Part shown: in pieces, positions 1-64,000 of the stretch
How positions within the stretch are numbered: position 1 is the first letter of the stretch
Layout: every line of letters begins with the position of its first letter
DNA from: Bacteroidales bacterium
GTDB lineage: Bacteria; Bacteroidota; Bacteroidia; Bacteroidales; UBA1715
Direction: 5' to 3'
NCBI GenBank assembly: GCA_017552705.1
Contig: JAFZOY010000010.1
Span: 3,486 to 67,485 of the forward strand
Length of the DNA stretch: 64,000 nt
Translations under genes and position numbers: made by a program
Notes under the pieces: generated by a model
Seen by the model: the letters and a program-made list of their open reading frames with translations, nothing else
Database searches by the model: none
Told to the model about the DNA's origin: nothing

Positions 1-3000
1 GTCAAATTACCTGTTTCATCGGTTGAATAAACCGTAGTAGTCAAATCTACAGCGGCACTATTGTAACAGATTTCATCTTTCGTAATCGGGTTGATTTCAA
101 CCGTAGGCAATGCGTGTACCACAAATGAGTTCTTCGTTGTTTTCACACAACCTTTCGTATCAGTGTATGTCAATGTTACTTCATACACACCTGGAGCGTT
201 GTCGCTCGGTGTGAATGTACCATTGTCAGCTATTGTACCTTTATCAATTGTATAGACAAACGTACCAATACCTGCGGCAGGAGTAGTCTTTGTTACCGTA
301 ATTGGATCACTATTGTTACCGCTTACGCAGACGCTTGTATTACTCAACGTGAACGTTGGCGTTGGCAACGGGTTCACTATCATAACTTGCTCAGCGGTCT
401 GTTCTGTACTACAACCTTTATCACTTGTAAAGCTATATGTAACGGTATAAGAACCAGCATTATTATCGCTTGGCGTGAAAGATGCGGTAGTTTCACCTGT
501 TTTAGCCACATTATTAGACCATGTTCCTGTACCATTCATTGCAGGCTCAATAGTTGCCGTAATAATCTGGGCATCTTCCACCGTGATACAGTGTTCATTA
601 TCTGGAGTTGACAACGATGCAGTTGGAACAGGATGTACCGTGATTGAACCCTCTGCATGACCAGTACAACCATTCTTGTCGGCAACATATACTGCAAAAT
701 CGTATGATTCACTTGCAGTAACATCTGCATTCGCAAACGTTGGATTAGCAATCTTCGTAGCGTTGAAATATGCAGTAGCGTCACCCTTCCATTCTATTGA
801 AGTATAGGTGTCGGCTTGTCCCAATGTAATGGTTGCCGAAGTGTTTTCACAAATTTCTTCACTCGACATTATGAATGAAGGTTGCAATTCTGCATTTACC
901 ACAACCGTAATTTTTGTCTTATCGCTTTCGCAACCTGCTTTTGTTTGAGTAACGAAATATTCCGTTTCACCAGCTTGTGCGATGCTTGGAGTTGGAGCAG
1001 TTGTTGATGTGCTTCCATTAGACAAATACCATGTTGCAGTTGCACCATTTGCAATTGTTGCTTCCAATGGTTTCACACTTGCAGGATCAGCAGTCGTACA
1101 GTAAGAAACCGTAGGTACAGCTGTAGGAGCATCTGGTTTTGGATCGAATGTCAATGTAACCTTATTTGACTCATCGGAAACGCAACCATCTTCGCTTGTG
1201 TAAACCACCGAAACTTCAGCTGTTTCAGGATTTGGCCATGTAGCATCTTTTGTCAACGAAACAGAATTTCCGTCGCCAGTCGCACCATTCCAAGCGTACG
1301 AGCCACCCGAAGCGGCAGCATTTCCAACCTTTGCGGTCGCATTCACCGTAAGGTCGTTGCCTGCACAGATTTGTTTTACTGGAGCATCAACGGTAACCGT
1401 TGGTTTTGCAAAAATCGTAACCGATTTTTCTGCAACTTCGCTCACACAACTCTTTGTTCCTGCTTGATTGGTTGCAGTCAATGTGTAATTGTAAACTTTT
1501 GCGCCACTTGCAGTCTGTGTAGCAGCAGAACCTGAACCATCACCACCCCATGACAATGTAGCAGCAGAAATGTCGGAGCTACCTGTTAACGTGATTGTAT
1601 TCGGTTCACAAATAGTTTCATCAGAGACCTCGATTGTAGCCGAAGGAATAGCAACGATAGTAACTGTAGAACTACCTGCATATCCTGAAGCGACAGCTGG
1701 GCAATATTTATCACTCAACGATGCAATCGCATATTCATACGTTGTATATGCAGAATTTGGAGAAACCACATTCTTCGGAGTGATTGCTGCCGAAGTACCA
1801 TTAGCTGTTTCCGAAATAGCGGTACCGCCATTTTCAGTATAACTATAGTCGAACGGAGCATTACCTGTAAACGTAAGAGTAATGTCGTCAACATTGTCGC
1901 CTACGCAATAATCTGCACCTTTACCCAATTTTACAGTTGGATTGTCGGCAGCATTCAAAGTAACAGATGCCGTAGTTTTACATTTTGAGTTTGGCATCAA
2001 TGCATCAACAACCTTTACTATATATGTATCAGCTTCGTCAGCCTCAAAAGTAAGTTGGTCGGTTTTAGACGGACCAGCAACAATATTTGCGTCAGCTTCA
2101 GAGCCTTTATACCATGTATACGTGAAATCTCTTGCATTAGCTTGTGCAGTTGGAGTCAACATAGATTTGTCACCTGGGCACAAATATCCATCAGCATCAG
2201 CTGAAGTAATCGTTACAGCCTTTGGCTGCGTACATGGACATTCCTCAGAAATAGGAATCTTTATACGGTCGCAGAAACCTTGGGTTGTTGTGAAACCAAG
2301 ATTATAAATATAACCCGTCATACTCTGATTTGGGTTACTTGTTCCCTGAGAGACACCTTCAAATTGAAGAATTTTTCCCGTCGCATCATCAACAGTAGAA
2401 GAGTTCAGCTGTTGGGTTCCCCTCATTAAATGGAATTCAATATTATCACCACTCACACTATATCTTGTCGGAGAAATTGAATAGATGCCAGGTTCCAACG
2501 TAACAGATCCTGTCGCCGTCATTGTTATAGTGGATTTTGTTGTGCTTGTCAGTTCATCACCAACAGCAGAGAATGTACCATACGAACGTCCTGTATTTGC
2601 CACATACCCACCATTATTATATGAAGCGCCATAAACTGTAAATGTTACAGATGGAGTAGCTGAACCTGTACTATACAATTTTGTACTTGCTTTGAAATTA
2701 AATCCAGTTAAGGTGATTTTTTCCTTAACTGTAAATATAGTTGGGAACATATTCCCTACCTGTAGATTACCTGCATTTAACTGATTATCTTCATTTGTCC
2801 ATCTGGATTTATTTTCTTGGATAAAAATACCGCTTGATGAAGATGTTTCTTCAACATATACATATCCTTTACCATTATTCAATGTAATGGACGAGAAATC
2901 TGCATCCTTTGTCTCGCTACCAACAGTAGTGGCAATTGGAGTTCTTGCGGATTCTGATGCATACCAAGAATAAACAGCACGATTGTTCGTAGTAGTTACA

Positions 3001-4790
3001 CCAATCTGAGGTATTTCGCCTTTTTCAGCACAATAGATAATTTCATCAGGTACAGTGAATGTCTGCGGATAAGCAGCAATTGTCATTTCAGCGATAGCAG
3101 GGTCGTACTTCACACAACCAGAACCTGTACCACTTTCAACGTGTTCTATCTTCACCTTATATGTACCTGGCTCTGTTGCGGTATATTTAGTTCCTTTTGC
3201 TGAAATCAAACCACTTGCCGAAGTAATTACTTCATCATCCTTATACCATGTGATTTTATAGTGAGAAGCTAATTTTGTATCAATAAGGAATCCCGAATTC
3301 AATACTTGACCATTAAATGTAGAAGCACACACGGTCATATCACCCGGTGTTAAGTCAACTGTTGGGTTCGGTTCACGAGGGTTACAGTTTGCAGGAGGAT
3401 TGATTTTTGTAGCTTGTTTTGCTTCAGTAGTACTACCAATACCCAACTGACCATATTCATTACAACCCCATGCGTAAATATCACCATTGTCCAATCCGTA
3501 GAATCCCCATGTATCACCACGGTTGATAAGTACCACATTATTATGAACACCCGAACTTGAATATTTTATATATTCCGGACCAGCATTTGAAGAAGATTGT
3601 CCAATTTTAGAACCCGTGGCACCGCCACCACCATCACCGCAGCCGCCGCCACCCCAGGCAACAGGCTTGTTGTCGGCTGTGATTGCCATACCATAACCTT
3701 GACCGCCAGCAACCCATTTAGCCAACAAATAATCTCCATCATTACTTGCGCCAGTAGTTAAACCTTTACGGACACGTAACGGAGTAGAATAATTTGCGCC
3801 ATCAGAATACCACGTATAATTTGCATCCAACACACCAGCAGCATTATTCCAAGCGCCGTTACCCCACGCCCAGATATATCCATCAACATCCAAACCATAT
3901 CCTTCACCATCACCACAACCCAAGAATGTAATATTATCAAGAGGAGAACCATCAGCATGAGCTACCGGACGAGCGTATGGATCAGTTTTTTTACCAGGAG
4001 AGCCTGCTCCACCTGTTTGACCACGTCCCAACTGGCCTTCGCCATGCTCATGTCCCCACGAATAAACAGTACCTACACCATCGCCATCGGGGTCAACCAA
4101 TGCGTATGCACAGTTATCACCCGCATAGATTTGAACAACACCTTGTAATTTTTTCTTTGAAGCATCAAGAACAAACACAGGATATGCTTGGTTTACCTGA
4201 TTACCACAACCAAGCTGTCCATACGCATCGTCATACCCTTGAGAGTCAAAACCTTTATTATTACCACCCCAACCAACTAAACATCCTTTATACTGACCAT
4301 CGCCCAAAATAGCAAAAGTGTTGTTGTTACCGGCATATACCACATCAACATTACACAAATAGCCATCGCAATCGTATTCAGTGCCTTTCAATTCACTCGT
4401 TCCAATCTTTACTTGCACAGGTGTCTCCTGTACCACTCCATCGGAATTCGGAATATTTCCCGTACCGCACTGTCCCAAACTGTTGTTACCCCAGCACCAA
4501 ACCTTACCACTACAGTCCAAGGCCACAAAGTGTGCACCCGAACCACAGTTAACCTGCTGGATATACAAGCCTTCTTGAGAGAAGAACGTAACCTCGGTGG
4601 GCTTATTCACCGCATTCTTATGCCCCAAGCCAAGCTGCCCTTTTGTGTTGATACCCCACACATAGAGCACACTGTTTTCACAAACCATTGCCGATACGGT
4701 GTTACCACCAGAAATGGTCAACTCTTTCTGCGCAAAAGCACACACTGTTAAAGTTATTGTGCCAATCACTAATAGAACTAAACGCTTCAT
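1..4790 (-). CDS. Giant secreted surface protein (partial; C-terminus lies beyond the window start). It has an N-terminal RCC1-type beta-propeller repeat region followed by many Ig-like/beta-sandwich repeat modules.
   Basis: It is absent from the ORF track because it is open at the window edge. I translated the reverse strand from ATG 4790..4788. That gives MKRLVLLVIGTITLTVCAFAQ (signal peptide), then repeated RCC1 signatures (YVWGINTKGQLGLGH, CWGNNSLGQCGTGN, YGQLGCGN, WGHEHGEGQLGRGQ, AWGCNEYGQLGIGS). The frame was spot-checked open at 4621-4790, 2281-2340 and 1-60. The distal ~1100 codons are T/S/G/A-rich modules, each with a conserved Cys context (ICEN, YCVGD, LCPGD, ICAGN, HCITV). Confidence 0.8.
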   Translation of the reverse strand, partial: MKRLVLLVIGTITLTVCAFAQKELTISGGNTVSAMVCENSVLYVWGINTKGQLGLGHKNAVNKPTEVTFFSQEGLYIQQVNCGSGAHFVALDCSGKVWCWGNNSLGQCGTGNIPNSDGVVQETPVQVKIGTSELKGTEYDCDGYLCNVDVVYAGNNNTFAILGDGQYKGCLVGWGGNNKGFDSQGYDDAYGQLGCGNQVNQAYPVFVLDASKKKLQGVVQIYAGDNCAYALVDPDGDGVGTVYSWGHEHGEGQLGRGQTGGAGSPGKKTDPYARPVAHADGSPLDNITFLGCGDGEGYGLDVDGYIWAWGNGAWNNAAGVLDANYTWYSDGANYSTPLRVRKGLTTGASNDGDYLLAKWVAGGQGYGMAITADNKPVAWGGGGCGDGGGGATGSKIGQSSSNAGPEYIKYSSSGVHNNVVLINRGDTWGFYGLDNGDIYAWGCNEYGQLGIGSTTEAKQATKINPPANCNPREPNPTVDLTPGDMTVCASTFNGQVLNSGFLIDTKLASHYKITWYKDDEVITSASGLISAKGTKYTATEPGTYKVKIEHVESGTGSGCVKYDPAIAEMTIAAYPQTFTVPDEIIYCAEKGEIPQIGVTTTNNRAVYSWYASESARTPIATTVGSETKDADFSSITLNNGKGYVYVEETSSSSGIFIQENKSRWTNEDNQLNAGNLQVGNMFPTIFTVKEKITLTGFNFKASTKLYSTGSATPSVTFTVYGASYNNGGYVANTGRSYGTFSAVGDELTSTTKSTITMTATGSVTLEPGIYSISPTRYSVSGDNIEFHLMRGTQQLNSSTVDDATGKILQFEGVSQGTSNPNQSMTGYIYNLGFTTTQGFCDRIKIPISEECPCTQPKAVTITSADADGYLCPGDKSMLTPTAQANARDFTYTWYKGSEADANIVAGPSKTDQLTFEADEADTYIVKVVDALMPNSKCKTTASVTLNAADNPTVKLGKGADYCVGDNVDDITLTFTGNAPFDYSYTENGGTAISETANGTSAAITPKNVVSPNSAYTTYEYAIASLSDKYCPAVASGYAGSSTVTIVAIPSATIEVSDETICEPNTITLTGSSDISAATLSWGGDGSGSAATQTASGAKVYNYTLTATNQAGTKSCVSEVAEKSVTIFAKPTVTVDAPVKQICAGNDLTVNATAKVGNAAASGGSYAWNGATGDGNSVSLTKDATWPNPETAEVSVVYTSEDGCVSDESNKVTLTFDPKPDAPTAVPTVSYCTTADPASVKPLEATIANGATATWYLSNGSTSTTAPTPSIAQAGETEYFVTQTKAGCESDKTKITVVVNAELQPSFIMSSEEICENTSATITLGQADTYTSIEWKGDATAYFNATKIANPTFANADVTASESYDFAVYVADKNGCTGHAEGSITVHPVPTASLSTPDNEHCITVEDAQIITATIEPAMNGTGTWSNNVAKTGETTASFTPSDNNAGSYTVTYSFTSDKGCSTEQTAEQVMIVNPLPTPTFTLSNTSVCVSGNNSDPITVTKTTPAAGIGTFVYTIDKGTIADNGTFTPSDNAPGVYEVTLTYTDTKGCVKTTKNSFVVHALPTVEINPITKDEICYNSAAVDLTTTVYSTDETGNL

Positions 4791-4850
4791 AATCTATAAA
4801 GATGTTTTTGGTTTCTATACTATATTTCTATTTTAAGACGCAAAGTAAAT

Positions 4851-4881
4851 AAAAAAAGTTACACAAAGTGCAACTTTTTTT
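4851..4881. terminator. Imperfect hairpin flanked by A-run and T-run (possible bidirectional terminator) between the protease gene and the RCC1 gene
   Basis: The sequence is aaaaaaaGTTaCACaaaGTGcAACttttttt. The stem has one internal mismatch, with poly-A upstream and poly-T downstream. Confidence 0.3.
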
Positions 4882-4903
4882 CACTAATACTGCTTTTTTC
4901 GTA

Positions 4904-7672
4904 TTATTTTTTCAAATGAATAACTTTGTTCCAGAAAATTTGATCGGCTGCACGGGTTTGTATCATATACACTCCCGATGGCAAATCCTGCATCGGAATT
5001 GAAAATACACCATTCTGCATATAATATATATCATGAGATTTTACCTCTCCCCGTACATTATATATATGTACTTCAACAGAAGAACACACGGCTTGCTGCA
5101 ATAGCAGATTCACCGCAGATGTACAGACACTTGGATACACCACGAGTATTGCCTTGTCGGATATGTGTTGCCGCGAAACCCACGAGATAGGATACTGAAG
5201 TATCGAACCATCTCCCAACGAATAATGATACTGAGATTTCACCACAATCGGCTGCATACCTATTAAATATGGGACACCATACTCCCGATACGACAGCCAC
5301 GATTCGTTTGCATAAAAATAACCGTCAACAGTTGCTTCGGAATCACTATACTGCAACATTGAAATATTGGATTCGTACGCTGTGGAGTTAAAGCAAATCC
5401 CGTAGGCAAAGGATGAATCAACATACAACACGGTATCTAAACTTACTTGGTTAAAATAGTGCGGTTTCAATTCTGAATTTGCGATAGTTTTCCGCACCAA
5501 CTCTTTCGAGAAATCGGCATTCCACACACACACATCGGTATATCCTTTATTGTCGGGAACTTCGGCAACCGCAAGTTTTACATCACGCAAATAAATCGGT
5601 TTTTGCACCGACATTTTATTTGCGAAACAATTCATTCCAACATCATTCGGACCAGCCCAATTTTCGACAAACGAATTCGATACCTGCATAAACTGGGTAT
5701 TCTTACGGATACCTCCCAACGAATCAACGCCAAACAATTCCTCAGTATATTTTACAACCACTGAATCTGATAGACTATTAGCAAAAAATGGTTTTTCATA
5801 CCCATACGTTTGCAATGTATCCGGTCGTTCGGTCACGTGGGCAAGCATTGCCAGATGCGCTGGGAAGCCCAACGAATCAGTGGAAACCCACGAAATAGGA
5901 TGCCGAACATATACATTTCCATCAAATTGGGATTCAGTCATATAACCCGTAAACGCCCGTGAATTATTTCGGATGATATACCCTATCCAGCAAAATCCTT
6001 GTATATCAATTGGTTGTGGTAATTTTACATATACATTCGCAGAATCCTGCACCATCGTTTCGTCCATTTCAACCGAAAATACTTCAGTTTCAGGAGATTT
6101 GGTCCCTGTCCAAATACAAAAACGTATATCACTCAAAGGCACTTTTGTATCGATTTTTCCCGAAAAGACAAGACCATAAATGGATTTCCGCAACACACAC
6201 CGTTCGGCGATTGCAGTCCATCCCATCTCATTTGCCGACGACCACTCTCCCGACACAGAATTTCCAAAACTAAAACGACAAAGAGTGTCGGTGGTTAGAA
6301 CGTTGGTATATACATTTTCGGCAATTTGGTACGGATCGAAGCCAGAGCAACGGGTTACACCAAGATTCAAAGGATCGAGCCAGGGTTTCAGCTGGGCAGT
6401 AGAAACATCATAGTAATCCCATGCCCTTGACAGTTTTGAAAAAAAATCGTTGACCGACGATTCACACGTAGCCTCACCTCCCGACAACGAACCAATCACC
6501 AAATGATTTGCATCGAAGAGCGACGAACCCGATGAGCCCGCCTCTGTAGTTCCCACCTCCCACGAAGCAATCTTCCAATGAGAATCGGCAGCATACGTCA
6601 TTGTCTTGGTTTTAAACGTCACCGTTGTTGGTTTTGCTTCGTCAACCGAGATTTTTTTCACATCACCTTTCGGATGATGAATGCAGACCGTACCTTTCGC
6701 CACATCATCGGAAGTATTCCAACCAGCATAATACGGATTATATGACTTTGGCGGAGTCTGCGACAGCTTTACCAACGAGAAATCAACCTTTCCATCAGGA
6801 GAGGTTGCCACTAACGACGAACCAGAGATAGTTTTCGGCGTTTTTTCGTTTCGTTCACCGCACGTAACATTCTCATAATCAAAGTAAAATACTGTTTTCA
6901 TTGCTTTCGTTTGGTTGCTTATGCAATGATTCGCGGTAAGCACATAAGGGGTATAGTCTTTCGAAGTATTATTCACCAGTGTTCCCGTGCAGGCTGTGAT
7001 TCCCTGTATGACCAACTTGCAAACCGCTCGCTTTTCGATTTGCCACTCCTGTCCCTCTGGGCAGTTGATATCGACATTGCATGACGAGGAATTAGTGGAT
7101 TTCAACTCGGCTTCCTTGCTATATTCATTAGTGAAATCATGGGCTACCTGAGTAATTGTCCAAGCACTTTTCAGTTCAGAATTCTTTGGTTCCACAAAAC
7201 GGACAAAGACGGTATCACCACGCACCAATGCTGTTGGCAGCACATCGGAGAATCTGGCTTCGTTTTTTGTATATCGCTGAAAATCAGACGAATCCCTTCC
7301 ATACACACACAGATACGCATGATCAGAGAAGAAGACATTTTCAAACATCAAATTAAGGGAATATGCGCCCTGCGATACAATATCAAGAGCATAATAGACC
7401 GTATCATTGCGCTCTTGTGCCGATATGTCATCCAATCCAATGGAGACGGCAAACGGATATGCAAACTGATACGCCTCATCTTTATTACGACTAACAGAAA
7501 GATTTTCAGGCAATTGTGGCATTTTCACCACCGATAGTCCAACTGGTTTTCTAGGAATTTGTGAATGAGCGGAGGACTGTGAAAATGAAAAAAACGACAT
7601 ACACAAAAGGTATGTCGTCGCCAGTATTCGTTTGAAAATATTAATCCAATTCAAGTCCCAAAACAAGCACAT
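4904..7672 (-). CDS. Secreted trypsin-fold (S1, lysyl/glutamyl-endopeptidase-like) serine protease with a large C-terminal extension and a T9SS-type C-terminal sorting tail
   Basis: The His motif is VLTANHCIS and the Ser motif is TEAGSSGSSLF. The C-terminal ~80 aa (…VEVHIYNVRGEVKSH…GVYMIQTRAADQIFWNKVIHLKK) look like a Por/T9SS CTD. The start is uncertain. The ORF-track start 7834 lies inside the upstream gene. ATG 7672 (MCLFWDLNWINIFKRILATTYLLCMSFFSFSQS, signal-like) still overlaps it by 32 nt. ATG 7600 is the alternative. Confidence 0.7.
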   Translation of the reverse strand: MCLFWDLNWINIFKRILATTYLLCMSFFSFSQSSAHSQIPRKPVGLSVVKMPQLPENLSVSRNKDEAYQFAYPFAVSIGLDDISAQERNDTVYYALDIVSQGAYSLNLMFENVFFSDHAYLCVYGRDSSDFQRYTKNEARFSDVLPTALVRGDTVFVRFVEPKNSELKSAWTITQVAHDFTNEYSKEAELKSTNSSSCNVDINCPEGQEWQIEKRAVCKLVIQGITACTGTLVNNTSKDYTPYVLTANHCISNQTKAMKTVFYFDYENVTCGERNEKTPKTISGSSLVATSPDGKVDFSLVKLSQTPPKSYNPYYAGWNTSDDVAKGTVCIHHPKGDVKKISVDEAKPTTVTFKTKTMTYAADSHWKIASWEVGTTEAGSSGSSLFDANHLVIGSLSGGEATCESSVNDFFSKLSRAWDYYDVSTAQLKPWLDPLNLGVTRCSGFDPYQIAENVYTNVLTTDTLCRFSFGNSVSGEWSSANEMGWTAIAERCVLRKSIYGLVFSGKIDTKVPLSDIRFCIWTGTKSPETEVFSVEMDETMVQDSANVYVKLPQPIDIQGFCWIGYIIRNNSRAFTGYMTESQFDGNVYVRHPISWVSTDSLGFPAHLAMLAHVTERPDTLQTYGYEKPFFANSLSDSVVVKYTEELFGVDSLGGIRKNTQFMQVSNSFVENWAGPNDVGMNCFANKMSVQKPIYLRDVKLAVAEVPDNKGYTDVCVWNADFSKELVRKTIANSELKPHYFNQVSLDTVLYVDSSFAYGICFNSTAYESNISMLQYSDSEATVDGYFYANESWLSYREYGVPYLIGMQPIVVKSQYHYSLGDGSILQYPISWVSRQHISDKAILVVYPSVCTSAVNLLLQQAVCSSVEVHIYNVRGEVKSHDIYYMQNGVFSIPMQDLPSGVYMIQTRAADQIFWNKVIHLKK

Positions 7673-10600
7673 CGTCAATTTGTTTCCGTTGTCCTTTCCA
7701 TTTCTCGAACGTTGTGTCGAGTTTTTCACATTGCTGTTCCATAGGCAACGTACTTGTCTCAAACAACAATTTTTTGAAATGAACGCCAAGGAATTTTTTA
7801 TTCTCATCGCCACCGAATTGGTCTTGGTATCCATCAGAGAACATATACAAGCGTGTTCCCGGTGTATAAGAGAATTGGTGGTTCGAGTAGATATTCACCT
7901 CTGTATTCATAGAGCCACCCACAGAAGCCATATCACCCTCTATAGTTTCTATCAAACCATCGTGGACACAATACACTACATGGTTTGCGGCTGCAACCTG
8001 TACAGTTTTCTCCACTTTGTTAATCAAACACAGCGTAATATCCATACCATCTTCCTGCGATTCCGGCGACGCATTTGCTTTCTGGTTGAGCGCAGTACGG
8101 ACACCAATATTCAATTTGTCGAGAACTTCGGCAGGAGTACGCAGTTTCTTATAGGTGATTTGTTGCAAAAGTGTAGCTCCAATCATCGACATAAATGCGC
8201 CAGGAACGCCATGCCCAGTACAATCAACCGCAGCCACGTACATATACCCTTCACGTTCAGTAAACCAATAAAAATCGCCACTCACAATATCGCGAGGTTT
8301 AAACAGAATAAACGCATTCGGGAAATATGTGTGCAGTTCCGAAATTGGAGGTAGTATAGCATCTTGGATACGTTTTGCATAACTGATACTATCCTTTATC
8401 AATCGGTTTGTTTTTGCAAGTTCCTCATTGTTATGAGTCAACATATCACTCTGAATCTCGAGCTTTTTGTTTTGTTCGGCAATTTCCTCAGTTCTATCGT
8501 TCACCATTTTTTCCAACTTCGCATTTTCCTCTTTGTAGAAATGTTCACGATACTTTATATATATGTATATTGCCAAGCCCAAGAATAAAATCAGCACTGA
8601 ATAGAACCACGTGGTTTTCCAGAATGGAGGCACGATAGTAATTGTCAGCTGAGTGATTTCATTGCTCCATACGCCATCATTGTTGGTGGCAGTAACCTCG
8701 AAAATATATTCCCCTCCGGCAAGATTCGTATATGTTGCGGAGCGTTTACTTGCATCTGTATAGTTCCAATCCTCATCGAAGCCAACCAAACGATATTTAT
8801 ATTGTACTTTCGAAGGAGCGACATTATTCAAAATCGAAAATTCAATGGAGAAATTGTATTTATACGATAGCGACAACTCTTTAGTCATTGTAATTGCCTG
8901 ATGAAGAATAACTTCACCTTGAATTTCATCGCCAATTTCTACTTCCTTATTATAAATTTTCAAACCTGTAACCACCACGTGTCCTGTATAGGTATCATTG
9001 GTGATGCTATCAGGGAAGAAATACGACATACCTTTTGATCCACCGAAATACAACATTCCCGAAGACGATTTGAACGTGGCGCGCTCGTTGAACGCATTTC
9101 CCTGCAAACCATCGGATTCGTTGTAGTTCGTAAACGTTTCGGCAAACGGAGCGAATCGTGAAATACCATAACATGTGCTTATCCACAAATTACCACGGCG
9201 GTCTTCCTGCATAGCAAGAACCATATCGTTGGTCAAACCATGAGATTTCTTCGTATATGAGATAAACGTTTTTTCCCTTCGGTTGAACTTACAAATACCG
9301 GCACCACCAGTACCAACCCAAAACGTGCCATTACGAGTCTCCAACAAAGAATATACAATTTCGCTGTTCAATGAATTTGCATGGTTCTGGTCAGGTTCAA
9401 AAAACTCAACGACATTAGTTTCAGGATCGACGCGCATGATACCACGTCCGTTTGTTCCTGCCCAAATAACATCTTGAGAATCAAGCATTACACTCCAAAT
9501 AACATTTCGCATGAAGTTGGATGTATTCACATCATATTTGGTAAACTTGCCTTTCTCCCATTCATATTTACACAAACCGCCTCCATACGTACCAATCCAA
9601 AGGCGAAGTTGCGCATCGAGGCAAAGTGCCGTCACAGCGTTGTTCGATAACACATTTGAAGCCTCCTCCACGTACTCATAATGATCGAGGACACCTTTCT
9701 CCAACGAGAAACGGAACAATCCATTTCCATCAGTACCCAACCAGAAGAATCCACGAGGGTCCTGTACTATGGCGGTAATCATATTTATGTTATTCTTATC
9801 GTCGTTGGTTGACTGATATGTTTTTATAACATTGAAATCCTTGTCGTAGTATAACAAACCAGCACCACGCGTTCCCACCAAGAAATGACCATCATGTTCA
9901 GCGGAATAATTCTTTATTTCCAATATGGTCATCACATTGTCGGAAGTAATCATGGATTTGAAATCCTGACTTGGATGCAACAAACTAAATTTCTTCCGAT
10001 GCGTATTGTATTTGTTTAAGCCGGCTGTTTCGGAGCCGAGCCACAAAATACCCGACTTGTCACGTAAGATCGACAAAATATTATTCGAAGAAATCGCATA
10101 ATCGTGCTGATGCATTTTTTCGGCACCAAGAAATTCCTTTGTGTTTACATCGAAATAATTCAAACCGCCGCCACGAGTACCAACATACATTATATTAGTA
10201 ATCGTGTCTTCGTAGAATGTCCATACAATATTATTAGACAACGATAGAGTGTCGAGCGGATTATTTTCGAACACTTTATATTTGTGTGTTTCTGGATTCA
10301 TAACCCCGAAACCACCGTAATAAGTACCTATCCACAAGTCTCCATGACGGTCGCATTCAATGCTCATAATGTCATGGTTGATAAAATCAACATGGGTAAA
10401 AATTCCTGTCCGTTTGTCGAATTTATCCAAACCACCGCCTTCGTTCACACCAACCCACAGATTACCAAAACGGTCCTTGTTGACCGTACGCACCTGGTTA
10501 CTACCAATAGAATTCAAATTACTCGGATTGTGCTTATAGCTTGTGAACTTATGTATTTTAGGATCAAAGCAATTCAAACCACCACCATACGTAGCCAGCC

Positions 10601-11036
10601 ACAGCAAACCATCATCGTCTTCAACAATATCATACACATCGTTGTTGCTCAACGAATTTTCATCGTTGGGATCGTGCATATAGCGGACGAACGTTTCGGT
10701 AAGCGGATTGTATTCGTTCAAACCACCGCCCAACGTACCAATCCAGATTTTTCCGTACGAATCCAAATACAGCGACAAGATACGGTTGCTCGAAATCGAC
10801 TCGGGATTATTTGGCTCAGGCTTAAACACCTTGAACGTATAACCATCATAACGGTTCAAACCATCGAGAGTGGCAAACCACAAAAAGCCTGTTGAGTCCT
10901 GAATAATTGAGTTAATACTCACTTGAGACAAGCCGTCCTCCATCGAGACCTGCTCAAAATACATCTGAGGTTGTTGCTGGGCAAAGCCGACAACAGACAG
11001 CACAACAAGAATAATATTACTCAGAAACCTCTTCAT
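7641..11036 (-). CDS. Periplasmic two-component-regulator-propeller (Reg_prop/Y_Y_Y) sensor fused through one TM helix and a coiled coil to a SpoIIE/PP2C-type serine phosphatase domain
   Basis: It has a signal peptide MKRFLSNIILVVLSVVGFAQQ. There are many repeats of the type GxLWIGTxxGGLNxYD. A Y_Y_Y-like segment (YKYRLVGFDEDWNY) is followed by a TM helix WFYSVLILFLGLAIYIYI. The C-terminal PP2C motifs are SGDFYWF and AAVDCTGHGVPGAFMS. Confidence 0.85.
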   Translation of the reverse strand: MKRFLSNIILVVLSVVGFAQQQPQMYFEQVSMEDGLSQVSINSIIQDSTGFLWFATLDGLNRYDGYTFKVFKPEPNNPESISSNRILSLYLDSYGKIWIGTLGGGLNEYNPLTETFVRYMHDPNDENSLSNNDVYDIVEDDDGLLWLATYGGGLNCFDPKIHKFTSYKHNPSNLNSIGSNQVRTVNKDRFGNLWVGVNEGGGLDKFDKRTGIFTHVDFINHDIMSIECDRHGDLWIGTYYGGFGVMNPETHKYKVFENNPLDTLSLSNNIVWTFYEDTITNIMYVGTRGGGLNYFDVNTKEFLGAEKMHQHDYAISSNNILSILRDKSGILWLGSETAGLNKYNTHRKKFSLLHPSQDFKSMITSDNVMTILEIKNYSAEHDGHFLVGTRGAGLLYYDKDFNVIKTYQSTNDDKNNINMITAIVQDPRGFFWLGTDGNGLFRFSLEKGVLDHYEYVEEASNVLSNNAVTALCLDAQLRLWIGTYGGGLCKYEWEKGKFTKYDVNTSNFMRNVIWSVMLDSQDVIWAGTNGRGIMRVDPETNVVEFFEPDQNHANSLNSEIVYSLLETRNGTFWVGTGGAGICKFNRREKTFISYTKKSHGLTNDMVLAMQEDRRGNLWISTCYGISRFAPFAETFTNYNESDGLQGNAFNERATFKSSSGMLYFGGSKGMSYFFPDSITNDTYTGHVVVTGLKIYNKEVEIGDEIQGEVILHQAITMTKELSLSYKYNFSIEFSILNNVAPSKVQYKYRLVGFDEDWNYTDASKRSATYTNLAGGEYIFEVTATNNDGVWSNEITQLTITIVPPFWKTTWFYSVLILFLGLAIYIYIKYREHFYKEENAKLEKMVNDRTEEIAEQNKKLEIQSDMLTHNNEELAKTNRLIKDSISYAKRIQDAILPPISELHTYFPNAFILFKPRDIVSGDFYWFTEREGYMYVAAVDCTGHGVPGAFMSMIGATLLQQITYKKLRTPAEVLDKLNIGVRTALNQKANASPESQEDGMDITLCLINKVEKTVQVAAANHVVYCVHDGLIETIEGDMASVGGSMNTEVNIYSNHQFSYTPGTRLYMFSDGYQDQFGGDENKKFLGVHFKKLLFETSTLPMEQQCEKLDTTFEKWKGQRKQIDDVLVLGLELD

Positions 11037-11109
11037 TTAGAAAAATAAACCCGTAAATATAAGAATTTATTTTCTTCTTTGGCACCTGATTCTCGAAAAA
11101 AACAACAAA

Positions 11110-13545
11110 TTACCGCAATTCTGCACCCAATTCCTTGGTATAATTCGCAATCAAACGATTCATTACGGCATCAATCTGCACATCGTTCAGGGTTTTTTGG
11201 TCGTCCTGCAACAAGAATGAAACCGCATAGGATTTCTTTCCTTCAGGAATACCTTTTCCTTCGTACACATCGAACACATTGACTTGCTTCAACAATTTCT
11301 TTTCGGTTGAGAATGCGATTTTTTGGATTTGTTCGAATGTTACCGATGAATTTATCAGCAATGCCAAATCACGGCGCACAGCTGGATATTGCGGCAATTC
11401 TTTGTACTGGATTTTCTGACGATAGTTTGCAAGAATTACATCCCAATATATTTCAGCAAAATACACTGGTTTGTCAATATCGAACTTTTTCAGAATTGAT
11501 TTCGAAACCGAACCCAAACGTGCTATTGGCTTGTTATTCAATATAGTACATTCCAATCCAGAAAGCATATCGTCGCTTTTCGTAACGAACTGCAGATTTT
11601 GCAATCCTAATTTTGCAACAATCTTTTGCACAGCGGATTTCAACACGAAGATATTCGTATCTTGTTGTTTTTCAGCCCAATATTGTGCATTTTGCTTACC
11701 CGTAACGCAAAGCGAAAGTTGGCGGGATTCCCCATATTTATCGGTTACAGAACCCTCAGCGGCTTTTGTATAGTAAATGCTACCGAACTCAAACAACGAC
11801 AAATCGTTTTGCTGACGGTTTACATTGTGGGAAACGACCTCCAACGCACTGAATAACATTGTATTACGCATACAATCCAATTCTGCGCCAAGAGGATTCA
11901 TGATTTTCACTAAATGATTTTTGCAATCATTCTCCAAATCAGTATAATACGATGAATTGGTCAACGAGTTATTCATAATTTCATACCAACCGCTATCAAC
12001 AAGCATATCGGCAATCATATTGCGGAGTTTCGTTTGATTTACGCCATCAATATGAGTTATTGCGGCATGGAGATTCGTTGAAAATTCAACATTATTATAT
12101 CCATAAATGCGCAGAACATCTTCAATAACATCCTCGGCACGTTGCACATCAACACGATATTGAGGAACGAGCAGTTCGAGATTTCTGCCATTTTCCGCAG
12201 CAATAGTGATTTCCAGACCAGCCAAAATCTTCTTAAATGTCTCATCTCCAATATTTTTTCCCATCAAAGAATACGCTTTGTCCAGATTCAACGAAACCTT
12301 GAACGGAGCAAACTCTTCTGGATGAGAATCAAAAATAGGACCGCAGATTTCACCTCCGGCAACCTCTTGAATCAACAATGCCGCACGTTTCAACGCATAA
12401 TTCGTGATATTTGGATCGATACCTCGTTCGTAGCGGAACGAAGCATCGGTGGAAAGTCCATGACGACGAGCAGTTTTTCGTATCGAAACAGGATTGAAAT
12501 ATGCACTTTCGATAAATACTGATGTGGTTGCCTCAGTAACGCCCGACTCCAAACCGCCAAATACACCGGCAATACACATAGGTTTTTGAGTATTGCAAAT
12601 CATTAAATCATCTGACGACAATTCACGTTCAACACCATCGAGAGTGACAAATTTAGTTTTATCGGCAACCGTATTCACATGAATTTCATTACCTTCAATT
12701 TTTGCGACATCGAACGCATGAAGCGGTTGACACAATTCATGTAGAATAAAGTTCGTAACATCCACAACATTATTGATTGGACGAAGTCCGATAGATTTCA
12801 AACGTGTCTGCAACCATTCAGGAGACTCTTTCACCGTAATACCTGAAACCACGACACCCGAATATCTCGGACACAAGTCAGGACGGTCAACCACAACCGA
12901 AATCGGAGATTGTTTCCCAGACAACTTAAACGCATCAACCGATGGTTTTGTTAGTGTAACTGCACCATTCACATTCAGATACGCGGCGATATCACGAGCC
13001 ACACCATAATGCGAAGCCGCATCGACACGATTCGGAGTCAAACCGATTTCAAAAATATAATCGTCCTTTACATTAAAATATTCAGCTGCTGGAGTTCCAA
13101 CGGCAACAGAATCAGGCAACACCATAATTCCATCGTGACTTGTGCCGACACCAATTTCGTCTTCGGCGCAGATCATTCCGCAAGAAACCTCGCCACGAAT
13201 TTTCGAACGTTTTATTACAAATTCCTTATCGCCATCATACAATTTGGTGCCTTCCGTAGCAACCACAACTGTCTGTCCAGCCGCAACATTTGGCGCACCG
13301 CACACTATCGGCAATATTTCAGGACCGCCAACATCAACGGTCGTTATATGCAAATGGTCGGAATTCGGATGATCGACGCATGTAAGCACTTTGCCCACCA
13401 CAATACCTTCCAAACCACCTTTTATTGTTTGATATTTTTCCAAGCCTTCGACTTCCAACCCTATGTCAGTCAACACTTTTGATGCCGTTTCCACATCAAT
13501 ATCAAGCTGAATGTATTCCTTCAGCCAATTCCATGAAATATTCAT
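11110..13545 (-). CDS. pheT: Phenylalanine--tRNA ligase beta subunit
   Basis: This is an 811 aa protein. It has the typical N-terminus MNISWNWLKEYIQLDIDVETASKVLTDIGLEVEG, a tRNA-binding domain, and B3/4, B5 and FDX-ACB-like regions. Confidence 0.95.
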   Translation of the reverse strand: MNISWNWLKEYIQLDIDVETASKVLTDIGLEVEGLEKYQTIKGGLEGIVVGKVLTCVDHPNSDHLHITTVDVGGPEILPIVCGAPNVAAGQTVVVATEGTKLYDGDKEFVIKRSKIRGEVSCGMICAEDEIGVGTSHDGIMVLPDSVAVGTPAAEYFNVKDDYIFEIGLTPNRVDAASHYGVARDIAAYLNVNGAVTLTKPSVDAFKLSGKQSPISVVVDRPDLCPRYSGVVVSGITVKESPEWLQTRLKSIGLRPINNVVDVTNFILHELCQPLHAFDVAKIEGNEIHVNTVADKTKFVTLDGVERELSSDDLMICNTQKPMCIAGVFGGLESGVTEATTSVFIESAYFNPVSIRKTARRHGLSTDASFRYERGIDPNITNYALKRAALLIQEVAGGEICGPIFDSHPEEFAPFKVSLNLDKAYSLMGKNIGDETFKKILAGLEITIAAENGRNLELLVPQYRVDVQRAEDVIEDVLRIYGYNNVEFSTNLHAAITHIDGVNQTKLRNMIADMLVDSGWYEIMNNSLTNSSYYTDLENDCKNHLVKIMNPLGAELDCMRNTMLFSALEVVSHNVNRQQNDLSLFEFGSIYYTKAAEGSVTDKYGESRQLSLCVTGKQNAQYWAEKQQDTNIFVLKSAVQKIVAKLGLQNLQFVTKSDDMLSGLECTILNNKPIARLGSVSKSILKKFDIDKPVYFAEIYWDVILANYRQKIQYKELPQYPAVRRDLALLINSSVTFEQIQKIAFSTEKKLLKQVNVFDVYEGKGIPEGKKSYAVSFLLQDDQKTLNDVQIDAVMNRLIANYTKELGAELR

Positions 13546-13632
13546 CTTCTACCTTTATAAATTAAGCCAAACAAAAGTACACATTTTTTGGATTTTCGCT
13601 ACTGTAATTGATAATAAGAAAATGTTTTCGAA

Positions 13633-14523
13633 TCAATTACTAAACCGACGCAAATCCTTCACATAAAAAGTCCATTGCGGAGTTCGAATCATAGTTTCGT
13701 CACCGCTGTCAAGCGGAACAGTGAACCACGGACTTTCATCATCCTCATAATTCTTTAGAATTTCCATTTCTTGGGCAGGCGTAAAACCTTGTGCCAACAT
13801 CAGTTTCACCGTTTTTTCCACATCATTGTACAGCGCATCAAGAATCAGCACCGCATGACCATTATGTCCAGTTTGAATCAGCACATCGCCTGGGCGGACA
13901 TCACGAATGTTGACTTTCACCATTTCGCGCGACAACGACGACACGGTAGTGTTTTTCAGCACATGGTCGAGATATTTCTTAAAATTTTCACGACCATAAT
14001 CAAGTTCGGCAGTATGCTCCCAACCATTGTTGGTGTTATTTACCCGAAATCCAGCCGCCCATTTTGCATACGAGCACACAAAACCATTGATGTAATTGAA
14101 GTGGATACGCCCGTACAATTTCGAGTTATACAAATATTCCGCCCGAAGCCGAATAATGAAACCTGAACTTTGGTGGCAGCCCGCAGGAGTCAACGGCAAA
14201 TCCAATACGCCAATCTGCACATCGAAACTTTTTTCTTCACCATCGGCAAAATGCGTTTTATAGGTGGCAGGTTTCAGCGGAAGATTTAACAGATAATATT
14301 CAAACGTGCCATTCACAACCGATTTACGGTAATAATTCGCGCCAGCTTTGGTGATATCGAAACGAGCGCCAATCGTAAATCCCTCTGGGTTAATATATTT
14401 GCTTGTTTTTTCCGACGGTACTGCCCGGGATTGCGTTTCCGCAGTATCAATTTGTTGGTGGGCATACGAGCAACATACCGAAACGCACAACAACCAAAAA
14501 CAAGCTAATCGTTTCAAAATCAT
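13633..14523 (-). CDS. Exported hypothetical protein (Bacteroidota-type DUF, possibly DUF4846-like; family assignment from memory only)
   Basis: The start was refined to ATG 14523 (MILKRLACFWLLCVSVCCSYAHQ, a signal peptide). It has coding-like composition and sits 4 nt from the upstream gene. Confidence 0.6.
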   Translation of the reverse strand: MILKRLACFWLLCVSVCCSYAHQQIDTAETQSRAVPSEKTSKYINPEGFTIGARFDITKAGANYYRKSVVNGTFEYYLLNLPLKPATYKTHFADGEEKSFDVQIGVLDLPLTPAGCHQSSGFIIRLRAEYLYNSKLYGRIHFNYINGFVCSYAKWAAGFRVNNTNNGWEHTAELDYGRENFKKYLDHVLKNTTVSSLSREMVKVNIRDVRPGDVLIQTGHNGHAVLILDALYNDVEKTVKLMLAQGFTPAQEMEILKNYEDDESPWFTVPLDSGDETMIRTPQWTFYVKDLRRFSN

Positions 14524-14527
14524 ATTA

Positions 14528-15682
14528 TTATCTATTAAAATACCACGTTTTAATTTTATGTAAAAATCCTGCCCGACGCCCAACAAATGCAAGCAAATCC
14601 ATCGTCCACGGAAGTTTTTTTATACATTTTTGTATCAAATATCGACTGTGCATTTCGCGCTCCACACGATTACGCAACATTTGGGAATATGCAGCGGTCG
14701 CCGATTTCGAACAATCGTTTTTCAGCACACACGATTCAGCAACTTGGGCGGCAAAATATCCACTCACCATTGCCGAGCCAATTCCACCGCCAGATATAGG
14801 ATCGATAAGACTTGCGGCATCACCACACACGCAGAAATTATCGCCGTAACAATTGTATGTATCAACACTATACGGAACCAACCCACCCTGAATTGGCGAC
14901 AGCCGTTTCGCGTCGGAAAAACGCTCACTCAGCCGTTCATCGGTAGCAATCCACGATTCAAAAACCGTACGAATGTCAGTCTGCAACGCCGGTTCCTCCA
15001 CATTACAACCAAATCCAACGTTCGCAGAACCATCAGCCAACGGAAAAATCCACAAATAGCCAGGGAAAAACTCCTTTTTATAATGAAGTTCCAACGTATC
15101 GGGTTTTAAATCTTTCACCCCTGAATAATATGCACGGACGGCCACCCCCATTGATTTTCTATCATATTGGGAACCAGTTAGTTTTCGTGCGATTCCCGAT
15201 GTGGCCCCGGTACAAACCAACACCATTTTCGCACCAAACACATCTCCATTTTCGGCATTCAAAACCAGAACATCATCATGCCGCTCCACCGTACGAATGC
15301 CGCAATTTTGGAACACCGTCACCGATTTTCCGTCCCGTTGCACCAACGAAAACAAAAAATTATCGAATTCCTGCCGTTTACACGTGTAGCCAAAATTCTT
15401 AAAATCAATACTATACGAACGATTTTTATATATCAGTTCCGTATTTCGAATACACATTGACTTCTGGGTGGAAAGAAATTCCTCGAGATACGCAGGATTG
15501 ATTGCTTTTAGCGTGTTGACGCTTCGATCGCACAAACCATCGCCGCAAATCTTATTTCGGGGAAATTCCGATTTTTCAAACAAACCAACGGAACAACTGG
15601 AGTTGCGTAACGTTAAAGCGGCAGAACATCCCGATGGTCCCGCTCCGATTATTGCAATATCAAAAAAATTTTTGTATTCCAT
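14528..15682 (-). CDS. FAD-dependent oxidoreductase, geranylgeranyl-reductase family
   Basis: It has the Rossmann motif DIAIIGAGPSGCSAAL, a KICGDGL motif and a C-terminal GDAASLIDPISGGGI motif. The start was refined to ATG 15682 (MEYKNFFD). Confidence 0.8.
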   Translation of the reverse strand: MEYKNFFDIAIIGAGPSGCSAALTLRNSSCSVGLFEKSEFPRNKICGDGLCDRSVNTLKAINPAYLEEFLSTQKSMCIRNTELIYKNRSYSIDFKNFGYTCKRQEFDNFLFSLVQRDGKSVTVFQNCGIRTVERHDDVLVLNAENGDVFGAKMVLVCTGATSGIARKLTGSQYDRKSMGVAVRAYYSGVKDLKPDTLELHYKKEFFPGYLWIFPLADGSANVGFGCNVEEPALQTDIRTVFESWIATDERLSERFSDAKRLSPIQGGLVPYSVDTYNCYGDNFCVCGDAASLIDPISGGGIGSAMVSGYFAAQVAESCVLKNDCSKSATAAYSQMLRNRVEREMHSRYLIQKCIKKLPWTMDLLAFVGRRAGFLHKIKTWYFNR

Positions 15683-15802
15683 CGCCGCAAAGATACGAAT
15701 AAACAAACTAAATCGTGTTCATAGGTATAAATCTTCATAAATGAGACACAATTTATCTTGACACATATTGCAGATTTCGGTATTTTTAGAAAAATTTTCG
15801 TT

Positions 15803-18800
15803 ATGCTAAATATTTATAAAGCCTCTGCTGGAGCAGGGAAAACATACACGCTCACGTTACAGTATATTCAACTTTTATTCAAAAATCCAAAGAATTACCG
15901 TAAAACCTTGGCTGTTACCTTCACCAACAACGCCTGTGGGGAAATGAAAAACAGAATTTTAGAGGCGCTTTACGAACTCTCATACAATTCTAAGGCAAAA
16001 TATATCAGCGAATTACAAGCAGACGGACATTCGTTGACATATATTCAAAACACCGCGGCAAACCTTTATAAGGAAATACTGCACAACTACTCATTTTTCT
16101 ACATTGAGACTATAGATTCCTTCACCCAGAAAATAATCCGCGCCTTCGCAAAAGACCTCAGACTAGCGCCAAAATTCACATTGGAACTGCGCAAAGACGA
16201 AATTCTAGAAACGATTGTCAAAAATCTACTCGTTCATTCTCTTGAAAACGAAGAACTCCACCAAACCATTGTGGATTTTGCGTTCGACGACATTGAGGAG
16301 AACAAAAACACCGACATAAAGAGGGAAATCATCAGGGAGAGCAATATATTTTTCAGCGAGCAATACCAGGATTCCATTGTTGAAAACGAAGACCAAAAAA
16401 CAAAAATCAACAATCTCCGCAATTTGTTCAAGCAAATGGAGGAACACGTCTCCACGTACGAAAAAACAGTTTCGGGACTTGCAGCGGAAGCGCTCAAAAA
16501 AATTGAACAGTCTGGTTTACAGATAGATAAAGATTTTAAAGGCGGTTCAAGGCAAAACAAATTGCTTGTACTTAAAAAACTGAAAAACAAAGATTTCAGC
16601 AAAGAATTGGCAGAAGCGGCGTGCTATGCCGAAGAAGTAACAGGGAAAAACTTTGTTGCGGAAATTCAAAAATTATATTCCCCTGATTTTCAGCAACTTT
16701 TAATAAAACTTCACAATCTTACAAGCAATGAATCTGAAGAAAAACGCATAATACTGACGGAACAAAAAATTCTGGCCCACAAACAAGGAATTATTCTTTC
16801 GCAATATATTCAGAATGAGTTAGATACATATTGCAAAGACGAAAATACATTTTTCCTTGCGTTTGCCAACAAATTCCTCAAAACCATTATCAACGGAAGC
16901 GACACGCCATTTGTATATGAGAAAATCGGTCAAACCATTGACAATATTATGATTGACGAGTTCCAAGACACATCGAAGATGCAATGGGAAAACTTTAAGC
17001 CAATCATATCCAACTTGTTAGGAACATCGCACGATGCTCTCATAATCGGTGATGTGAAACAATCAATCTACCGATTCCGAAATGGAGACTGGAAACTACT
17101 CCACTACTTACACGAAAACCAAGAGTTTGATTCTCAGATATATACTATCCCCGACAACCACAGAAGCCTACGAAACATTGTGGAGTTCAACAATTCGTTT
17201 TTCTCGGCATACGCCAACTACGTTGAATACAATTTCAATGCGGAACATGCAACATCGCACGACACAATACAAAACATTTATAGCGACTGCAAACAAGGCG
17301 TGACCAAAGGCGACGGCGGGTGCGTGGAAATCAGCGTAATCAATGCGAAGAACGAACTCAGCAGCGAAGACGCGGAAAATGTCCTGCTTGAATCGATTTT
17401 TGAAAAAGTGGTCTCACTTTTCAAAGCGGGACGCAAGCCCGACGACATCGTGTTTCTATGTTACAGGAACAAGGACATCAGCGAATTGGTTTCGTTCTTC
17501 AACGAGAAGAAAAAACTTCCTGAATTTGAAGCCTACAAAGATGCGTTTTCTATAGTAAGCAAAGAAGCTCTATTGTTGAATAACTCTCCTGCTATTCTAT
17601 TCATAACCACTTACTTACAAAAACTCATAGAGCCAGAAAACACAAAAGCGGAAGCATATCTCAACGAATTGCTCAGCGTCCTTTACAAACAAATCCACCA
17701 ATCCGATGAATTGCCCGCAGCGACCATCCAACGCAATATGTCACTGTTTGAAACGTGCGAAAGCATCATAGAAATATTTGAATTGGCTACAGAGACGGAA
17801 ATTCCGTTTATCACTGATTTCCAGAATCTTGTATATGCATACTGCAAAAACAACAATACAAGCATTTCACATTTTCTGGAACATTGGAACGAAATCCAAG
17901 ACAAAACGTATCTACAACAAGCAAACGTGTCGGGTTGCATGAGCGCATCAACCGTACACAGTTCCAAAGGTCTTGAATATCCCGTGGTGATTATGCCACG
18001 ATTCACAAAACGGCGACTTCCGAACATAACCGCCTTATACAAAACAACATACAAAGAACTTCCGTTGGTCAATCTCACCGGAAATTTATGCAACACGCAT
18101 CTCGAGGACGAATATGTGGCAGAACTTTTCAATACCGAAATCGACAACATAAATGCGTTGTACGTGGCTTGTACACGACCTCGCGAAGAATTGTACATTT
18201 TCGATAAATGCACCACCAAAGACAAAAGTGCGCAAAAGATTTTCGACTCAGTTCTCACCACCTTACCCAATGCCGAAATCAAAAATTACACGTTTCGTAT
18301 TGGAGAGCCGGCCGCTTCAAAACAAAAAGAGCAGCAACAGCAAATGCAATATTTCAACACATACCCTATCGTCACGATTCCCGAAGGAGAAACGGCAAAC
18401 ACAAAATTGTTGCCAGACAAAAACGCAAAAGATTTCGTTGAAAAACTACAATCTCCCGAAACCGAGCGAGAGCATGGCTTGCTGATGCACAAGATTCTCG
18501 AACACATCAACACCATCGCCGACATCGAGCGATACGTGAACCAATATTGTCCGCCCGAAATTTATTCTCAGGACGACAAAAACACCATCAGCAAAAAACT
18601 GACTGAAAAACTTTCGGACGAACGGATTGCGCACTGGTTCGACGATTCGTGGGACTGCATTCTAACCGAACAACCGCTTATGTTGCAAAACGGCACCGAA
18701 AAACGTCCCGACCGTATGCTCATCAAAGGGAAAAATGTAACGATTATCGACTATAAATTTACCAAAGACAAGCCCGACAGCCATAAAAAACAAGTGAGAG

Positions 18801-18889
18801 AATATATGAATATCCTCTCACTTATGGGCTATACCGCACAAGGGTATATTTGGTATGTTGATTTAGACGAAATCGTCGACGTTGCCTAA
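15803..18889 (+). CDS. UvrD/AddA-type helicase-nuclease (SF1 helicase with a C-terminal PD-(D/E)XK nuclease)
   Basis: The Walker A motif ASAGAGKTYTL lies right after ATG 15803. Other helicase motifs are MIDEFQDTS, GDVKQSIYRFRNGD and SSKGLEYPVV. The C-terminal nuclease motif is RPDRM…TIIDYKFTK. Confidence 0.85.
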   Translation: MLNIYKASAGAGKTYTLTLQYIQLLFKNPKNYRKTLAVTFTNNACGEMKNRILEALYELSYNSKAKYISELQADGHSLTYIQNTAANLYKEILHNYSFFYIETIDSFTQKIIRAFAKDLRLAPKFTLELRKDEILETIVKNLLVHSLENEELHQTIVDFAFDDIEENKNTDIKREIIRESNIFFSEQYQDSIVENEDQKTKINNLRNLFKQMEEHVSTYEKTVSGLAAEALKKIEQSGLQIDKDFKGGSRQNKLLVLKKLKNKDFSKELAEAACYAEEVTGKNFVAEIQKLYSPDFQQLLIKLHNLTSNESEEKRIILTEQKILAHKQGIILSQYIQNELDTYCKDENTFFLAFANKFLKTIINGSDTPFVYEKIGQTIDNIMIDEFQDTSKMQWENFKPIISNLLGTSHDALIIGDVKQSIYRFRNGDWKLLHYLHENQEFDSQIYTIPDNHRSLRNIVEFNNSFFSAYANYVEYNFNAEHATSHDTIQNIYSDCKQGVTKGDGGCVEISVINAKNELSSEDAENVLLESIFEKVVSLFKAGRKPDDIVFLCYRNKDISELVSFFNEKKKLPEFEAYKDAFSIVSKEALLLNNSPAILFITTYLQKLIEPENTKAEAYLNELLSVLYKQIHQSDELPAATIQRNMSLFETCESIIEIFELATETEIPFITDFQNLVYAYCKNNNTSISHFLEHWNEIQDKTYLQQANVSGCMSASTVHSSKGLEYPVVIMPRFTKRRLPNITALYKTTYKELPLVNLTGNLCNTHLEDEYVAELFNTEIDNINALYVACTRPREELYIFDKCTTKDKSAQKIFDSVLTTLPNAEIKNYTFRIGEPAASKQKEQQQQMQYFNTYPIVTIPEGETANTKLLPDKNAKDFVEKLQSPETEREHGLLMHKILEHINTIADIERYVNQYCPPEIYSQDDKNTISKKLTEKLSDERIAHWFDDSWDCILTEQPLMLQNGTEKRPDRMLIKGKNVTIIDYKFTKDKPDSHKKQVREYMNILSLMGYTAQGYIWYVDLDEIVDVA

Positions 18890-20691
18890 ACAAACAATTT
18901 TGCAATTGTTTCTTTGTAACGATCGGCAACAACGCCACGTTTTACCTTCAACGTTGGAGTTAGGAAACCATTTTCCATTCCCCAAGTTTCGGGAACAAGT
19001 TCGAATTTCTTAATTTGTTCAGTATCACCAAATTCCTTGTTGAACGTATCAATTTCACGTTTGAAACGAGCGATGATAGTTTTATCCTTCACCAATTCAG
19101 CAGGGCTGGTATATTGAACCTCGTGGCCTGCGCACCATGTTTTCAAGAATTCGAAATTCGGAGAAATAATTGCAGCGGCAAATTTCTGACCTTCACCCAC
19201 AACAACCATGTTTTCGATGAATGGAGAAGTAGTGAAACGTTCCTCAAGAATCTGTGGGTTCACATATTTACCAAATGCTGTTTTGAACAACGATTTGATA
19301 CGACCTGTAAGAATCAACTGACCTCTGTCGTTGAATTTTCCAAGGTCGCCCGTGTGCATCCAACCATCTTCGTCGATTACCTCAGCAGTCAATTCAGGAG
19401 CTTTGTAGTAACCCATCATCACATTGTGACCTTTACAAATAACCTCGCCACGTTCAGAAATACGAACATCAACGCCATCAAGAGCTTGACCTACAGTACC
19501 AGCCTCACGACCATATTTGTTACGGTTGCTTACAGCGATAACCGGCGAAGTTTCTGTCATTCCATAGCCTTCGAACATTGGCATACCTGCCGCACAGAAG
19601 AACGAAACCAAATGAGAAGGAATTGCTGCGGAACCCGACACGATAATATCGAAATCGCCACCAACAGCAGCCGTAATCTTATTGAGGACTAATTTTCTTG
19701 CAATGGCAAGTTTCAAATTGTAGCCAAATGGACGGTCACCTCTTTCAATGCGATATTGTTTTGCAACGTTAATCGACCAGTAGAAAATCTTTTTCGAGAA
19801 GCCAGTCAATTTCTTTCCGTTGTCGTAGATTTTATCATACATTTTTTCCAACACACGAGGAACGCACGTCATCATTGTCGGGCAAATTTCCTTGATGTTT
19901 TCGCCGATAGTACCCAAGTTTTGAGCATAATAAACCGACATTCCAAGATATTGGTACAAATACACCAACATACGTTCGTACACGTGGCTCAACGGCAAGA
20001 AACTCAACGCACGCGTTGACGAAGCCGATGGAGTTGCACGCAACGATTTCAACTGATTTACAATATTACTATGCGACAACATAGCACCTTTAGGTGTACC
20101 CGTTGTACCCGAAGTATAAACGATTGTAGCACAAGAATTTGTGGAAACTGCTTTTTTACGTGAATCAAGTTCTTCAGGTTTTTGGTTTGCTTTACCCAAA
20201 TCAATCAACTGTGAAAAATATGGATATTCCTTTCTGTCAATGAACGTGTAGAAATGTTCAACACTTTTCAGGTCATCTTTCACAGCGGTGATTTTTTTCA
20301 TCACTTCGGCACCTTCCATAAACACAACCTTAGCCTCGCAGTGATTCAAAATATAACGGTAATCGTTTTCGCCGATAGTTGGATAAACAGGCACAACAAC
20401 AGCACCAATCTGCATAATACCCATATCGAGCATATTCCATTCTGGACGGTTTGTTGAAATAATCGCAACCTTGTCGCCCGGCTGAACGCCCAATGCCATC
20501 AACGCATAACTAACATTGTTTGCATATTCATGGTATTCATCTGGACTATAGGTTACCCACGAACCAGTGTTTTTACCACCTAAGGCAATTTGCTGATGAG
20601 GGTTATTGTCTTTGTAATAGTCAAGAATATCAAACACTCTTGTAACATCTTTGAATTTCGAGAAATCTCTCGCTACATACTTATGAGCCAT
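18886..20691 (-). CDS. Long-chain fatty acid--CoA ligase (AMP-forming adenylating enzyme)
   Basis: The AMP-binding motif is IVYTSGTTGTPKGAMLSH. Other motifs are GYGMTETS, HTGDLG and a C-terminal TPTLKVKR. The start was refined to ATG 20691 (MAHKYVARDF). Confidence 0.9.
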   Translation of the reverse strand: MAHKYVARDFSKFKDVTRVFDILDYYKDNNPHQQIALGGKNTGSWVTYSPDEYHEYANNVSYALMALGVQPGDKVAIISTNRPEWNMLDMGIMQIGAVVVPVYPTIGENDYRYILNHCEAKVVFMEGAEVMKKITAVKDDLKSVEHFYTFIDRKEYPYFSQLIDLGKANQKPEELDSRKKAVSTNSCATIVYTSGTTGTPKGAMLSHSNIVNQLKSLRATPSASSTRALSFLPLSHVYERMLVYLYQYLGMSVYYAQNLGTIGENIKEICPTMMTCVPRVLEKMYDKIYDNGKKLTGFSKKIFYWSINVAKQYRIERGDRPFGYNLKLAIARKLVLNKITAAVGGDFDIIVSGSAAIPSHLVSFFCAAGMPMFEGYGMTETSPVIAVSNRNKYGREAGTVGQALDGVDVRISERGEVICKGHNVMMGYYKAPELTAEVIDEDGWMHTGDLGKFNDRGQLILTGRIKSLFKTAFGKYVNPQILEERFTTSPFIENMVVVGEGQKFAAAIISPNFEFLKTWCAGHEVQYTSPAELVKDKTIIARFKREIDTFNKEFGDTEQIKKFELVPETWGMENGFLTPTLKVKRGVVADRYKETIAKLFV

Positions 20692-20842
20692 AATTTTTGG
20701 TTTTGATTTCTGCAAAATTCGCAGTTATAATCTCTCGTTCAAAAAAAAAGGTATATGTGCCCTTTCGAATACGCAAAATCTTTTATTTCGGTGTGAAAAT
20801 TTCAATTGTGGGGTGAAATTCCCTAAACATGGTTGCGCGACA

Positions 20843-21538
20843 TTATTTCGCCCCAGCGACTTTTAGCGTGCGCAAATAGCATTTGTGTTCATCGGAAACA
20901 CGAAAACTTTCCACGGCTTTTTGTATAGTTTTGTTGTGTATCCACGGAGCAAGACGATGATTTTGCAATATTGGCAACGTGGCATCGTATTGTTTGGCCA
21001 GCGCTGTGGCAAAATACCATGCCTGCATCATCTTGATATAGTATTCATCACGTTTTACACCAGCGACCAATTCATGGTAACGGGGTGAAAACGTATCGTC
21101 GAGAAAATGGCGCATAAGCAAGCAAATAGCGAACCGCACAGTATACTCGTGTTTCGATTTCAGCCATTTCTCTATATATGGCAACAATTTTTCGCTATGC
21201 TTTGCAAAAATTCGGGGCGAAAGTTGGTCGCATGTCGCCCAGTTGTCGATATACGGCAAAAACTCCGCCACTCGACGCAGGCATACTTCAAAATCTTTTT
21301 CTCCAGAGATTATAAAAACATGAAGTTGATTTTCCTCGAAATAGCGATGAGGCAAGGTGTTGAGAAACGCTGAAACATCAGTGTTTCTCAACAATTCCTT
21401 GGCATATCGTTTCAGTTCGGGGGTACGAACACCAATCATAGAATCCGCATCGATAGAAGGCAATAACGGCCGCTGAAATGCGGCGTAAGCCTCGTCTGAC
21501 ACAGAAAATAAATGTTCTACAATCGTGTCGTTCAACAT
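20843..21538 (-). CDS. DNA alkylation repair protein (AlkD-like HEAT-repeat family)
   Basis: The 231 aa helical-repeat protein has the characteristic YIDNWATCDQL segment. Confidence 0.75.
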   Translation of the reverse strand: MLNDTIVEHLFSVSDEAYAAFQRPLLPSIDADSMIGVRTPELKRYAKELLRNTDVSAFLNTLPHRYFEENQLHVFIISGEKDFEVCLRRVAEFLPYIDNWATCDQLSPRIFAKHSEKLLPYIEKWLKSKHEYTVRFAICLLMRHFLDDTFSPRYHELVAGVKRDEYYIKMMQAWYFATALAKQYDATLPILQNHRLAPWIHNKTIQKAVESFRVSDEHKCYLRTLKVAGAK

Positions 21539-21540
21539 GA

Positions 21541-22128
21541 TTATTCGTAACGCTTTTCAACCACGCTCCAGTCAACAATCTGCCACAAAGCAGCCAAGTG
21601 GTCGGGACGACGATTTTGGTAATCCAAATAATATGCGTGTTCCCACACGTCGAACGTGAGCAACGGACGCAAACCCTGTTGGATAGGATTTGACGCATTT
21701 GTTTCTTGGGTAATCACCAACTTGCCGTTTTTGTCAGCCGAAAGCCACACCCAGCCAGAACCAAAAAGTGTAGCTCCTTTTTTCTGAAATTCATCCTTGA
21801 ATGCGTCGAACGAGCCAAAATCGCGAGTTATGGCATCGGCCAATTTTCCCATTGGCACTGATTTTGGAGCTTTGGCAAATTGTTCGAAATATAAATTATG
21901 GTTCAAAATCTGACCTGCATTATTGCGAATGCCTCCATCGGATTTCAGTACGATTTCTTCCAACGAAAGATTCTGAAAATCAATCCCTTGTATCAAATTA
22001 TTGAGATTATTCACATATCCAGCCAAATGTTTGCCGTGATGAAATTCTATTGTTTGTTTACTAATTATTGGTTCCAATGCATCGGCTGCATACGGAAGTT
22101 TCATCAATTCAAAAGCTTTTGTTTCCAT
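21541..22128 (-). CDS. sodB: Superoxide dismutase, Fe/Mn family
   Basis: Supporting segments are LPYAADALEPIISKQTIEFHHGKHLAGYV and the C-terminal metal-ligand motif FDVWEHAYYLDYQNRRPD. Metal specificity cannot be told from the sequence alone. Confidence 0.93.
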   Translation of the reverse strand: METKAFELMKLPYAADALEPIISKQTIEFHHGKHLAGYVNNLNNLIQGIDFQNLSLEEIVLKSDGGIRNNAGQILNHNLYFEQFAKAPKSVPMGKLADAITRDFGSFDAFKDEFQKKGATLFGSGWVWLSADKNGKLVITQETNASNPIQQGLRPLLTFDVWEHAYYLDYQNRRPDHLAALWQIVDWSVVEKRYE

Positions 22129-22250
22129 ATCGTACTATTTAAATTTACATTGTAGCGAAAATACGACAAAATTTGGAATTTTTCAAAACAACAACTTTTT
22201 GTTTGATGAATTTTTACCTGATGCTACAGAACAACGAGAAACAATCCTCA

Positions 22251-22817
22251 TCAATCGAATGGAATTATGTAAGAAAGTTCTTTCATGTGAGTAATGATTC
22301 CATCGCAGATTTCCTCGTTAAAGTGCCGCAATGCCTTATAAAACAAATCATTCGGAAAATGTATAAACATATCGTCGTTGAAAAATTTTATTATACAATG
22401 ACAACTGTTGTACTTTGTACGTGTTTCGTCAAATTCAACTGAATCAAATTGAGGAATCCCTTTTTCCATAATTGACAATTTACTGTCAGCCAACTGAAAA
22501 CGTGAACTTCCTTCAAACGAAAATGGGAACACCAATGCACCAATCACCAAAATATCTCTTGAAACGCAAGCGTTCATGATTGACAGTACTGTCAAGTCAT
22601 CGTCGCCACCAAGACAATTCAGCAAACATACATATTTCACGTCTTGGGGAACAACCAACTTCAGCATTGATTGCCATTGAGCATCGGCGGAATCAAAATA
22701 AACATCTTTGCGGATTGTAGCCACGGAAAAATGTTCCGAAAGTTTTTCCATGTTTTGTTCCACAATGTTGATTGCCCCGTCGCCAACGGCAAGCAGTAAA
22801 ACGTTATTCTCGTTCAT
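22251..22817 (-). CDS. Short divergent FtsZ/tubulin-like protein (N-terminal GTPase-domain fold only, nucleotide signature lost)
   Basis: I aligned it by eye with E. coli FtsZ. VLLLAVGDGAINIVEQNME matches VIKVIGVGGGGGNAVEHMV. KYVCLLNCLGGDDDLTVLSIMNACVSRDILVIGALVFPFSFEGSSR matches [47 protein letters not shown]. The PFSFEG motif is retained, but the tubulin signature GGGTGTG is replaced by LGGDDDL. At 188 aa it has no C-terminal (T7-loop) domain. Confidence 0.6.
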   Translation of the reverse strand: MNENNVLLLAVGDGAINIVEQNMEKLSEHFSVATIRKDVYFDSADAQWQSMLKLVVPQDVKYVCLLNCLGGDDDLTVLSIMNACVSRDILVIGALVFPFSFEGSSRFQLADSKLSIMEKGIPQFDSVEFDETRTKYNSCHCIIKFFNDDMFIHFPNDLFYKALRHFNEEICDGIITHMKELSYIIPFD

Positions 22818-22822
22818 TTCTT

Positions 22823-23854
22823 TTATAATTTTATAATAAACTGATTTTCCTCTAAATTCTTCAGTGCCATTTCAACGCCTTGTGCAACGGAATAAAATGT
22901 ATCGTCAACGAGTTTGACTTTAATTTTAGTCTTTCTGCTCAAACGTTCTGCTAAACCATATAGCATTGCTCCTCCACCCGACAGCCAAATTCCGTCAACA
23001 GCAAAGTCGTTGAACAATTCAGGGGGGACACGTTCCAGTACGTTTGACACGGCGTTTTCAATCTTCGTCAATGGTTCGTGCAGACATTCGGCTATTTCGT
23101 TCGGAGAAAGTTTTACTTCGATTTGCTCAGCCGTGACTATGTGCGCTCCAGAAACAACATAGTACGCTTGCGGATTTTCCATATCTACAAGCGCCGTTCC
23201 CGACGTTCTCTTTATTCCTTCCGCCGTACATTCACTAACTTTTATATTATGATTGATTCGCAATCCTTCCTGAATCGCCGCTGTAAAGGCTTCGCCACCA
23301 ATAGGAATACTTTCGCACACAACAATTCCGCCCATACAAATCACCGCAATCTGTGTTTTTCCGCCACCAATTTCAATTATCATTTTGCCCAAGACATTAT
23401 TCACATTCAATCCTTGGGCAATTGCAACGGCAAAAATCGAAGGAATCAGATACACATTGTTACATCCAAGGTTTTTGAACGCTTCGCGAAAAACAAGGCG
23501 GTCGCCATACGTGAAATCCAGAGGGATTCCTATTCCGATTTTCGTTTCTGCCGATATGGAACATTTTTTCTTTGCTTCCAACAGCAACTCCAGAACCAAA
23601 AGTTCAACGCTGTTGTAAAACATACTGTCATTTTTCATTGGTTGAATGATTTTAACCGTTGAAATGTTCCGCCCTTTCATATTCCTTGCCTCGTCCCACT
23701 TGCAGCAAACTTTGGGACCTTTGCTTTCCATTTCAATACCTAACCACGATGGCACATCAACAAGTACGTTTCCACCAGCTACAACAACCGAGTTGACCGT
23801 TCCCAAATCGAATGCGACAATGGGAAAATTGTTTTGTTCTTTTAAAATTTCCAT
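22823..23854 (-). CDS. MreB-like actin-family ATPase
   Basis: At 343 aa it is MreB-sized. The phosphate-1 motif is VAFDLGTVNSVVV and phosphate-2 is MIIEIGGGKTQIAVICMGGIV. IPIGGEAFTAAIQEGLRINHNIKVSECTAEGIK parallels MreB VRVAGDEMDEAI…IGERTAEEIK. The adenosine motif is GIWLSGGGAMLYGLAERLSRKTKIKV. Confidence 0.8.
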   Translation of the reverse strand: MEILKEQNNFPIVAFDLGTVNSVVVAGGNVLVDVPSWLGIEMESKGPKVCCKWDEARNMKGRNISTVKIIQPMKNDSMFYNSVELLVLELLLEAKKKCSISAETKIGIGIPLDFTYGDRLVFREAFKNLGCNNVYLIPSIFAVAIAQGLNVNNVLGKMIIEIGGGKTQIAVICMGGIVVCESIPIGGEAFTAAIQEGLRINHNIKVSECTAEGIKRTSGTALVDMENPQAYYVVSGAHIVTAEQIEVKLSPNEIAECLHEPLTKIENAVSNVLERVPPELFNDFAVDGIWLSGGGAMLYGLAERLSRKTKIKVKLVDDTFYSVAQGVEMALKNLEENQFIIKL

Positions 23855-23861
23855 TTTTCTA

Positions 23862-24482
23862 CTATTTATAAAAAGTAACCATTGGACTGTTTAATTTGTC
23901 GATAAATCTTTTCAACCGATAGCGAAAAATAAACGACCTGTAATTATTTGATGAAATATGAAAAATTACTTCTGCAATGACTTTATGTGCCTCTTGTAAG
24001 GCGGAAGACAAAGGCATTTTGCCATATTGTTCCTTGATTTGTTGATTATGTAAAACAATGGTGGCAGTAGCTTTTTCGCCTAATAACTTCAAGGCATGCT
24101 TCGCCTTTTCTGTTGCTCCTTCAACATCATACGGCAGAATGCCGATACCGATAACTGTGCTTCCATTCTTTTGTAATGCTTCAGCTAGAACATTTGCCAT
24201 AGCCCCAGTTTTTCCTTCAAGTCCTACAATTACTATAGAAAGACGACCTTTAAACCTTGAAAAATCAATGATATCATTTACATTTACAACAATATCCTCT
24301 GCGTTTGTTGGAACGTTTTCCTTTTCCATAGATAATTCCATTCCCTTGAAATGCCAACAACAAAACTGAATTTGGAGATTAGCATTGTGTTGCAAATTGC
24401 GTCGAACATCACTGACAACACTGATACCAACTTTACCAATACCGATTAAGGAGATTTTTTCTTGTTTCTTTGAATGTTTCAT
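23862..24482 (-). CDS. Short divergent FtsZ/tubulin-like protein (N-terminal GTPase domain through helix H7, degenerate signature)
   Basis: [18 protein letters not shown] matches the FtsZ strand1/G-box. [69 protein letters not shown] matches [93 protein letters not shown] matches LLDAFGAANDVLKGAVQGIAELI. It is 206 aa and has no C-terminal domain. Confidence 0.6.
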   Translation of the reverse strand: [206 protein letters not shown]

Positions 24483-24504
24483 ATTAGTAATTTTATGTTT
24501 TCTG

Positions 24505-24556
24505 TTGCAAACATAAACGCAAGGTGTGCCATATCAGGGCAGAGGTTGAAAAAAAT
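24505..24556 (+). repeat. Intergenic direct repeat family, copy 1
   Basis: The sequence is ttgcaaacataaacgcaaggtGTGCCATATCAGGGCAGAGG-TTGAAAAAAAt. It matches copies at 26949, 27582 and 28946. Confidence 0.85.
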
Positions 24557-24562
24557 ATGGCT

Positions 24563-24585
24563 GTGCCGTGTTTTGGCAGAGGTTG
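24563..24585 (+). repeat. Partial tandem reiteration of the repeat core
   Basis: GTGCCgtgttttGGCAGAGGTTG mirrors GTGCCatatcagGGCAGAGGTTG 40 nt upstream. Confidence 0.6.
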
Positions 24586-24614
24586 TATATACGTTTGTGA
24601 AAAATCTGATAGAA

Positions 24615-25265
24615 ATGAATATAGAAAAACTTTACGAGAACCCGAAACTTGTTGATATAGAGGAAACCATTCTCTCTCTTGAAGAACATCCTTGCAAAAA
24701 CAACGACAATGAAATCGAGAGACTTTTTCTTGAACGAAAGAAATTTCTTGACGCAGCGTTTCCTTTCAACAACGAAACATCGAAACTTTTGAGAACATTC
24801 AACGAAAGTCTTCGTAATGCGCTTGTTGAAACGTATGAAAAAACAAAAGAATACTACGACAAAGTACTACGTTGGAACGATGACAAAACATTTCGTGTGG
24901 AATCGAAACTGACGTTAGGCGAATATCCTGCGTTACACCCAATACAAACAGAGCGTAGCCACGATATTTGGAACATTTTGTCATACGGCGGTTACGATAA
25001 CTATTACGACCTCGTAGGCATAAACGATTTATTTATGGATAAAGATTGTCCAGAAAACATCAACACCTTAGACTATTTCCTATATCTTGGAAGAGCAGGC
25101 GAAAGGGTTGATAATTGGAACGAACATCTGCCGACAGATTGGAGCAAGGATATGAATTTGCTCTATGGATTCCATAACCTTTACGACCACACATGGTTCA
25201 GCCTTTACGACTTTATTTTCGTTCGTGAATTTGAACAGAATTATGAGATTTATATTGATAGGTGA
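24615..25265 (+). CDS. Hypothetical protein (216 aa), no recognisable family
   Basis: The start was refined to ATG 24615 (MNIEKLYENPKL). The ORF-track extension from 24474 runs through the intergenic repeat. Composition is coding-like and the protein is W/Y/D/N-rich. Confidence 0.55.
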   Translation: MNIEKLYENPKLVDIEETILSLEEHPCKNNDNEIERLFLERKKFLDAAFPFNNETSKLLRTFNESLRNALVETYEKTKEYYDKVLRWNDDKTFRVESKLTLGEYPALHPIQTERSHDIWNILSYGGYDNYYDLVGINDLFMDKDCPENINTLDYFLYLGRAGERVDNWNEHLPTDWSKDMNLLYGFHNLYDHTWFSLYDFIFVREFEQNYEIYIDR

Positions 25266-25279
25266 ATTAAATTATTACT

Positions 25280-26422
25280 TCAATGTTTGCATTCATTTAT
25301 CAATTTCTTAAAAAACGAGTAAGCCTCATTGTATTCTCCGAGACCAAAGCATCTATGTATCCCTTGATTCTCATTAGGGAGTTCAATTTCTGATTTTTTT
25401 AATTTTAATTTTTCTCTCACCATTTCTCTTTTGTCTTCTGGTAAAGGAGCTATTCCCACGTAAAAATTGCCATATGGGTCTGTATGACCACCTGAAATGG
25501 AAACGTTAACATTTCCACATTCCATAAATTTTTCTATTGTTACTTGTGTAATCGGCCAATACCCATTCTGACTTGGTTTTAAAGTCTTAAAATCAGTTTC
25601 CGTGTTTGTTCTCCATTTATCGTATAAATCTTCAAATTTCTTATTACACAATTGATTCATTTGTTCAACAACTAAAGAAATATTGTCTTTGTCTATTAGG
25701 AGTTTATCTATGTCTTTTGTATTATAATGCTCCTCAATCAAGTTATTTAATTCCATATTCATATTATAATAAATTGAACCTGTTCTAAACATTTTATTTC
25801 CCTCTAAATAATCAACGTATTGCAATAATGCAGACGATAAAAACACATCTTTCTGACGTACATTAGGAATAACTATGGATTTTAACCATGGCAGAATATC
25901 ATATCTGAAAGACAAATTAATGTATCTTGATTTGAAACTTTCTTTATATTCTCCCCACGACTGCGAGTCTGGTTCTTTCCCATCTCTTGAAAGGTAAATC
26001 ACAAAAATTTGCTCTTCTTTATATTTTTTCTCTTTGGTTCTTTCAATATATCGACAAATTTGAGCATCTTGATCTTCCGCATTATATACTTTATTTTCAA
26101 AGATGATTGCATAATCATCATCACGAACCCATAAATCAATTCTTTCCTTTTCTTGAGTAATTGTAGGGTTTGTAATTTTTATTTCTCCAAAGTTTGGATT
26201 TTTCTGCTTTACAGAATCTAACAAAGATTGCAAGATTTCATATTCGTTCTTTTCGTTTTTATACTGCAACAATTTTGTCAATACCCGACTATGCCCGTTT
26301 TCATTAATGTGCAATTCATCAATTATATTGACATGATAAGGAAGTTTATTTTCTTCCTCCTCTTTCTTTTTCCTAAATTCTTTGGAAAAATTTAATAAGT
26401 CTTCTAATTCTTGTTTTTCCAT
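25280..26422 (-). CDS. PD-(D/E)XK nuclease-superfamily protein (PDDEXK_4-like architecture)
   Basis: The start was refined to ATG 26422 (MEKQELEDLL). H…NENGHSRVLTKLL is followed by the core motif ERIDLWVRDDDYAIIFENKV (D…E-x-K), then QICRY. The gene is AT-rich. Confidence 0.6.
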   Translation of the reverse strand: MEKQELEDLLNFSKEFRKKKEEEENKLPYHVNIIDELHINENGHSRVLTKLLQYKNEKNEYEILQSLLDSVKQKNPNFGEIKITNPTITQEKERIDLWVRDDDYAIIFENKVYNAEDQDAQICRYIERTKEKKYKEEQIFVIYLSRDGKEPDSQSWGEYKESFKSRYINLSFRYDILPWLKSIVIPNVRQKDVFLSSALLQYVDYLEGNKMFRTGSIYYNMNMELNNLIEEHYNTKDIDKLLIDKDNISLVVEQMNQLCNKKFEDLYDKWRTNTETDFKTLKPSQNGYWPITQVTIEKFMECGNVNVSISGGHTDPYGNFYVGIAPLPEDKREMVREKLKLKKSEIELPNENQGIHRCFGLGEYNEAYSFFKKLINECKH

Positions 26423-26499
26423 ACAACAAATTTGCAGTAAATATACAAGTTTTTCAAAAAAAAACGGCAAGACGAATTTATCATCTTGCCGCCACAATC

Positions 26500-26637
26500 C
26501 TACTTTTTCGGCACGAAAGCATAGATTTTACCATTAATAAATTTTGCTTCGCCACCTAAAAGTCGTGCCGCATTCAACAATTCACCTTGTGAACTGTACG
26601 TTTGAACGTTTCCGTTCGGGAAATTTAATTGATACAT
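26500..26637 (-). CDS. Possible 45-aa small protein
   Basis: I translated it manually as MYQLNFPNGNVQTYSSQGELLNAARLLGGEAKFINGKIYAFVPKK*. It falls below the ORF-track length cut-off and fills an otherwise empty gap between two minus-strand genes. Confidence 0.3.
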   Translation of the reverse strand: MYQLNFPNGNVQTYSSQGELLNAARLLGGEAKFINGKIYAFVPKK

Positions 26638-26689
26638 ACTATTAATATTTTTAATTTTTGCCTCCACTTACGGCTTTCGGCATCTCCGT

Positions 26690-26902
26690 TTAGTTATTGA
26701 TTTCACTATCGTTTTCCACTTTTTTGATACACTCCTCAACATCGGCAATCAACTTTTTTAAGAATTCTGTTTTTGCGGTTTTGTCGGGAAAATTATCAGG
26801 ATTGGATTTGAATTCCATATCAATTAACTCTCTAATCGTAAATTCCCATCCCATACCATCTTCGTCTGGGGCAACGTAAAAATAATAATCGTTCATATCC
26901 AT
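26690..26902 (-). CDS. Hypothetical small acidic protein (70 aa)
   Basis: The ORF has coding-like composition (MDMNDYYFYVAPDEDGMGWEFTIRELIDMEF…). I recognised no family. Confidence 0.45.
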   Translation of the reverse strand: MDMNDYYFYVAPDEDGMGWEFTIRELIDMEFKSNPDNFPDKTAKTEFLKKLIADVEECIKKVENDSEINN

Positions 26903-26948
26903 AATCCCTAATATGTGTCGGGCACAACTTTTAATTATTAATTACTTC

Positions 26949-26998
26949 GCAAACATATTCTCGATCTATGCCAAATCAAGGCAGAGGTTTGAAAAAAT
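26949..26998 (+). repeat. Intergenic direct repeat family, copy 2
   Basis: The sequence is gcaaacatattctcgatcTATGCCAAATCAAGGCAGAGGTTTGAAAAAAt. Confidence 0.85.
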
Positions 26999-27021
26999 TT
27001 TTTCATGTGTGGAATTTGAAA

Positions 27022-27570
27022 TCAATCATTCACCACCACCAAACATACCCGTATTGGTTCCGTCATTGATTCGTCTAATAAATAATTCCATAAAATATAG
27101 GTATCGTCTTGAGACTTATGGAGATACGAAAATATTTCCTCAAGTTCCCCTGTAGTAGGTTCGTTTTCTACGTTGTTAACGGCAATAAGCATCATAATTC
27201 GATGTGGGAACTGCAATTTGCTGAAATTCTCTTCACACTGAACTTGTAAATCGTTGATAAAAGGGTGTTTCAACGCATTTTCGTACGCTTCTTTGAGCGT
27301 TTTTCCATAACCACTCGAGACAAAAATTGCCTTCTCGCACGTGGTTTCATCTCCATTTTCGCCAACAAGAAAATGCTTTACATCAAGGTAATCAATGGAT
27401 ACCCAAGATACTTTGTAGCAACTTTCCCAAATACCATTCGCCACAACTTTCGCTTCGGCGTTTGTGATGGTTTCAAACTCGTTTTCGCCCAAAACTGTGG
27501 CAATCATCTTTTTCAACTGCTTGCCCGTTTCCGTCCAGTCTTTGTCTACATTAAAATCTAACAATTCCAT
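27022..27570 (-). CDS. Hypothetical protein (182 aa), no recognisable family
   Basis: This is a clean ORF bounded on both sides by repeat copies 2 and 3 (MELLDFNVDKDWTETGKQLKKMIATVLGENEFE…). Confidence 0.5.
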   Translation of the reverse strand: MELLDFNVDKDWTETGKQLKKMIATVLGENEFETITNAEAKVVANGIWESCYKVSWVSIDYLDVKHFLVGENGDETTCEKAIFVSSGYGKTLKEAYENALKHPFINDLQVQCEENFSKLQFPHRIMMLIAVNNVENEPTTGELEEIFSYLHKSQDDTYILWNYLLDESMTEPIRVCLVVVND

Positions 27571-27581
27571 TGTTTTTTTTC

Positions 27582-27632
27582 GACAAAGAAAAACACAAGG
27601 TATGCCATATCAAGGCGGAGGTTTGAAAAAAT
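27582..27632 (+). repeat. Intergenic direct repeat family, copy 3
   Basis: The sequence is gacaaagaaaaacacaaggTATGCCATATCAAGGCGGAGGTTTGAAAAAAt. Confidence 0.85.
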
Positions 27633-27726
27633 CATGAATTTCTTAGAAATTTTTTGCCTCGCCAAAAAAAATTATTACATTTGTCTAATAAAATTATTAG
27701 ATACACCTAATAAAATTTTTAACACA

Positions 27727-28914
27727 ATGAAAAGAACTATATATCAAACGGTTATAAATCGTTTAAAAGAGCCAAGAAAGTTTATCCAAGTATTGTTTGG
27801 ACCTCGTCAGGTGGGAAAAACAACGTTGATGACACAGGTTCTCGAAGAAATTGAAACGCCATATCTGTTTGTTACCGCCGACGATATTGCAGGCATGGAC
27901 GATGCGTGGTTGCATACGGTTTGGAATCGAGCCCGTGTGGAACAAAGCGAGAAAAAAGACCAAGATTTTTTATTGGTTATTGACGAGGTTCAAAAGATTC
28001 AGAATTGGAGCGAGATAGTAAAAAAGGAATGGGATGCCGATACGCAAAGCCATCGGCCGATAAAAGTTGTTTTACTTGGCTCCTCGTCGTTGTTGATTCA
28101 AAAAGGTTTGTCGGAATCACTGGCTGGGAGGTTTGAGCAGATGTATATCACCCACTGGTCGTATGCCGAAATGAAAGAAGCATTTGATTTTTCGATTGAC
28201 CAGTATATTATGTACGGTGGCTATCCCGGGGCTGCTTCGCTTGTCGGCGATGAACAGCGATGGCGTAGTTACGTGCGTCAGTCGTTGGTGGAAACAACTC
28301 TGTCGAAGGATATTCTTATGATGACACAGGTGAACAAGCCCATTCTGCTTCGACGGCTGTTTGACATTGGTAGTTCGTATTCCGCACAAATTCTTTCGCT
28401 GAACAAAATTCAAGGGGAGCTGAACGAGAAAGGAAATCTTACGACTTTGGGCGGGTATCTCGACCTTTTAAACGCGGCAGGTCTGTTGTGCGGTCTCGAC
28501 AAATATGCGGGAAGCATTATCTACCAACGTGCCTCGAAACCTAAACTGCAAGTTCACAATAATGCCTTGATGAGCATTCAAAGTATGAAAACTCTTGCAG
28601 AAGCAAAAGCAGACACAACATATTGGGGACGTTTGGTGGAATCAGCAGTTGGCACACATTTGTTAAATTATTCGAAGACAGAAGGTTATGAATTATATTA
28701 TTGGAACGAAAATTCCAAGGAAGTGGACTTTGTGTTGAAATGTGGAGAAAAAATTGTGTCGCTGGAAGTAAAAAGCGGTGTTGATTCCCAAAACGAAGGC
28801 ATAGCCTTGTTTCAAGGGAAATTTCATCCATCGTTGTCACTTGTGATTGGTACGGACGGAATACCATTTGAAAAGTTTTTCACAATGAATCCCTTAGAGC
28901 TTTTTAAAATTTAG
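27727..28914 (+). CDS. AAA-family ATPase with a C-terminal DUF4143-like (restriction-endonuclease-like) domain
   Basis: The start was refined to ATG 27727 (MKRTIYQTV). Walker A is LFGPRQVGKTTL and Walker B is LLVIDEVQK. The C-terminal segment YYWNENSKEVDFVL…EVKSG is typical of this widespread family. Confidence 0.8.
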   Translation: MKRTIYQTVINRLKEPRKFIQVLFGPRQVGKTTLMTQVLEEIETPYLFVTADDIAGMDDAWLHTVWNRARVEQSEKKDQDFLLVIDEVQKIQNWSEIVKKEWDADTQSHRPIKVVLLGSSSLLIQKGLSESLAGRFEQMYITHWSYAEMKEAFDFSIDQYIMYGGYPGAASLVGDEQRWRSYVRQSLVETTLSKDILMMTQVNKPILLRRLFDIGSSYSAQILSLNKIQGELNEKGNLTTLGGYLDLLNAAGLLCGLDKYAGSIIYQRASKPKLQVHNNALMSIQSMKTLAEAKADTTYWGRLVESAVGTHLLNYSKTEGYELYYWNENSKEVDFVLKCGEKIVSLEVKSGVDSQNEGIALFQGKFHPSLSLVIGTDGIPFEKFFTMNPLELFKI

Positions 28915-28945
28915 CCTTGGTACAAAAGAGAATAAAATTTGTAGA

Positions 28946-28991
28946 GCAAAAAAACAAAGGTATGCCAAATCAAGGCAGAGGTTTGAAAAAT
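28946..28991 (+). repeat. Intergenic direct repeat family, copy 4
   Basis: The sequence is gcaaaaaaacaaaggTATGCCAAATCAAGGCAGAGGTTTGAAAAAt. Confidence 0.85.
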
Positions 28992-29083
28992 TGTTTTCAA
29001 AAATTGAATTACTTCAGTTTTCTGTAACTAAACAACGCCTTTGCTTATATATTTGCATTGGTTACAATAGAAAGGAATCACTT

Positions 29084-29494
29084 ATGGGACGAATACTTGC
29101 TATAGATTACGGAACGAAGCGCACGGGAATTGCGGTCACCGACCCGTTGCAACTCATTGCCAACGCGTTGACAACAGTGCGAAGCTGCGATTTGATACAA
29201 TTTCTTACGGACTATTTTGCCAAGGAACAAGTTGACCACGTGGTGATTGGTATGCCCACAACGCTCCGTAACGAACCCTCGGAAAATGCAAAACATGTGA
29301 AAATTTTTGAGAAACAGTTTCAAAAAACATTTCCCAATATGCCCATCAGCGAGATGGACGAACGATTTACCTCAACGATTGCACATCAGGCGATGCTTGC
29401 CGGCGGCATGAAGAAAAAAGACCGCCAAAACAAAGAAGTTGTCGATAGCATCAGCGCCACTATCATTCTGCAATCGTATATGGAACGAAGATAA
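29084..29494 (+). CDS. ruvX: Holliday-junction resolvase-like nuclease RuvX (YqgF)
   Basis: The start was refined to ATG 29084. MGRILAIDYGTKRTGIAVTD and DERFTS…A motifs are present, and the protein is 136 aa. Confidence 0.9.
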   Translation: MGRILAIDYGTKRTGIAVTDPLQLIANALTTVRSCDLIQFLTDYFAKEQVDHVVIGMPTTLRNEPSENAKHVKIFEKQFQKTFPNMPISEMDERFTSTIAHQAMLAGGMKKKDRQNKEVVDSISATIILQSYMERR

Positions 29495-29497
29495 ATA

Positions 29498-29908
29498 TTA
29501 ATTCCTTGAAGCTATTTCATCTAAAATTTTGATTTTTTCTTCATTAGATAAATCTATAAAACCGAGGGTAAAACAATTGAAATATTTCTCATAATATTTT
29601 TGTTCTTGCAACATAGACATTGTCATCCAATCTTTGTTTAATTTTTGGTCCTCAAGTTCATAGAATTCATTAGATCTCAATGTGCATACAGAAGTATTTT
29701 GCTTTAAATCCACTCTGTATGAATAAACTAACAATTGATACTTATTATCTATATATCTTAAAAATTCTATAACTCCATAATCTTGCGTCTTGCTATAAAT
29801 TGTCACAAGAGTTTCTTTTTGAGCAACATTCATAGATACAAAATCTTGTTTATATAGAGAGCATGAATGTAGAAAAAACACAATATTTAATAATAATAAC
29901 TTTTTCAT
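29498..29908 (-). CDS. Hypothetical lipoprotein (136 aa)
   Basis: It has a lipobox-type signal, MKKLLLLNIVFFLHSCS. The coding sequence is very AT-rich. Confidence 0.5.
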   Translation of the reverse strand: MKKLLLLNIVFFLHSCSLYKQDFVSMNVAQKETLVTIYSKTQDYGVIEFLRYIDNKYQLLVYSYRVDLKQNTSVCTLRSNEFYELEDQKLNKDWMTMSMLQEQKYYEKYFNCFTLGFIDLSNEEKIKILDEIASRN

Positions 29909-29977
29909 TTTAATACTTTATATGATTGAGATGCCAAAACATTGTAAATTCCCGTGTTATAAATGGCATATTCGATT

Positions 29978-30757
29978 TCATTCTACCCATATTGCTTGGG
30001 TTGCATTGCAAGAAAAAATATTCTCATTGCTATTAGTGTCATATACGAAACACTGATTTCCTTTTTTATATAAAATATATTTATCGTCGTTTGAATATAA
30101 TGGACAACAGCCTTCAATATAAAAATCCTTAAATTCATTTTTGTGTATATTATATTCCACAATAGTCGGAAGCTCTTTTATTTTCCTCCAATCATATTTT
30201 CCAACAATTCTCTCACAGATTATTTTTTCCCTATCAGAAGAAAAAGATGGATTAAAATATCCTATTTTATAACCTTTATCAATTTGTTTTGGTTCAAGAA
30301 TAGAGAAAATATTTCCATTGCTGTCTTTGGTTTCTACAAATCCCATATTGTTTAATATCTGTATTTTATTACAATATAAATCCTCTATATTTGTTATAGA
30401 AAGATGCTCTAATTCAGAATTAGAAACTCTATAGAAATATTTATTTTCTATTATTGTGTCATTTTTTAATGTCACATCATTTTCGTCAAATTCCACAATA
30501 ATTTCGGATAAAAATTTATTTTGATAAAAGAAATAATAATCATTCTTTTTGTATAATGTTACAATATATTTGTTGTCGTGATGGTAACAACATCCAAATT
30601 CCCAGAGTTCAAGATTATTGATCGAAATTATCTCTTTTTGAATATTGCGCTCCATATCATAAAATATAAGTTTATCGTTATCAGATATGACAATGTTTTG
30701 TAAAGCAATAGCATTTTGTATAAACAAAGTAAAAAATATTACAAATAGTACTCTCAT
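29978..30757 (-). CDS. Hypothetical secreted protein (259 aa)
   Basis: It has a signal peptide MRVLFVIFFTLFIQNAIA. The protein is N/K/I/Y-rich with paired Cys (GCCYHH, GCCPLY) and is very AT-rich. Confidence 0.5.
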   Translation of the reverse strand: MRVLFVIFFTLFIQNAIALQNIVISDNDKLIFYDMERNIQKEIISINNLELWEFGCCYHHDNKYIVTLYKKNDYYFFYQNKFLSEIIVEFDENDVTLKNDTIIENKYFYRVSNSELEHLSITNIEDLYCNKIQILNNMGFVETKDSNGNIFSILEPKQIDKGYKIGYFNPSFSSDREKIICERIVGKYDWRKIKELPTIVEYNIHKNEFKDFYIEGCCPLYSNDDKYILYKKGNQCFVYDTNSNENIFSCNATQAIWVE

Positions 30758-30760
30758 AAT

Positions 30761-30958
30761 TTATTGTATTAAAGTACTTCCCTTTTTTGGACAGTTAAAT
30801 TTTAATTTATAGAGTATTTTAGAAAGAAGAAGTTCGTTTGTATTATCTGGGTAATCCATAAGATACAACTGATTTAACGAATCGTAGAAATAGCGATATA
30901 TAAAATTCATTGCACGATATTTATTTTCTCCTTTTTGTTGGTTTTGTATCATATTCAT
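30761..30958 (-). CDS. Possible small protein (65 aa, or 49 aa from ATG 30910)
   Basis: The ORF overlaps the end of the upstream gene by 38 nt unless the internal Met (MNFIYRYFYD) is used. I recognised no family. Confidence 0.25.
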   Translation of the reverse strand: MNMIQNQQKGENKYRAMNFIYRYFYDSLNQLYLMDYPDNTNELLLSKILYKLKFNCPKKGSTLIQ

Positions 30959-31943
30959 GCCAAAAGTTTAAACTTATAATGGCGTCACAATTATTATGAT
31001 TTCCTATGTCTAAGGTTATAAATTCATCACACGTCGTTGGATATGCTTTTTCAAGGCAACGATTCCTTTCTCCTTTAAAAAAGGATCCTTTTGAAACACC
31101 AGGAGCAGAAAAGTCAACTCGTTTCCCCTTAAAATCGAAATTTCCTCGACACGATTTAAATATACAATTCAAATAATCCGCTTCATATTCGTTTAGAAGC
31201 AGATTATTATCTATACCCATTCTGTCGAAATTATCTATTACTTCTTTGGGTATATCGTCAAACGATATTCTTGAAGATTCTTTTGTTATAGTGTCCTTAA
31301 TCACAGAGTAATTCTTAATTCCTTCCTTATCCTCATAGAGGATTTGCACATCATTTTCGAAAACACAATAATAACACTGATTTTTTTCTCCAGTGTAAGC
31401 GAAGATAAATTTGGGAGATAATCGTAATATGGTGGATAGAACTTCTCTACTCATAGAGAAGTTTACCGAATCCCATTTCATATAAAACATTTGAGCGACC
31501 CCGACTGGTGTTTCCCCTTGTTTTTTATATATCCAACAATTATGTGTGGAGAAAAATTTCTTATTTCTGCTTGAGTAAAGTATTATTCGGTTATAGAAAT
31601 CATCTATCGAACTAAAATACAATTTTTTACAGTCTAAAGACAATTCATTGTCAATGCATTCAATTACAGAACAGAACAGAGAATTAAGTTCCTCTACGGG
31701 CGTTTTAATTCGACAATTTTTTTTCGCCCTTTTAATAGCAATTTTGTTTTTTTGGTGAATATTATAATCTGCATAATCATCTATTACGACAACCTTATAG
31801 GGACTTTTGTTATATCCAAATATGGCTTTCTTTGGAGGAAGTGTAATTTTTACTTGTTGTGCAAAACAAAATTCAGTAAATATGGAAAGAACAGCAAGTA
31901 ATATTAAGACTCTTGTTTTTCTTTGTGGGTTTAAATGTATCAT
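30921..31943 (-). CDS. Hypothetical secreted protein (~340 aa)
   Basis: The start was refined to ATG 31943 (MIHLNPQRKTRVLILLAVLSIFTEFCFAQQ, a signal peptide). It is AT-rich with no recognisable domain. Confidence 0.5.
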   Translation of the reverse strand: MIHLNPQRKTRVLILLAVLSIFTEFCFAQQVKITLPPKKAIFGYNKSPYKVVVIDDYADYNIHQKNKIAIKRAKKNCRIKTPVEELNSLFCSVIECIDNELSLDCKKLYFSSIDDFYNRIILYSSRNKKFFSTHNCWIYKKQGETPVGVAQMFYMKWDSVNFSMSREVLSTILRLSPKFIFAYTGEKNQCYYCVFENDVQILYEDKEGIKNYSVIKDTITKESSRISFDDIPKEVIDNFDRMGIDNNLLLNEYEADYLNCIFKSCRGNFDFKGKRVDFSAPGVSKGSFFKGERNRCLEKAYPTTCDEFITLDIGNHNNCDAIISLNFWHEYDTKPTKRRK

Positions 31944-32037
31944 ACATGTATCGAGTTTAGTTATTCCACACAAATATACTGCATTATTTCTTTTTTCGAC
32001 TTGTTTTCATACATTTGCACGTTCAAAAACAAAAATT

Positions 32038-32595
32038 ATGATAAAACCAATTGTAGCATACGGAAACCCTGTTCTACGGAAAGTTGCAGTGGATATTGAT
32101 AAGGATTATCCTGATTTTCAAACTGTTATCACTAATTTATACGATACATTGAAAAATTCCGAAGGTGTGGGACTTGCCGCTCCGCAGATTGGTTTGTCAA
32201 TTCGTGTGTTTGTAGTCGATGCGAATGGATTTGCCGAGGATTATCCCGACGCAAAAGGATTTGTCCGTACATTTATCAATCCGCAAATTATTGAAACAAA
32301 AGGCAAAGAATGGATGTTTAACGAAGGCTGCCTCAGCTTTCCCGGCATTTTCGAAGATGTGTCGCGTCCATCGGATGTGACGATTCGCTATCTTGACGAA
32401 CAATTTGTGGAACACACCGAAACATTCACCGGCATCTGCGCCCGAATTATTCAGCACGAATACGACCATTTGGACGGAAAATGTTTTATCGACCGTCTTA
32501 ACCCACTGAAACGCAAAATGTTGAGTGGGAAATTGAACAACATTCTTAAAGGAAAAGTTTCAACACGATATAAAATTAAATTTCATAAAATATAG
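32038..32595 (+). CDS. def: Peptide deformylase
   Basis: The start was refined to ATG 32038. The motifs are GVGLAAPQIG, EGCLSFPG and QHEYDHLDG. Confidence 0.95.
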   Translation: MIKPIVAYGNPVLRKVAVDIDKDYPDFQTVITNLYDTLKNSEGVGLAAPQIGLSIRVFVVDANGFAEDYPDAKGFVRTFINPQIIETKGKEWMFNEGCLSFPGIFEDVSRPSDVTIRYLDEQFVEHTETFTGICARIIQHEYDHLDGKCFIDRLNPLKRKMLSGKLNNILKGKVSTRYKIKFHKI

Positions 32596-32610
32596 AGAAG
32601 ACCTAAACTA

Positions 32611-34137
32611 ATGACATTTTTTAAAGCCGCCCTGTCCGATATACGACAACGTATATTGGCTCGAAATCCGTGTGTATGCGTCACCACCGCATTTATTCTC
32701 GGAATACTATTTCATAGATTCGCTCCGTGTACTGCATCGTCTCTGGTTTGGATGGCGACACTCGTTATTTCCGCTTGTGTGTGCATTGCATCGGCACAAG
32801 TATTCAAAAAAATCCACATTCATGTTTTAGTGTTCTATTTCTGTATTGCGGGCTATGTTTGCTCCGCCCTGCACCAACAACGATACACCCTCATTCCTCA
32901 ATCCGACATTGTGGTTGGAAAAATCATCAGCAACAACGAAGAAAAGGCTAAAACATACAAAGTTCTCATTGAAACCTTGGAAGAATCATCCTGCAAATCA
33001 GTTGTTTACATACAAAAAGACAGTCTTTCACAATCGTTGCGTTACGGCGACGTCATTTCGCTCAAAAACACATTTCGTCCCATTGAAAACAAAGACAGCT
33101 CCACGTTTGACTACAAAGCGTTTCTTGCAAACCAATATATTCATTCACAGGCGTACGTCAGAAGTGGACAATGGGAACGAATCGGACATCAGAACAGTTT
33201 GCCGTCGGTTTGTATGAAGCTTCGGGGAAATGCACTCGAAACCTTGAAAAAACTGGGGCTGGACGAGAAAAATCATCAATTGATAGCCGCCCTTACCTTT
33301 GGCGACAAATCGTTACTCGACGATGACACGAAAAAAGAATTTCAAACCGCAGGAGCCATGCATATTCTTGCCGTTTCGGGACTGCACGTCGGTATAATCA
33401 ACGGATTGCTGTTGTTTATGTTTGGCTTTATCCGCAACCGTAATTTTTTGTGGCTCAAACTTTTGTGTTGTATTTTGGGAATATGGGCATACGCCTGCAT
33501 CACGGGAATGAGCCCATCGGTACAACGGGCATCGATTATGTGTACAATGGTATCGATTTCGTTATTGTTGAAACGACACTGCAGCACATACAACACGCTT
33601 GCCGCGGCAGCTTTCTTCTCACTATTTTTGTCTCCTAACGATTTGTTTTCCATAGGATTCCAATTATCGTACGCGGCAGTATTGAGCATAGTATATTTCG
33701 GAACGCTCATACAAAATCTTTTTCATCCAGAAACACCCATTGGTTCATACCTTTGGGGCATCATAGCCGTTTCCGTCGCCGTGCAGATAGGCACAATGCC
33801 GCTCACTCTCTATTATTTCGGCACAGTTCCAACATACAGTCTGCTTACCAACATAGTGGTGATACCATTGTCGTTCGTAGTCCTCACGCTAACAATAGTA
33901 GTTTTGGCAACGAGTTGGATTCCGCTGGTTTCGAGCACGTTAGTTTCCATTCTCAATTTTTCCACAACATATTTGCAAGATGCGATACACGACATCAATT
34001 CATTTCCACATCCACAAATCATCCTTCAATGCTCGTTCAAGCAATCCATTTGTTTATATTTCCTTATATTTTGTTTGGTTATAATCATAGAAACTCTACA
34101 AAAACGACGGGAACAATTTGAATTAATTAGTATTTAG
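32611..34137 (+). CDS. comEC: ComEC/Rec2-family competence membrane protein
   Basis: This is a polytopic membrane protein with the conserved competence-domain segments AGAMHILAVSGLHVG and FQLSYAAV. Confidence 0.8.
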   Translation: MTFFKAALSDIRQRILARNPCVCVTTAFILGILFHRFAPCTASSLVWMATLVISACVCIASAQVFKKIHIHVLVFYFCIAGYVCSALHQQRYTLIPQSDIVVGKIISNNEEKAKTYKVLIETLEESSCKSVVYIQKDSLSQSLRYGDVISLKNTFRPIENKDSSTFDYKAFLANQYIHSQAYVRSGQWERIGHQNSLPSVCMKLRGNALETLKKLGLDEKNHQLIAALTFGDKSLLDDDTKKEFQTAGAMHILAVSGLHVGIINGLLLFMFGFIRNRNFLWLKLLCCILGIWAYACITGMSPSVQRASIMCTMVSISLLLKRHCSTYNTLAAAAFFSLFLSPNDLFSIGFQLSYAAVLSIVYFGTLIQNLFHPETPIGSYLWGIIAVSVAVQIGTMPLTLYYFGTVPTYSLLTNIVVIPLSFVVLTLTIVVLATSWIPLVSSTLVSILNFSTTYLQDAIHDINSFPHPQIILQCSFKQSICLYFLIFCLVIIIETLQKRREQFELISI

Positions 34138-34223
34138 TCCCCACGTAGATAACGTTTTCTTTCGAGAAAATCAGTATATTTGCAGATAAGAAAATTTGTG
34201 CACTAACGTTCTTTTTTGTGGCG

Positions 34224-35138
34224 ATGGAAGATTTTTTTTCAAAAACAAATTATACGATTCAAGATATTCTGGCACTTATCGAGAATGAAATTGAAGAGTC
34301 AATCCATCTTGAATTCAAATCAGCGGGAGCTATCGGGAAATGGGACAGCAAGAAAGCGGAAATGACCAAAGATGTGGCGGCTTTCGCCAACTCCGACGGA
34401 GGAATCATTGTGTACGGACTTTCGGAATGCAACCACAAGGCGAGCGCGCTGTCGTTCATCGACGGGACCATTTTCACAAAAGAATGGATCGAACAAGTGC
34501 TAAATTCAGGCATTCAGCAGAAAATCAATGGGTTACAAATCTTCCCTATTCGCAACAACGGCAACATTGAGCAATCAATCTACGTGGTAAAAATCCCCAA
34601 AAGTTTCAACACGCCACACATGAGCAAAGACCGGAAATTCTATCGTCGATACAATTTCGAGGCGGTTCCTATGGAAGAATACGAAATTCGTGAACTCTAT
34701 AACCGAAAGAGCCACAGTAAGTTGCTTATTCAGGGATATTATCTTGGGAAATTCAGCGAAAACGCTGAAACGCAAACGTACCATTTCCTTGCCCAGATTG
34801 CCAACGAATGCGCACGGCCAGAATCGTCGTACAAACTAAATATCTACATCAACTGTCCTGATTTAGACAAAATGTCAATCACATGGGAACAAAACGAAAA
34901 TTTCTCGTTCACGATGATTGCGCCCAACAAAGTAAAACTTTCAGCAACAGGAAGCATTCCCATCTACACAGATGAATGTCTTGATATGGCGCGGTTTTCG
35001 TTGGAAATTCCCAACAAAATTTTTGACAAAATCACCGAAGAAATGTCAATAGACATGATTCTCCTCTATTCAGACGGAAAAAACGAGTTTCATATTTCAA
35101 ACGAAACAGTGCGGAAACGACTGATTTCATTTAACTAA
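34224..35138 (+). CDS. AlbA_2 (Schlafen-like divergent AAA/DNA-binding) domain protein with an uncharacterised C-terminal half
   Basis: The N-terminus ESIHLEFKSAG…EMTKDVAAFANSDGGIIVYGL is the hallmark of the AlbA_2 domain. ATG 34224 is preferred over GTG 34218. Confidence 0.6.
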   Translation: MEDFFSKTNYTIQDILALIENEIEESIHLEFKSAGAIGKWDSKKAEMTKDVAAFANSDGGIIVYGLSECNHKASALSFIDGTIFTKEWIEQVLNSGIQQKINGLQIFPIRNNGNIEQSIYVVKIPKSFNTPHMSKDRKFYRRYNFEAVPMEEYEIRELYNRKSHSKLLIQGYYLGKFSENAETQTYHFLAQIANECARPESSYKLNIYINCPDLDKMSITWEQNENFSFTMIAPNKVKLSATGSIPIYTDECLDMARFSLEIPNKIFDKITEEMSIDMILLYSDGKNEFHISNETVRKRLISFN

Positions 35139-36476
35139 TTCCGCCAATTGTGCGGCAACTTTTTTGAAAGGAAATTCTTCGAACACCGCATCGAATTTTG
35201 CACGGATCTTGTCGTTGCACAAATTGCCGATACTACCTTCGTGCGTATGGTTTGCCTTGCGTTCAGCCTTAAATTCGCCATGCTTGATGTCCAAGCCGAC
35301 TTTTTTGTAGGCATCACGGAACGGCATTCCTTCGTATGTAAGACGGTTCACCTCATCAACGCTGAAAATGTAATCATACATCGGATCGTCAAGAATATGT
35401 TCCGAGATTTTTATGTTTTTCAGCATCAACATCATCATATCAATGCAACTGTTGACTTCGGTGAAACCTGGAATAAAACATTCTTTAATTATTTGTAAAT
35501 CACGATTGTAACCAAATGGAAGATTCGTCGTGATATACGAAATCTCTGTCGGCAAAGCCTGCAATTTGTTGGATTTTGCGCGGATAATCTCAAATACATC
35601 GGGATTTTTCTTGTGCGGCATAATGCTCGAACCTGTGGTCAATTCTTCAGGGAACGATACAAAATGGAAATTCTGGTTCATAAACAAACACATTTCCATT
35701 GCCATCTTCGACAATGTGGCGGCGATGCTTGCAAGGGCGTAGCTCGTAATTTTTTCAACTTTTCCGCGTCCCATTTGGGCATACATCACATTATAATTCA
35801 ATGTCTCGAAGCCAAGCAATTCCGTAGTCATAGTTCTGTTCAACGGGAACGACGAGCCATAGCCGGCAGCGGAGCCAAGCGGATTTTGGTTTGCAATCTT
35901 ATATGCAGCCAACAATAACTGCAAATCGTCAACAAGACTTTCGGCATAACAACCGAACCATAAGCCAAACGACGACGGCATTGCTATCTGCAAATGCGTG
36001 TAACCCGGCATCAACACGTGCTTATATTGTTCACTCAACGTTTGCAAAAGTGTAAACAAATCCTTTACACTTTCGGCGGTTCCCTGAATTGCGTCGCGGA
36101 TGTACAACTTCATATCGAGCAGCACTTGGTCGTTGCGCGAACGACCGCTGTGGATTTTTTTGCCCACATCGCCAAGTTTTTCAGTCAGCAGAAATTCTAC
36201 CTGCGAATGCACGTCTTCCACGTGGTCCTCAATTTTGAATGTGCCATTCAACACATCTTTATAAATGTTTTTCAATTCCGCCTGAACAGCATCAAGTTCG
36301 TCTTTGGTAAGCAAACCTATTGATTCCAGCATTCGTGTATGTGCAAGATTTCCAAACACATCGGCTTTCGCCAAATACACATCGAATTCCTTATCCTTAC
36401 CTACGGTAAACGTCGAAACTTTTTCGTTCGGAGCGACATCTTTCTGCCACAATGTAGTTGAATGTTTTTCTGCCAT
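35127..36476 (-). CDS. argH: Argininosuccinate lyase
   Basis: The start was refined to ATG 36476 (MAEKHSTTLWQK). The fumarate-lyase signature is GSSIMPHKKNPDVFE, and HSGRSRNDQV is also present. Confidence 0.93.
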   Translation of the reverse strand: MAEKHSTTLWQKDVAPNEKVSTFTVGKDKEFDVYLAKADVFGNLAHTRMLESIGLLTKDELDAVQAELKNIYKDVLNGTFKIEDHVEDVHSQVEFLLTEKLGDVGKKIHSGRSRNDQVLLDMKLYIRDAIQGTAESVKDLFTLLQTLSEQYKHVLMPGYTHLQIAMPSSFGLWFGCYAESLVDDLQLLLAAYKIANQNPLGSAAGYGSSFPLNRTMTTELLGFETLNYNVMYAQMGRGKVEKITSYALASIAATLSKMAMEMCLFMNQNFHFVSFPEELTTGSSIMPHKKNPDVFEIIRAKSNKLQALPTEISYITTNLPFGYNRDLQIIKECFIPGFTEVNSCIDMMMLMLKNIKISEHILDDPMYDYIFSVDEVNRLTYEGMPFRDAYKKVGLDIKHGEFKAERKANHTHEGSIGNLCNDKIRAKFDAVFEEFPFKKVAAQLAELVK

Positions 36477-36577
36477 CACACAAGATTTTTGTATATCCAC
36501 ACCCAAAGCAAACGCGTTTGTAATGCGGAACAAATATATACAATTTTACAATTCACAGCCCATTTGCCGCAAACGTT

Positions 36578-37639
36578 CTACAACTTGAGATTTTCCAATA
36601 ATTTGATATACATTTCCATTCCTTGCTGCAGTTCCGCCTCGAAAATATATTCGTTTGCCGTATGCGAGCGCAATGTGTCGCCAGGCCCGATTTTCATTGA
36701 TGGGAACGTAGTCATAAACACTTGGTCGGAAAGAGTTGGCGAGCCAAACATCTCCAAGCCCAATGTCAAGCCACTCTGCACAAGCGGATGGTTTGTTGGA
36801 ATCGAAGACGAATTGAGACGGAACGAGCGTGCCTGAATCTCGCACTGAACCGACTGATTGATGATATCGAACAATTCTTGATTGGTGTACATTTCGTTGC
36901 TCCGCACATCGACCACAAACGTACATTCGCCCGGAATCACATTATGTTGCGTGCCCGCATTGATAACCGTAACACTCATCTTTACCGAACCCAGATATTC
37001 CGAAGTCTTTGGAAATTGATATGTGCGGAACCAATTTATATCCTCTATTGCCTTATAAATCGCGTTGATGCCATTGGAGTGCGCTGCGTGTCCCGATTTT
37101 CCCATAGCCTTGCAATCAAGCACCATCAAACCTTTTTCCGCAATTGCCATACGCATTCCCGTCGGTTCTCCCACAATACCAAACGATATTTCGGGCAAAG
37201 TTGGAATCACACATTCCAAACCGTTTTTACCAGAAACTTCTTCTTCGGCTGATGCTACAAGAATCAAATTAAACGGGGATTCCAATTCGTTGAAATGCAA
37301 AAACGTAAAAATGAGCGACACCAACGAAGCTCCCGCGTCATTACTACCCAAACCGATAATTTTTCCGCCATCGCTGATAGCATTGAACGGATCGCTGAGC
37401 CAGCCATCGGACGGTTTCACCGTGTCGTGGTGGGAATTCAGAAGAATGGTTGGTTTTGATTCATCAAAATTTTTGGAACGGACCACCACATTATTTTCAA
37501 TCCGTTGCGCTTCAATGCCCCGTTTTTTGAAAAAATTACACAACAACTCCGCCGTAGCCGATTCCTGACGGCTGATAGAAAACGTTTCGATTAACGAGAT
37601 TAGCAGTTTTTTTGCCTGCTCAAAAGATTCTGTCTGCAT
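36578..37639 (-). CDS. argE: M20-family metallohydrolase (acetylornithine deacetylase-like)
   Basis: LLNSHHDTV, GSNDAGAS and a dimerisation-domain layout are present. It sits next to argH. ATG 37639 is preferred over TTG 37648. Confidence 0.7.
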   Translation of the reverse strand: MQTESFEQAKKLLISLIETFSISRQESATAELLCNFFKKRGIEAQRIENNVVVRSKNFDESKPTILLNSHHDTVKPSDGWLSDPFNAISDGGKIIGLGSNDAGASLVSLIFTFLHFNELESPFNLILVASAEEEVSGKNGLECVIPTLPEISFGIVGEPTGMRMAIAEKGLMVLDCKAMGKSGHAAHSNGINAIYKAIEDINWFRTYQFPKTSEYLGSVKMSVTVINAGTQHNVIPGECTFVVDVRSNEMYTNQELFDIINQSVQCEIQARSFRLNSSSIPTNHPLVQSGLTLGLEMFGSPTLSDQVFMTTFPSMKIGPGDTLRSHTANEYIFEAELQQGMEMYIKLLENLKL

Positions 37640-37761
37640 TTCGCCCAATGTTTATGCAAAAATATCCTTTTTTACCTCAAAAAACAAATTTCCCGCTTTG
37701 GCGTTCATTCTTATTTATTTTATTATTTTTGCACGCTCAAATAGATAATGTATATACAATT

Positions 37762-39300
37762 ATGGCAGACGATTTATTGAAGAAAGTTATCGCTCACGCT
37801 AAGGAATATGGCTTCATTTTCCCTTCGAGCGAGATTTACGACGGACTTGGAGCCGTTTACGATTACGGACAAAACGGTGTTGAATTGAAAAACAACATCA
37901 AACAATATTGGTGGAATGCAATGGTGCGTCTGCACGAAAATATTGTCGGCATTGACTCGTCAATTTTCATGCACCCAACCATTTGGAAGGCTTCTGGTCA
38001 CGTTGATGCGTTCAACGATCCGTTGATTGACAACAAGGACTCGAAAAAACGTTATCGCGCCGATGTGTTGATTGAGGAAGAACGCGAAAAACACAATCAG
38101 AAGATTCTGAAAGAGATAGAAAAAGGACGTAAGAAATTCGGTGATTCGTTCGACGAGGCAAAAGCACGAGAAACGAATCCGAATATTCTTCGTGAACAAG
38201 CCAAGATTGACGAAATTACAAAACGTTACGACGAGGCGTTGAATGCCAACGACCTGGAAGCAATGCGTCAGTTGATTCTTGATTTGGGCATTGTGTGTCC
38301 TATTTCAGGAACGGCAAACTGGTCGGAAGTTCGTCAGTTCAACCTTATGTTTGAAACAAAACTTGGTTCGACCGCCGAAGGAGCAAGTTCCATTTATCTT
38401 CGTCCGGAAACGGCACAAGGTATTTTCGTGAACTACCTGAACGTGCAGAAAACTGGCCGTATGAAGATACCGTTTGGTATCGCACAGATAGGTAAGGCTT
38501 TCCGTAACGAGATTGTTGCCCGTCAGTTCGTGTTCCGTATGCGTGAATTCGAGCAGATGGAAATGCAGTTCTTCGTTCGCCCTGGTTCAGAAATGGAATG
38601 GTTCAAGAAATGGAAGGAAACTCGTTTGAACTGGCACAAGGCAATGGGATTGGGCGACCAAAACTATCGTTACCACGACCACGAAAAACTTGCCCACTAT
38701 GCAAATGCGGCAACCGACATTGAATTCAATTTCCCTATGGGATTCAAGGAATTGGAAGGTATTCACTCACGTACGAATTTCGACTTGAGCCAACACCAGA
38801 AATTCTCAGGAAAGAAAATCCAATATTTCGATCCAGAATTGAACGAAAGCTATGTGCCATACGTAATTGAAACGTCTATCGGTTTGGATAGAACCGTGTT
38901 GGCTGTGTTGTGCAACTCGTTCTGCGAAGAACAAGTTGACGGCGAAGTTCGCGAAGTATTGCGCATTCCTGCTGCATTGGCACCAGTGAAAATCGCTGTT
39001 ATGCCGTTAGTTAAAAAAGACGGTTTGCCAGAAGTTGCGCAAAAACTTATGCGTCAGTTGGAAATTGAATGTAACTGCCAATACGAAGAAAAAGATTCTA
39101 TCGGAAAACGCTATCGCCGTCAGGATTCAATCGGTACGCCATATTGCGTGACGGTTGACCACCAAACGTTGGAAGACAACACGGTTACCGTTCGCGAACG
39201 CGATACCATGTCGCAAGTTCGTATGTCGATAGACGAGGTAGTGGCAACACTTCCAGGCAAATGTTCATTGAACAATCTTTTGCGTAAGTTGCAAGACTAA
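37762..39300 (+). CDS. glyQS: Glycine--tRNA ligase (dimeric class II type)
   Basis: The start was refined to ATG 37762 (MADDLLKKVIAHAKEYGFIFPSSEIYDGLGAVYDYG). FRNEI and the class II motifs are present. The ORF-track 5' extension overlaps the divergent gene. Confidence 0.93.
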   Translation: MADDLLKKVIAHAKEYGFIFPSSEIYDGLGAVYDYGQNGVELKNNIKQYWWNAMVRLHENIVGIDSSIFMHPTIWKASGHVDAFNDPLIDNKDSKKRYRADVLIEEEREKHNQKILKEIEKGRKKFGDSFDEAKARETNPNILREQAKIDEITKRYDEALNANDLEAMRQLILDLGIVCPISGTANWSEVRQFNLMFETKLGSTAEGASSIYLRPETAQGIFVNYLNVQKTGRMKIPFGIAQIGKAFRNEIVARQFVFRMREFEQMEMQFFVRPGSEMEWFKKWKETRLNWHKAMGLGDQNYRYHDHEKLAHYANAATDIEFNFPMGFKELEGIHSRTNFDLSQHQKFSGKKIQYFDPELNESYVPYVIETSIGLDRTVLAVLCNSFCEEQVDGEVREVLRIPAALAPVKIAVMPLVKKDGLPEVAQKLMRQLEIECNCQYEEKDSIGKRYRRQDSIGTPYCVTVDHQTLEDNTVTVRERDTMSQVRMSIDEVVATLPGKCSLNNLLRKLQD

Positions 39301-39328
39301 GAATTAGATTAATACTGTGTTTATTGAA

Positions 39329-39360
39329 AAGCTGTGCGGACGTTCCGTGCAGCTTTTTTT
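39329..39360 (+). terminator. Rho-independent terminator after glyQS
   Basis: The sequence is aaGCTGTGCGGacgttCCGTGCAGCttttttt. It forms a 9-bp stem including two G-U pairs, followed by a T7 run. Confidence 0.6.
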
Positions 39361-39450
39361 ATGCTGTAAAGAAAATTTGTTTGCTATTTATTTAGGATAG
39401 AATATTTTATTTAACTGATATACAGTATTTTATATTTTTTATTCTACAAA

Positions 39451-39479
39451 AACCTATTAAAATAGTAGGAAAATAGGTT
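39451..39479. promoter_or_regulatory. Perfect 8-bp inverted repeat AACCTATT-N13-AATAGGTT upstream of cysK (candidate operator)
   Basis: I read it directly from the sequence. It lies ~58 nt upstream of the cysK ATG (39537), within a very AT-rich 236-bp intergenic region. Confidence 0.35.
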
Positions 39480-39536
39480 GAATGGTTGTATGTTTGCAAC
39501 GAAATGATAAACGAATTGAAACAGAATCAAGAGAAT

Positions 39537-40475
39537 ATGACAAAAATTGCTACAAATATTACGGAATTGATAGGTGGCACGCCCCTTTTGGAGCTTTCAA
39601 AGACGGAAAAACAATTAAAGCTGAAAGCTACCGTTTTGGCAAAATTGGAGTGCTTGAATCCTGGAAGAAGCGTGAAAGACCGCGTGGGTTTGGCTCTGAT
39701 TGAAACAGCAGAGAGAAAAGGACTCATAAATAAAAACACAGTAATAATAGAACCAACAAGCGGAAATACAGGGATTGGTTTGGCAATTACCGCCGCAACA
39801 CGTGGCTATCGCTTGATTTTGACTATGCCCGATTCCATGAGTATAGAACGGAGAAGTCTGCTCAAAGCGCTTGGCGCGGAACTTGTTTTAACGCCTGCCT
39901 ACGAAGGTATGCCGGGTTCTATCCGCAAAGCAAAAGAGCTGGCGGCTGAAATTGGTAATGCGTTTATTCCGCAACAATTTGCAAATCAAGCAAATCCCGA
40001 GGCTCATTACAAAACAACTGGTCAGGAAATTATTCGTGACACCGACGGAAAAGTCGATATTTTCGTTGCTGGTGTTGGTACGGGCGGTACGGTTACTGGT
40101 GTAGGACTTGCACTGAAGGAATACAATCCCAATATAAAAATTGTCGCTGTTGAGCCATACGATAGTTCTGTCCTTTCGGGGCATAAACCAGGCCCGCATA
40201 AATTGCAAGGCATCGGAGCGGGATTTATTCCCGAAGTGCTCGACACCAATATTTACGATGAAATCTTCAGAGTGAAGAACGACGATGCGTTCGAGGCTTC
40301 AAGAAACTTTGCGTCGCAGGAAGGCGTGTTGGTGGGAATTTCATCGGGGGCGGCTTTACATGCGGCTATTGAAATCGCAAAACGTGCGGAAAATCGTGGA
40401 AAAACCATAGTCGCCCTCTTGCCTGATTCGGGAGAACGATATTTGTCAACAACACTTTTTTCAAACTTAAAATAG
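39537..40475 (+). CDS. cysK: Cysteine synthase (O-acetylserine sulfhydrylase family; CysK versus CysM type not resolvable by eye)
   Basis: The start was refined to ATG 39537 ([20 protein letters not shown]). The PLP-lysine motif is [16 protein letters not shown], with [10 protein letters not shown] and a [10 protein letters not shown] loop. Confidence 0.92.
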
Positions 40476-40482
40476 AACAACC

Positions 40483-40695
40483 ATGGCAAAAATTACAGTA
40501 AACGGTCAAGAACAAGAAGTTACATTGCCTTTGTCGCTGATAGAACTGATGACAAACAACAATGTGGAACAACCAGAAATGGTAAGCGTGCAAATCAACG
40601 AAGAGTTTGTGGAACGTGAGAATTTTCCTAAAACACAAATAAAGGACGGCGATGAAGTTGATTTCCTTTATTTTATGGGTGGTGGAGCATTTTAA
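40483..40695 (+). CDS. ThiS/MoaD-family sulfur-carrier protein with a C-terminal GG followed by two extra residues (…YFMGGGAF)
   Basis: This 70-aa beta-grasp-like protein (MAKITVNGQEQEV…DGDEVDFLYFMGGGAF*) lies 7 nt after cysK and just before an E1-like enzyme. Confidence 0.8.
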   Translation: MAKITVNGQEQEVTLPLSLIELMTNNNVEQPEMVSVQINEEFVERENFPKTQIKDGDEVDFLYFMGGGAF

Positions 40696-40719
40696 GTATT
40701 GATTAAAAAACAAAAAACT

Positions 40720-41535
40720 ATGTTTGATTTTACCGAAGAAGAACTTAAACGGTATTCTCGCCACATTCTTTTGAAAGATGTCGGTGTTGAAGGACAAGAG
40801 AAAATTCGCGAGGCGAAGGTTCTCGTGATTGGTGCCGGCGGACTTGGCGCTCCGGTTGCGTTGTATCTGGCTGCGGCAGGTGTCGGAACAATCGGAATAG
40901 TTGATGGCGACGTGGTTGATTTGAGCAATCTGCAACGGCAGATTATCCACTCCACTGCCGATATTGACAAACCCAAGGTGCAATCCGCCAAAGAAACAAT
41001 ACAAGCAATAAATCCCCACGTGAAAGTTCGGGAATACAAGACGTTTCTTGAAGCAAGCAACGCTCTGGATATTATCAAGGAATATGATTTTGTGGTTGAC
41101 GGAACGGATAATTTCCCTGTAAAATTCCTCATAAACGACGCCTGCATTATGGCAGGAAAGCCATTCAGCCATGGTGGAATTTTGCGTTTTGAAGGACAAA
41201 CATTCACGCATGTGCCAGGAACCGCCTGCTATCGTTGCGTGTTCCCCACTCCACCCCCGCCAAACCTTGTCCCCACGTGTTCGCAAGCGGGTGTACTTGG
41301 TGCGATTGCTGGTATGCTTGGCACAATTCAAGCTGCCGAAGTCTTGAAATACATCACTGGCGTGGGTGAATTGCTTACCGATAAGTTATTGACTTTCAAC
41401 GCAAAAACAATGGATTTCAGAAAGGTTGCCGTTAAAAAACGTGAAAAATGCGCTATATGTGGCGATCAACCTACAATCCACACTCTCATTGATTACGAAC
41501 AAGCTGCGTGCGACCTTGCTTCGCACGGCAAATAA
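40720..41535 (+). CDS. HesA/MoeB/ThiF-family E1-like adenylyltransferase
   Basis: RYSRHILLKDVGVEGQEKI, VLVIGAGGLGAPVALYLAAAGVG, DLSNLQRQ and the zinc motifs CYRC…CAIC are present. ATG 40720 is preferred over TTG 40699. Confidence 0.9.
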   Translation: MFDFTEEELKRYSRHILLKDVGVEGQEKIREAKVLVIGAGGLGAPVALYLAAAGVGTIGIVDGDVVDLSNLQRQIIHSTADIDKPKVQSAKETIQAINPHVKVREYKTFLEASNALDIIKEYDFVVDGTDNFPVKFLINDACIMAGKPFSHGGILRFEGQTFTHVPGTACYRCVFPTPPPPNLVPTCSQAGVLGAIAGMLGTIQAAEVLKYITGVGELLTDKLLTFNAKTMDFRKVAVKKREKCAICGDQPTIHTLIDYEQAACDLASHGK

Positions 41536-41547
41536 AACAATACGACT

Positions 41548-42027
41548 ATGGCAGAAAATAAAAAATTATCGCTTATCGCCTTCTCAGGCGAATTTGACAA
41601 ATTAACGGCTGTATTCACGCTGGCCACGGGTGCTGCGGCTGTAGGATACGAGGTGAACATTTTCTTCACTTTCTGGGGGCTTGATGCCATTAAACAGAAA
41701 AAAGGAAGAAGTTTTGTCGGCGGCACATTCCTGACGAAAATATTCGGATTTATGATGGGAGGATTGCATGCCACACCAACGAGCCGATTCAATTTCTTCG
41801 GTTTTGGACCATGGATTTTCCGTAAACTTATGAAAAAGAACAACGTTGCCACACTCGAAGAACTTGTTGATGCGGCTCACGCTTTGGGCGTAAACCTTTA
41901 TGCGTGCGAAATGGCTATGCACGTGCTTGGCCTTGAGCAGAAGGATTTCATACACGAAGTAAAAGACACTCTTGGCGTTGCCACGTTCCTTGAACTATCG
42001 GAAGGCGGACGAACAATGTTCATTTAG
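41548..42027 (+). CDS. DsrE/DsrF-like (DrsE_2-type) sulfur-relay family protein
   Basis: KLSLIAFSGEFDKLTAVFTLATGAAAVGYEVNIFFTFWGL and a conserved Cys in YACEMAM are present. The 159-aa size is typical of the family. Confidence 0.7.
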   Translation: MAENKKLSLIAFSGEFDKLTAVFTLATGAAAVGYEVNIFFTFWGLDAIKQKKGRSFVGGTFLTKIFGFMMGGLHATPTSRFNFFGFGPWIFRKLMKKNNVATLEELVDAAHALGVNLYACEMAMHVLGLEQKDFIHEVKDTLGVATFLELSEGGRTMFI

Positions 42028-42088
42028 TAAATTAAAAATTAAAAAAGGATACTACTTACTTATTCATAATTCATAACTCTTAACTCCT

Positions 42089-42310
42089 ATGACTCACACA
42101 TTGGATATAACAAAAGAACATTGCCCAATGACGTTTGTAAAAACCAAACTGAAATTGGCTCAAATAGCCGACGGCGATATTTTGGAAGTGCTTCTTACTG
42201 AAGGCGAACCATTGAACAACGTTCCCCGTTCGGCAACAGAACAAGGTTATAAAGTACTGTCGGTCAACCACGTTGACGGACAAATCCATAAAGTAACAAT
42301 TCAGAAATAA
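42089..42310 (+). CDS. tusA: TusA/SirA-family sulfurtransferase
   Basis: The 73-aa protein has the CPxP-type active-site context LDITKEHCPMTFVKTK and ILEVLLTEGEPLNNVP. Confidence 0.85.
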   Translation: MTHTLDITKEHCPMTFVKTKLKLAQIADGDILEVLLTEGEPLNNVPRSATEQGYKVLSVNHVDGQIHKVTIQK

Positions 42311-42709
42311 ATGGAAATAATAGTAACGGAATCGGCATATCGTGACGTTCTTGCACAGGCGAAAAAGGATGCTCCGCTTGAATCGTGCGGCTATTTGATG
42401 GGACCCGACAAAAACACGGTCACTGTCAATTATCCGATGAAAAATGTGGACGAGTCGGCCGAACATTTCAGTTTCGACCCGAAAGAGCAATTTGCAGCTG
42501 TGAAATACGCCCGCCAAAACGGACTTACAATCGTAGGCAATTGGCACAGCCACCCTGCCACGCCGTCAAGACCTTCGGCGGAGGATATACGTCTCGCCCT
42601 TGATTCCAACATTCTCTATTTCATACTCTCGCTTGCCGAACAAACACCTGTGTTTAACGCATTTGTGATTTCAAACGGCGAAGTGCGGGAGAAAATCAAC
42701 ATTCGATAA
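42311..42709 (+). CDS. JAMM/MPN+ (Mov34) metalloprotease
   Basis: The E…(ESCGYL) and HSHPATPSRPSAEDI segments give the full JAMM motif H-x-H-x7-S-x2-D. The start codon abuts the tusA stop. Confidence 0.88.
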   Translation: MEIIVTESAYRDVLAQAKKDAPLESCGYLMGPDKNTVTVNYPMKNVDESAEHFSFDPKEQFAAVKYARQNGLTIVGNWHSHPATPSRPSAEDIRLALDSNILYFILSLAEQTPVFNAFVISNGEVREKINIR

Positions 42710-42754
42710 CGAAATTTTTAACAAACGGATTTATAAACTAAAAAAATTAAAATT

Positions 42755-44194
42755 ATGTCAGACAACAACATTCAACGCAGTATTACGACTGCTACGGCTC
42801 GAAAATTAGCAAATACCACCAAAACCCCACCACAGATGGGTTCCATAACACCTCGTCTGTTGCTGAAACTTTTACCATGGGTGCAAGTGGAAAGCGGTAC
42901 ATATCGAGTAAATCGTACAAAAGTGGAATTAAAAAAGGCGGAACGTATTGAAATTCAATATTTTGACGGCGTACCAAGTTTTTCCGCGAAAAATCTTCGC
43001 GCTATTCCGTTGTTTTCGCACATCGACCAAGAAATTGTTACCGATTTGGCACGAAATTTTGTACCTGTCGAAGTCAAGCGTGGTAAAAATCTGATTACGC
43101 AAGGCAAGGACAAGCAAAAATTCTTTATCGTTGCAAGTGGTCAAGCCGAGGTCATAAGCGCAGGAATCCACGGAGAAGAATTGCGTATAGCTCTTTTGGG
43201 TGCCGGCGAATACTTCGGGGAATCGGATTTGCTGAGTGCCGCAAATTCCACGGTAACGGTTCGTTCCATCACAAACTCAGTTTTCCTGCAATTGGAAACG
43301 CCTGTGCTTGAGAAACTTATAAAAGAACGTCCTAATTTCCGTGAACAGTTCAACAATGCCGTTGACGACCATTTGCGTCTGAAAGCGACGGTAAACGACC
43401 ACGGTGAAAAACACATTGACTTGGTAAGTGGTCATGAAGAGGACAATATTATTCCTGAAACCTACATTGACTACGACGAAAATCCTACCGAATACTCGCT
43501 CAATACATTACAGACGGTTGTTCGCGTCCATACACGTGTAAGCGACCTTTACAATGCTCCCTACAATCAATTGGAACAACAATTGCGACTTTCTATCGAA
43601 AGTATTAAGGAGCGTCAGGAATGGGAACTCATAAACAACAAAAAATTTGGACTTTTGGCACAAGCAAATCCTGCTTACAAAATAAGTGCACGCTATGGCG
43701 CCCCCACTCCCGACGACCTTGACGAACTTCTTTCGCTTGTGTGGAAGGAACCAGCATTTTTCATTGCAAATCCTCGTGCCATTGCCGCTTTTGAACGTGA
43801 ATGCACATGGCGTGGCGTTCCACCTGTAAGCATTGATTTGTTTGGCACAAAAGTGATTACGTGGCGTGGTGTTCCTATCGTTCCATCCGACAAAGTGGAA
43901 GTTAAGGGACAATATCTTACAAACCGTGGCGTAGGCACAACAGAAATTATTCTGGTACGTGTTGGCGAAAAGGAACAAGGCGTTGTGGGTTTGCACCAAT
44001 CGGGAATCCCTGGCGAAATCGCCCCGTCGTTGTCGGCTCGTTTGATGGGATTGGACCAATACGGTGTAACAAGTTATTTGCTGACCAAATATTTCAGCCT
44101 TGCAAGCTTGACCGACGATGCCATTGCCGTTTTGGAAAATGTGGAAGTTGGCTATTATCATGATTATCAACACAGAAATCAAATTGAAAAATAA
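42755..44194 (+). CDS. Family 2B encapsulin nanocompartment shell protein (HK97 fold with an inserted cNMP-binding-like domain)
   Basis: The N-terminus TARKLANTTKTPPQMGSITPRLLLKLLPWVQVESGTYRVNR matches what I recall of family-2 shells such as Synechococcus SrpI. So does the core ETYIDYDENPTEYSLNTLQTVVRVHTRVSDLYN…GAPTPDDLDELLSLVWKEPAFFIANPRAIAAFERECTWRGVPP…ITWRGVPIVPSDKV. Residues ~78-195 form a CAP_ED-like insertion (FFIVASGQAEV…GEYFGESDLL). Confidence 0.85.
   Translation: MSDNNIQRSITTATARKLANTTKTPPQMGSITPRLLLKLLPWVQVESGTYRVNRTKVELKKAERIEIQYFDGVPSFSAKNLRAIPLFSHIDQEIVTDLARNFVPVEVKRGKNLITQGKDKQKFFIVASGQAEVISAGIHGEELRIALLGAGEYFGESDLLSAANSTVTVRSITNSVFLQLETPVLEKLIKERPNFREQFNNAVDDHLRLKATVNDHGEKHIDLVSGHEEDNIIPETYIDYDENPTEYSLNTLQTVVRVHTRVSDLYNAPYNQLEQQLRLSIESIKERQEWELINNKKFGLLAQANPAYKISARYGAPTPDDLDELLSLVWKEPAFFIANPRAIAAFERECTWRGVPPVSIDLFGTKVITWRGVPIVPSDKVEVKGQYLTNRGVGTTEIILVRVGEKEQGVVGLHQSGIPGEIAPSLSARLMGLDQYGVTSYLLTKYFSLASLTDDAIAVLENVEVGYYHDYQHRNQIEK
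42986..43339 (+). other. cNMP-binding-like (CAP_ED) domain inserted in the encapsulin shell protein
   Basis: LFSHIDQEIVTDLARNF…GKNLITQGKDKQKFFIVASGQAEV…LGAGEYFGESDLLSAANSTVTVRS is present. FGE is conserved, but the canonical R-[ST]-A of the phosphate-binding cassette reads N-S-T. Confidence 0.7.
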
Positions 44195-45807
44195 TGTACG
44201 GAAACGAATTAGATAATGCACAACCCAATATTCCAGAATTGGGTGAGATTCCGAAGTGGACTGTTCCGATAGAAACTCCAAATCCAGACGGGATAGTCTC
44301 TCCATTGCCTCCTTCAACCTTTACTGAGAGTGCGGATTTATCGGGGCTTCCACTATCGGGAACTTTGCTGCCGGGCGATTTATCGGATGCCGACAAGACT
44401 TTGTTCCGCAATGTTGTGGAAAAGTTTTTCCCTAATTCCATGGCAAAGGAACAGGCATTGTCGCTGATGAACGTTAATTCTGACGATTCGGATGCTAGCA
44501 GCAAAAAATGTCTGCTCAACGACAATGGTTTCGGCATTGGTATCCCCGAAATGGAACTTGTGAAAAATCTTCGATACGAAGATTCCGATGTCATCAACAG
44601 CGACGCAATACGACAGCAGTTCCCCATTCTTCATCAAAAGGTGAACGGAAAAGACCTTGTTTGGTTCGACAATGGTGCAACCACACAAAAACCACTTCGC
44701 GTTATTGACGGTTTGAGCGAATTTTACAAGCACGACTACTCCAACATTCACCGTGGAGCTCATACGCTTGCCGCCCGCTCCACCGACCAATACGAAGGTG
44801 CACGCGAAAAAGTGGCACGCTTCATAAACGCTCCCTCTTCCGAAAATATTATTTTCGTGCGTGGGACAACCGAAGGTATCAACTTGGTTGCGAACACGTT
44901 TGGTAGGAAAAATCTGCTTGCAGGCGACAACGTAATTGTTTCCACTCTTGACCACCATGCCAACATTGTGCCGTGGCAGCAAATCTGCAAGGAAGTCAAG
45001 GCGGAACTGCGTGCCATTCCAATTGACAAAAACGGTGATCTAATTTTGCCAGAACTGGAACGTCTTATTACACCACGCACAAAATTCATTTCGGTTGGAC
45101 ACGTAAACAATACGTTCGGCACGGTGAACGACGTTCGTACAATCGTGAAAATTGCCCATTCACACGGGATTCCGGTCCTGCTCGACGGCGCGCAGTCAAT
45201 TGCACATACCAAAATTGACGTGCAGGAACTAGACTGCGATTTCTTTGTTTTTTCAGGGCATAAGATTTATGGTCCGTCGGGAATCGGTGTCGTGTATGGC
45301 AAGAAGGAAGTTTTGAGCCAACTTCCGCCATGGCAAGGTGGTGGCAACATGATAAAGGACGTTACCATTGAAAAGACTGAGTTCAACGAACCGCCTGCTC
45401 GTTTCGAGGCTGGTACGCCAAACATTGCCGATGCCATCGGATTGGGCTATGCACTCGATTTTGTTCAAAGCGTCGGAATTCAAAACATCGAACGACACGA
45501 ACATGATTTGACCGAATATGCACGTGAGCAAATCGGCAAGATTCAAGGCATTACTATTATGGGAAATCCAAAAAATCGTGTAAGCGTGGTTTCGTTTGAT
45601 GTACACGGAATACCTGCCCCGCAAGTCGGCCAAATGCTTGACAAAGAAGGAATTGCTGTCCGTGCAGGACACCATTGCGCCCAACCTGCTTTACGTGCCT
45701 TGGGCTACGAAATGTCGGTGCGCCCTACGTTTGCGGTATATAACACCCGTGCTGAAGTTGACCGATTGGTCGCCGCTTTGCAAAAGATTGTCGGAACAAG
45801 CAAATAA
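44194..45807 (+). CDS. SufS-type (group II) cysteine desulfurase with a ~135-aa N-terminal extension (putative encapsulin cargo-loading domain)
   Basis: The core starts near IRQQFPILHQKVNGKDLVWFDNGATTQKP. The PLP lysine lies in FFVFSGHKIYGP and the catalytic Cys in RAGHHCAQP. The N-terminal 135 aa are P/S/D/L/G-rich with no fold-like pattern. The ATG overlaps the shell stop (TAATG at 44192-44196). Confidence 0.9.
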   Translation: MYGNELDNAQPNIPELGEIPKWTVPIETPNPDGIVSPLPPSTFTESADLSGLPLSGTLLPGDLSDADKTLFRNVVEKFFPNSMAKEQALSLMNVNSDDSDASSKKCLLNDNGFGIGIPEMELVKNLRYEDSDVINSDAIRQQFPILHQKVNGKDLVWFDNGATTQKPLRVIDGLSEFYKHDYSNIHRGAHTLAARSTDQYEGAREKVARFINAPSSENIIFVRGTTEGINLVANTFGRKNLLAGDNVIVSTLDHHANIVPWQQICKEVKAELRAIPIDKNGDLILPELERLITPRTKFISVGHVNNTFGTVNDVRTIVKIAHSHGIPVLLDGAQSIAHTKIDVQELDCDFFVFSGHKIYGPSGIGVVYGKKEVLSQLPPWQGGGNMIKDVTIEKTEFNEPPARFEAGTPNIADAIGLGYALDFVQSVGIQNIERHEHDLTEYAREQIGKIQGITIMGNPKNRVSVVSFDVHGIPAPQVGQMLDKEGIAVRAGHHCAQPALRALGYEMSVRPTFAVYNTRAEVDRLVAALQKIVGTSK

Positions 45808-45832
45808 TCAGGAAGAACAAAAAAAGGATTCT

Positions 45833-46987
45833 ATGTCAATAGGAATTGATACAAAATGTTTGCATTTGGAAGACGGAGACGACCTTGACGCCAATTATGG
45901 CGCCGTGAGCTATCCGATTTACCAGACAGCTACATACGCCCATTTTGGCGTTGGGAAAAGCACTGGCTACGATTATAGCCGTTTGCAAAACCCCACCCGC
46001 AAGCAACTTGAAAAAATAATTGCTTCGCTTGAAAATGGCATCGACGCTCTTGCCCTAACGTCGGGAATGGCGGCAATTTCCTTGCTGATGGAGTTATTCC
46101 GCCAGAACGACCACATTATTATTGAATCGGATTTGTATGGAGGAAGCACACGGCTTTTCAGAACGGTTTCCGAGAAAAACGGATTATCGTTCTCGAGTGT
46201 TGACTGCACAAACATTGAAGCCGTTGAAATGTGCATAACAAACAATACCAAGGCTATTTACATTGAAACGCCTACCAATCCGATGATAAATGTTGCCGAC
46301 ATCAGGGCGTTGGCGGAACTTGCCCATCGGAACAGACTTTTACTGATTGTTGATAACACATTTTTGTCGCCCTATTTCCAAAATCCTCTTGATTTGGGTG
46401 CGGATATTGTGGTGCATAGCGGCACAAAATTTCTGGGCGGCCACAACGACACACTGGCGGGATTCATTGTAACCAACAATCAAAAAATAAGCGACGACTT
46501 GCGTTTTCTGATTAAAACCACTGGTACAGGACTTGCTCCGTTCGACTGCTGGCTGTTGATTCGTGGCGTGAAGACGCTCGGCATTCGTATGAAAAAAGCA
46601 CAGGAAAACGCGCTCAAAATAGCAGAATGGCTGAAAACACAACCCATTGTCACCAAGGTTATCTACCCAGGATTACCCGAACATTCGGGACATTCAATTT
46701 TGAAAAAACAGGCACGCGGATTCGGTTCAATGCTCACGTTCCAAGTGCAGAAAAAAGAGTTCGCCTGTAGTTTTCTTGAAAAAGTGAAGCTGATAAAATT
46801 TGCTGAAAGTTTAGGTGGTGTCGAAACGCTTGTGACATACCCTATTACACAAACCCACGCCGAAGTTCCGCCAGAGGAACTCGCTCGTAACGGAATAACT
46901 GACTGTACGTTACGCTTGTCTGTCGGCATTGAGGACAGTGACGATTTGATTGCGGAAATGGAAAAAGTTTTTAATGAATTAAAATGA
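45833..46987 (+). CDS. Cys/Met-metabolism PLP enzyme (cystathionine gamma-lyase/beta-lyase/gamma-synthase family)
   Basis: The start was refined to ATG 45833 (MSIGIDTKCLH). YSRLQNPT and the PLP-lysine motif HSGTKFLGGHNDTLAG are present. At 384 aa it fits MetB/MetC/CGL better than MetY. Confidence 0.88.
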   Translation: MSIGIDTKCLHLEDGDDLDANYGAVSYPIYQTATYAHFGVGKSTGYDYSRLQNPTRKQLEKIIASLENGIDALALTSGMAAISLLMELFRQNDHIIIESDLYGGSTRLFRTVSEKNGLSFSSVDCTNIEAVEMCITNNTKAIYIETPTNPMINVADIRALAELAHRNRLLLIVDNTFLSPYFQNPLDLGADIVVHSGTKFLGGHNDTLAGFIVTNNQKISDDLRFLIKTTGTGLAPFDCWLLIRGVKTLGIRMKKAQENALKIAEWLKTQPIVTKVIYPGLPEHSGHSILKKQARGFGSMLTFQVQKKEFACSFLEKVKLIKFAESLGGVETLVTYPITQTHAEVPPEELARNGITDCTLRLSVGIEDSDDLIAEMEKVFNELK

Positions 46988-47031
46988 TAATTTAGAAAAA
47001 CATCATTTTAAAAAAAACTTACGTTGAAAAA

Positions 47032-48231
47032 ATGGCAGAACGAAATCTTGATTTTGATACTATTGTAAACCGTTGCGACACTGATTGCCTGAAATACGAT
47101 TTTGCAAAGGAACGGGGGCTTCCTGCCGACGTGTTGCCCCTTTGGGTTGCCGATATGGATTTTAGAACGTCGTCGTATATTGAAGATGCTCTTATTGAGC
47201 GAGTTATGCACGGTGTATTTGGCTATAGCGATTCAAAGGAGCGATATTTCAATGCAGTTGCCTCGTGGATGGAAAAACAGCACCATTGGCGTGTGCACCC
47301 GTCGTGGCTTGTAAAAACGCCAGGTGTAGTGTGTGCTTTGGCTATGGCTGTAAAAGCTTTTACACACGAAGGCGACAAGGTGTTAATCCAACAACCAGTC
47401 TATTACCCCTTTACAGGAGTGATTGAAAGTAATCGCCGCATAGTGGTAAGCAACGACCTGATTTTAGGTGACGACAATCGCTATCATATTGATTTTAAGG
47501 ATTTTGAAAATAAAATACGGCAACATGACATAAAACTTTTTTTGTTGTGTAGTCCACACAATCCTGTCGGCAGGGTTTGGAGTCGCGACGAATTGACCAA
47601 AATTGGCGAAATCTGCCTACGTTACGGTGTGATTGTCGTTAGTGACGAAATCCACAACGATTTTGTGTTCCGTGGCGAACATACTGTTTTTGCAAATATT
47701 AGCAAAGAATTTGCCGACATAAGCGTCACATGCACCGCCCCGAGCAAGACGTTCAACCTCGCTTCGTTGCTCGTTTCCAACATTTTTATACCAAATAGGA
47801 ATCTACGATGTGCCTTCCGCAATCAATATGCTGCGGCGGGAATGAGCCAAATCAGCGCATTGGGGCTTGTTGCCTGTGAAGCGGCGTACAACCACGGACA
47901 AGAATGGTACATGGCAATGAAAACGTATGTTGCTGAAAATATAGCATTTACACGCAACTATATAGAGAAAAATATTGCCGATGTACGTATGATTGACTTG
48001 GAGGGAACGTATCTTGTGTGGCTTGACTTTAGGAAATTGGGACTAACAAATGCCCAATTGGAAGATTTGATTATAAATCACGCACACTTGTGGTTGGACA
48101 GCGGAAGCATTTTTGGAAAAACTGGTGATGGTTTTCAACGGATAAATGTCGCCTGTCAACGTTCCACTTTGCTCGAAGCACTCAAACGAATCGAGGCGGT
48201 TGTCAAAAATGTAGATTCTTCGAAATTATAA
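47032..48231 (+). CDS. MalY/PatB-family C-S lyase (class I aminotransferase fold)
   Basis: FDTIVNRCDTDCLKYDF is the PatB-type N-terminus. LWVADMDF, the PLP-lysine motif APSKTFNLASL and a C-terminal QRINVACQRSTL are present. Confidence 0.85.
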   Translation: MAERNLDFDTIVNRCDTDCLKYDFAKERGLPADVLPLWVADMDFRTSSYIEDALIERVMHGVFGYSDSKERYFNAVASWMEKQHHWRVHPSWLVKTPGVVCALAMAVKAFTHEGDKVLIQQPVYYPFTGVIESNRRIVVSNDLILGDDNRYHIDFKDFENKIRQHDIKLFLLCSPHNPVGRVWSRDELTKIGEICLRYGVIVVSDEIHNDFVFRGEHTVFANISKEFADISVTCTAPSKTFNLASLLVSNIFIPNRNLRCAFRNQYAAAGMSQISALGLVACEAAYNHGQEWYMAMKTYVAENIAFTRNYIEKNIADVRMIDLEGTYLVWLDFRKLGLTNAQLEDLIINHAHLWLDSGSIFGKTGDGFQRINVACQRSTLLEALKRIEAVVKNVDSSKL

Positions 48232-48241
48232 TTCAAAGATT

Positions 48242-49132
48242 ATGAACAAAATAAACATATTAAAGAAAAATGTTGACATTCTTTCGGAATTAACCGAAGC
48301 AGAAAAAACAATGAAGACCGAAGGCGGAAAACAACCTTCAATAAAGGCAGTGGAAACCATTATTGAACTGCTGAAACAAATCATGTTTCCTGGTTATTTT
48401 GGGACAGAAATCAGAAACAATGACAGCAGGCACTATCACATAGGCATTAGCATGGAACTGTTGGAGATGGAGCTGAAAGAACAAATTCTATTGAGTTTTA
48501 TAGGCTTCAAAGGCGAAAAAGTTCAGGAAACCGAGATAGATGAGATAACACTACGTTTTATTGACACCATTCCTGAAATAAAACGTGTGCTTTACACCGA
48601 CATCGAGGCAATGTATAACTCCGATCCTGCGGTAACGGCCTACGGCGAGATTATTTTCTGCTATCCAATTGTACAAGTTATGATTCATTACCGTGTTGCA
48701 CACGCATTGCTGCAACTTGGCGTGCCGGTGTTGCCTCGGATTATTTCGGAAATGGCCCATTCAAAAACAGGCATTGACATTCATCCCGGGGCGCAAATTG
48801 GAGAATATTTTTCAATCGACCACGGAACAGGTGTGGTTATTGGCGAAACGTGTGTAATTGGCAACCACGTCACTCTGTATCAGGGCGTTACATTGGGAGC
48901 AAAAAAATTTACGTTTAACGAAAACGGACAACCGGTAAACGTGCCACGTCACCCCATAATTGAAGATAACGTCACCATATATTCCAATTCATCTATACTT
49001 GGTCGTATCACAATTGGGCACGATACCGTGGTTGGTGGTAACATTTGGCTCACAGAAAGCGTGAAACCATATTCAAAGATAATCCAGCAAAAAGCTGTGA
49101 CATCTACATTCACCGACGGCGCCGGAATATAA
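48242..49132 (+). CDS. cysE: Serine O-acetyltransferase (long N-terminal form)
   Basis: YRVAHALLQLGVPVLPRIISEMAHSKTGIDIHPGAQIGEYFSIDHGTGVVIGETCVIGNHVTLYQGVTLG gives the SAT core and left-handed hexapeptide repeats. Confidence 0.9.
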   Translation: MNKINILKKNVDILSELTEAEKTMKTEGGKQPSIKAVETIIELLKQIMFPGYFGTEIRNNDSRHYHIGISMELLEMELKEQILLSFIGFKGEKVQETEIDEITLRFIDTIPEIKRVLYTDIEAMYNSDPAVTAYGEIIFCYPIVQVMIHYRVAHALLQLGVPVLPRIISEMAHSKTGIDIHPGAQIGEYFSIDHGTGVVIGETCVIGNHVTLYQGVTLGAKKFTFNENGQPVNVPRHPIIEDNVTIYSNSSILGRITIGHDTVVGGNIWLTESVKPYSKIIQQKAVTSTFTDGAGI

Positions 49133-49156
49133 CTTCACAAAATTGTTAGAGAATTA

Positions 49157-49220
49157 TTGTTTTTCCTTGCTTCATAAGTAAAAAGATAAACTTTGTTCCT
49201 GCTTGCCCAAGGAAAAACAA
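49157..49220. repeat. Perfect 13-bp inverted repeat TTGTTTTTCCTTG-N38-CAAGGAAAAACAA downstream of cysE
   Basis: I read it directly. The arms are at 49157-49169 and 49208-49220. Confidence 0.6.
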
Positions 49221-49395
49221 ATTATGATTTTATATTTCAATACACGAAAAGAGAATGTCTACTTTTTCCCACACAATTTCTCCACACTTTCATCCTTCTA
49301 TCCGAAAAAAACATATCTTTGCAAAAATTTTTTAACGTGGGGGTACTATGCGGTAACGCAAGTGGACTAACACGTTATCACACAATTGAGGATAC

Positions 49396-50286
49396 ATGAA
49401 ACGTAATTCAAAACGACAAAATAAAGCAATCCGCCAGCGGATGGTTACGTCGTACACGTCAACATTGATAAGCGTTGCGTTGGTTCTGTTTGTTCTTAGT
49501 TTAATAGGATTGTTGCTCACCAGCGAACGTACATTGTCGAATCACATAAAAGAAAAAGTTGGGTTCACCTTGTTCCTGAAATCCGATGTTCGCGAAGCGG
49601 ATATGTTCGAACTGCGGAAAAAAATCGACGCAATGGAAATGGTGAAATCAACGGAATATATTTCCGCCGAGGAAGCAAGCAACCGTTTGGCGGAAACATT
49701 AGGACAAAACTATGTGGATTTGGCGGAAGGAAATCCCATTCCACCATCGTTGGAAGTGCATTTCTACGCCGACTACGCCACTCCCGAAAATTTCGTGTTT
49801 ATCGAACAGCAGTTCAAAAACAACGAATTGGTTGACTCCATCCACTACGACCGCTCGCACATTAAAACACTGAATGCCAACATAAAACGAATAAGTTGGT
49901 TTTTATTAGCATTGAGCGCATTGCTGTTTTTGGTGTCGGTGGTATTGATTCACAACACCATACGTTTGTCGATTTATTCAAAAAGATTTTTAATAAAAAC
50001 CATGCAACTTGTGGGTGCCACAAACCGCTACATCCGTTCGCCATTCCTTTTGCGTGGGGCGTTTCAGGGATTTTTGAGCGGACTGATTGCAGTGGCGCTC
50101 ACCACAGGAATTTTGTATTTATTGCAAACCGAAGCATACGAAATCATCAAATATCTTGACTTTGAGCTATTAGGTATTGTATTTTTGGCGGTGATTTTAA
50201 TCGGAATGTTCCTCACATTCGTGGCTACATTCTTTGCACTCAATAAATTTTTAAAGAAAACGAAAGACGAACTATACATTATATAA
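49396..50286 (+). CDS. ftsX: Cell-division ABC-transporter permease-like protein FtsX
   Basis: The basic N-terminus is followed by a TM helix (SYTSTLISVALVLFVLSLIGLLL), an extracytoplasmic domain and three C-terminal TM helices. It is in conserved synteny with uppP and truB. Confidence 0.85.
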   Translation: MKRNSKRQNKAIRQRMVTSYTSTLISVALVLFVLSLIGLLLTSERTLSNHIKEKVGFTLFLKSDVREADMFELRKKIDAMEMVKSTEYISAEEASNRLAETLGQNYVDLAEGNPIPPSLEVHFYADYATPENFVFIEQQFKNNELVDSIHYDRSHIKTLNANIKRISWFLLALSALLFLVSVVLIHNTIRLSIYSKRFLIKTMQLVGATNRYIRSPFLLRGAFQGFLSGLIAVALTTGILYLLQTEAYEIIKYLDFELLGIVFLAVILIGMFLTFVATFFALNKFLKKTKDELYII

Positions 50287-50288
50287 TT

Positions 50289-50579
50289 ATGAAACTATTC
50301 TCGAACTTGCAAATCGAAGAAGACAAGCATTACACATTTAGTCGGACAAACTACATTCTCATTGCAGTTGGCGTAGTGATTCTGTTGATTGGATTCATAC
50401 TTCTTTCGGGCGGAGCATCTTCCCCCGAAGAATTTTATCCTAACGGCGATGCCACGCAAACTCCCGAAATATTCAATTTCAGAAGATTGACACTCGCTCC
50501 GATAGTGATTCTTTTCGGATTCTTTTTTGAAATATTCGCAATACTTTGGTCTTCAAATTCTAAAAAAGAAAATAACTAA
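50289..50579 (+). CDS. Small two-TM membrane protein (DUF3098-like; family name from memory)
   Basis: The 96-aa protein has [26 protein letters not shown] and a second TM helix. It occupies the ftsX-uppP position typical of Bacteroidota. Confidence 0.7.
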
Positions 50580-51385
50580 TGGATTGTTTTCAGGCATTTA
50601 TCCTTGGATTGATTCAAGGTCTTACGGAATACCTGCCGGTGAGCAGCAGCGGACATTTAGCAATTGGCTCTGCATTGTTCGGATTGGACGACGGCGAGGC
50701 TAACCTCACGTTTACGGTTGCGGTGCATGTGGCAACAGTTCTCAGCACACTCGTCGTGCTGTGGAAAGAAATAGTTTGGTTGTTCAAGGGATTTTTCCAA
50801 TTCAAAATGAACGACGAAATGAAATATATTCTCAACATCCTCGTTTCCATGATTCCAGTGGGGATTGTCGGAGTGTTTTTCAAAGACACGGTGGAAGAAA
50901 TCTTTGGCTCGGGCTTGCTGATTGTTGGCATAATGTTGCTTGTTACCGCTACATTGCTGGCATTTTCATACTTTGCAAAGCCTCGTGAAAAAGAAACTAT
51001 TTCGTTGAAGGATGCATTTATAATTGGCTTGGCGCAAGCCTGTGCGGTTATGCCAGGACTTTCGCGTTCGGGTTCCACAATAGCTACAGGATTGCTACTC
51101 GGCAACAAGAAAGAAAATCTTGCCCAATTCTCATTTTTGATGGTGATACCACCAATTCTGGGCGAAGCCCTGCTCGACTGTCTGAAAATCGCAAAATCAG
51201 GCTACGAGTCGGTTTCGGCAGGAATTTCACCGATAGCATTGTTGGTCGGATTTCTAACAGCTTTTGTTTCAGGTTGTTTTGCCTGCAAATTGATGATAAA
51301 CCTTGTGAAAAAAGGTAAACTGATATATTTCGCTATCTATTGTGCGATAGTTGCAATAGCTGTCATAACTTACACTTGTTTATAA
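50579..51385 (+). CDS. uppP: Undecaprenyl-diphosphate phosphatase
   Basis: [15 protein letters not shown] and [10 protein letters not shown] motifs are present. The start overlaps the upstream stop (TAATG). Confidence 0.93.
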
Positions 51386-51386
51386 G

Positions 51387-52082
51387 ATGGATTTCATAGA
51401 GGGAGAAGTATTATATTTTAACAAACCGCTGCACTGGACTTCGTTTGACGTGGTAAACAAAACGAGGTACATCTTGCGTCATTCCCTCGGTGTAAAAAAA
51501 ATCAAAGTCGGACACGCGGGAACACTCGACCCGTTGGCTACAGGCGTTATGATTCTCTGCACGGGGAAGGCTACCAAAACCATAGACACCTATCTCCACA
51601 AAGACAAAGAATATATTGCAACCATAAAATTAGGTGCCACCACCCCTTCGTTTGACGGTGAAACCGAAGAAAATGCGACATTTCCAACCGAACATATTAC
51701 CCGTGAACTGGTGATAGAAACCCTTCAGAAATTTATCGGAGAAATCGACCAAGTTCCGCCCGTGTATTCGGCTGTCCGCATCGACGGGAAACACGCCTAC
51801 GAACACGCCCGAAAAGCAAAAGATATAGAAATTCAACCCCGAAAGGTACGAATCGACTCTATCGAATTGCTTGATTTCGCATTGCCGTATATTCAAATAC
51901 GAATCGCATGCAGCAAGGGAACGTATATCCGTTCATTGGCAAACGACATTGGAAAGGCATTGCATAGCGGTGGATATGTGTCGTCGCTTCAACGGACAAA
52001 AGTCGGCGATGTAACACTTGACGACTGTATTTCAATAGAATCATTTCAAGAACAAATAGAACAGGAAAAAGTAGTATTATGA
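51387..52082 (+). CDS. truB: tRNA pseudouridine(55) synthase
   Basis: [21 protein letters not shown] (catalytic Asp) and [14 protein letters not shown] are present. Confidence 0.93.
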
Positions 52083-53137
52083 AGTTATCAGAATTTAAAT
52101 TGAAAATCCCTGCAGAATCAATTGCATTGTATCCTGCGGAAAATCGTGACGAGGCTCGTTTGTTGGTTTTGGACGCAAAAACCGGAAACATCGAGCACAA
52201 AATGTTTAAAGAGATAATTGAATATTTTGATGACAAGGACGTACTTGTCTTGAACAACACAAGAGTATTTCCTGCTCGTTTGTACGGCAACAAGGAACGC
52301 ACCGGCGCACGGATTGAAGTGTTCCTGCTGCGTGAATTGAACCGTGAACAATATCTTTGGGATGTGCTTGTTGACCCGGCACGTAAAATCCGTATCGGCA
52401 ACAAATTGTATTTTGGCGAAAACGATGAACTTGTTGCCGAAGTAATCGACAACACCACGTCACGTGGCCGTACAATCCGTTTCCTATGCGAAGAGGACTA
52501 TGATACTTTCAAGAAGATACTATTTTCGTTGGGTGAAACTCCACTTCCCGACCACATTTTGGCTGGCCGTAAGGTTGAGGATGCCGATCAAGAACGATTC
52601 CAGAATATTTTTGCGACCGAAGAAGGTTCTGTGGCTCTTCCAGCCGCCGGCACACACTTCAGCCGTGAATTGATGAAACGTTTGGAAATCAAAGGTGTTG
52701 ACTTAACCTACCTGACACTGCACATGGGCTTGGGTAACTTCAGCTCGGTGGAAGTTGAGGACCTTACCAAACACAAAATGGATTCGGAACGAATGATTAT
52801 AACGCCCGAAGTTGCCGATGTGGTGAACAACGCCCGCGAAGGACGTCATAATATTTTCGCCTGCGGAACAACTGTTCTCCGCGCTATGGAATCTTCGGTT
52901 TCCATGAACGGATTCCTCAAACCATACGATGGATGGACGAACAAATTCATATTCCCGCCATACGATTTCTCGATAGCAAACCGACTTATCTCGAATTTCC
53001 ACCTATCGCAATCCACTATGTACATGATGGTGTGCGCATTCGGAGGTTTTGAGTTAGTAAAACGGACATACGAAACCGCAATAAAGGAAGGCTATCGTTT
53101 TGGTTCATACGGCGACGCGTTGTTGATTTTGAAATAA
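52079..53137 (+). CDS. queA: S-adenosylmethionine:tRNA ribosyltransferase-isomerase
   Basis: [37 protein letters not shown] and LHMGLGNF are present. There is a 4-nt ATGA overlap with truB. Confidence 0.93.
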
Positions 53138-53138
53138 T

Positions 53139-54056
53139 ATGATTTCAATAATTGTCTGTACCTACAATCGTGACGCATACATCTACAAAACTCTGGAATG
53201 TATTGCAAAAAACGGCGTTTCGGCAGATGATTACGAGATTGTTCTGATCGACAACAATTGCACCGACAACACTGTTTCGGAATGCCGACGGTTTCAGGAA
53301 AATTATCCGAACGTCCACTATTCCTATTTTTTAGAAACAAATCAAGGCCTCTCGTATGCAAGAAACCGTGGCATACAAGAGGCAAAAGGTGACTATTGCG
53401 TGTTTCTCGACGACGATGCCTACGTACAACCCGATTATCTGAAAAATCTCAATCGGAATCTCATTCAATATCCTGATACTGTTGCATTTGGCGGAAAAAT
53501 CACGCCGTTGTACGAATCAGGCTACGAACCTGATTGGATTTCACCCCGTTTGGTGCCAATCATGTCGGCTATCGACAAAGGGTCTTCGGTTGTGGAATTT
53601 ACGGGAAATGCCTATCCCATCGGGGCAAATATGGGCTTCAAAAAGCAATGTTTCAACACGGTTGGAATGTTTAACACAGCATTAGGACGGACAAAGAAAA
53701 ATATGCTCGGCGGCGAAGAAAAAGATATGTTTGACCGTATCCGCCAAGAGAATATGAAAATACTTTACTTCCCGAACATTACAGTGCAACACGTGATTCC
53801 CAAATCGCGGACAACCATGGATTTTGTCCGTAAAGTTGCCTTTGGCGTAGGAATGAGCGAAAAGATACGCTGTTCGGGAAATGCAAAGAAATATTGTGCC
53901 GCCATACTCAAAGAATGTTGGAAATGGTGTGGCTCATTTGCTTTGGCAGCATGGTACATTCTGTCGGGAACACCGGCAAAATCAAAAGCGATTCTGATTT
54001 TCCGTTGGAATGTAACCAAAGGTTTACTCACAAGAAAAAAATACACCGATGATTGA
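53139..54056 (+). CDS. Family 2 glycosyltransferase
   Basis: ISIIVCTYNRDAYI, VLIDNNCTDNT, ARNRGIQEAKGDYCVFLDDD (DxD) are present. Confidence 0.85.
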   Translation: MISIIVCTYNRDAYIYKTLECIAKNGVSADDYEIVLIDNNCTDNTVSECRRFQENYPNVHYSYFLETNQGLSYARNRGIQEAKGDYCVFLDDDAYVQPDYLKNLNRNLIQYPDTVAFGGKITPLYESGYEPDWISPRLVPIMSAIDKGSSVVEFTGNAYPIGANMGFKKQCFNTVGMFNTALGRTKKNMLGGEEKDMFDRIRQENMKILYFPNITVQHVIPKSRTTMDFVRKVAFGVGMSEKIRCSGNAKKYCAAILKECWKWCGSFALAAWYILSGTPAKSKAILIFRWNVTKGLLTRKKYTDD

Positions 54057-54714
54057 CCCGAAAATAGAACCAAGCTGGAAATCAGTGCTGATTGACGAAT
54101 TCAACAAACCGTATTTTGTTGCGTTAAAGGATTTTCTTGTTGAAGAAAAAAAGAAATATGTGGTATATCCTGCAGGTGCCAATATTTTCAACGCATTCGC
54201 CTGTACTCCGTTCGACCAAGTAAAAGTTGTGATAATCGGTCAAGACCCATATCATGGACCAGGACAAGCCCACGGGCTTTCTTTTTCAGTCCCCGAAGGA
54301 ATACAGAAACCGCCTTCGTTGGTCAACATTTTTAAAGAATTACACGACGACATTGGCAAACCGATTCCCGAGAGTGGAAATCTGGAAGCATGGGCAAAAC
54401 AAGGCGTGCTGTTGCTAAACGCAACCCTTACCGTACGGGCGAATCAAGCCGGTTCGCACCAAAAACACGGTTGGGAACAATTCACCGACAGCGTTATCTC
54501 CACCCTTTCGAAACAAAAAACAGGCTTGGTATTTCTCTTGTGGGGACGATTCGCACAAGACAAAGCGACACTGATTGACGCGTCAAAACATTTTATACTG
54601 AAAGCCGCCCATCCGTCGCCACTCTCCGCCTACAACGGATTTTTCGGATGCAAACATTTCTCTAAGGCAAACGAAATATTACTGTCACAAGGGAAAACGC
54701 CAATAGCATGGTAA
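54049..54714 (+). CDS. ung: Uracil-DNA glycosylase (family 1)
   Basis: VVIIGQDPYHGPGQAHGLSFSV, GVLLLNATLTV and HPSPLSA are present. Confidence 0.95.
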   Translation: MIDPKIEPSWKSVLIDEFNKPYFVALKDFLVEEKKKYVVYPAGANIFNAFACTPFDQVKVVIIGQDPYHGPGQAHGLSFSVPEGIQKPPSLVNIFKELHDDIGKPIPESGNLEAWAKQGVLLLNATLTVRANQAGSHQKHGWEQFTDSVISTLSKQKTGLVFLLWGRFAQDKATLIDASKHFILKAAHPSPLSAYNGFFGCKHFSKANEILLSQGKTPIAW

Positions 54715-54724
54715 AAATAAAAAA

Positions 54725-54749
54725 GGAACAATTTCTTGTTCCTTTTTTT
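54725..54749. terminator. Rho-independent (bidirectional) terminator between ung and tRNA-His
   Basis: The sequence is aaaaGGAACAAtttcTTGTTCCttttttt. It forms a perfect 7-bp stem, flanked by an A-run and a T-run. Confidence 0.75.
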
Positions 54750-54750
54750 G

Positions 54751-54828
54751 TGGGGTGCCCGGAGGGATTCGAACCCTCGACATTCAGAACCACAATCTGA
54801 CGCTCTAACCAACTGAACTACGGGCACC
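54751..54828 (-). tRNA. tRNA-His (anticodon GTG) with encoded G-1 and CCA
   Basis: The reverse complement is GGTGCCCGTAGTTCAGTTGGTTAGAGCGTCAGATTGTGGTTCTGAATGTCGAGGGTTCGAATCCCTCCGGGCACCCCA. The anticodon stem is TCAGA/TCTGA and the loop is TTGTGGT. The T-loop is GGTTCGAATCC. An extra 5' G pairs with C73. Confidence 0.92.
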
Positions 54829-54874
54829 ATCTAAATCGGTGCAAAAGTAAGGATTTTTTTATATTCGCAAAATA

Positions 54875-55297
54875 TTATTGCATTTTTTGTTCAGAGAGAA
54901 GTTTTCCTTCCTTGCTATAATATTTCCACGTGCCTGCCGGCCGTCCTTTTTCGTACTTTGCAATATAATCAACCTTTCCATTGTCGAACCATTGGGTGAA
55001 AGTGCCATCCAACATTCCGTTTTTGTAGTTTCCCTCAAACATTTTTTCCCCATTTTGGTACCAAAACGTATTCACACCATCTTTAACTCCATTACTATAA
55101 TGTATTTCCTCCTGCTTTTCGCCATTGATGTAGTAGCGGAGAGTGCGGCATGGATTAAGCGTGTCGTTTTCGGTGAAATATTCAACAAACGCAGGTTTTC
55201 CGTTGGGATGTGAAACCACAACATGCTCAGATTCATTCGAACACGAAACAAATATAAACGATGCGAAGCACGCGCACCAGAAGAAAAATTTTTTCAT
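54875..55297 (-). CDS. MORN-repeat (YwqK-like) lipoprotein
   Basis: It has a lipoprotein signal MKKFFFWCACFASFIFVSCS. The repeats are YxNGxKxxE/G (HYSNGVKDGVNTFWYQNGEKMFEGNYKNGMLDGTFTQWFDNGK). ATG 55297 is preferred over GTG 55303. Confidence 0.75.
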   Translation of the reverse strand: MKKFFFWCACFASFIFVSCSNESEHVVVSHPNGKPAFVEYFTENDTLNPCRTLRYYINGEKQEEIHYSNGVKDGVNTFWYQNGEKMFEGNYKNGMLDGTFTQWFDNGKVDYIAKYEKGRPAGTWKYYSKEGKLLSEQKMQ

Positions 55298-55356
55298 ATA
55301 CACATCTTTATTTCGGCGACAAAAATATAATTTTTTGGAATAAATTTGAAAAAGTG

Positions 55357-55386
55357 TTTGTTATTATCCAAAGTTTTATACATTTG
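55357..55386 (+). promoter_or_regulatory. Candidate Bacteroidota sigma-A promoter for rplU-rpmA (-33 TTTG / -7 TAnnTTTG)
   Basis: TTTG at 55357-55360 is followed by an 18-nt spacer and TACATTTG at 55379-55386. It lies 34 nt upstream of the rplU ATG. Confidence 0.45.
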
Positions 55387-55419
55387 CAGTCCAAAATTAG
55401 AGGATAATAGTAATATACA

Positions 55420-55728
55420 ATGTACGCAATAGTAGAAATAGCAGGACAGCAATTTAAGGTTGCAAAAGACGATAAAATCTATGTGAATCGTCTTGTAAAC
55501 AATGAAGGTGAATCAGTAGATTTCGAAAACGTTCTTTTAGTTGCAGATAAAAGCGTGAAAGTTGGAACACCAACAGTTGCAGGTGCAAAAGTTTCAGCTA
55601 AAGTATTAGCTCACGTGAAAGGTGACAAAGTAATCGTTTTCAAGAAAAGACGTAGAAAAGGATACAAAGTTAAAAACGGTTTCAGAGCTGCTTTAACTCA
55701 AATCCAAATTGAAAATATTGTTGCATAA
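55420..55728 (+). CDS. rplU: 50S ribosomal protein L21
   Basis: MYAIVEIAGQQFKV… and KVIVFKKRRRKGY are present. Confidence 0.95.
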   Translation: MYAIVEIAGQQFKVAKDDKIYVNRLVNNEGESVDFENVLLVADKSVKVGTPTVAGAKVSAKVLAHVKGDKVIVFKKRRRKGYKVKNGFRAALTQIQIENIVA

Positions 55729-55744
55729 TTAAAGATTTTATAAG

Positions 55745-56002
55745 ATGGCACATAAAAAAGGTGTAGGTTCTTCTAAGAACGGTAGAGATTCAGAAAGCAA
55801 ACGACTTGGTGTAAAAAGATCAGGTGGTCAAGCAGTTGTTGCTGGTAATATTATAGTAAGACAACGTGGTACTGTAACTATGCCAGGTGAAAATGTTGGA
55901 ATGGGCCGCGACCACACTTTGTTCGCTTTAGTTGACGGAACTGTAAAATTCCAAAGAAAACGCGACAACAAGAAATTTGTTTCTGTGGTTCCACAGGCTT
56001 AA
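55745..56002 (+). CDS. rpmA: 50S ribosomal protein L27
   Basis: [24 protein letters not shown]…[10 protein letters not shown] is present. Confidence 0.95.
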
Positions 56003-56028
56003 TCATTTCTTGAAATAAATCATTCAAA

Positions 56029-56077
56029 CTCCTGAATAATATATCCTCGTGTAGGAATATTATTCAGGAGTTTTTTT
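56029..56077 (+). terminator. Rho-independent terminator after rpmA
   Basis: CTCCTGAATAATAT (56029-42) pairs perfectly with ATATTATTCAGGAG (56057-70), followed by a T7 run. Confidence 0.8.
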
Positions 56078-56106
56078 ATATTTGTACAAATAAATTACAA
56101 AAAACA

Positions 56107-57384
56107 ATGCTTACAGTTCAGTTAATTCGGGAAAATCCTGAATTTGTTGTTAAAAGACTTGCTATCAAGAACTTCGACGCAAAAGAGGCTGTCGAAAAAA
56201 TAATCGCCTTAGATGAAAAACGTATTGCAATTCAAAAAGATTTGAATGCAAAACAATCCGAAATCAACTCTTTATCGAAAGAAATTGGTGCACTTTTCGC
56301 ACAAAAAAAGGTTGATGAAGCTAACGCAGCAAAGGAAAAAACAGGCGAACTCAAGGAAGCCATCAAAAATCTGGATCAAGAAATGTCCGATGTGGCTTCA
56401 CAGTTGCAAAAAGAAATTGTTCTATTGCCAAACCTTCCGGCTGAGATTGTTCCAGTTGGAAAAACCGCCGACGACAATGTGGTGGTAAAATCACAAGAAG
56501 GTGTGGTTCCTGCAGAAGCTAATCTTCTGTGTCACTGGGAATTGGCAGAGAAATACAATTTGATTGATTTTGAACTTGGAAATAAACTGACAGGTGCAGG
56601 CTTCCCTGTATATGTTGATGTGGGCGCAAAATTGCAACGTGCGCTGATTTCGTTCTTCCTCGACCGTGCAACAGCAGCAGGCTACAAGGAATATCAACCA
56701 CCAATCATGGTAAACGAAGCATCTGGTTTCGGAACAGGGCAACTTCCTGATAAAGAAGGACAAATGTATTATGTTGGTTTGGATAATCTCTATCTCATCC
56801 CAACAGCCGAAGTTCCGGTAACCAACATTTTCCGTGATGTGATTGTAAAAGAAAGTGATTTTCCAATCAAATGTACCGCCTACACGCCATGTTTCCGTCG
56901 TGAAGCTGGCTCGTACGGAAAAGATGTTCGTGGTTTGAACCGCCTTCACCAATTCGACAAGGTGGAAATCGTCCGTATCGAACATCCTGAACGTTCTTAT
57001 CAAGCTCTTGACGAGATGGTTGCACACGTGGAATCGTTGGTTCAGGCTCTTGGACTTACATACAGAATCGTACGTTTGTGCGGTGGTGATATGAGTTTCA
57101 CCTCAGCGTTGACTTACGATTTCGAGGTATTCTCCGCTGGACAAAAACGTTGGTTGGAAGTCAGCTCAGTTTCAAATTTCGAAACATTCCAGGCAAACCG
57201 CTTGAAATTGCGTTACAAAGACGAAAAAACGAAAAAAACTGTGCTCGCCCACACACTGAACGGTAGCGCCTTGGCATTGCCTAGAATCGTGGCTTCAATA
57301 CTCGAAAATTACCAAACTGCCGACGGAATTAAAGTTCCTGACGTATTGGTTCCATATATGGGAGGTTTGACGATAATTAAATAG
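56107..57384 (+). CDS. serS: Serine--tRNA ligase
   Basis: There is an N-terminal coiled-coil arm. The class II motifs are TAYTPCFRREAGSYGKDVRGLNRLHQFDKVE and GSALALPR. Confidence 0.95.
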   Translation: MLTVQLIRENPEFVVKRLAIKNFDAKEAVEKIIALDEKRIAIQKDLNAKQSEINSLSKEIGALFAQKKVDEANAAKEKTGELKEAIKNLDQEMSDVASQLQKEIVLLPNLPAEIVPVGKTADDNVVVKSQEGVVPAEANLLCHWELAEKYNLIDFELGNKLTGAGFPVYVDVGAKLQRALISFFLDRATAAGYKEYQPPIMVNEASGFGTGQLPDKEGQMYYVGLDNLYLIPTAEVPVTNIFRDVIVKESDFPIKCTAYTPCFRREAGSYGKDVRGLNRLHQFDKVEIVRIEHPERSYQALDEMVAHVESLVQALGLTYRIVRLCGGDMSFTSALTYDFEVFSAGQKRWLEVSSVSNFETFQANRLKLRYKDEKTKKTVLAHTLNGSALALPRIVASILENYQTADGIKVPDVLVPYMGGLTIIK

Positions 57385-57419
57385 TTTGTATATTTGTTAT
57401 CTCAATTACAATTTCGAAT

Positions 57420-58355
57420 ATGAAAAAAAACAACGACGCGGACATTCAATCGGGATTTTCATCGGACGACGATGAATTACTCAACTTCACTCCTAACGAC
57501 AATGATGAGTTGGTAATTGAAACAGTTTCGTCAACCGAACAGCAAAATCCTACGGAAACGCCTACCATTGAGGTGGAAAAGCCTTCTGCCGAACCAACGG
57601 AGAAAGCGACAGAAACGGTGGAACCCGTCGTTGAAAAAATAGTTGAAGAAGTTGTTGAACCAGAAATCGAAGTCAAGCCAGACAATAGTGTACAGGAAGT
57701 TGCGGAGCAAGAAACTGAGATAGACGAGGAACTGAATAATCAAACAGATGAAGAGTATAATCAAAATGACGAAGAAATGGAAAAGAAACGTGCTAAAAGA
57801 ATAATCATTGTCCTTATTGCAATAATCGCGCTTTTGCTTTTACTGTTAGGCGGTTGCGTTTGGTTGTATTTTTCAAAAGTGAAACCATTGTTGGAACAAC
57901 CACCTGTGGAAGTCGTGAAAGATACTACTCCCGCTCCTGTGGTTGACACAGTGCCAAAAATTGTAGAGGAAGTAATCGACACAACTCCAGTTGACACTGT
58001 TGTGCCAGCCCCCAAGGTGTATTATCCAGAAAAACGCATCGCAGGAAAAAATAAAGTTCCTACCTCAGGTTGGCTGATTGGCTACCGAGCTACACCAAAC
58101 GAGGCTGAGGCTATCAAAACAGTTGCGGAATTATCGTATGTTGATAGTATTCCTTGTGGATATTATTGGATAAACGATGCACGAAAAGGTAAAAAGTTAT
58201 TTAAAGTCTATGTTGGTCCGTACAAAACCCAAGCGGAAGTTGAGGCTATCTTCCCAACCATAAAGGCTCGTGTGGCTGATGCCCACATTTACTCCGAAGA
58301 TGCCCAATTGCTTGAATTGTATCGTCAACAAAAACAAGTTTATACAGCAGAATAA
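57420..58355 (+). CDS. SPOR-domain membrane protein with an acidic low-complexity N-terminal region
   Basis: There is an E/T/V/P-rich N-terminal segment and a TM helix IIIVLIAIIALLLLLLGGCVWLYF. The C-terminal SPOR-like fold is GWLIGYRATPNEAEAIKTVAEL…FKVYVGPYKTQAEVEAIF. Confidence 0.75.
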   Translation: MKKNNDADIQSGFSSDDDELLNFTPNDNDELVIETVSSTEQQNPTETPTIEVEKPSAEPTEKATETVEPVVEKIVEEVVEPEIEVKPDNSVQEVAEQETEIDEELNNQTDEEYNQNDEEMEKKRAKRIIIVLIAIIALLLLLLGGCVWLYFSKVKPLLEQPPVEVVKDTTPAPVVDTVPKIVEEVIDTTPVDTVVPAPKVYYPEKRIAGKNKVPTSGWLIGYRATPNEAEAIKTVAELSYVDSIPCGYYWINDARKGKKLFKVYVGPYKTQAEVEAIFPTIKARVADAHIYSEDAQLLELYRQQKQVYTAE

Positions 58356-59629
58356 TGAATGTTTTATTGTTAGGTTCGGGTGGTCGTGAACATGCATTGG
58401 CATGGAAAATTGCACAAAGCCCGTTGTTGGAAAAATTATATATCGCGCCAGGAAACGCAGGAACAGCATCGGTAGGAACAAATCTACCGATCTCGGCTAC
58501 AGATTTCGAAGAAGTTAAAAAAGCGGTGCTTCAATATCAGATTTCAATGGTGGTTGTTGGTCCCGAAGATCCGCTTGTGAAAGGCGTGCACGATTTCTTT
58601 CTGAACGATGCCGATTTGAAGAAAATCCCAGTTATCGGTCCACAGAAATATGCTGCAACGCTTGAAGGTAGCAAGGAGTTCGCAAAGAATTTCATGATTC
58701 GCCACAATATTCCTACAGCAAAACATTTTACCGTAACTGCCGAAAATCTTCAAGCAGGATTTGACTTTTTGTCAAAACAAACGGCCCCATACGTCCTGAA
58801 AGCCGATGGATTGGCTGCCGGAAAAGGTGTATTGATTTTGAATGATTTTGAGGAAGCCAAGAAAGAACTTCAACAAATGCTTGACGGAAAATTTGGCGCC
58901 GCAAGCAAAACCGTTGTTCTTGAGGAATGCTTGAAAGGTATAGAAATGTCGGTGTTTGTGTTGACCGACGGCGAGGGATATGTGATTCTTCCCGAAGCAA
59001 AGGATTACAAACGTATTGGCGAACACGACACTGGTTTGAATACTGGCGGCATGGGCGCTGTTTCACCCGTTCCATTTGCCGACAAAGCACTGATGGACCG
59101 TGTGGAAAAGGAAATCATAAAACCGACTGTTGAAGGCTTAAAGAAAGACGGCATACCGTATTGCGGCTTTATTTTCTTTGGCTTGATGAACGACAACGGC
59201 ACGCCCAAAGTAATAGAATACAATGTTCGTATGGGCGATCCCGAAACCGAGGTTGTGATTCCTCGAATTAAATCGGATTTATTGCAACTGTTTGTCGCTG
59301 CAGCGAATAAGACTTTGTCGAATGAAAAAATCGAGATAAATCCATTTACGGCAACAACCGTTATGGCTGTTTCCGGCGGATATCCCGAAGCCTACGAAAA
59401 AGGCAAAACAATCTCATTCGACGAGGAATTTACCGACAGTATTGTGTTCCACGCTGGCACCAAGCTCGAAAACGGCGAGGTAAAAACCTCTGGTGGACGC
59501 GTTTTGGCAGTGACATCGCTTGGCGAGAACAAAAACGCCGCTTTGCAGAAATCGTATAAAAACATCGCAAAAATTCACTTCGATAAAATGTATTATCGCC
59601 GTGATATTGGAGCAGATTTGGATAAATAA
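58355..59629 (+). CDS. purD: Phosphoribosylamine--glycine ligase
   Basis: MNVLLLGSGGREHALAWK, KADGLAAGKGV and EYNVRMGDPE are present. Confidence 0.95.
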   Translation: MNVLLLGSGGREHALAWKIAQSPLLEKLYIAPGNAGTASVGTNLPISATDFEEVKKAVLQYQISMVVVGPEDPLVKGVHDFFLNDADLKKIPVIGPQKYAATLEGSKEFAKNFMIRHNIPTAKHFTVTAENLQAGFDFLSKQTAPYVLKADGLAAGKGVLILNDFEEAKKELQQMLDGKFGAASKTVVLEECLKGIEMSVFVLTDGEGYVILPEAKDYKRIGEHDTGLNTGGMGAVSPVPFADKALMDRVEKEIIKPTVEGLKKDGIPYCGFIFFGLMNDNGTPKVIEYNVRMGDPETEVVIPRIKSDLLQLFVAAANKTLSNEKIEINPFTATTVMAVSGGYPEAYEKGKTISFDEEFTDSIVFHAGTKLENGEVKTSGGRVLAVTSLGENKNAALQKSYKNIAKIHFDKMYYRRDIGADLDK

Positions 59630-60625
59630 ATGTTTCAGGTACTACAAAGAAATTCGTCGTTCAATTATGTGTTGCTCCCGATTGTGGCGTTGCTACTTTG
59701 GGGAATGAACATTATTGAACCTCATTTTGTAACACACTACTACGATTCCACGCCTATGGTTTTGTATAAACCGCTGATGGCTATTCAGAATGCAACGGAA
59801 TTGGGCGGACAACTTGTGGGAATTCTTATTGTGTGCCTTAACATTATAGCATTGGTAAAAGTGAACTCCAGCATTCGTTTGATTGAAAAACGCTCGGTTT
59901 TCTATATTTTATTGTACATTATTTTTTCGGCAAGTTTGCAGGATTTCAAACAATTGAATCCAATGCAACCAGCACTATTGTTCTTGATATTAGGTTTCGC
60001 ATCATTGTTTAAGATGTACAAGCAGGAACGGGAGTTGACCAGTATTTTCGAAGCTGGTGTTTGTGTGGCAATAGCAACGCTTTTCTACGCCCCATCAATA
60101 TACTTTGCGGTGGTTGTATTTATAGGTCTATTGGTATTGGTTCCTTTTTATTGGCGCCAATGGCTGGCGGCGTTGTTTGGTATTCTGCTACCTATTTTTA
60201 TAGTGTTCGCCATCTCATTTTGTTTCGACACGTTGCAGACACAGATACAAGTATGGAACGTAAATTTGTTTACCCAACGGACAATAACGTTTAACAGCCT
60301 GACACCACTGATTTTCTCACTATTTCTTGCCCTTTTATTCATACTTTCCTCGGTGTATGCCTTTTCGGGAGGATTGAAAAAAGTGGTATTGCGTAAATGC
60401 TACTTTATATTACTGCTATTCCTGGCATTGATACTTTCAGTATATTTGTTTATTCCGTATGTAGGAATAGAATTCCTATTTTTCGGAACCTTGCCTGTGG
60501 CGATTTATATCGCGAACTATATGGTGAACATTCGGAGCAAAATCTTCGCAGAAGCCTTATTCTTCCTCATAATTGCCTGCACGGTATGCGTGCAGATTTT
60601 CCCTGACATTACAATAAATTTGTAA
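59630..60625 (+). CDS. Polytopic integral membrane protein of unknown function
   Basis: By eye there are ~9 hydrophobic helices. The start codon directly follows the purD stop. Confidence 0.65.
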   Translation: MFQVLQRNSSFNYVLLPIVALLLWGMNIIEPHFVTHYYDSTPMVLYKPLMAIQNATELGGQLVGILIVCLNIIALVKVNSSIRLIEKRSVFYILLYIIFSASLQDFKQLNPMQPALLFLILGFASLFKMYKQERELTSIFEAGVCVAIATLFYAPSIYFAVVVFIGLLVLVPFYWRQWLAALFGILLPIFIVFAISFCFDTLQTQIQVWNVNLFTQRTITFNSLTPLIFSLFLALLFILSSVYAFSGGLKKVVLRKCYFILLLFLALILSVYLFIPYVGIEFLFFGTLPVAIYIANYMVNIRSKIFAEALFFLIIACTVCVQIFPDITINL

Positions 60626-60706
60626 AAATTGCAGGTAAACTCTTGACTTTTTATTCTGTTTTTGTACATTTGCACACCCAAAAAGACGATACCTACAACG
60701 ATATAT

Positions 60707-60779
60707 CGCGGGATAGAGCAGTTGGTAGCTCGTTAGGCTCATAACCTAAAGGTCGTCAGTTCGAGTCTGGCTCCCGCTA
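60707..60779 (+). tRNA. tRNA-Met (anticodon CAT); initiator-like backbone with a C1:U72 mismatch
   Basis: The sequence is CGCGGGATAGAGCAGTTGGTAGCTCGTTAGGCTCATAACCTAAAGGTCGTCAGTTCGAGTCTGGCTCCCGCTA. The D stem is GAGC/GCTC and the anticodon stem is TTAGG/CCTAA with loop CTCATAA. The T stem is GTCAG/CTGGC. CCA is not encoded. Confidence 0.85.
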
Positions 60780-62352
60780 CTAAACAGGACAAGTCGCAAG
60801 ATTTGTCCTGATTTTTTATATCTACATCCTCGTAATCGGTTGATATAGAGCGGAAAAGACCGAACACTGCGTTCTCCTCAACGGTTAGATAACACTTGTT
60901 CTCATTGTCCCAGTAAATGCCCCGGGGGTGGACCAGTTTCTGGATGCTTTGGCAGGTCTCGAAATCATTCTGACTCCACCAAGTGCCTAAATGCGAGGAC
61001 ATTGCGACGGTTGTACCGACATACTCAGTGAGGTTAGATAAATCTTCGTTTAGTCCATCCGCTTCCCGGGATAAATCTGCCTTCTTTTCCTCGAGTACCG
61101 CTATGGCATCGTTGCAAGTGGCTTCATCTATTTCCTCGAGTGCATATTTCAATCTTATGCCCTTCATCTTCTTGTCCAGCCCTTCTATCTGCTTCTCGAT
61201 TTCTTCCGCTTCTTCACGGTCTTTGTCATTCTTCTCGTAAAACTTGTCCGTGAGAACATCCTCCATTATGCATTGTAATTCTTCCGGGACCTTGTATTGG
61301 TCTAGCAGGTCGATATATGCCAGATGGACGGTGCTGGCGGACACATTGGCAGGATAGCCCTTCGTATTCGCCTTGTAATATGGGAAAGTCTGCCCGTTCT
61401 GCTTTCGGACGATGTAGCCAGTATAGGCACTACCATCTTTCGGGCATAGTATCGTTTTCTTCAGCGGGAATTCCGGCGTAATGTCCCGATGCTCATAGTG
61501 GTCGTGGTTGCCTTCCAAGTTCTCCTGCACCTTGTTGAACATTTCCTCGCTTATCAACGGCTCCTGCACTCCCTTTATACGCACGCCTTCGCCGAGATAC
61601 TTGTGCTCTATGTAGCCACAGTAAAACGGATTGCGGAGGATTTCGCTTAATCGCTGCTTGTACATCTTCAGTCCCCGGGCGTTGAGGCGACGAACGATTT
61701 CCTCATTGGACAAGTTCTCGTTTGCCTTCCACTCGAACGCCTTCCGGAGAACCTTCCCTTTCTCATTGACCGTGATGATATGCTTCTTCCCTTCTTTCCT
61801 CGAGTTATAGCCGAGTGGAGGTCTGCTATACCACTCCCCTCGCTTGATGCACTCTTTCATCCCTTCAGTGCACTTGTGTTTCCGTGCCGCATTGTCCATG
61901 TTGGCGACGATTATCATCATATTCTCGATGGACTCGGCGAAGAAGTTATCCTGCGAGATGGGTTGGTTGATGGCTATCAGCGTTATACCCTCGTTCTTTA
62001 ACTTCGTTTTCCACATTATCCCTTCGCTTGCATTTCGGGAAAAGCGGTCATAATCATAGCAGACGATGGTATTCACTTCCGGGTCCTTTGAGACCTCGCT
62101 CACCATCTCCAAAAACTTCTCTCCAGCCACCTTTGCACTTTCGTTGGTGGCTCCGTAATCGCATTTCTTGACCTTGATTCCGTGCCGCTCGCAGTACTCC
62201 ATACACGCATCTATCTGTGTCTGGATTGAGTTGTTATGCTTGAGTTGGTCCGCCGATGATACCCTGGACCAGATGACCGCCACCTGCTCCGGAGAGTTTT
62301 TCCTTCTCTCGATGATGCTCTCTGCTCTGCTCTTTCTCTTCTTCTTAATCAT
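60739..62352 (-). CDS. Large serine recombinase (resolvase catalytic domain, recombinase domain, zinc-ribbon/coiled-coil)
   Basis: The N-terminus is VAVIWSRVSSADQ (catalytic Ser), followed by YDYDRFSRN. The recombinase domain has GEWYSRPPLGYN, and Cys-containing and coiled-coil segments follow. The last ~25 codons run through the tRNA-Met terminator and into the tRNA itself (…LVAGARLELTTFRL*). Confidence 0.85.
   Translation of the reverse strand: MIKKKRKSRAESIIERRKNSPEQVAVIWSRVSSADQLKHNNSIQTQIDACMEYCERHGIKVKKCDYGATNESAKVAGEKFLEMVSEVSKDPEVNTIVCYDYDRFSRNASEGIMWKTKLKNEGITLIAINQPISQDNFFAESIENMMIIVANMDNAARKHKCTEGMKECIKRGEWYSRPPLGYNSRKEGKKHIITVNEKGKVLRKAFEWKANENLSNEEIVRRLNARGLKMYKQRLSEILRNPFYCGYIEHKYLGEGVRIKGVQEPLISEEMFNKVQENLEGNHDHYEHRDITPEFPLKKTILCPKDGSAYTGYIVRKQNGQTFPYYKANTKGYPANVSASTVHLAYIDLLDQYKVPEELQCIMEDVLTDKFYEKNDKDREEAEEIEKQIEGLDKKMKGIRLKYALEEIDEATCNDAIAVLEEKKADLSREADGLNEDLSNLTEYVGTTVAMSSHLGTWWSQNDFETCQSIQKLVHPRGIYWDNENKCYLTVEENAVFGLFRSISTDYEDVDIKNQDKSCDLSCLVAGARLELTTFRL
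60785..60817 (+). terminator. Hairpin plus T-run immediately after tRNA-Met
   Basis: CAGGACAA (60785-92), a 10-nt loop, TTGTCCTG (60803-10), then aTTTTTT. Confidence 0.65.
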
Positions 62353-62650
62353 GGCAACCGAATTGTGAATGCTTATTCCTGAACGACCTGTAGCCGATTT
62401 CTGCTATTGCATCGAAATAGTTGAGGATACGGAGCATATCGCCTTCGTCCGTAATCCCGAGTTTAATGAATTGGTTTCTTCTTGCATTGGTTAAATCTCT
62501 CTTAAAATACATTTGACTTGAGATTGGTCCTCTGTCTCCGCAAGAAATGGAGATAAGGTTATTGCCTTTTACGACCCCGTTACCATGACCGATAGTACGA
62601 GTTGAATGCCGATGGGAGGGGCTGAACCGTTTCCATTTGCAGATATACAA
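62345..62650 (-). CDS. Small hypothetical protein upstream of, and overlapping by 8 nt, the large serine recombinase gene
   Basis: The stop overlaps the recombinase start (GCCATGATTAA), suggesting translational coupling. An internal Met (MYFKRDLTNARRNQF…) is an alternative start. I recognised no family. Confidence 0.35.
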   Translation of the reverse strand: MYICKWKRFSPSHRHSTRTIGHGNGVVKGNNLISISCGDRGPISSQMYFKRDLTNARRNQFIKLGITDEGDMLRILNYFDAIAEIGYRSFRNKHSQFGCHD

Positions 62651-62673
62651 AAAAGATTTTTATCTGTGAAGTT

Positions 62674-63306
62674 TCACACGAACTTTTTGACTCTCTGCAG
62701 TGTCCCGAGGGAGGTCCCGGTTATCTTCTGGACGTTACGGAGCGAGATGCCTTTCCGGAGCAGGGAGATTTCCTTCTGGTATTGGTCTCTGTAGGTCTCG
62801 TCACTCTTGCGGTAGGTCGCCGGTCTGCCCATCTTAACCCCTTCTCGGCGGCATTTTGCGATGTATTGGTCACGACCGCTTGCCATCCTCTCCTTGATGG
62901 TCAGTCGCTCCATCGACGCTATCTCGAGCAGGATGGTACAGATAAGCGAGGCGACCGGATTGACCTTGCCATCCTCGTTGAGGGTGTTGAGGTTATAGTT
63001 CTTGATGTGGAGCGATACCCCGTTTTCGTTGAGGTAGTTGATGACCTTTAACGCCTCCAAGGTATTACGCCCCAGACGGTCGATAGAAAGGCACACGACA
63101 CGGTTTAGGCGATGTTCTTTGACATACTCCACCAGCCCGGAGATTTCCTCTCTGTCGGCGTTTTTGGTGGCTCCGCTGACCTTGTTGGCAAACACTTTCA
63201 CGACCGCCCAGTGCATCCGCTGGCAGTAGTCGGTCAGTTCCATTACCTGCCGCTCGTAGTCCTGTCGCTGCGTGGACACCCGAGCCAGAATTGCTACCTG
63301 CTCCAT
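62674..63306 (-). CDS. Small serine recombinase (resolvase/invertase type with a C-terminal HTH)
   Basis: MEQVAILARVSTQRQDYERQ (catalytic Ser), SIDRLGRN and a C-terminal HTH ISLRNVQKITGTSLGTLQRV are present. Confidence 0.85.
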   Translation of the reverse strand: MEQVAILARVSTQRQDYERQVMELTDYCQRMHWAVVKVFANKVSGATKNADREEISGLVEYVKEHRLNRVVCLSIDRLGRNTLEALKVINYLNENGVSLHIKNYNLNTLNEDGKVNPVASLICTILLEIASMERLTIKERMASGRDQYIAKCRREGVKMGRPATYRKSDETYRDQYQKEISLLRKGISLRNVQKITGTSLGTLQRVKKFV

Positions 63307-63309
63307 AAC

Positions 63310-63642
63310 CTACAGGACCGCTACGATGTTCTCCCACCGAAAAGACCTCCACGCCGCCTTCTCGACATCGAAATAGGCGGTTGTGGCGTAGTACTCCCGG
63401 CTGACACCGTTACCGTTGATATACCGCTCCACCAGTGCCTTGGAAGTCGTGCCGAATGCCTCACGGAGTTCCCCGGACTTCTTCGCATAGACGAAGTGGG
63501 CTACGCCGGTCCGCATCTGGTTCTTCACATTCTCCACCATCATCGCCTTCGCACCAGCCATCAGGGCGGAGTTGGTCCTTTTGCCGATGACCGCCATCCG
63601 GGTCAGGGTCATTGAGTCTGTTGTCGCAAGCATCGTATTCAT
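63310..63642 (-). CDS. Hypothetical 110-aa protein, first gene of the recombinase operon (possibly the Bacteroides DUF2693/SH3-barrel type; from memory, low certainty)
   Basis: The ORF lies 3 nt upstream of the resolvase gene, with coding-like composition matching the element. Confidence 0.45.
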   Translation of the reverse strand: MNTMLATTDSMTLTRMAVIGKRTNSALMAGAKAMMVENVKNQMRTGVAHFVYAKKSGELREAFGTTSKALVERYINGNGVSREYYATTAYFDVEKAAWRSFRWENIVAVL

Positions 63643-63786
63643 GTTGGTTATGGGTAAAAATGATTACTACCTGTTTCTTTATCTATAGCTAATATACGGC
63701 TATTATTTAACATATGCAAGTATTTGACAGAATATTTTTAATCTATGCAACATTTCTGTATCTTTGCCGGGTAGAACCAGAAAACG

Positions 63787-64000
63787 ATGGCTGAAATCAA
63801 CGGAAAACAGGAGCGGATGGTCGTGCATCTCGAGATTGGTGACCGTCACTACTACTACGGCAACCTGAAAGCCCTTTGTGACCATTGGGACAAGGATGCC
63901 CTCGGGGTCGGGTACGCCTATCTCCGGAACTACGGCATCAGCGAAGAAAAGCCCTTCCAGAATGCCAAATGCGTGATTCGCAGGGGAATCCTTGTCACTT
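63787..64000 (+). CDS. Hypothetical protein, 5' partial (runs off the window end)
   Basis: ATG 63787 gives MAEINGKQERMVVHLEIGDRHYYYGNLKALCDHWDKDALGVGYAYLRNYGISEEKPFQNAKCVIRRGILV, open to the window end. It is preceded by a TATCTTTG -7-like box. It is not in the ORF track because it is open-ended. Confidence 0.5.
   Translation, partial: MAEINGKQERMVVHLEIGDRHYYYGNLKALCDHWDKDALGVGYAYLRNYGISEEKPFQNAKCVIRRGILVT

What the first reader, a model, noticed from the sequence alone, without database searches (positions are those of the whole stretch)
22251..24482. Tight operon of an MreB-like actin homologue flanked by two truncated, divergent FtsZ/tubulin-like proteins - candidate undescribed cytoskeletal module
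Three minus-strand genes are separated by only 7 and 5 nt. The order is a 206-aa protein, a 343-aa protein and a 188-aa protein.

The middle protein has all three actin-fold ATPase motifs in MreB-like form: DLGTVNS, IEIGGGKTQIAV and LSGGGAMLYGL.

Both flanking proteins align by eye with the FtsZ N-terminal GTPase domain. The alignment covers strand 1/G-box, the helix after the tubulin signature, the PFxFEG strand and, for the 206-aa protein, on to helix H7. Both stop there, so the C-terminal T7-loop domain needed for polymer-activated GTP hydrolysis is missing.

Actin-like and tubulin-like genes are neighbours in the dcw cluster (ftsA-ftsZ) and in magnetosome islands (mamK, ftsZm). I know of no described system pairing an MreB paralogue with two half-FtsZ paralogues. 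The operon borders an accessory island, so it may be an accessory rather than a core division function.
Basis: partly seen in the sequence, partly recalled or inferred. Interest (0 to 1): 0.9.

Follow-up and report, generated by a model that had tools for sequence, protein, structure and literature searches.

The report
MreB-like gene with FtsZ half-proteins
A rumen Bacteroidales genome carries, inside a phage-defence-type variable island, a tight operon of a catalytically degenerate MreB copy flanked by two proteins that are only the front half of FtsZ. A separate gene for only the back half of FtsZ lies nearby, and this combination has not been described and has no known function.

Summary
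**Observation: confirmed.** Three minus-strand ORFs of 206, 343 and 188 aa sit 7 and 5 nt apart.

**What the proteins are**
- The middle protein (B) is a clear but divergent MreB-family protein. It lacks the catalytic Glu and Thr and the N-terminal amphipathic helix.
- Both flanking proteins (A and C) are homologues of the FtsZ N-terminal domain and end after helix H7. A is shown by sequence, C by a predicted structure.
- Their GTP loops are deleted or degenerate.

**New finding.** A 182-aa ORF 2.5 kb upstream (27022-27570, same strand) is an FtsZ C-terminal half. It keeps both T7-loop aspartates.

**Why this is not a fixed triad**
- In related contigs A is replaced by an OLD-like ATPase or a UDG-like gene.
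- B is replaced by a 75-aa ORF.
- C often stands alone.
- Neighbours are defence genes or defence candidates.
- All relatives found come from a few uncultured Bacteroidales. Those with named hosts are ruminant.

**Selection.** B, C and the C-half are under purifying selection. A is only weakly constrained.

**Best reading (inferred):** an accessory conflict module of non-polymerising cytoskeleton mimics. They would bind or cap FtsZ/MreB-type polymers, or bind the inhibitors of those polymers.

partly supported.

The parts
23862..24482 (-). A: 206-aa FtsZ N-terminal-domain-only protein with degenerate GTP loops and a conserved basic C-terminal tail
   Evidence: **Homology to FtsZ.** NCBIfam TIGR00065 E 1.4e-11. 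PDB FtsZ 2r6r E 6e-7. hhalign against Bacteroidales FtsZ: probability 93.6% over FtsZ residues 101-205.

**Motifs.** T1 is GKVGIS, T2/T3 are deleted, T4 is EGKTGAM, T5 is PYDVEG, and N165 is kept.

**Rarity.** Only 5 clusters in 5.8 billion proteins.

**Selection.** dN/dS 0.34-0.99.

**Limit.** The AlphaFold2 model failed, with pLDDT 35.
22823..23854 (-). B: 343-aa divergent MreB-family protein, predicted to be hydrolysis-impaired and without the N-terminal amphipathic helix
   Evidence: **Family.** Pfam MreB_Mbl E 3e-68. It falls below the NCBIfam mreB cut-offs: 237 vs 293 and 206 vs 366.

**Clade.** 8 clusters are at least 52% identical. Canonical MreBs are at most 41% identical.

**Substitutions.** LIEEP/LIYEP becomes LIPSI. 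DIGGGTTE becomes EIGGGKTQ. The roles of these residues are taken from PMC6965359.

**Selection.** dN/dS 0.17-0.41.
22251..22817 (-). C: 188-aa FtsZ N-terminal-domain-only protein, likely a pseudo-GTPase
   Evidence: **Structure.** AlphaFold2 pLDDT 77, pTM 0.79. The top 50 listed Foldseek PDB matches are all FtsZ.

**Conserved motifs.** Invariant LNCLGG, PFSFEG and an N/D/M motif (NDDM here). T4 is GGDDDLT and T2/T3 are deleted.

**Rarity.** 53 clusters. Only 12 representatives in 1.84 billion proteins.

**Selection.** dN/dS 0.18-0.31.
27022..27570 (-). w182: 182-aa FtsZ C-terminal-half protein (H6/H7, T7 loop and C-domain). Found here; not part of the original finding.
   Evidence: **Profile evidence.** The family profile (A7) scores 30.8 and 28.8 bits against Parabacteroides and Bacteroides FtsZ, over FtsZ residues 171/191-317. 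hhalign gives probability 93.3%, E 2.8e-7, over 151 columns.

**PDB.** The top profile hit is FtsZ 9lfx residues 201-308, at E 0.031.

**Pfam.** The L093 homologue hits FtsZ_C at E 0.004.

**T7 loop.** Invariant D60 and D63 align with E. coli FtsZ D209 and D212.

**Selection.** dN/dS 0.16-0.33 among close relatives and 0.52 against the most distant homologue compared, L013.

**Co-occurrence.** It occurs with the C family in 7 loci.
26690..26902 (-). w70: 70-aa recurrent small ORF of the island; function unknown
   Evidence: Its homologues sit directly downstream of the B homologue in L018 and L024. It has no family hit.
25280..26497 (-). PDDEXK_4 nuclease-superfamily gene; a recurrent upstream neighbour
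   Evidence: Pfam PF14281 E 8e-20. PADLOC candidate PDC-S26 E 1e-34. It lies upstream of A or C in L003, L004, L009 and L010; in L023 only a partial C-terminal PDC-S26 match lies two genes upstream of B.
24474..25265 (+). p263: opposite-strand ORF between PDDEXK_4 and A; an insertion/deletion-polymorphic segment
   Evidence: It has no family hits. Only its two ends are present in L009 and L010.
27634..28914 (+). AAA_14/DUF4143 ATPase at the far edge of the island
   Evidence: Pfam AAA_14 and DUF4143. PADLOC PDC-S01 E 4e-174. Core genes flank the island: sodB at 21541-22128 and ruvX at 28991-29494.

Best explanation
**What it is (shown).**
- The operon A-B-C and the nearby gene w182 are accessory, horizontally shuffled paralogues of the bacterium's cytoskeletal proteins.
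- B is an MreB-family protein without the catalytic Glu/Thr and without the membrane-binding N-terminal helix.
- A and C are FtsZ N-domain-only proteins that end after H7. Their nucleotide loops are deleted or degenerate.
- w182 is an FtsZ C-half that keeps the two T7-loop aspartates.
- All of them sit in a ~6.8-kb variable island between sodB and ruvX. The island is otherwise filled with defence-candidate genes.

**How it most likely works (inferred).**
- None of the FtsZ-derived proteins has both longitudinal interfaces, so none can extend a filament.
- They would instead act in trans as binders of FtsZ/tubulin-type and MreB/actin-type polymers.
- An N-half offers only the 'top' face. It would block the growing, T7-exposing end.
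- The C-half offers only the T7 'bottom' face. It would dock on a GTP-bound top face.
- The MreB-like protein would similarly co-assemble with or cap MreB.
- Alternatively, all of them serve as decoys that soak up foreign proteins aimed at FtsZ and MreB.
- Either way the module would serve conflict (phage or competitor) and not housekeeping division.
For: **Identity of the parts:**

**Derivation from host genes.**
- The L018 211-aa mini-FtsZ has all GTP motifs intact.
- It is 40-43% identical to Bacteroidales FtsZ.
- It bridges to both A and C.

**Catalytic degeneration:**, with residue roles from PMC6965359.

**The T7 aspartates are invariant in the w182 family down to 26-29% identity**. This argues that the loop still meets a nucleotide pocket. 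The pockets of A and C are degenerate.

**Defence context.**
- Window neighbours are PDC-S26 and PDC-S01.
- In related loci the gene directly upstream of B is an OLD/ATPase-Toprim-like HEC-04 ATPase (L011, L021).
- Other neighbours are GmrSD, a PLD of the DrmC type, McrBC, WYL regulators and RNase_T.

**Cassette-wise presence, absence and replacement, with sharp breakpoints at gene borders:**

**Selection.**
- Purifying selection acts on B, C and w182. A is near neutral.
- Synonymous divergence (dS) of B is 5-10 times lower than that of C, so B spread recently beside old C alleles.

**Established knowledge.**
- FtsZ N and C domains fold independently (Oliva et al. 2004, via PMC7327170).
- FtsZ filaments grow at the T7-exposing end.
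- Bottom-interface mutants and MciZ cap filaments and are toxic (PMC8936486).
Against: - There is no experimental datum.
- A, B and C have no hit in PADLOC, so defence is inferred from context only.
- A and C are only 14-25% identical to FtsZ, and their top-face loops (T2, T3, T4) are altered. Docking on host FtsZ is therefore uncertain, and faithful mimicry as a decoy is doubtful.
- Co-occurrence of the parts is loose. w182 was not found within 6-8 kb of A-B-C in L009, L006 or L022. The 54%-identical B relatives (L015, L025) have no detectable FtsZ-like neighbour.
- Most loci come from related uncultured Bacteroidales, so repeated neighbourhoods may reflect shared ancestry and not function.
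- No obvious effector or regulator is assigned to the module.
Confidence: 0.4

Rival explanations
1. Self-contained accessory cytoskeleton. The MreB-like protein polymerises. The FtsZ halves assemble on it, or reconstitute a two-domain FtsZ-like unit (N-half plus C-half), to position or move some cargo.
For: - The 5-7 nt spacing and the lack of an internal terminator suggest co-translation.
- B is followed by C in all 8 loci where B is at least 90% identical.
- A different mini-FtsZ lies 2.3 kb from the 79%-identical B in L018.
- B, C and w182 are under purifying selection.
- The N-half and the C-half overlap at H7 and could in principle pair.
Against: - The catalytic Glu and Thr of MreB are replaced, and there is no membrane-binding helix.
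- The GTP loops of A and C are deleted or degenerate.
- No half has both longitudinal interfaces.
- The parts are individually dispensable in close relatives.
- There is no cargo, adaptor or membrane partner.
- The locus is in a defence island.
Confidence: 0.2
2. Endogenous regulators that tune the host's own division or elongation. This would resemble the truncated FtsZ paralogues of Hyphomicrobiales, and would be unrelated to conflict.
For: - Truncated FtsZ paralogues that inhibit division on overexpression are known, for example A. tumefaciens FtsZ1 (bioRxiv 10.1101/2025.09.29.679267).
- The mini-FtsZ lineage derives from Bacteroidales FtsZ.
Against: - The genes vary in presence between closely related contigs and sit at different chromosomal sites. 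The downstream flank is sodB in the window, GcpE in L011 and DUF1573/CE2 in L009.
- Distribution is very narrow.
- The neighbours are defence genes.
Confidence: 0.15
3. Functionless remnants: duplicated and truncated cytoskeletal genes decaying in a recombination hotspot.
For: - A has dN/dS up to about 1 in its N-terminal half.
- A is missing or replaced in L011, L021 and L023.
- Catalytic motifs are lost in all parts.
Against: - All copies have intact reading frames.
- dN/dS is about 0.2-0.3 for B, C and w182 over dS up to 1.7.
- The C family has about 36 invariant columns across 26 sequences.
- The T7 aspartates are invariant in w182.
Confidence: 0.1
4. A partition system of a mobile element, of the actin-like ParM/AlfA or tubulin-like TubZ/PhuZ type.
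For: Actin-like and tubulin-like segregation systems exist on plasmids and phages. B has a weak hit to a PHROG 'partition protein' (E 0.007).
Against: - No relatives of A or C were found in any phage or viral collection searched. C and w182 have none in IMG/VR and C none in plasmids. B matches only generic MreB at up to 36% identity.
- There is no integrase, replication gene, relaxase or tRNA nearby.
- B is of the MreB type, not the ParM type.
- No DNA-binding adaptor gene is present.
Confidence: 0.03

Closest known systems
FtsZ (cell-division tubulin homologue): its N-terminal GTPase domain and its C-terminal T7 domain
   Same: - C has the FtsZ N-domain fold.
- A aligns with FtsZ residues about 101-205.
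- w182 aligns with FtsZ residues 167-317, including the T7 loop.
- PFxFEG and N165 are kept.
   Different: - Each protein is only half of FtsZ.
- The tubulin signature is degenerate, and T2/T3 are deleted in A and C.
- There is no C-terminal linker or FtsA-binding peptide.
- The genes are not in the dcw cluster next to ftsA. Real Bacteroidales ftsZ genes are.
MreB (rod-shape actin homologue)
   Same: Full-length alignment with 1jce at E 1e-46. Phosphate-1 and adenosine motifs are present.
   Different: - At most 41% identical to canonical MreB.
- Below the NCBIfam mreB cut-offs.
- Catalytic Glu140 and Thr167 equivalents are replaced.
- No N-terminal amphipathic helix.
- No mreC/mreD next to it. 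The canonical relative P0067 has MreC downstream.
Truncated FtsZ paralogues of Hyphomicrobiales (for example A. tumefaciens FtsZ1) and magnetosome FtsZm
   Same: They are extra, shortened FtsZ copies. FtsZ1 inhibits division when overexpressed.
   Different: Per that paper's abstract these are duplications of the FtsZ GTPase. From my own knowledge they keep the whole two-domain core and lose only the C-terminal linker and peptide. Here the globular core itself is cut in half.
FtsZ filament cappers and sequesterers (MciZ, SulA; bottom-interface FtsZ mutants)
   Same: The proposed mode of action is the same: occupying one longitudinal interface so that the filament end cannot grow (PMC8936486).
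   Different: Those are unrelated small proteins or point mutants. Here the putative capper would be an FtsZ-derived half-domain. No binding has been shown.
CbtA/CbeA (YeeV/YeeU) type IV toxin-antitoxin system acting on both FtsZ and MreB
   Same: It is an accessory module aimed at both cytoskeletal polymers. CbtA is noted as an MreB inhibitor in PMC6965359. Its action on FtsZ is from my own knowledge.
   Different: There is no sequence or fold relation. The resemblance is functional analogy only.
FtsZ-like Tubulin_2 families (FtsZl, Makarova & Koonin 2010)
   Same: They are sparse, divergent FtsZ-superfamily proteins with unusual architectures and contexts (PMC9871819).
   Different: A and C hit PF00091, not PF13809, even at E up to 10. 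The FtsZl proteins carry N- or C-terminal extensions and are not half-domains.

Membership tests
FtsZ/tubulin superfamily (homology) | N-terminal Rossmann-like GTPase-domain fold ending in core helix H7 | tested here: met
   **C:** the top 50 listed Foldseek PDB matches are all FtsZ, with E down to 5e-7. The secondary-structure order is S1-H1-...-S6-H6-H7.

**A:** by sequence only. TIGR00065 E 1.4e-11 and hhalign probability 93.6%. Its structure model failed.
FtsZ proper (TIGR00065 equivalog) | Tubulin signature GGGTG[ST]G and intact T1-T4 nucleotide loops | tested here: not met
   A has GKVGIS at T1 and EGKTGAM at T4. C has GDGAIN at T1 and GGDDDLT at T4. T2 and T3 are deleted in both. Scores are 44 and 11 bits against a cut-off of 295.
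FtsZ proper | N-domain and T7-loop C-domain in one polypeptide | tested here: not met
   A and C stop after H7. The C-half is a separate gene, w182.
FtsZ proper | dcw-cluster context (ftsA-ftsZ) | tested here: not met
   The window neighbours are sodB, PDDEXK_4 and an AAA_14 ATPase. Bacteroidales ftsZ follows ftsA.
FtsZ C-terminal domain (PF12327), for w182 | T7 loop NxDFxD followed by the C-domain beta-sheet | tested here: inconclusive
   **For:** profile against Bacteroidales FtsZ gives 30.8 bits and hhalign probability 93.3%. D60 and D63 are invariant.

**Short of threshold:** Pfam gives no hit for w182 itself and E 0.004 for the L093 homologue. The PDB profile search gives E 0.031.
MreB/Mbl (PF06723) | Score above the Pfam gathering threshold over the full length | tested here: met
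   230 bits against a cut-off of 27, covering residues 13-337.
MreB (NCBIfam PRK13927 / TIGR00904) | Score above the curated cut-off | tested here: not met
   237 against 293, and 206 against 366.
MreB (functional) | Catalytic Glu140 and Thr167 (C. crescentus numbering) | tested here: not met
   LIEEP/LIYEP becomes LIPSI. GGGTT becomes GGGKT. Residue roles are from PMC6965359.
MreB (functional) | mreC/mreD neighbours and a membrane-binding N-terminal helix | tested here: not met
   No mreCD next to B. The canonical relative P0067 has MreC downstream. The MGLFSFL-type N-terminus is absent.
Known anti-phage defence systems (PADLOC-DB 2.0) | Match to a model of a known or candidate system | tested here: not met
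   A, B and C have no hit at E up to 0.1. Only the neighbours hit: PDC-S26 and PDC-S01.
FtsZl / Tubulin_2 (PF13809) | Match to PF13809 | tested here: not met
   PF13809 is not listed for A or C at E up to 10.
TubZ/PhuZ or ParM partition systems | Carried on a plasmid or phage, with an adaptor or centromere | tested here: not met
   No relatives of A or C in any phage or viral collection searched, and none of C in plasmids. A was not searched against plasmids or IMG/VR. No mobile-element genes are nearby.

The most novel reading that the evidence does not exclude
This is a new kind of conflict system built from cytoskeleton mimics. Stand-alone halves of FtsZ (N-halves A and C, C-half w182) and a hydrolysis-dead MreB would act as filament-end cappers or as decoys. 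They would either arrest the infected cell's division and elongation, poison phage tubulin or actin, or neutralise phage or effector proteins that target FtsZ and MreB. Neighbouring nucleases (PDDEXK_4, PLD) might act as effectors.
Probability: 0.2. Interest if true: 0.85.

Novelty: new variant of a known kind. Interest (0 to 1): 0.66.

Why it matters
- FtsZ and MreB are normally single, essential, whole proteins. Natural genes that encode only the N-half or only the T7-bearing C-half of FtsZ would be ready-made probes of filament polarity and capping. Here they are kept under selection next to a catalytically dead MreB.
- If the defence-island context reflects function, this would be the first immune or counter-attack module built from cytoskeletal paralogues.
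- It would link to the known habit of phages of inhibiting FtsZ and MreB.
- Even if the function is more modest, it shows that public annotation hides unusual biology in rumen Bacteroidales. The entries read 'hypothetical protein' or 'rod shape-determining protein'.

Tried and rejected
- **AlphaFold2 on A.** With only 5 homologues it gave pLDDT 35 and was unusable.
- **Direct comparison of the A and C families.** hhalign was not significant: E 0.04, probability 1.3%. The link was made through the L018 mini-FtsZ instead.
- **C-family profile against the PDB.**
  - The first hits were poxvirus uracil-DNA glycosylase at E 0.005 over 47 residues.
  - I rejected this as a local strand-loop match, because the whole-model fold search gave only FtsZ among the top 50 listed matches.
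- **PADLOC and PHROGs on A, B and C.** Nothing specific.
- **Phage, viral-contig and plasmid searches.** No relatives of A or C in the phage collection, of C, B or w182 in IMG/VR, or of C in plasmids.
- **Other neighbours tested against the A and C profiles.** All were negative:
  - the 175-aa and 313-aa ORFs beside the 54%-identical MreB relative (L015);
  - the 183-aa ORF upstream of the distant C relative (L093);
  - the 75-aa ORF that replaces B in L006.
- **Sigma-70 promoter scan.** At background level and not suited to Bacteroidota. A by-eye TAnnTTTG match (24508-24515, minus strand) upstream of A was not tested for significance.
- **Amphipathic character of A's conserved tail.** Only moderate: muH 0.63.
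- **p263.** It has no similarity to the UDG-like neighbours of other loci.


Full report
**1. The observation**

The three minus-strand ORFs are exactly as described: A at 23862..24482 (206 aa), B at 22823..23854 (343 aa) and C at 22251..22817 (188 aa). The gaps are 7 and 5 nt. The consensus scan found no terminator-like site on the minus strand inside the block.

**2. The middle protein, B**

B matches Pfam MreB_Mbl over its whole length (E 3e-68) and T. maritima MreB 1jce (E 1e-46). It falls below both curated NCBIfam mreB cut-offs: 237 against 293, and 206 against 366.

A search of 5.8 billion protein clusters found only eight clusters at least 52% identical to B. The next hits are ordinary MreBs at 41% identity or less. 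One of those, P0067, is followed by mreC. B is not.

Aligned with canonical Bacteroidota MreBs and with 1jce, the B clade differs in three ways:
- It lacks the MGLFSFL-type N-terminus.
- It has LIPSI where MreB has LI(E/Y)EP.
- It has EIGGGKTQ where MreB has DIGGGTTE.

These positions hold the catalytic Glu140 and the phosphate-contacting Thr167 of C. crescentus MreB (PMC6965359). B is therefore a divergent MreB paralogue that probably cannot hydrolyse ATP normally. Its dN/dS against relatives is 0.17-0.41, which indicates purifying selection.

**3. The flanking proteins, A and C**

*A.* It hits NCBIfam ftsZ (E 1.4e-11, residues 81-177), Pfam Tubulin (E 1e-7) and solved FtsZ structures (E 6e-7). 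hhalign against an alignment of three Bacteroidales FtsZ and E. coli FtsZ gives probability 93.6%. Its structure model failed for lack of homologues.

*C.* It is not detectable by single-sequence search. An AlphaFold2 model built from 26 homologues (pLDDT 77, pTM 0.79) finds only FtsZ among its top 50 listed matches in the PDB, with E 5e-7 to 2e-5 and TMq up to 0.69. Viral structures match far less well.

*A bridging sequence.* A 211-aa N-domain-only FtsZ on a related contig (L018) has all GTP motifs intact. It is 40-43% identical to Bacteroidales FtsZ. It hits both A and C (E 2e-9 and 4e-8) and no other ORF of the window at significance; the next hit is E 0.4.

*Motifs, from an alignment with E. 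coli FtsZ.*

| Motif | E. coli FtsZ | A | C |
|---|---|---|---|
| T1 | GGGGGN | GKVGIS | GDGAIN |
| T2/T3 | present | deleted | deleted |
| T4 signature | GGGTGTG | EGKTGAM | GGDDDLT |
| T5 | PFNFEG | PYDVEG | PFSFEG |
| N165 | present | kept | kept |

Both chains end after H7. However, these proteins are most likely pseudo-GTPases.

**4. A stand-alone FtsZ C-half in the same island**

While checking neighbours I found that the 182-aa ORF at 27022..27570 (minus strand, 2.5 kb upstream of A) belongs to a small family (alignment A7, seven members down to 26-29% identity).
- Its profile matches Parabacteroides and Bacteroides FtsZ at 30.8 and 28.8 bits, over FtsZ residues 171/191-317.
- hhalign gives probability 93.3%, E 2.8e-7, over 151 aligned columns.
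- The best PDB hit of the profile is FtsZ residues 201-308, at E 0.031.
- One family member touches Pfam FtsZ_C at E 0.004.
- The stretch VSIDYLDVKHFL aligns with the T7 loop VNLDFADVKTIL. The two aspartates are invariant in the family.
- dN/dS is 0.16-0.33 among close relatives and 0.52 against the most distant homologue compared, L013.

The T7 domain is therefore not absent from the locus. It is encoded separately. Both the N-halves and the C-half include the H6-H7 region, so they are independent truncations and not one gene cut in two.

**5. Distribution and neighbourhood**

*Rarity.*
- A: 5 clusters.
- C: 53 clusters, and only 12 representatives among 1.84 billion proteins.
- In one genome per species of GTDB, the C family occurs in two Bacteroidales MAGs only, one from yak reticulum and one from sheep rectum.
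- No relatives of A or C were found in the phage collection, of C, B or w182 in IMG/VR, or of C in plasmids. B matches only generic MreB at up to 36% identity.

*The triad is not fixed.*

| Arrangement | Loci |
|---|---|
| A-B-C complete | window, L008, L009/L010, L022 |
| A replaced by an OLD/ATPase-Toprim-like ATPase | L011, L021 |
| A replaced by a UDG-like gene | L023 |
| B replaced exactly by a 75-aa ORF | L006, L007 |
| C alone, or as a 184-aa paralogue | L001-L005, L012, L013, L093 |
| 79%-identical B, followed by a 69-aa ORF; intact mini-FtsZ 2.3 kb downstream in L018 | L018, L024 |
| 54%-identical B, no detectable FtsZ-like neighbour | L015, L025 |

*Recombination.* Identity profiles show breakpoints exactly at gene borders. 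Synonymous divergence of B is 0.06-0.23 where that of C is about 1.0. B therefore spread recently beside old C alleles.

*Neighbours.* Across these loci they include PDDEXK_4 (PDC-S26), AAA_14-DUF4143 (PDC-S01), GmrSD, a PLD of the DrmC type, McrBC, WYL regulators, RNase_T and HigB.

*The island in the window.* It spans about 22.2-28.9 kb, between sodB and ruvX. There is no tRNA or integrase nearby.

**6. Selection**

B, C and w182 are under purifying selection (dN/dS about 0.2-0.3). A is weakly constrained, at 0.34-0.99 and close to 1 in its N-terminal half. All copies have intact frames. The module as a whole is not junk. A may be either decaying or diversifying.

**7. Mechanism (inference)**

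The N and C domains of FtsZ fold independently (Oliva et al. 2004, cited in PMC7327170). FtsZ filaments grow at the end that exposes the T7 loop. Proteins or mutants that block one longitudinal interface cap filaments and are toxic (PMC8936486).

A half-FtsZ has one longitudinal face only, so it cannot propagate a filament but could cap one. The invariant T7 aspartates of w182 suggest that it still meets a nucleotide pocket. The pockets of A and C are degenerate, so that pocket is more likely on a real FtsZ or tubulin.

Together with a hydrolysis-dead, anchor-less MreB and the defence-island setting, the most economical reading is a trans-acting module of cytoskeleton mimics. They would act as cappers or poisons of FtsZ/MreB-type polymers, or as decoys for foreign proteins that target those polymers. 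I hold this at about 0.4.

The main rivals are:
- a self-contained accessory cytoskeleton (0.2);
- endogenous tuning of division (0.15);
- decay (0.1);
- a mobile-element partition system (0.03).

*Weak points.*
- Identity to FtsZ is low.
- The top-face loops of A and C are altered.
- Co-occurrence of the parts is loose.
- The sampled loci are related to one another.
- There are no experimental data.

**8. Comparison with what is known, and novelty**

The proteins are homologues of FtsZ and MreB but fail defining features of both families (see the membership table). They are not Tubulin_2/FtsZl proteins and not TubZ, PhuZ or ParM systems.

They also differ from the truncated FtsZ paralogues of Hyphomicrobiales. 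From my own knowledge, those keep the whole two-domain core.

Literature searches found no description of N-domain-only or C-domain-only FtsZ genes, or of MreB- or FtsZ-derived genes in defence islands. Public records call them 'hypothetical protein' or 'rod shape-determining protein'.

I rate this as a new variant of known kinds, with a real chance (about 0.2) of being a new kind of conflict system.

**9. Not done**

Noticed in passing
window 27022-27570 (-): A 182-aa ORF that is a stand-alone FtsZ C-terminal half (H6/H7, T7 loop, C-domain). Both T7 aspartates are invariant in its family. It co-occurs with the C family in 7 loci, including loci that lack A and B.
   Followed up: yes
L018:5136-5771 (+): A 211-aa N-domain-only FtsZ with all GTP motifs intact (IGVGCGGCN, GGGCGTG, LPFDFEG). 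It is 40-43% identical to Bacteroidales FtsZ and lies 2.3 kb downstream of a 79%-identical B homologue. Other short N-only FtsZ-like proteins turned up in the profile search: P0185 (187 aa, next to RtcB), P0186 (160 aa) and P0183 (263 aa, with a hydrophobic N-terminal stretch that looks like a membrane helix, by eye).
   Followed up: partly
window 26690-26902 (-); L018:2801-3010; L024:1055-1261: A 70-aa acidic ORF without any family hit. In the window it follows w182. In L018 and L024 its homologue sits directly after the MreB-like gene, in the place of C.
   Followed up: partly
L006:6867-7637 (-); L022:6259-7023 (-); L023:6883-7695 (+); L018:3363-4214 (+): A 256-283-aa family recurs directly beside A or B in four loci. 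One member has a weak uracil-DNA-glycosylase-superfamily hit (E 1.5e-5). It might be a DNA-glycosylase-type defence gene.
   Followed up: partly
window 24474-25265 (+): A 263-aa ORF on the opposite strand, between PDDEXK_4 and A, with no homologue or family hit. In L009 and L010 only its two ends remain, so the segment is an insertion/deletion polymorphism.
   Followed up: partly
window 23862-23940 (-): residues about 180-206 of A: The C-terminal tail of A, [23 protein letters not shown], is nearly invariant in the family although the rest of A evolves fast. It is basic and moderately amphipathic (muH 0.63). It could be a membrane-binding or partner-binding peptide.
   Followed up: partly
window 29498-31973: A second low-GC stretch (GC 0.28-0.30) lies between ruvX and the peptide deformylase gene. 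It holds three minus-strand ORFs (136, 259 and 350 aa) without any Pfam hit, and is probably another inserted cassette.
   Followed up: no
window 34218-35138 (+): A 306-aa protein with a Schlafen/AlbA_2 domain (E 4e-14), placed between a ComEC-like competence gene and a lyase gene.
   Followed up: no
L003:3762-4661 (+): An ADP-ribosylglycohydrolase gene lies just upstream of the PDDEXK_4 and C pair. From my own knowledge, immunity proteins against FtsZ-ADP-ribosylating toxins belong to this family. This is a possible lead for the decoy or immunity idea.
   Followed up: no
L001:6673-7014; L004:6674-7015; L018:4368-4721: A 113-117-aa protein made of three BNR/Asp-box-like repeats (SxxGxTW) follows the 184-aa C paralogue in L001 and L004. 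It also lies in the L018 island.
   Followed up: no
L015:3821-6767 (also L016, L017, L025): The 54%-identical MreB-like relative sits in a different small cassette between rplS and an Impact_N gene. The order is an HTH_3 gene, a 175-aa ORF, the MreB-like gene and a 313-aa acidic ORF. None of the flanking ORFs has a family hit or resembles FtsZ.
   Followed up: partly

What the first reader, a model, noticed from the sequence alone, without database searches (positions are those of the whole stretch)
22509..24224. Both FtsZ-like paralogues have degenerate nucleotide-binding signatures, each in a different way
The tubulin/FtsZ signature GGGTG(T/S)G reads GLEGKTG in the 206-aa protein (24204..24224). 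It reads LGGDDDL in the 188-aa protein (22590..22616). The first G-box (GVGGGG) reads GIGKVG and VGDGAI respectively.

The first protein keeps a glycine/threonine-containing loop that could still contact phosphate. The second replaces it with three aspartates, which should repel nucleotide phosphates. Yet the second keeps a perfect PFSFEG strand (22509..22526).

This pattern, one possibly competent and one dead subunit, is reminiscent of heterodimeric tubulin-like pairs. It argues for selection rather than pseudogenisation, because both ORFs are intact and tightly packed.
Basis: partly seen in the sequence, partly recalled or inferred. Interest (0 to 1): 0.6.

Follow-up and report, generated by a model that had tools for sequence, protein, structure and literature searches.

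The report
Degenerate half-FtsZ pair flanking MreB-like gene
A rumen Bacteroidales genome has a three-gene operon in which a catalytically altered copy of the cell-shape protein MreB is flanked by two different "front halves" of the cell-division protein FtsZ with degenerate GTP-binding loops. Selection keeps both, but the evidence is against a tubulin-style heterodimer, and their function is untested.

Summary
Every quoted motif lies at the stated coordinates. Profile-profile alignment to FtsZ and a fold model of the 188-aa protein support the register, with a one-residue shift in that protein (GGGTGTG = GGDDDLT).

- Both proteins stop at helix H7, so they have no T7 catalytic loop and no C-terminal domain.
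- Both lack the T3 loop.
- The two are not close paralogues of each other.

Selection rather than decay is supported. All ORFs are intact in four loci. dN/dS is about 0.2-0.45 for the 188-aa protein B, about 0.2 for the MreB-like protein M, and 0.35-0.8 for the 206-aa protein A.

The heterodimer reading is not supported:
- B occurs alone in at least five loci, including a second copy in this genome.
- B occurs with M but without A in a yak-rumen MAG.
- A and B occur with M replaced by a small gene in another locus.
- A was never found without B.

The module is rare, found only in ruminant-gut Bacteroidales. It changes chromosomal site, shares a roughly 50-nt promoter element with neighbouring defence-type cassettes, and usually lies beside such genes.

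The best reading is two non-GTPase binding modules derived from FtsZ; the mechanism is inferred. This scan noted the M-B cassette earlier on other DNA (e1-2126723).

The parts
23862..24482 (-). Gene A, 206 aa. An FtsZ homologue with the N-terminal domain only (residues 6-179 match FtsZ 14-200), plus a 27-residue basic tail.
   Evidence: Pfam Tubulin 32.7 bits against a cut-off of 33. Profile against PDB FtsZ, E 1.1e-10. hhalign against FtsZ N-domains, probability 99.6%, E 2.1e-24. Five orthologue clusters, which form a single 50%-identity cluster among 1.84 billion representatives.
24426..24443 (-). A's T1 loop equivalent, GIGKVG (canonical GVGGGG).
   Evidence: Orthologues read GIGRVG, GMGSVG, GIGSAG and GLGGAG; only the GxGxxG glycines are invariant.
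24204..24224 (-). A's T4 signature equivalent, GLEGKTG (canonical GGGTGTG lies within [10 protein letters not shown]).
   Evidence: Orthologues read GLEEKTG, ALEEKTG and GLAGRTG; only T92 and G93 are invariant.
23865..23945 (-). A's C-terminal tail, residues 180-206. It has net charge +6, is moderately amphipathic, and is the most conserved part of A.
   Evidence: 16 of 27 positions are invariant. Hydrophobic moment 0.63, with K+R 7 against D+E 1. It lies beyond the end of the FtsZ alignment. Its role is inferred only.
22823..23854 (-). Gene M, 343 aa. A divergent MreB-like actin-fold protein that is not the housekeeping MreB.
   Evidence: Pfam MreB_Mbl 230 bits, but below the NCBIfam MreB cut-offs. 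The true mreB-mreC pair is on another contig at 381 bits. It keeps DLGT, IGGG and SGGG, but IPSIFAVAIA replaces (Y/E)EPxAAAIG and EIGGGKTQ replaces DIGGGTTE. dN/dS is about 0.2.
22251..22817 (-). Gene B, 188 aa. A minimal FtsZ N-domain fold that ends after H7. It is acidic (K+R 15, D+E 28).
   Evidence: AF2 model and fold searches. hhalign to FtsZ, E 3.4e-9. 53 homologue clusters. dN/dS 0.2-0.45.
22770..22787 (-). B's T1 loop equivalent, VGDGAI.
   Evidence: G12, D13, G14, A15, I16 and N17 are at least 90% conserved.
22590..22610 (-). B's T4 signature equivalent, GGDDDLT (residues 70-76).
   Evidence: L66-G71 are invariant, D72 is at least 90% conserved, and D73 and D74 vary.
22509..22526 (-). 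B's T5 region, PFSFEG, invariant in the family.
24483..24560 (-). Conserved promoter-like element upstream of A. The core is AACCTCTGCCCTGATATGGCAC (24527-24547), followed by TATGTTTG, which fits the Bacteroides -7 box TAnnTTTG (consensus recalled from memory).
   Evidence: The same element lies 35-55 nt before the first gene of every B module and of other accessory cassettes.

Best explanation
Shown:
- A and B are two separately diverged homologues of FtsZ that consist of the N-terminal domain only.
- Both stop at helix H7, so neither has a T7 loop or a C-terminal domain. Both lack the T3 loop. Both have replaced the phosphate-binding glycines of T1 and T4: A with K/V and E/K, and B with two conserved aspartates, D13 and D72.
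- They flank an MreB-like protein that keeps its nucleotide-binding glycine loops. It has lost the Glu of the EPxAAA motif, which I recall as catalytic.
- B is the core of the module. It occurs alone (usually followed by a conserved 113-aa gene), with M, or with A and M. A occurs only upstream of B.
- The module is rare, changes chromosomal site, is driven by a promoter element shared with neighbouring accessory cassettes, and usually lies beside defence-type genes.

Inferred:
- Neither protein is a GTPase or a subunit of a head-to-tail polymer. They are kept as non-catalytic binding modules.
- In B the invariant residues cluster on the former nucleotide face (T4, T5, T6-H7). That face is therefore the working surface.
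- The most likely use of that surface is to bind the T7-bearing bottom face of a full-length FtsZ/tubulin-type protein, which would make B a filament-end capper or sequestering protein. A small ligand is the alternative.
- A would add a second such module with a conserved basic tail that could dock on M or on the membrane.

I put about 0.8 on the structural and evolutionary description and about 0.25 on the capper mechanism.
For: - Homology and register. Fold of B.
- Truncation at H7 and loss of T3.
- Family conservation: in B, 28 of the 36 invariant positions fall in L66-G71, P98-S105 and N147-I174; D13 and D72 are at least 90% conserved.
- A's loops vary, and its C-terminal half and tail are conserved.
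- Purifying selection.
- Locus variants: A-M-B in the window, L032 and L031. A-75aa-B in L029/L030. M-B without A in L038, at a different chromosomal site. Solo B in L001, L002, L027 (this genome), L039 and L040.
- Mosaic history between the window and L031: dS is 0.45-0.52 for A, 0.10 for M and 0.83-1.04 for B.
- Rarity: no B in 400 other genomes of the order, and only two other MAGs among 185,579 species representatives.
- Defence-type neighbours: PADLOC PDC-S26 and PDC-S01 in the window, McrBC, two GmrSD genes, and an AAA_21/OLD-like ATPase.
- Shared promoter element.
- M's altered motifs.
Against: - No binding partner was identified.
- A could not be folded (pLDDT 35.5), so its pocket geometry is unknown.
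- A capper would normally need a nucleotide-loaded top face, and here the pocket is degenerate.
- Conservation of T4, T5, T6 and H7 in B could equally mean that a non-GTP ligand is still bound.
- The defence association is by neighbourhood only. None of the three proteins matches PADLOC, and no relatives were found in phage collections.
- A's dN/dS is high (up to 0.8, and not significantly below 1 in two pairs), so A may be only weakly functional.
Confidence: 0.6

Rival explanations
1. One reading: A (possibly GTP-competent) and B (dead) form a heterodimer like alpha/beta-tubulin or BtubA/B, which assembles, perhaps together with the MreB-like protein.
For: A and B are co-transcribed in four loci, and A was never seen without B. 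Their net charges are complementary: A is basic and B is acidic. Both are under purifying selection.
Against: Both lack the T7 loop and the C-terminal domain that make the longitudinal contact in every known tubulin/FtsZ pair. B stands alone, or with M only, in at least six loci, including a 97%-identical copy without A. A's putative GTP loops vary among orthologues. The A and B profiles are barely related.
Confidence: 0.1
2. The pocket is repurposed rather than dead. B, and perhaps A, still binds a nucleoside, a nucleotide-derived signal or a metal through the retained T5 Glu, the T6 Asn and H7, with the new aspartates. It would then act as a sensor or small-molecule sponge inside a defence-type cassette.
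For: The invariant residues of B line the former nucleotide pocket. These include E102 of PFSFEG, N147-D148 and N167, plus the conserved D13 and D72. Many other short FtsZ-like proteins keep GG(K/R)TG or an intact GGGTGSG. B occurs as a solo gene beside defence genes.
Against: No ligand can be inferred. The T1 and T4 glycines and the whole T3 loop are missing. In the alignment, a Leu (L163) and an Asn (N167) of B sit opposite the aromatic residue and the Asp of this genome's FtsZ H7. From memory, those two FtsZ residues stack on and recognise the guanine base.
Confidence: 0.15
3. The three genes are an accessory cytoskeletal or segregation module of a mobile element. This would be analogous to ParM/ParR or TubZ/TubR, with M as the filament and A and B as adaptors.
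For: M is an MreB/ParM-superfamily protein with intact nucleotide-binding loops and gives a weak PHROG 'partition protein' hit. The module moves between chromosomal sites.
Against: No integrase, replication, conjugation or centromere-like repeat array was seen next to the operon in the loci read. B mostly occurs without M. The closest M relatives outside the triad, at 54% identity, sit with unrelated small proteins.
Confidence: 0.1
4. The genes are decaying remnants of duplicated ftsZ and mreB genes with no function.
For: The catalytic motifs of all three proteins are degenerate. A's dN/dS reaches 0.8 and is about 1.2 in its N-terminal half in pairs that involve L029.
Against: There are no stops or frameshifts in any of 10 or more loci. 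pN is below pS at p of 4e-6 or lower for B and M in every pair, and at p of 0.019 or lower for A in four of six pairs. Blocks of invariant residues are conserved across 27 B sequences that go down to 43% identity.
Confidence: 0.03

Closest known systems
FtsZ, N-terminal GTPase domain (Pfam PF00091; TIGR00065)
   Same: The fold is the same, as is the order of elements S1-T1-H1 through T4, T5, T6 and H7. PFxFEG (T5), the T6 Asn and H7 can all be aligned.
   Different: There is no T7 loop, no C-terminal domain and no T3 loop, and GGGTG(S/T)G is not kept. The proteins are 188 and 206 aa, against 461 aa for the open frame holding this genome's own FtsZ. They are not in the dcw/ftsA context.
FtsZl1 (Pfam Tubulin_2, PF13809) and FtsZl2 families of Makarova and Koonin 2010 (PMC2875224)
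   Same: These are divergent FtsZ-superfamily proteins outside cell-division loci. FtsZl1 also lacks recognisable T6-H7 elements and the canonical C-domain, and its filament formation is in doubt.
   Different: According to that paper, those families keep the GGGTG(S/T)G loop and are large multidomain proteins with a coiled coil or a roughly 300-aa C-region, in operons with vWA, OmpA and GTPase genes. A and B gave no Tubulin_2 hit in the Pfam scan and are single-domain proteins.
Alpha/beta-tubulin and BtubA/B heterodimers
   Same: Two diverged superfamily members are encoded side by side.
   Different: From general knowledge, both subunits of those pairs are full-length, both bind GTP, and the asymmetry lies in the T7 catalytic residue. 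Here both proteins lack T7 and the C-domain, and B is usually found without A.
FtsZ filament cappers and inhibitors (SulA, MciZ, MipZ; bottom-interface FtsZ mutants)
   Same: An N-domain-only FtsZ would present a top face without a bottom face. That is the geometry of a capping subunit (inference). PMC9897490 describes end-capping of FtsZ polymers by MipZ (title and abstract).
   Different: Those inhibitors are either unrelated folds or full-length FtsZ mutants that still bind GTP. No interaction has been shown here.
FtsZ-FtsA and MamK/FtsZm pairings of tubulin-like and actin-like proteins
   Same: A tubulin-superfamily gene and an actin-superfamily gene lie in one operon. A has a conserved C-terminal tail in the position where FtsZ carries its FtsA-binding peptide (the role of that peptide is from memory).
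   Different: A's tail has no evident sequence similarity to the C-terminal end of this genome's FtsZ. M belongs to the MreB family, not FtsA or MamK. The partners are non-catalytic halves.
Other short (about 180-250 aa) FtsZ-like proteins with the N-domain only, found in metagenomes (for example P0209, P0060, P0086, P0141, P0149)
   Same: They have the same truncation after H7. Several also lack the T3 segment in the alignment. T4 variants such as GG(K/R)TG resemble A's loop.
   Different: Most keep GGxxG(T/S) and reach the Pfam Tubulin threshold. They sit in other contexts: next to EF-Tu, RtcB, or SNF2 plus AAA_5. I found no paper describing this class.

Membership tests
FtsZ/tubulin superfamily (homology of the N-terminal domain) | Rossmann-like GTPase-domain fold with the T1 to T6 and H7 order of elements | tested here: met
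   B: model matches FtsZ at Z 15.2, rmsd 3.1 over 169 residues, with PhuZ, CetZ and TubZ next; Foldseek top hits are all FtsZ. A: by profile only (probability 99.6%, E 2.1e-24); its structure model failed.
FtsZ/tubulin superfamily (functional GTPase) | Signature GGGTG(S/T)G in loop T4 | tested here: not met
   A has LEGKTGA at the aligned positions. B has GGDDDLT..
FtsZ/tubulin superfamily (functional GTPase) | Glycine-rich T1 loop (GGGGxN) and T3 loop (GxGxGxxP) | tested here: not met
   T1 reads GIGKVGIS in A and VGDGAIN in B. The T3 segment is deleted in both.
FtsZ proper (TIGR00065, cell division) | T7 synergy loop (NxDxxD) and C-terminal domain | tested here: not met
   The alignments end at FtsZ residues 200 (A) and 196 (B), just before the T7 loop. 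TIGR00065 scores are 44 and 10.6 bits against a cut-off of 295. The true FtsZ lies on another contig next to an FtsA-like gene.
FtsZl1 / Tubulin_2 (PF13809) | Match to the Tubulin_2 model; large protein with a coiled coil | tested here: not met
   The Pfam scan at E up to 1 lists only PF00091. The proteins are 188 and 206 aa.
MreB (rod-shape protein), for gene M | Match to MreB_Mbl with the actin-fold phosphate-1, phosphate-2 and adenosine motifs | tested here: met
   PF06723 at 230 bits. DLGT, IGGG and SGGG are conserved.
MreB (rod-shape protein), for gene M | Equivalog-level score, the Glu of EPxAAA, and mreCD synteny | tested here: not met
   NCBIfam scores are 237 against a cut-off of 293, and 206 against 366. 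IPSIFAVAIA replaces the EP motif. mreC lies beside the other MreB, on contig C52.
Known anti-phage defence systems (PADLOC-DB 2.0) | Match of A, M or B to a defence-system model | tested here: not met
   No hit for any of the three. Only the neighbours hit, to the candidate families PDC-S26 and PDC-S01.
Tubulin-type heterodimer | Obligate co-occurrence of the two subunits | tested here: not met
   B occurs without A in L001, L002, L027, L038, L039 and L040.
Tubulin-type heterodimer | Physical association of A and B | not testable with these tools
   This needs co-purification or a solved complex.

The most novel reading that the evidence does not exclude
The cassette is an immune or conflict device built from disabled halves of the cell's own cytoskeleton. 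In one version, the half-FtsZ proteins and the hydrolysis-impaired MreB act as decoys or guards that bind phage-encoded inhibitors of FtsZ and MreB. In another, they act as dominant-negative cappers that arrest division or poison phage tubulin or actin filaments on infection. The phosphate pocket filled by conserved aspartates would then mimic a permanently 'nucleotide-loaded' interface.
Probability: 0.2. Interest if true: 0.85.

Novelty: new variant of a known kind. Interest (0 to 1): 0.55.

Why it matters
FtsZ and tubulin are normally discussed as GTP-driven polymers whose two domains are both needed for assembly. This locus shows two separate families that keep only the nucleotide-binding half, have lost the GTP-binding glycines, and are still under purifying selection. 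They travel with a similarly altered MreB, in cassettes that shuffle among defence-type islands of rumen Bacteroidales.

If these halves cap, sequester or imitate cytoskeletal proteins, they would be natural, genetically encoded regulators or decoys of FtsZ and MreB, and a new class of component in microbial conflict systems. If instead they bind a ligand, they would show a new use of the tubulin-fold pocket.

In either case the locus gives a compact, testable system: three small soluble proteins, with natural variants that lack A or M.

Tried and rejected
- Structure of A: AlphaFold2 on the 5-sequence alignment gave pLDDT 35.5, which is unusable.
- Complex prediction of A, M and B together, with B as the scored partner: score 0.00, and the tool returned 'no answer'. 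This counts neither for nor against binding.
- PADLOC, PHROGs and NCBIfam: no family for A or B. M hits only an uncharacterised PHROG and, weakly, a partition protein.
- Phage collections: tblastn against 50,697 phage records, and pattern plus tblastn scans of IMG/VR, gave no relatives of A or B. The protein-atlas hint that similar short proteins occur in Uroviricota clusters therefore stays an untested lead.
- Rfam scan of 21000-30000: nothing at E up to 0.1. The sigma-70 and terminator scan was uninformative: no minus-strand terminator inside the operon, and promoter-like sites were close to the shuffled expectation.
- The 175-aa protein upstream of the 54%-identical M relative in L034 was tested as a possible third half-FtsZ. 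It is not related to A or B.
- I tried to define the island borders from sodB-ruvX synteny in four related genomes. The two genes are not linked there.
- The best PDB sequence hit of the B profile was poxvirus uracil-DNA glycosylase (E 0.01, 47 residues). I rejected it as a short local match. The fold and the profile-profile comparisons both favour FtsZ.
- SGNH-hydrolase and other flavodoxin-like folds score Z 10.7 or less for B, against 15.2 for FtsZ. I did not adopt them.
Full report
**What is there.** On the minus strand of the window lie three tightly packed genes:
- A, 206 aa, at 23862-24482
- M, 343 aa, at 22823-23854
- B, 188 aa, at 22251-22817

The gaps between them are 7 and 5 nt. No minus-strand terminator-like site lies inside the operon. 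The genome is a 2.9-Mb Bacteroidales assembly, 97.5% complete. Its ordinary ftsZ, next to an FtsA-like gene, and its ordinary mreB-mreC pair lie on other contigs. The three genes here are therefore extra copies.

**The observation.**
- All quoted motifs are at the quoted coordinates.
- A is related to FtsZ at the sequence level. Pfam Tubulin scores 32.7 bits against a cut-off of 33. A 5-sequence profile finds FtsZ structures at E 1.1e-10. Profile-profile comparison with 41 FtsZ N-domains gives probability 99.6%, E 2.1e-24, over A 6-179 and FtsZ 14-200.
- In that alignment GIGKVG lies on [16 protein letters not shown] on [10 protein letters not shown], and LPYDVEG on LPYKFEG.
- B has no Pfam family above threshold. 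Its 27-sequence profile matches the FtsZ N-domain alignment at probability 96.1%, E 3.4e-9. It also matches a short FtsZ-like protein with an intact GGGTGSG at probability 94%.
- Both alignments place GGGTG(T/S)G on G70-G71-D72-D73-D74-L75-T76.
- The alignment to the short FtsZ-like protein also covers T1 and places it on V11-I16.
- The AlphaFold2 model of B (pLDDT 75.5, pTM 0.77) has FtsZ as every listed top Foldseek hit.
- In an exhaustive comparison with about 48,000 chains, FtsZ scores Z 15.2, PhuZ 13.2, CetZ 13.1 and TubZ 11.9. The first unrelated fold scores 10.7.
- ESM Atlas neighbours of the B model are Bacteroidota Tubulin/FtsZ clusters, with TM 0.71-0.74.

1. Both proteins end with helix H7. 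The alignments stop at FtsZ residues 200 and 196, just before the T7 loop, and there is no C-terminal domain.
2. The T3 loop is deleted in both. B's model has no counterpart of strand S3.
3. A carries a 27-residue tail with net charge +6. It is the best conserved part of the protein.
4. A and B are not close paralogues. Their profiles match each other at probability 7% only.
5. In the B family only the first aspartate of the triplet (D72) is conserved, together with D13 in T1. The other two positions vary.
6. In the A family the T1 and T4 loops themselves vary. T1 reads GIGKVG, GIGRVG, GMGSVG, GIGSAG or GLGGAG. T4 reads GLEGKTG, GLEEKTG, ALEEKTG or GLAGRTG.
7. M is altered too. It keeps the DLGT, IGGG and SGGG loops, but IPSIFAVAIA replaces the (Y/E)EPxAAAIG motif and EIGGGKTQ replaces DIGGGTTE. 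That the Glu of the EP motif is catalytic in MreB is from my memory, not tested here.

**Selection.** In four loci (window, L032, L031, L029) all reading frames are intact.

| Gene | Pairwise dN/dS | Test of pN below pS |
|---|---|---|
| M | about 0.2 | p of 4e-6 or lower in every pair |
| B | 0.2-0.45 | p between 6e-14 and 6e-9 in every pair |
| A | 0.35-0.8 | p 0.0004-0.019 in four of six pairs; not significant in two pairs with L029 |

A's N-terminal half, which carries T1 to T4, has dN/dS of 0.36-1.19, against 0.32-0.58 for its C-terminal half. 'Selection, not pseudogenisation' therefore holds firmly for B and M and weakly for A. The pattern in A argues against a conserved GTP site.

Between the window and L031, synonymous divergence is 0.45-0.52 for A, 0.10 for M and 0.83-1.04 for B. 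The three genes therefore have different histories, which indicates recombination within the operon.

**Distribution and architecture.**
- The A family is tiny: five 90%-identity clusters, which form a single 50%-identity cluster among 1.84 billion representatives.
- The B family has 53 clusters, all from ruminant or gut metagenomes where a source name is given.
- B was not found in 400 other genomes of the order. The only other hits there fall in 270-624-aa open frames, most of them of FtsZ length, at E around 1e-4.
- Among 185,579 species representatives, B is present in only two other MAGs, from yak reticulum and sheep rectum.

Loci read:

| Architecture | Loci |
|---|---|
| A-M-B | window, L032 (J6Y55 MAG), L031; P0003 contig shows A followed by a gene of at least 339 aa, then ends |
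| A-75aa-B (M replaced by a small gene that also occurs elsewhere in these islands) | L029, L030 |
| M-B without A (B 97% identical to the window's; next to ispG instead of sodB) | L038 |
| B alone | L001, L002, L039, L040, and L027 (a second copy in this same genome) |

In four of the solo loci B is followed by a highly conserved 113-aa gene. A was never seen without B. B is mostly seen without A. This asymmetry is hard to reconcile with an obligate heterodimer.

M's nearest relatives outside the triad (54% identity) sit in an HTH-175aa-M-313aa module. The 175-aa protein there is unrelated to A or B.

**Context.**
- In the window the operon lies at the edge of a low-GC block (GC 0.28-0.38 against about 0.42 elsewhere).
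- That block holds a PD-(D/E)XK protein matching PADLOC candidate PDC-S26 and an AAA_14/DUF4143 ATPase matching PDC-S01.
- Elsewhere B modules lie beside McrBC-type genes with a WYL gene nearby, two GmrSD genes, or an AAA_21/OLD-like ATPase.
- A roughly 50-nt element precedes the first gene of every B module by 35-55 nt. Its core is AACCTCTGCCYTGWTWTGGCAC, followed by a box fitting the Bacteroides TAnnTTTG -7 consensus (consensus recalled from memory).
- The same element also precedes other accessory cassettes.
- The genome has 8 copies of the element and none in the reversed-pattern control. The other copies sit before AAA/nSTAND3-like and AAA_5 genes, with a YgjP-type peptidase gene just downstream of the latter, and before a 177-aa orphan.
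- The operon is therefore one of a set of interchangeable cassettes with a common promoter.
- The defence association is by neighbourhood only. A, M and B match no PADLOC model and have no relatives in phage collections.

**How it most likely works.** It is shown that neither A nor B has the elements needed for GTP hydrolysis or for canonical head-to-tail assembly. It is also shown that B is the conserved core of the module.

The rest is inferred. In B, 28 of the 36 invariant positions lie in L66-G71 (T4), P98-S105 (T5) and N147-I174 (T6-H7). These segments form the nucleotide pocket and the top longitudinal face in FtsZ, so that face is probably still the working surface. Two uses fit.
- **Preferred, about 0.25.** The face docks onto the T7-bearing bottom face of a full-length FtsZ/tubulin-type protein, so that B caps or sequesters it. 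The conserved D13 and D72 may stand in for the phosphates. A would be an add-on module whose basic tail could bind M or the membrane.
- **Alternative, about 0.15.** The face binds some ligand other than GTP.

A segregation module and simple decay are less likely, as set out under the rival explanations. A three-chain complex prediction returned no verdict, and the model of A failed. No statement about binding rests on them.

**Comparison with what is known.**
- The proteins are homologues of the FtsZ N-domain but fail every functional criterion of FtsZ: the signature, T3, T7 and the C-domain.
- They are not FtsZl1 or FtsZl2, which keep GGGTG(S/T)G and are large multidomain proteins (PMC2875224). 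They gave no Tubulin_2 hit.
- The exhaustive search also turned up many other complete FtsZ-like proteins of about 180-250 aa with the N-domain only and with intact or partly altered signatures. A and B are therefore extreme members of a wider class of 'half-FtsZ' proteins.
- I found no description of that class in the papers searched.

Earlier notes of this scan describe the M-B cassette in another rumen genome (e1-2126723) and a truncated FtsZ in another defence island (e1-3612908). My independent tests agree with both.

**Verdict.** The selection argument is supported. The 'competent plus dead heterodimer' model is not supported. The finding is a new variant within the FtsZ superfamily with an untested, probably non-enzymatic role. 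Interest is moderate.

Noticed in passing
window 24527-24547, 26969-26989, 27603-27623, 28963-28983; also L032 6936-6956, L038 4897-4917, L027 7690-7710, L001 5947-5967: A roughly 50-nt conserved element sits 35-55 nt upstream of the first gene of every half-FtsZ module and of several other accessory, defence-type cassettes. Its core is AACCTCTGCCYTGWTWTGGCAC on the gene strand, followed by a TAnnTTTG-like box. The genome has 8 copies and none in the reversed-pattern control. It looks like a shared promoter/operator or a cassette junction.
   Followed up: partly
G000 contig C48, locus L027 7745-8272 (B2) and 8322-8663: This genome has a second, solo copy of the B family (about 43% identical to relatives of the window's B). 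It is followed by a 113-aa gene and two GmrSD-type restriction genes. The 113-aa gene is highly conserved downstream of solo B genes in L001, L039 and L040.
   Followed up: partly
L029 7629-7856; window 26500-26637 (minus strand): In one lineage the MreB-like gene between A and B is replaced by a 75-aa gene. Its homologues are small ORFs that sit upstream of the PD-(D/E)XK genes of these islands, including one in this window.
   Followed up: partly
window 22823-23854 (M, residues about 135-170): The MreB-like protein and its close relatives have lost the Glu-Pro of the conserved EPxAAA motif (IPSIFAVAIA) and changed DIGGGTTE to EIGGGKTQ, while keeping the nucleotide-binding glycine loops. This suggests ATP binding with impaired hydrolysis.
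   Followed up: partly
window 25280-26497 and 27634-28914: A PD-(D/E)XK (PDDEXK_4) protein matches PADLOC candidate PDC-S26. An AAA_14/DUF4143 ATPase matches PDC-S01 at E 3.9e-174. Both lie in the low-GC block between the operon and ruvX. The PDDEXK_4 gene is also the upstream neighbour of the triad in the J6Y55 MAG.
   Followed up: partly
L028 6396-6941 (genome G180); proteins P0060, P0065, P0075, P0086, P0141, P0149, P0187: Complete FtsZ-like proteins of 180-250 aa that end after H7 are present in metagenomes, with intact (GGGTGSG) or partly altered (GG(K/R)TG, GGxFGT) signatures. They sit in varied contexts: next to EF-Tu, RtcB, or SNF2 plus AAA_5. I found no paper describing this class.
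   Followed up: partly
L034 3821-6767: The nearest relatives of M outside the triad (54% identity) sit in a different four-gene module. It consists of an Xre-type HTH, a 175-aa orphan, the MreB-like gene and an acidic 313-aa orphan, inserted after the gene for ribosomal protein L19 (rplS).
   Followed up: no

Follow-up and report, generated by a model that had tools for sequence, protein, structure and literature searches.

Krishnamoorthy and Begley reportedly described in 2011 a protein-thiocarboxylate-dependent synthesis of homocysteine in Wolinella succinogenes that involves HcyS, HcyF, HcyD and MetY. For the CysO/CysM/Mec+/MoeZR system of Mycobacterium tuberculosis it has been established that the carrier thiocarboxylate is the sulfide donor for cysteine synthase (PMC3227635). 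A JAMM protease is furthermore proposed to unmask the carrier in the synthesis of two secondary metabolites, namely thioquinolobactin, where the carrier QbsE ends in GG-CF and is paired with QbsD, and chuangxinmycin, where CxnE is paired with CxnF (PMC5925218).

Another set of related systems is formed by the widespread desulfurase encapsulins of family 2. A census has counted 1,462 desulfurase operons of family 2A and 199 of family 2B, and describes what surrounds them in general terms only, as “sulfur metabolism, cofactor synthesis, amino acid synthesis” (PMC8346489). The systems that have been studied belong to family 2A and include SrpI of S. elongatus (PMC8049743) and the encapsulin of A. 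baumannii (PMC10836720). Desulfurase encapsulins have recently been shown to store elemental sulfur, with its remobilization left explicitly open and a rhodanese proposed as the agent (PMC10836720).

Here we analyze a gene cluster from a Bacteroidales bacterium that contains genes of both kinds. The cluster is located in a window of 64 kb, which is the whole stretch of DNA that was analyzed, and was compared with 160 related loci, all of them from rumen Bacteroidales of one narrow clade, such that counts of these loci are not counts of independent events. A subset of 52 loci has 8 kb on both sides and is referred to below as the long-flank loci. On balance, we consider it more likely than not that the cluster couples a protein-thiocarboxylate pathway of the HcyS/CysO/QbsE type to a desulfurase encapsulin, with a DsrE2B-like protein and TusA taking the place of a rhodanese.

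Organization of the gene cluster

The window contains a tightly packed cluster of sulfur amino acid genes on one strand that spans 39.5-49.1 kb (Table 1). The original prediction for this DNA had described a ThiS-like carrier, an E1, a DsrE-like protein, TusA and a JAMM protease, flanked by cysK, encapsulin and desulfurase genes. All genes of this module, like the three that flank it, are intact and on the plus strand, with their identities confirmed by profile matches and invariant residues and those of the flanking genes by profile matches. Only 7 nt lie between the end of cysK and the start of thiS, the start codon of the JAMM gene abuts the stop codon of tusA (junction AAATAAATGG) and the start of the desulfurase gene (CD) overlaps the stop codon of the encapsulin gene (enc). 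The serine O-acetyltransferase-like (SAT-like) gene is the final member of the same-strand cluster. The candidate promoter box upstream of cysK may be compared with the Bacteroides -7 consensus, which is TAnnTTTG. A terminator-like hairpin of glyS is found at 39331-39362, 5' of this box.

Table 1. Features of the sulfur amino acid gene cluster, with positions counted from the first nucleotide of the window
Feature	Position	Strand	Description
Candidate Bacteroidetes-type -7 promoter box TATGTTTG	39489..39496	+	~40 nt 5' of cysK ATG
cysK	39537..40475	+	O-acetylserine sulfhydrylase, CysK (not CysM) type; TIGR01139 449 bits (cut-off 351)
ThiS-like carrier precursor	40483..40695	+	70 aa; PF02597 44.6 bits, TIGR01683 62 bits
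Ala69-Phe70 tail codons GCA TTT	40687..40692	+	Predicted JAMM cleavage product
MoeB/ThiF-type E1	40720..41535	+	271 aa; PF00899 285 bits
DsrE2B-like putative sulfurtransferase	41548..42027	+	PF13686 137 bits; single Cys120
TusA-family sulfur carrier	42089..42310	+	PF01206 75 bits; motif Cys12-Pro-Met-Thr
JAMM/MPN+ metalloprotease (Prok-JAB)	42311..42709	+	132 aa; PF14464 89 bits
Family 2B encapsulin, inserted cNMP-binding domain	42755..44194	+	NF041163 557 bits (cut-off 400)
SufS-type cysteine desulfurase (CD), presumed cargo	44194..45807	+	PF00266 480 bits, TIGR01979 556 bits
Cystathionine gamma-synthase/lyase-family PLP enzyme (CGS-like)	45833..46987	+	PF01053 478 bits
PatB-family C-S lyase, cystathionine beta-lyase type	47032..48231	+	TIGR04350 449 bits (cut-off 340)
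Serine O-acetyltransferase-like (SAT; CysE/EpsC type)	48242..49132	+	TIGR01172 156 bits, NF041874 145 bits, both just below cut-offs

The product of cysK scores below the cut-off of the cysM model (289 bits against 394) and its top PDB matches are of the CysK type, with M. tuberculosis CysK1 (2Q3B) among them. By analogy with characterized synthases, CysK is a candidate user of the carrier thiocarboxylate. At the other end of the cluster, orthologues of the SAT-like gene directly follow CD in five related loci (L001-L003, L005 and L007). The position of the CGS-like gene is unique to the window, as relatives have no orthologue at this place and encode a MetY-like enzyme instead. Invariant catalytic residues among 109-155 orthologues and the recurrence of the locus in 160 relatives establish that it is conserved far beyond chance.

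The shell protein matches the encapsulin profile PF19307 with 372 bits and the cNMP-binding profile PF00027 with 55 bits, while CD directly follows enc in every locus whose downstream DNA is available. The desulfurase has an N-terminal extension of ~135 aa that is rich in Pro, Ser, Asp and Glu, and its score with the cargo-desulfurase model NF041166 (707 bits against a cut-off of 800) derives from a match that covers the catalytic part of CD only. The locus resembles described family 2 operons in its SrpI-like HK97-fold shell, its SufS-type presumed cargo, its serine acetyltransferase gene and a desulfurase extension that matches no family. It differs from the studied family 2A systems in that the shell carries a cNMP domain, which places it in family 2B, and in having DsrE2B-like and TusA proteins as conserved accessories, where a rhodanese is found in ~50% of studied 2A operons. 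A further difference from family 2 operons is the attachment of thiS, E1 and JAMM genes (the triad) as well as genes for CysK and MetY-like enzymes.

The carrier precursor has a masked di-glycine

The original prediction that the 70-residue carrier has a di-glycine masked by Ala-Phe agrees with the DNA, since the 3' end of thiS reads GGT GGT GGA GCA TTT TAA, which encodes G66 G67 G68 A69 F70 followed by a stop. Profile models of ThiS stop at G68, before the Ala-Phe tail, and the TIGR01683 score of 62 lies above the cut-off of 37, as the PF02597 score does above its own. The carrier is also matched by the solved structure 2K5P/3CWI (E = 7e-14), which ends ...FLYFMGGGK. An FMGGG motif followed by a tail is present in all 236 ThiS relatives, comprising 120/120 database homologues and 116/116 locus orthologues, and a free Gly-Gly end was found in none of these carriers. 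The tails are hypervariable, ranging from 1 to 45 non-conserved residues. Given that every relative has such a tail, a free Gly-Gly end needs proteolysis. Public records call these homologues “sulfur carrier protein ThiS”.

A protease for this purpose was predicted four genes 3' of thiS, and both the coordinates and the motif of the JAMM protein bear this out. The motif E24...H79-S-H81-x7-S89-x2-D92 is intact, with no substitution at any of its five catalytic positions (E24, H79, H81, S89 and D92) among 109-110 orthologues. An alternative TTG start of the E1 at 40699 would yield a 278-residue form, but homologues start only from residue 8-9 of this form, which makes the ATG at 40720 the most likely start. 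A profile scan of E1 detected a ThiF domain (residues 19-251 of 278) and no rhodanese domain, and the solved structures that it matches best are those of E. coli MoeB (1JW9) and ThiF (1ZUD). Among 116-120 orthologues, no variation occurs in the GxGxxG motif, in four zinc cysteines (177, 180, 251 and 254) or in Cys194. The locus contains a beta-grasp carrier with Gly-Gly, a tail, a JAMM gene in the same cluster and a MoeB/ThiF-type E1, and its triad adds a new case to the JAMM-processed carrier systems already known. The analogy that the original prediction drew to QbsE/QbsD, HcyS/HcyD and CysO/Mec+ is strengthened by the universal, hypervariable tails and by the co-occurrence of thiS, E1 and JAMM genes in 91 of the 92 loci with enough flank.

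Individual systems of this class show both similarities and differences. A ThiS-like carrier with one or more residues past Gly-Gly that a JAMM protease is predicted to remove, an E1 without a role beyond adenylation and a JAMM protease with a further expected role in amino acid release are all features shared with the HcyS system. As in the CysO system, the genes for carrier, protease and synthase are clustered, the carrier thiocarboxylate would donate sulfide to a cysteine synthase and a JAMM-type hydrolase is predicted to regenerate the carrier. CysO, however, has a free GG end where a tail is present here, MoeZR carries a rhodanese where TusA and a DsrE protein are present instead, and CysM is O-phosphoserine-specific whereas this cluster has a CysK-type synthase and a SAT-like gene. 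An assignment to the mycobacterial CysO type was rejected, as there is no CysM-type partner and no E1-rhodanese fusion.

Resemblance to QbsE and CxnE extends to the masked di-glycine (GG-CF in QbsE versus GG-AF here) and to a JAMM gene in the cluster with the E...HxH...S..D motif. This likeness would also fit a carrier that supplies its thiocarboxylate to the synthesis of a sulfur-containing secondary metabolite. Such a function is, nevertheless, scarcely credible, as adenylating, NRPS/PKS, P450 and tailoring genes are absent from the cluster and from ~170 related loci. The neighbours encode enzymes of primary sulfur amino acid metabolism, a context of cysteine and methionine synthesis that sets the locus apart from QbsE and CxnE.

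Alternatively, these could be ordinary cofactor genes for thiazole (ThiS/ThiF), molybdopterin (MoaD/MoeB) or tRNA thiolation that merely happen to be near sulfur genes. The score above the TIGR01683 cut-off, a thiS equivalog model, the public ThiS names and the closeness of E1 to E. coli MoeB and ThiF would favour such a role, which we nevertheless regard as very improbable. The carrier never has a free Gly-Gly end, linkage to a JAMM gene is constant and cysteine and methionine enzymes are encoded nearby. The 64-kb window furthermore contains no thi genes (thiG, thiH, thiC), moaE or tRNA-thiolase gene and no TPP riboswitch in Rfam. An assignment to thiamine ThiS/ThiF was accordingly rejected on the basis of the invariable tail and the absence of thi genes and riboswitch in the window.

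Precursor tails are also typical of ubiquitin-like modifiers, and the triad could conceivably function in protein conjugation like that of SAMP/UbaA/desampylase or Thermus TtuB. Target proteins, for example sulfur enzymes, would then receive the carrier, with JAMM both processing the precursor and deconjugating it. While the best solved match of the JAMM protein is 2KKS (117 bits), the second is P. furiosus JAMM1 (5LDA), and the NCBIfam models for UbaA (331 bits, cut-off 450) and desampylase (70 bits, cut-off 130) give sub-threshold matches. Every one of these UbaA and desampylase matches lies below its cut-off, though, and the constant presence of CysK, MetY-like, SAT and sulfite reductase genes as neighbours is a signature of thiocarboxylate-dependent cysteine and homocysteine synthesis, which makes conjugation an improbable function. 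In archaea, neither role excludes the other.

DsrE-TusA belongs to an encapsulin core and the triad is mobile

The nearest solved structure to the DsrE-like protein is S. solfataricus DsrE2B SSO1126 (2QS7, 96 bits), followed by 3PNX, and its Cys120 aligns with the cysteine of both. Cys120 as well as Cys12, Pro13 and Thr15 of TusA are invariant in 155/155 orthologues. Rhodanese domains were detected in none of the 11 cluster proteins scanned. Adjacent dsrE-family and tusA genes with conserved cysteines also characterize the DsrE3A/DsrE2B/TusA relays of M. cuprina (PMC4175335) and of Hyphomicrobium sHdr (PMC11094781). Those relays of sulfur oxidizers operate in a dissimilatory context (sHdr/Dsr), unlike the assimilatory or storage-related context seen in this rumen anaerobe, and the TusA motif is CPMT here rather than CPxP. 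The window and related loci contain no hdr, dsr or lbpA genes, and the neighbours are assimilatory.

Gene order does not support treating the originally predicted five-gene module as indivisible in this clade. The dsrE-tusA pair is directly upstream of enc-CD in 139/139 loci, so that dsrE-tusA-enc-CD is an invariant core and thiS-E1-JAMM is a separable, mobile triad. The triad is nonetheless contiguous with the core in 106 of 109 loci. Four arrangements occur, in which the two sets are interleaved (27 loci), adjacent (64), parted by nothing but cysK or metY (15) or 0.5-1.7 kb away from each other (3). It is present in 45/52 long-flank loci and missing within 8-10 kb in 7/52, and the combination that had been called unusual is thus the norm in rumen Bacteroidales. 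A MetY-like gene is found in 44/52 and cysK in 30/52 of the long-flank loci. The PLP sulfhydrylase partner, MetY-like in these 44 loci, is a further likeness to the HcyS system, whereas in the window CysK takes the place of MetY and precedes the enzymes of CGS-like and PatB type.

Outside this clade, the order thiS-E1-dsrE-tusA-JAMM occurs without encapsulin in at least nine contexts in other Bacteroidota, beside genes for a sulfite reductase-TusA fusion or for CysJ-like, CysK, MetY-like or SAT proteins. These encapsulin-free versions share the linked sulfite reductase genes with the HcyS system, from which the window differs in that its sulfur-source genes are those for encapsulin and desulfurase and in having a DsrE2B-like/TusA pair built into the operon. 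The expectation that the module travels with its neighbours was thus supported by the contiguity of triad and core, and contradicted by modules that lack encapsulin or desulfurase and by cores that lack the triad. From this it follows that the link to encapsulins is frequent and selected but not obligatory. With dsrE-tusA also found inside encapsulin-free carrier operons, DsrE-TusA is connected with the carrier system as well as with sulfur assimilation.

Separability of triad and core also raises the prospect of two independent systems, co-located through shared regulation of sulfur amino acid genes rather than through a transfer of sulfur. DsrE-TusA would then serve the encapsulin only, exporting or importing sulfane sulfur to general acceptors, and the triad would load free sulfide, which is plentiful in the rumen, straight onto the acyl-adenylate for cysteine and homocysteine synthesis. 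Consistent with this, four loci (L082-L085) have thiS-E1-JAMM without dsrE-tusA beside siroheme genes and thioredoxin, and the core occurs without the triad in L166 as well as in the 7/52 long-flank loci. In reconstitutions from the Begley laboratory, sulfide is also reported to react in vitro with the acyl-adenylates of carriers. However, with dsrE-tusA located inside the carrier operon in the encapsulin-free contexts, this pair is not an accessory of encapsulins only. The contiguity of triad and core through four rearrangements and an E1 without the rhodanese domain that otherwise supplies sulfur also count against two separate systems, which we deem unlikely while giving them serious weight.

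A proposed route for sulfur

In the coupled pathway that we favour, the JAMM protease would, by analogy with characterized homologues, trim Ala-Phe from the ThiS-like precursor to expose Gly-Gly, after which the rhodanese-less MoeB/ThiF-type E1 would adenylate the carrier C-terminus. Synteny suggests that sulfane sulfur on TusA and/or the DsrE2B-like protein may then convert the acyl-adenylate to a thiocarboxylate, with both proteins possibly filling the role of the rhodanese domain in MoeZR or Uba4. Gene order also points to the SufS-type desulfurase, or sulfur stored in the family 2B shell, as the putative source of this sulfane sulfur. A point against coupling is that the sole solved desulfurase shell, which is of family 2A, has pores of about 6 Å at most, so a direct protein relay cannot reach the cargo, and the encapsulated desulfurase of that shell works without an acceptor. 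As judged from synteny, sulfur might exit as a small molecule that is captured by DsrE/TusA at or near the shell, with these proteins presumably in place of the rhodanese of proteobacterial desulfurase-encapsulin operons. Homologous systems further suggest that CysK would consume the thiocarboxylate with O-acetylserine from the CysE-like enzyme, and that in most relatives a MetY-like sulfhydrylase would do so additionally or instead. The same JAMM protease would subsequently hydrolyze the adduct of carrier and amino acid to yield cysteine or homocysteine. Conversion of cysteine to homocysteine would fall to the CGS-like and PatB enzymes of the window.

The original prediction of a bridge from desulfurase to carrier through TusA and DsrE agrees with gene order, in which dsrE-tusA is common to two otherwise separable gene sets, but is at odds with the behavior of the closest studied homologue. 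M. cuprina DsrE2B was unreactive with six sulfur compounds and took nothing from DsrE3A or TusA (PMC4175335). Sulfur transfer of this type has precedents in the part that TusA plays in the sulfuration of MoaD and in relays formed by DsrE3 and TusA (PMC11094781, PMC4175335). Two other observations speak against coupling, namely that the adjacent PLP enzyme is CysK-type and not the O-phosphoserine-dependent CysM that uses CysO, and that returning cysteine sulfur to cysteine would run in a circle if the shell did not act as a store. A more specific proposal, which we advance tentatively and consider rather doubtful, is that the DsrE2B-like protein and TusA are a dedicated exit relay that docks on the 2B shell, is perhaps gated by the cNMP domain of this shell and passes sulfane sulfur from the store to the E1-activated carrier. 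Sulfur would then move from cysteine to the shell store, to thiocarboxylate and to cysteine or homocysteine, never as free sulfide.

Implications

A link of DsrE-TusA to encapsulins appears to have been undescribed so far. The DsrE2B-like/TusA pair, which replaces a rhodanese, together with the masked carrier as a plausible acceptor and with its E1 and JAMM constitutes a conserved candidate set for the recovery of sulfur from the shell. If the proposed exit relay is true, it would define for the first time how sulfur stored in an encapsulin is remobilized and would give the DsrE2B group its first function. This biochemically orphan group gains an assimilatory context, and synteny presents DsrE-TusA as a putative stand-in for the rhodanese domain that E1 enzymes of the MoeZ type carry. 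Should the coupling be false, the triad is still a clean new example of the HcyS/QbsE type that corrects the public “ThiS” (thiamine) naming. The predicted thiocarboxylate-dependent synthesis of cysteine and methionine is extended to abundant rumen Bacteroidales, where the supply of sulfur amino acids matters for the host animal.

Organization of the gene cluster

Eleven close-packed plus-strand genes lie between a terminator-like hairpin with a T-run (39331-39362), situated 3' of glyS, and ftsX (49396), and all eleven assignments were upheld by Pfam and NCBIfam. Sequence matches to solved structures were unambiguous as well. Neighbouring genes are 0-61 nt apart, with a one-base overlap between the encapsulin and desulfurase genes. 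The original prediction described the ThiS-like, E1, DsrE-like, TusA and JAMM genes, the masked end of the carrier and the JAMM motif, and was correct in every particular when set against the Pfam and NCBIfam matches and the DNA itself; the sole adjustment is the start of the E1, which is probably the ATG at 40720. The nucleotide loop, Cys194 and a pair of CxxC zinc motifs are all present in this E1, in which Pfam and NCBIfam detect no rhodanese domain.

Genes of the sulfur cluster, in window coordinates
Gene	Position	Strand	Basis
cysK	39537-40475	+	Pfam/NCBIfam
ThiS-like carrier gene	40483-40695	+	Pfam/NCBIfam
MoeB/ThiF-type E1	40720-41535	+	Pfam/NCBIfam
DsrE-family gene	41548-42027	+	Pfam/NCBIfam
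tusA	42089-42310	+	Pfam/NCBIfam
JAMM protease	42311-42709	+	Pfam/NCBIfam
Family 2B encapsulin	42755-44194	+	Pfam/NCBIfam
SufS-type desulfurase	44194-45807	+	Pfam/NCBIfam
Cystathionine gamma-synthase/lyase-family gene (CGS-like)	45833-46987	+	Pfam/NCBIfam
patB	47032-48231	+	Pfam/NCBIfam
Serine acetyltransferase-like gene (cysE)	48242-49132	+	Pfam/NCBIfam

A scan of 39.2-49.5 kb gave no convincing plus-strand terminator inside the cluster, with 11 terminator-like matches where 11.8 would arise by chance, and the sigma-70 promoter matches of the same scan are uninformative for Bacteroidetes. A TATGTTTG box is present at 39489-39496, ~40 nt upstream of the cysK start, which we take to be a match to the Bacteroides -7 promoter consensus. 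An Rfam search of the whole window detected two tRNAs only. Neither a riboswitch (such as TPP or SAM) nor any other RNA lies close to the cluster, whose regulation thus has no RNA-based clue.

The carrier terminus is masked throughout its relatives

The carrier gene ends GGT GGT GGA GCA TTT TAA, encoding G66-G67-G68-A69-F70 and then a stop, while ThiS models stop at G68. The FMGGG motif followed by a tail is kept in every one of the 120 best database homologues (at least 67% identity) and in all 116 carrier orthologues at related loci, so that none of these proteins ends at Gly-Gly. The tails are 1-45 residues long and show no sequence conservation (for example CLI, A, AF, SLI, Q, SRC, AL and AR). 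The nearest solved structure (2K5P/3CWI), deposited as ThiS, reads ...FLYFMGGGK. The JAMM motif of the window is intact (E24...H79-S-H81-x7-S89-x2-D92) and none of its catalytic residues varies among 109-110 orthologues. A conserved core, an unconstrained tail and an always-linked, invariant JAMM protein are together what would be expected of a pro-peptide that is cut off before adenylation. HcyS and HcyD are reportedly one precedent for a masked carrier served by a JAMM enzyme. Others are QbsE, which ends GG-CF, with QbsD, and CxnE with CxnF (PMC5925218). The proposal that JAMM unmasks the di-glycine is strengthened by a tail in 236 of 236 relatives, with cleavage itself argued by analogy.

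Carrier homologues, where named in public records, are called "sulfur carrier protein ThiS", a thiamine-pathway name, and the window's carrier scores above the cut-off of the TIGR01683 thiS model. For the subgroup with tails and a linked JAMM gene, the name probably misleads.

Two gene units remain linked across rumen and gut relatives

With the encapsulin as query and one genome taken per species, we obtained 80 loci with shell identities of 80-94%, all from Bacteroidales MAGs of rumen or gut origin (labelled Prevotellaceae, Bacteroidaceae, Paludibacteraceae and the like). Searching metagenomes with the DsrE-like protein or its alignment added 80 more, which were only close rumen relatives (81-92% identity). 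The window proteins were mapped onto these 160 loci by tblastn, and all counts on them describe a single clade.

Two units emerge, a core of dsrE-tusA-encapsulin-desulfurase and a triad of thiS, E1 and JAMM. Wherever 1 kb or more of upstream DNA is available (139 loci), both dsrE and tusA lie upstream of the shell gene; they adjoin it, or have only JAMM between, in 134 of these, and are separated from it by a 1-2.5 kb insert in the other five (L110, L043, L135, L137, L151). The insert of L110 (3405-5355) carries two minus-strand ORFs, of 263 and 389 aa, neither of which matches an NCBIfam model. Conversely, where sufficient DNA beyond dsrE is available, the shell gene is downstream of dsrE in 128 of 131 cases. 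Where the flanks are long enough, the three triad genes occur together in 91 of 92 loci, and the triad is found in 45 of the 52 loci having at least 8 kb on either side of the shell gene, being absent near the core in seven. Its position varies: it is interleaved as in the window, thiS-E1-[dsrE-tusA]-JAMM-encapsulin (23 loci); on the same strand but upstream, with cysK usually lying between (11); immediately 3' of the desulfurase (24); or divergent from dsrE (40). Nevertheless, 106 of 109 loci keep it contiguous with the core (27 interleaved, 64 within 400 bp and 15 with only cysK or a MetY-like gene between), and this contiguity, surviving repeated rearrangement, argues for selection on the linkage.

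One metagenome locus (L156, 10700-11900) has the shell gene split into small ORFs and lacks JAMM while retaining thiS, E1, dsrE, tusA and the desulfurase gene; the copy is decaying, or else the assembly is at fault. Some loci have a second E1-like match (~30% identity) close to the triad, which proved to be an unrelated TcdA-like tRNA-modification enzyme.

The carrier module also occurs without an encapsulin

The context of carrier and DsrE homologues revealed the order thiS-E1-dsrE-tusA-JAMM without an encapsulin in other Bacteroidota, with source labels of the DsrE homologues that include Marinilabiliales, Mariniphaga, Dysgonamonadaceae, Tannerella and Parabacteroides. These proteins are orthologous to those of the window (E1 77%, DsrE 78%, TusA 69% and JAMM 52% identity). 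The five-gene module stands alone in two loci (L167, L096), is divergent from a CysJ-like flavoprotein in three (L169, L171, L172) and is followed by a serine acetyltransferase in L170; in one further encapsulin-free context a MetY-like gene separates thiS from E1. In L081 and L168 the module is beside a 778-aa sulfite/nitrite-reductase-like protein, two cysK genes, a uroporphyrinogen methylase and a bona fide MetY. This 778-aa hemoprotein (L081, 5448-7784; L168, 1417-3753) has a C-terminal TusA domain and is encoded directly upstream of cysK-cysK-thiS-E1-dsrE-tusA-JAMM; it is thus a fusion of a reductase with a sulfur carrier. Additionally, four loci (L082-L085) have the triad without dsrE-tusA, beside siroheme genes and thioredoxin, and a Tannerella MAG (L166) has the core without the triad.

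The link between carrier module and encapsulin raised in the original prediction is consequently common, and apparently selected for, in the rumen and gut loci, without being obligatory. Since each system occurs without the other, and DsrE-TusA with both, DsrE-TusA is the sole element common to otherwise separable carrier and encapsulin systems. The better-studied counterparts use rhodanese, as a MoeZR/Uba4 domain on the carrier side (PMC3227635) and in proteobacterial 2A operons on the encapsulin side (PMC10836720).

PLP partner enzymes

A MetY-like gene, a divergent relative of O-acetylhomoserine/O-acetylserine sulfhydrylases, is the PLP partner found most often in this clade; it is present in 44 of 52 loci as compared with 30 of 52 for cysK. 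Unlike most of its relatives, the window has no MetY-like gene. The window alone has the CGS/CGL-family and PatB genes (45833-48231) between the desulfurase gene and cysE; in its closest relatives (L001-L003, L005, L007) the desulfurase gene is followed directly by cysE. The CGS-like and PatB enzymes offer a two-step route from cysteine to homocysteine in place of the MetY-like enzyme.

Other features of the window

A tRNA gene (60707-60779, plus strand) is overlapped at its 3' end by the ORF of a 537-aa large serine recombinase (60739-62352, minus strand), with a second resolvase at 62674-63306; from ~60 kb the GC content climbs to 0.50 and AT skew becomes negative. The 60707-63306 region resembles the border of an element that has integrated at the tRNA. 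A low-GC stretch at 24000-32000 (0.28-0.35 versus about 0.42) encodes a PD-(D/E)XK nuclease (25280-26497), an AAA_14/DUF4143 ATPase (27634-28914) and four ORFs without a Pfam match (24474-25265, 27022-27570, 29978-30757, 30921-31973), and may be a foreign or defence islet. A Schlafen/AlbA_2-domain protein (34218-35138) is encoded with comEC and argH on either side. In a 1131-aa protein (7641-11036, minus strand), Reg_prop/Y_Y_Y sensor repeats are joined to a SpoIIE/PP2C phosphatase domain at the C-terminus, where the usual output is a kinase plus AraC.

Discussion

The triad is of the HcyS/QbsE/CysO kind, and the Wolinella type is its best fit. It departs from the mycobacterial CysO pathway in two respects, as the neighbouring synthase is CysK-type rather than CysM-type and the E1 lacks the rhodanese characteristic of MoeZR. 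In the most likely scheme, JAMM would cut Ala-Phe off the carrier, E1 would adenylate Gly68, and persulfidated TusA and/or the DsrE-like protein would supply sulfur to form the carrier thiocarboxylate, with the encapsulated desulfurase, or sulfur stored by it, as the source. CysK with O-acetylserine, or in relatives the MetY-like enzyme with O-acetylhomoserine, would then consume the thiocarboxylate, and after an S-to-N acyl shift JAMM would free cysteine or homocysteine. Trimming, adenylation, use by the PLP enzyme and release are proposed from characterised homologous systems, reportedly including that of HcyS, together with the tail and linkage data. Delivery by TusA/DsrE is suggested by the interleaved operons, by the role of TusA in MoaD sulfuration and by known DsrE3-TusA relays (PMC11094781, PMC4175335), and for the desulfurase or stored sulfur as source the basis is its invariant adjacency.

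Several points weigh on this scheme. The DsrE-like protein is nearest to the DsrE2B group (2QS7, SSO1126), whose M. cuprina member neither reacted with any sulfur compound nor accepted sulfur from TusA or DsrE3A (PMC4175335). Additionally, pores in the solved 2A shell measure no more than 6 A, barring proteins and even glutathione, and its encapsulated enzyme needs no acceptor; sulfur would therefore have to leave in the form of a small species, unless the 2B shell differs. The CysK-type synthase, the seven of 52 cores with no triad nearby and the origin of all counts in one clade weigh on the scheme too. The main rival is that two independent systems share a sulfur island, with the carrier fed by free rumen sulfide; we judge it unlikely, if worth keeping in view. 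Protein conjugation, cofactor synthesis (the thiamine reading included) and secondary metabolism are minor alternatives that we rank low.

An encapsulin census counted 199 family 2B desulfurase operons and listed serine acetyltransferase and rhodanese as accessories (PMC8346489), with the neighbours described only in general terms, as "sulfur metabolism, cofactor synthesis, amino acid synthesis", in the legend to its supplementary Fig. S5A. ThiS, ThiF, JAB, TusA or DsrE neighbours are not tabulated for family 2 in the accessible parts of the supplements of two encapsulin census papers. Our literature search found neither a link of encapsulins with TusA or DsrE nor a description of a thiS-E1-dsrE-tusA-JAMM operon, and the arrangement appears undescribed.

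Desulfurase encapsulins have been shown to store S0 (PMC10836720). Under the carrier-relay scheme, S0 would be stored in the shell when cysteine is plentiful, and the relay and carrier would hand it back to amino acids on need. Such storage and retrieval would remove the apparent circularity of cysteine sulfur being used to remake cysteine. These operons make sulfur remobilisation from encapsulins directly testable.
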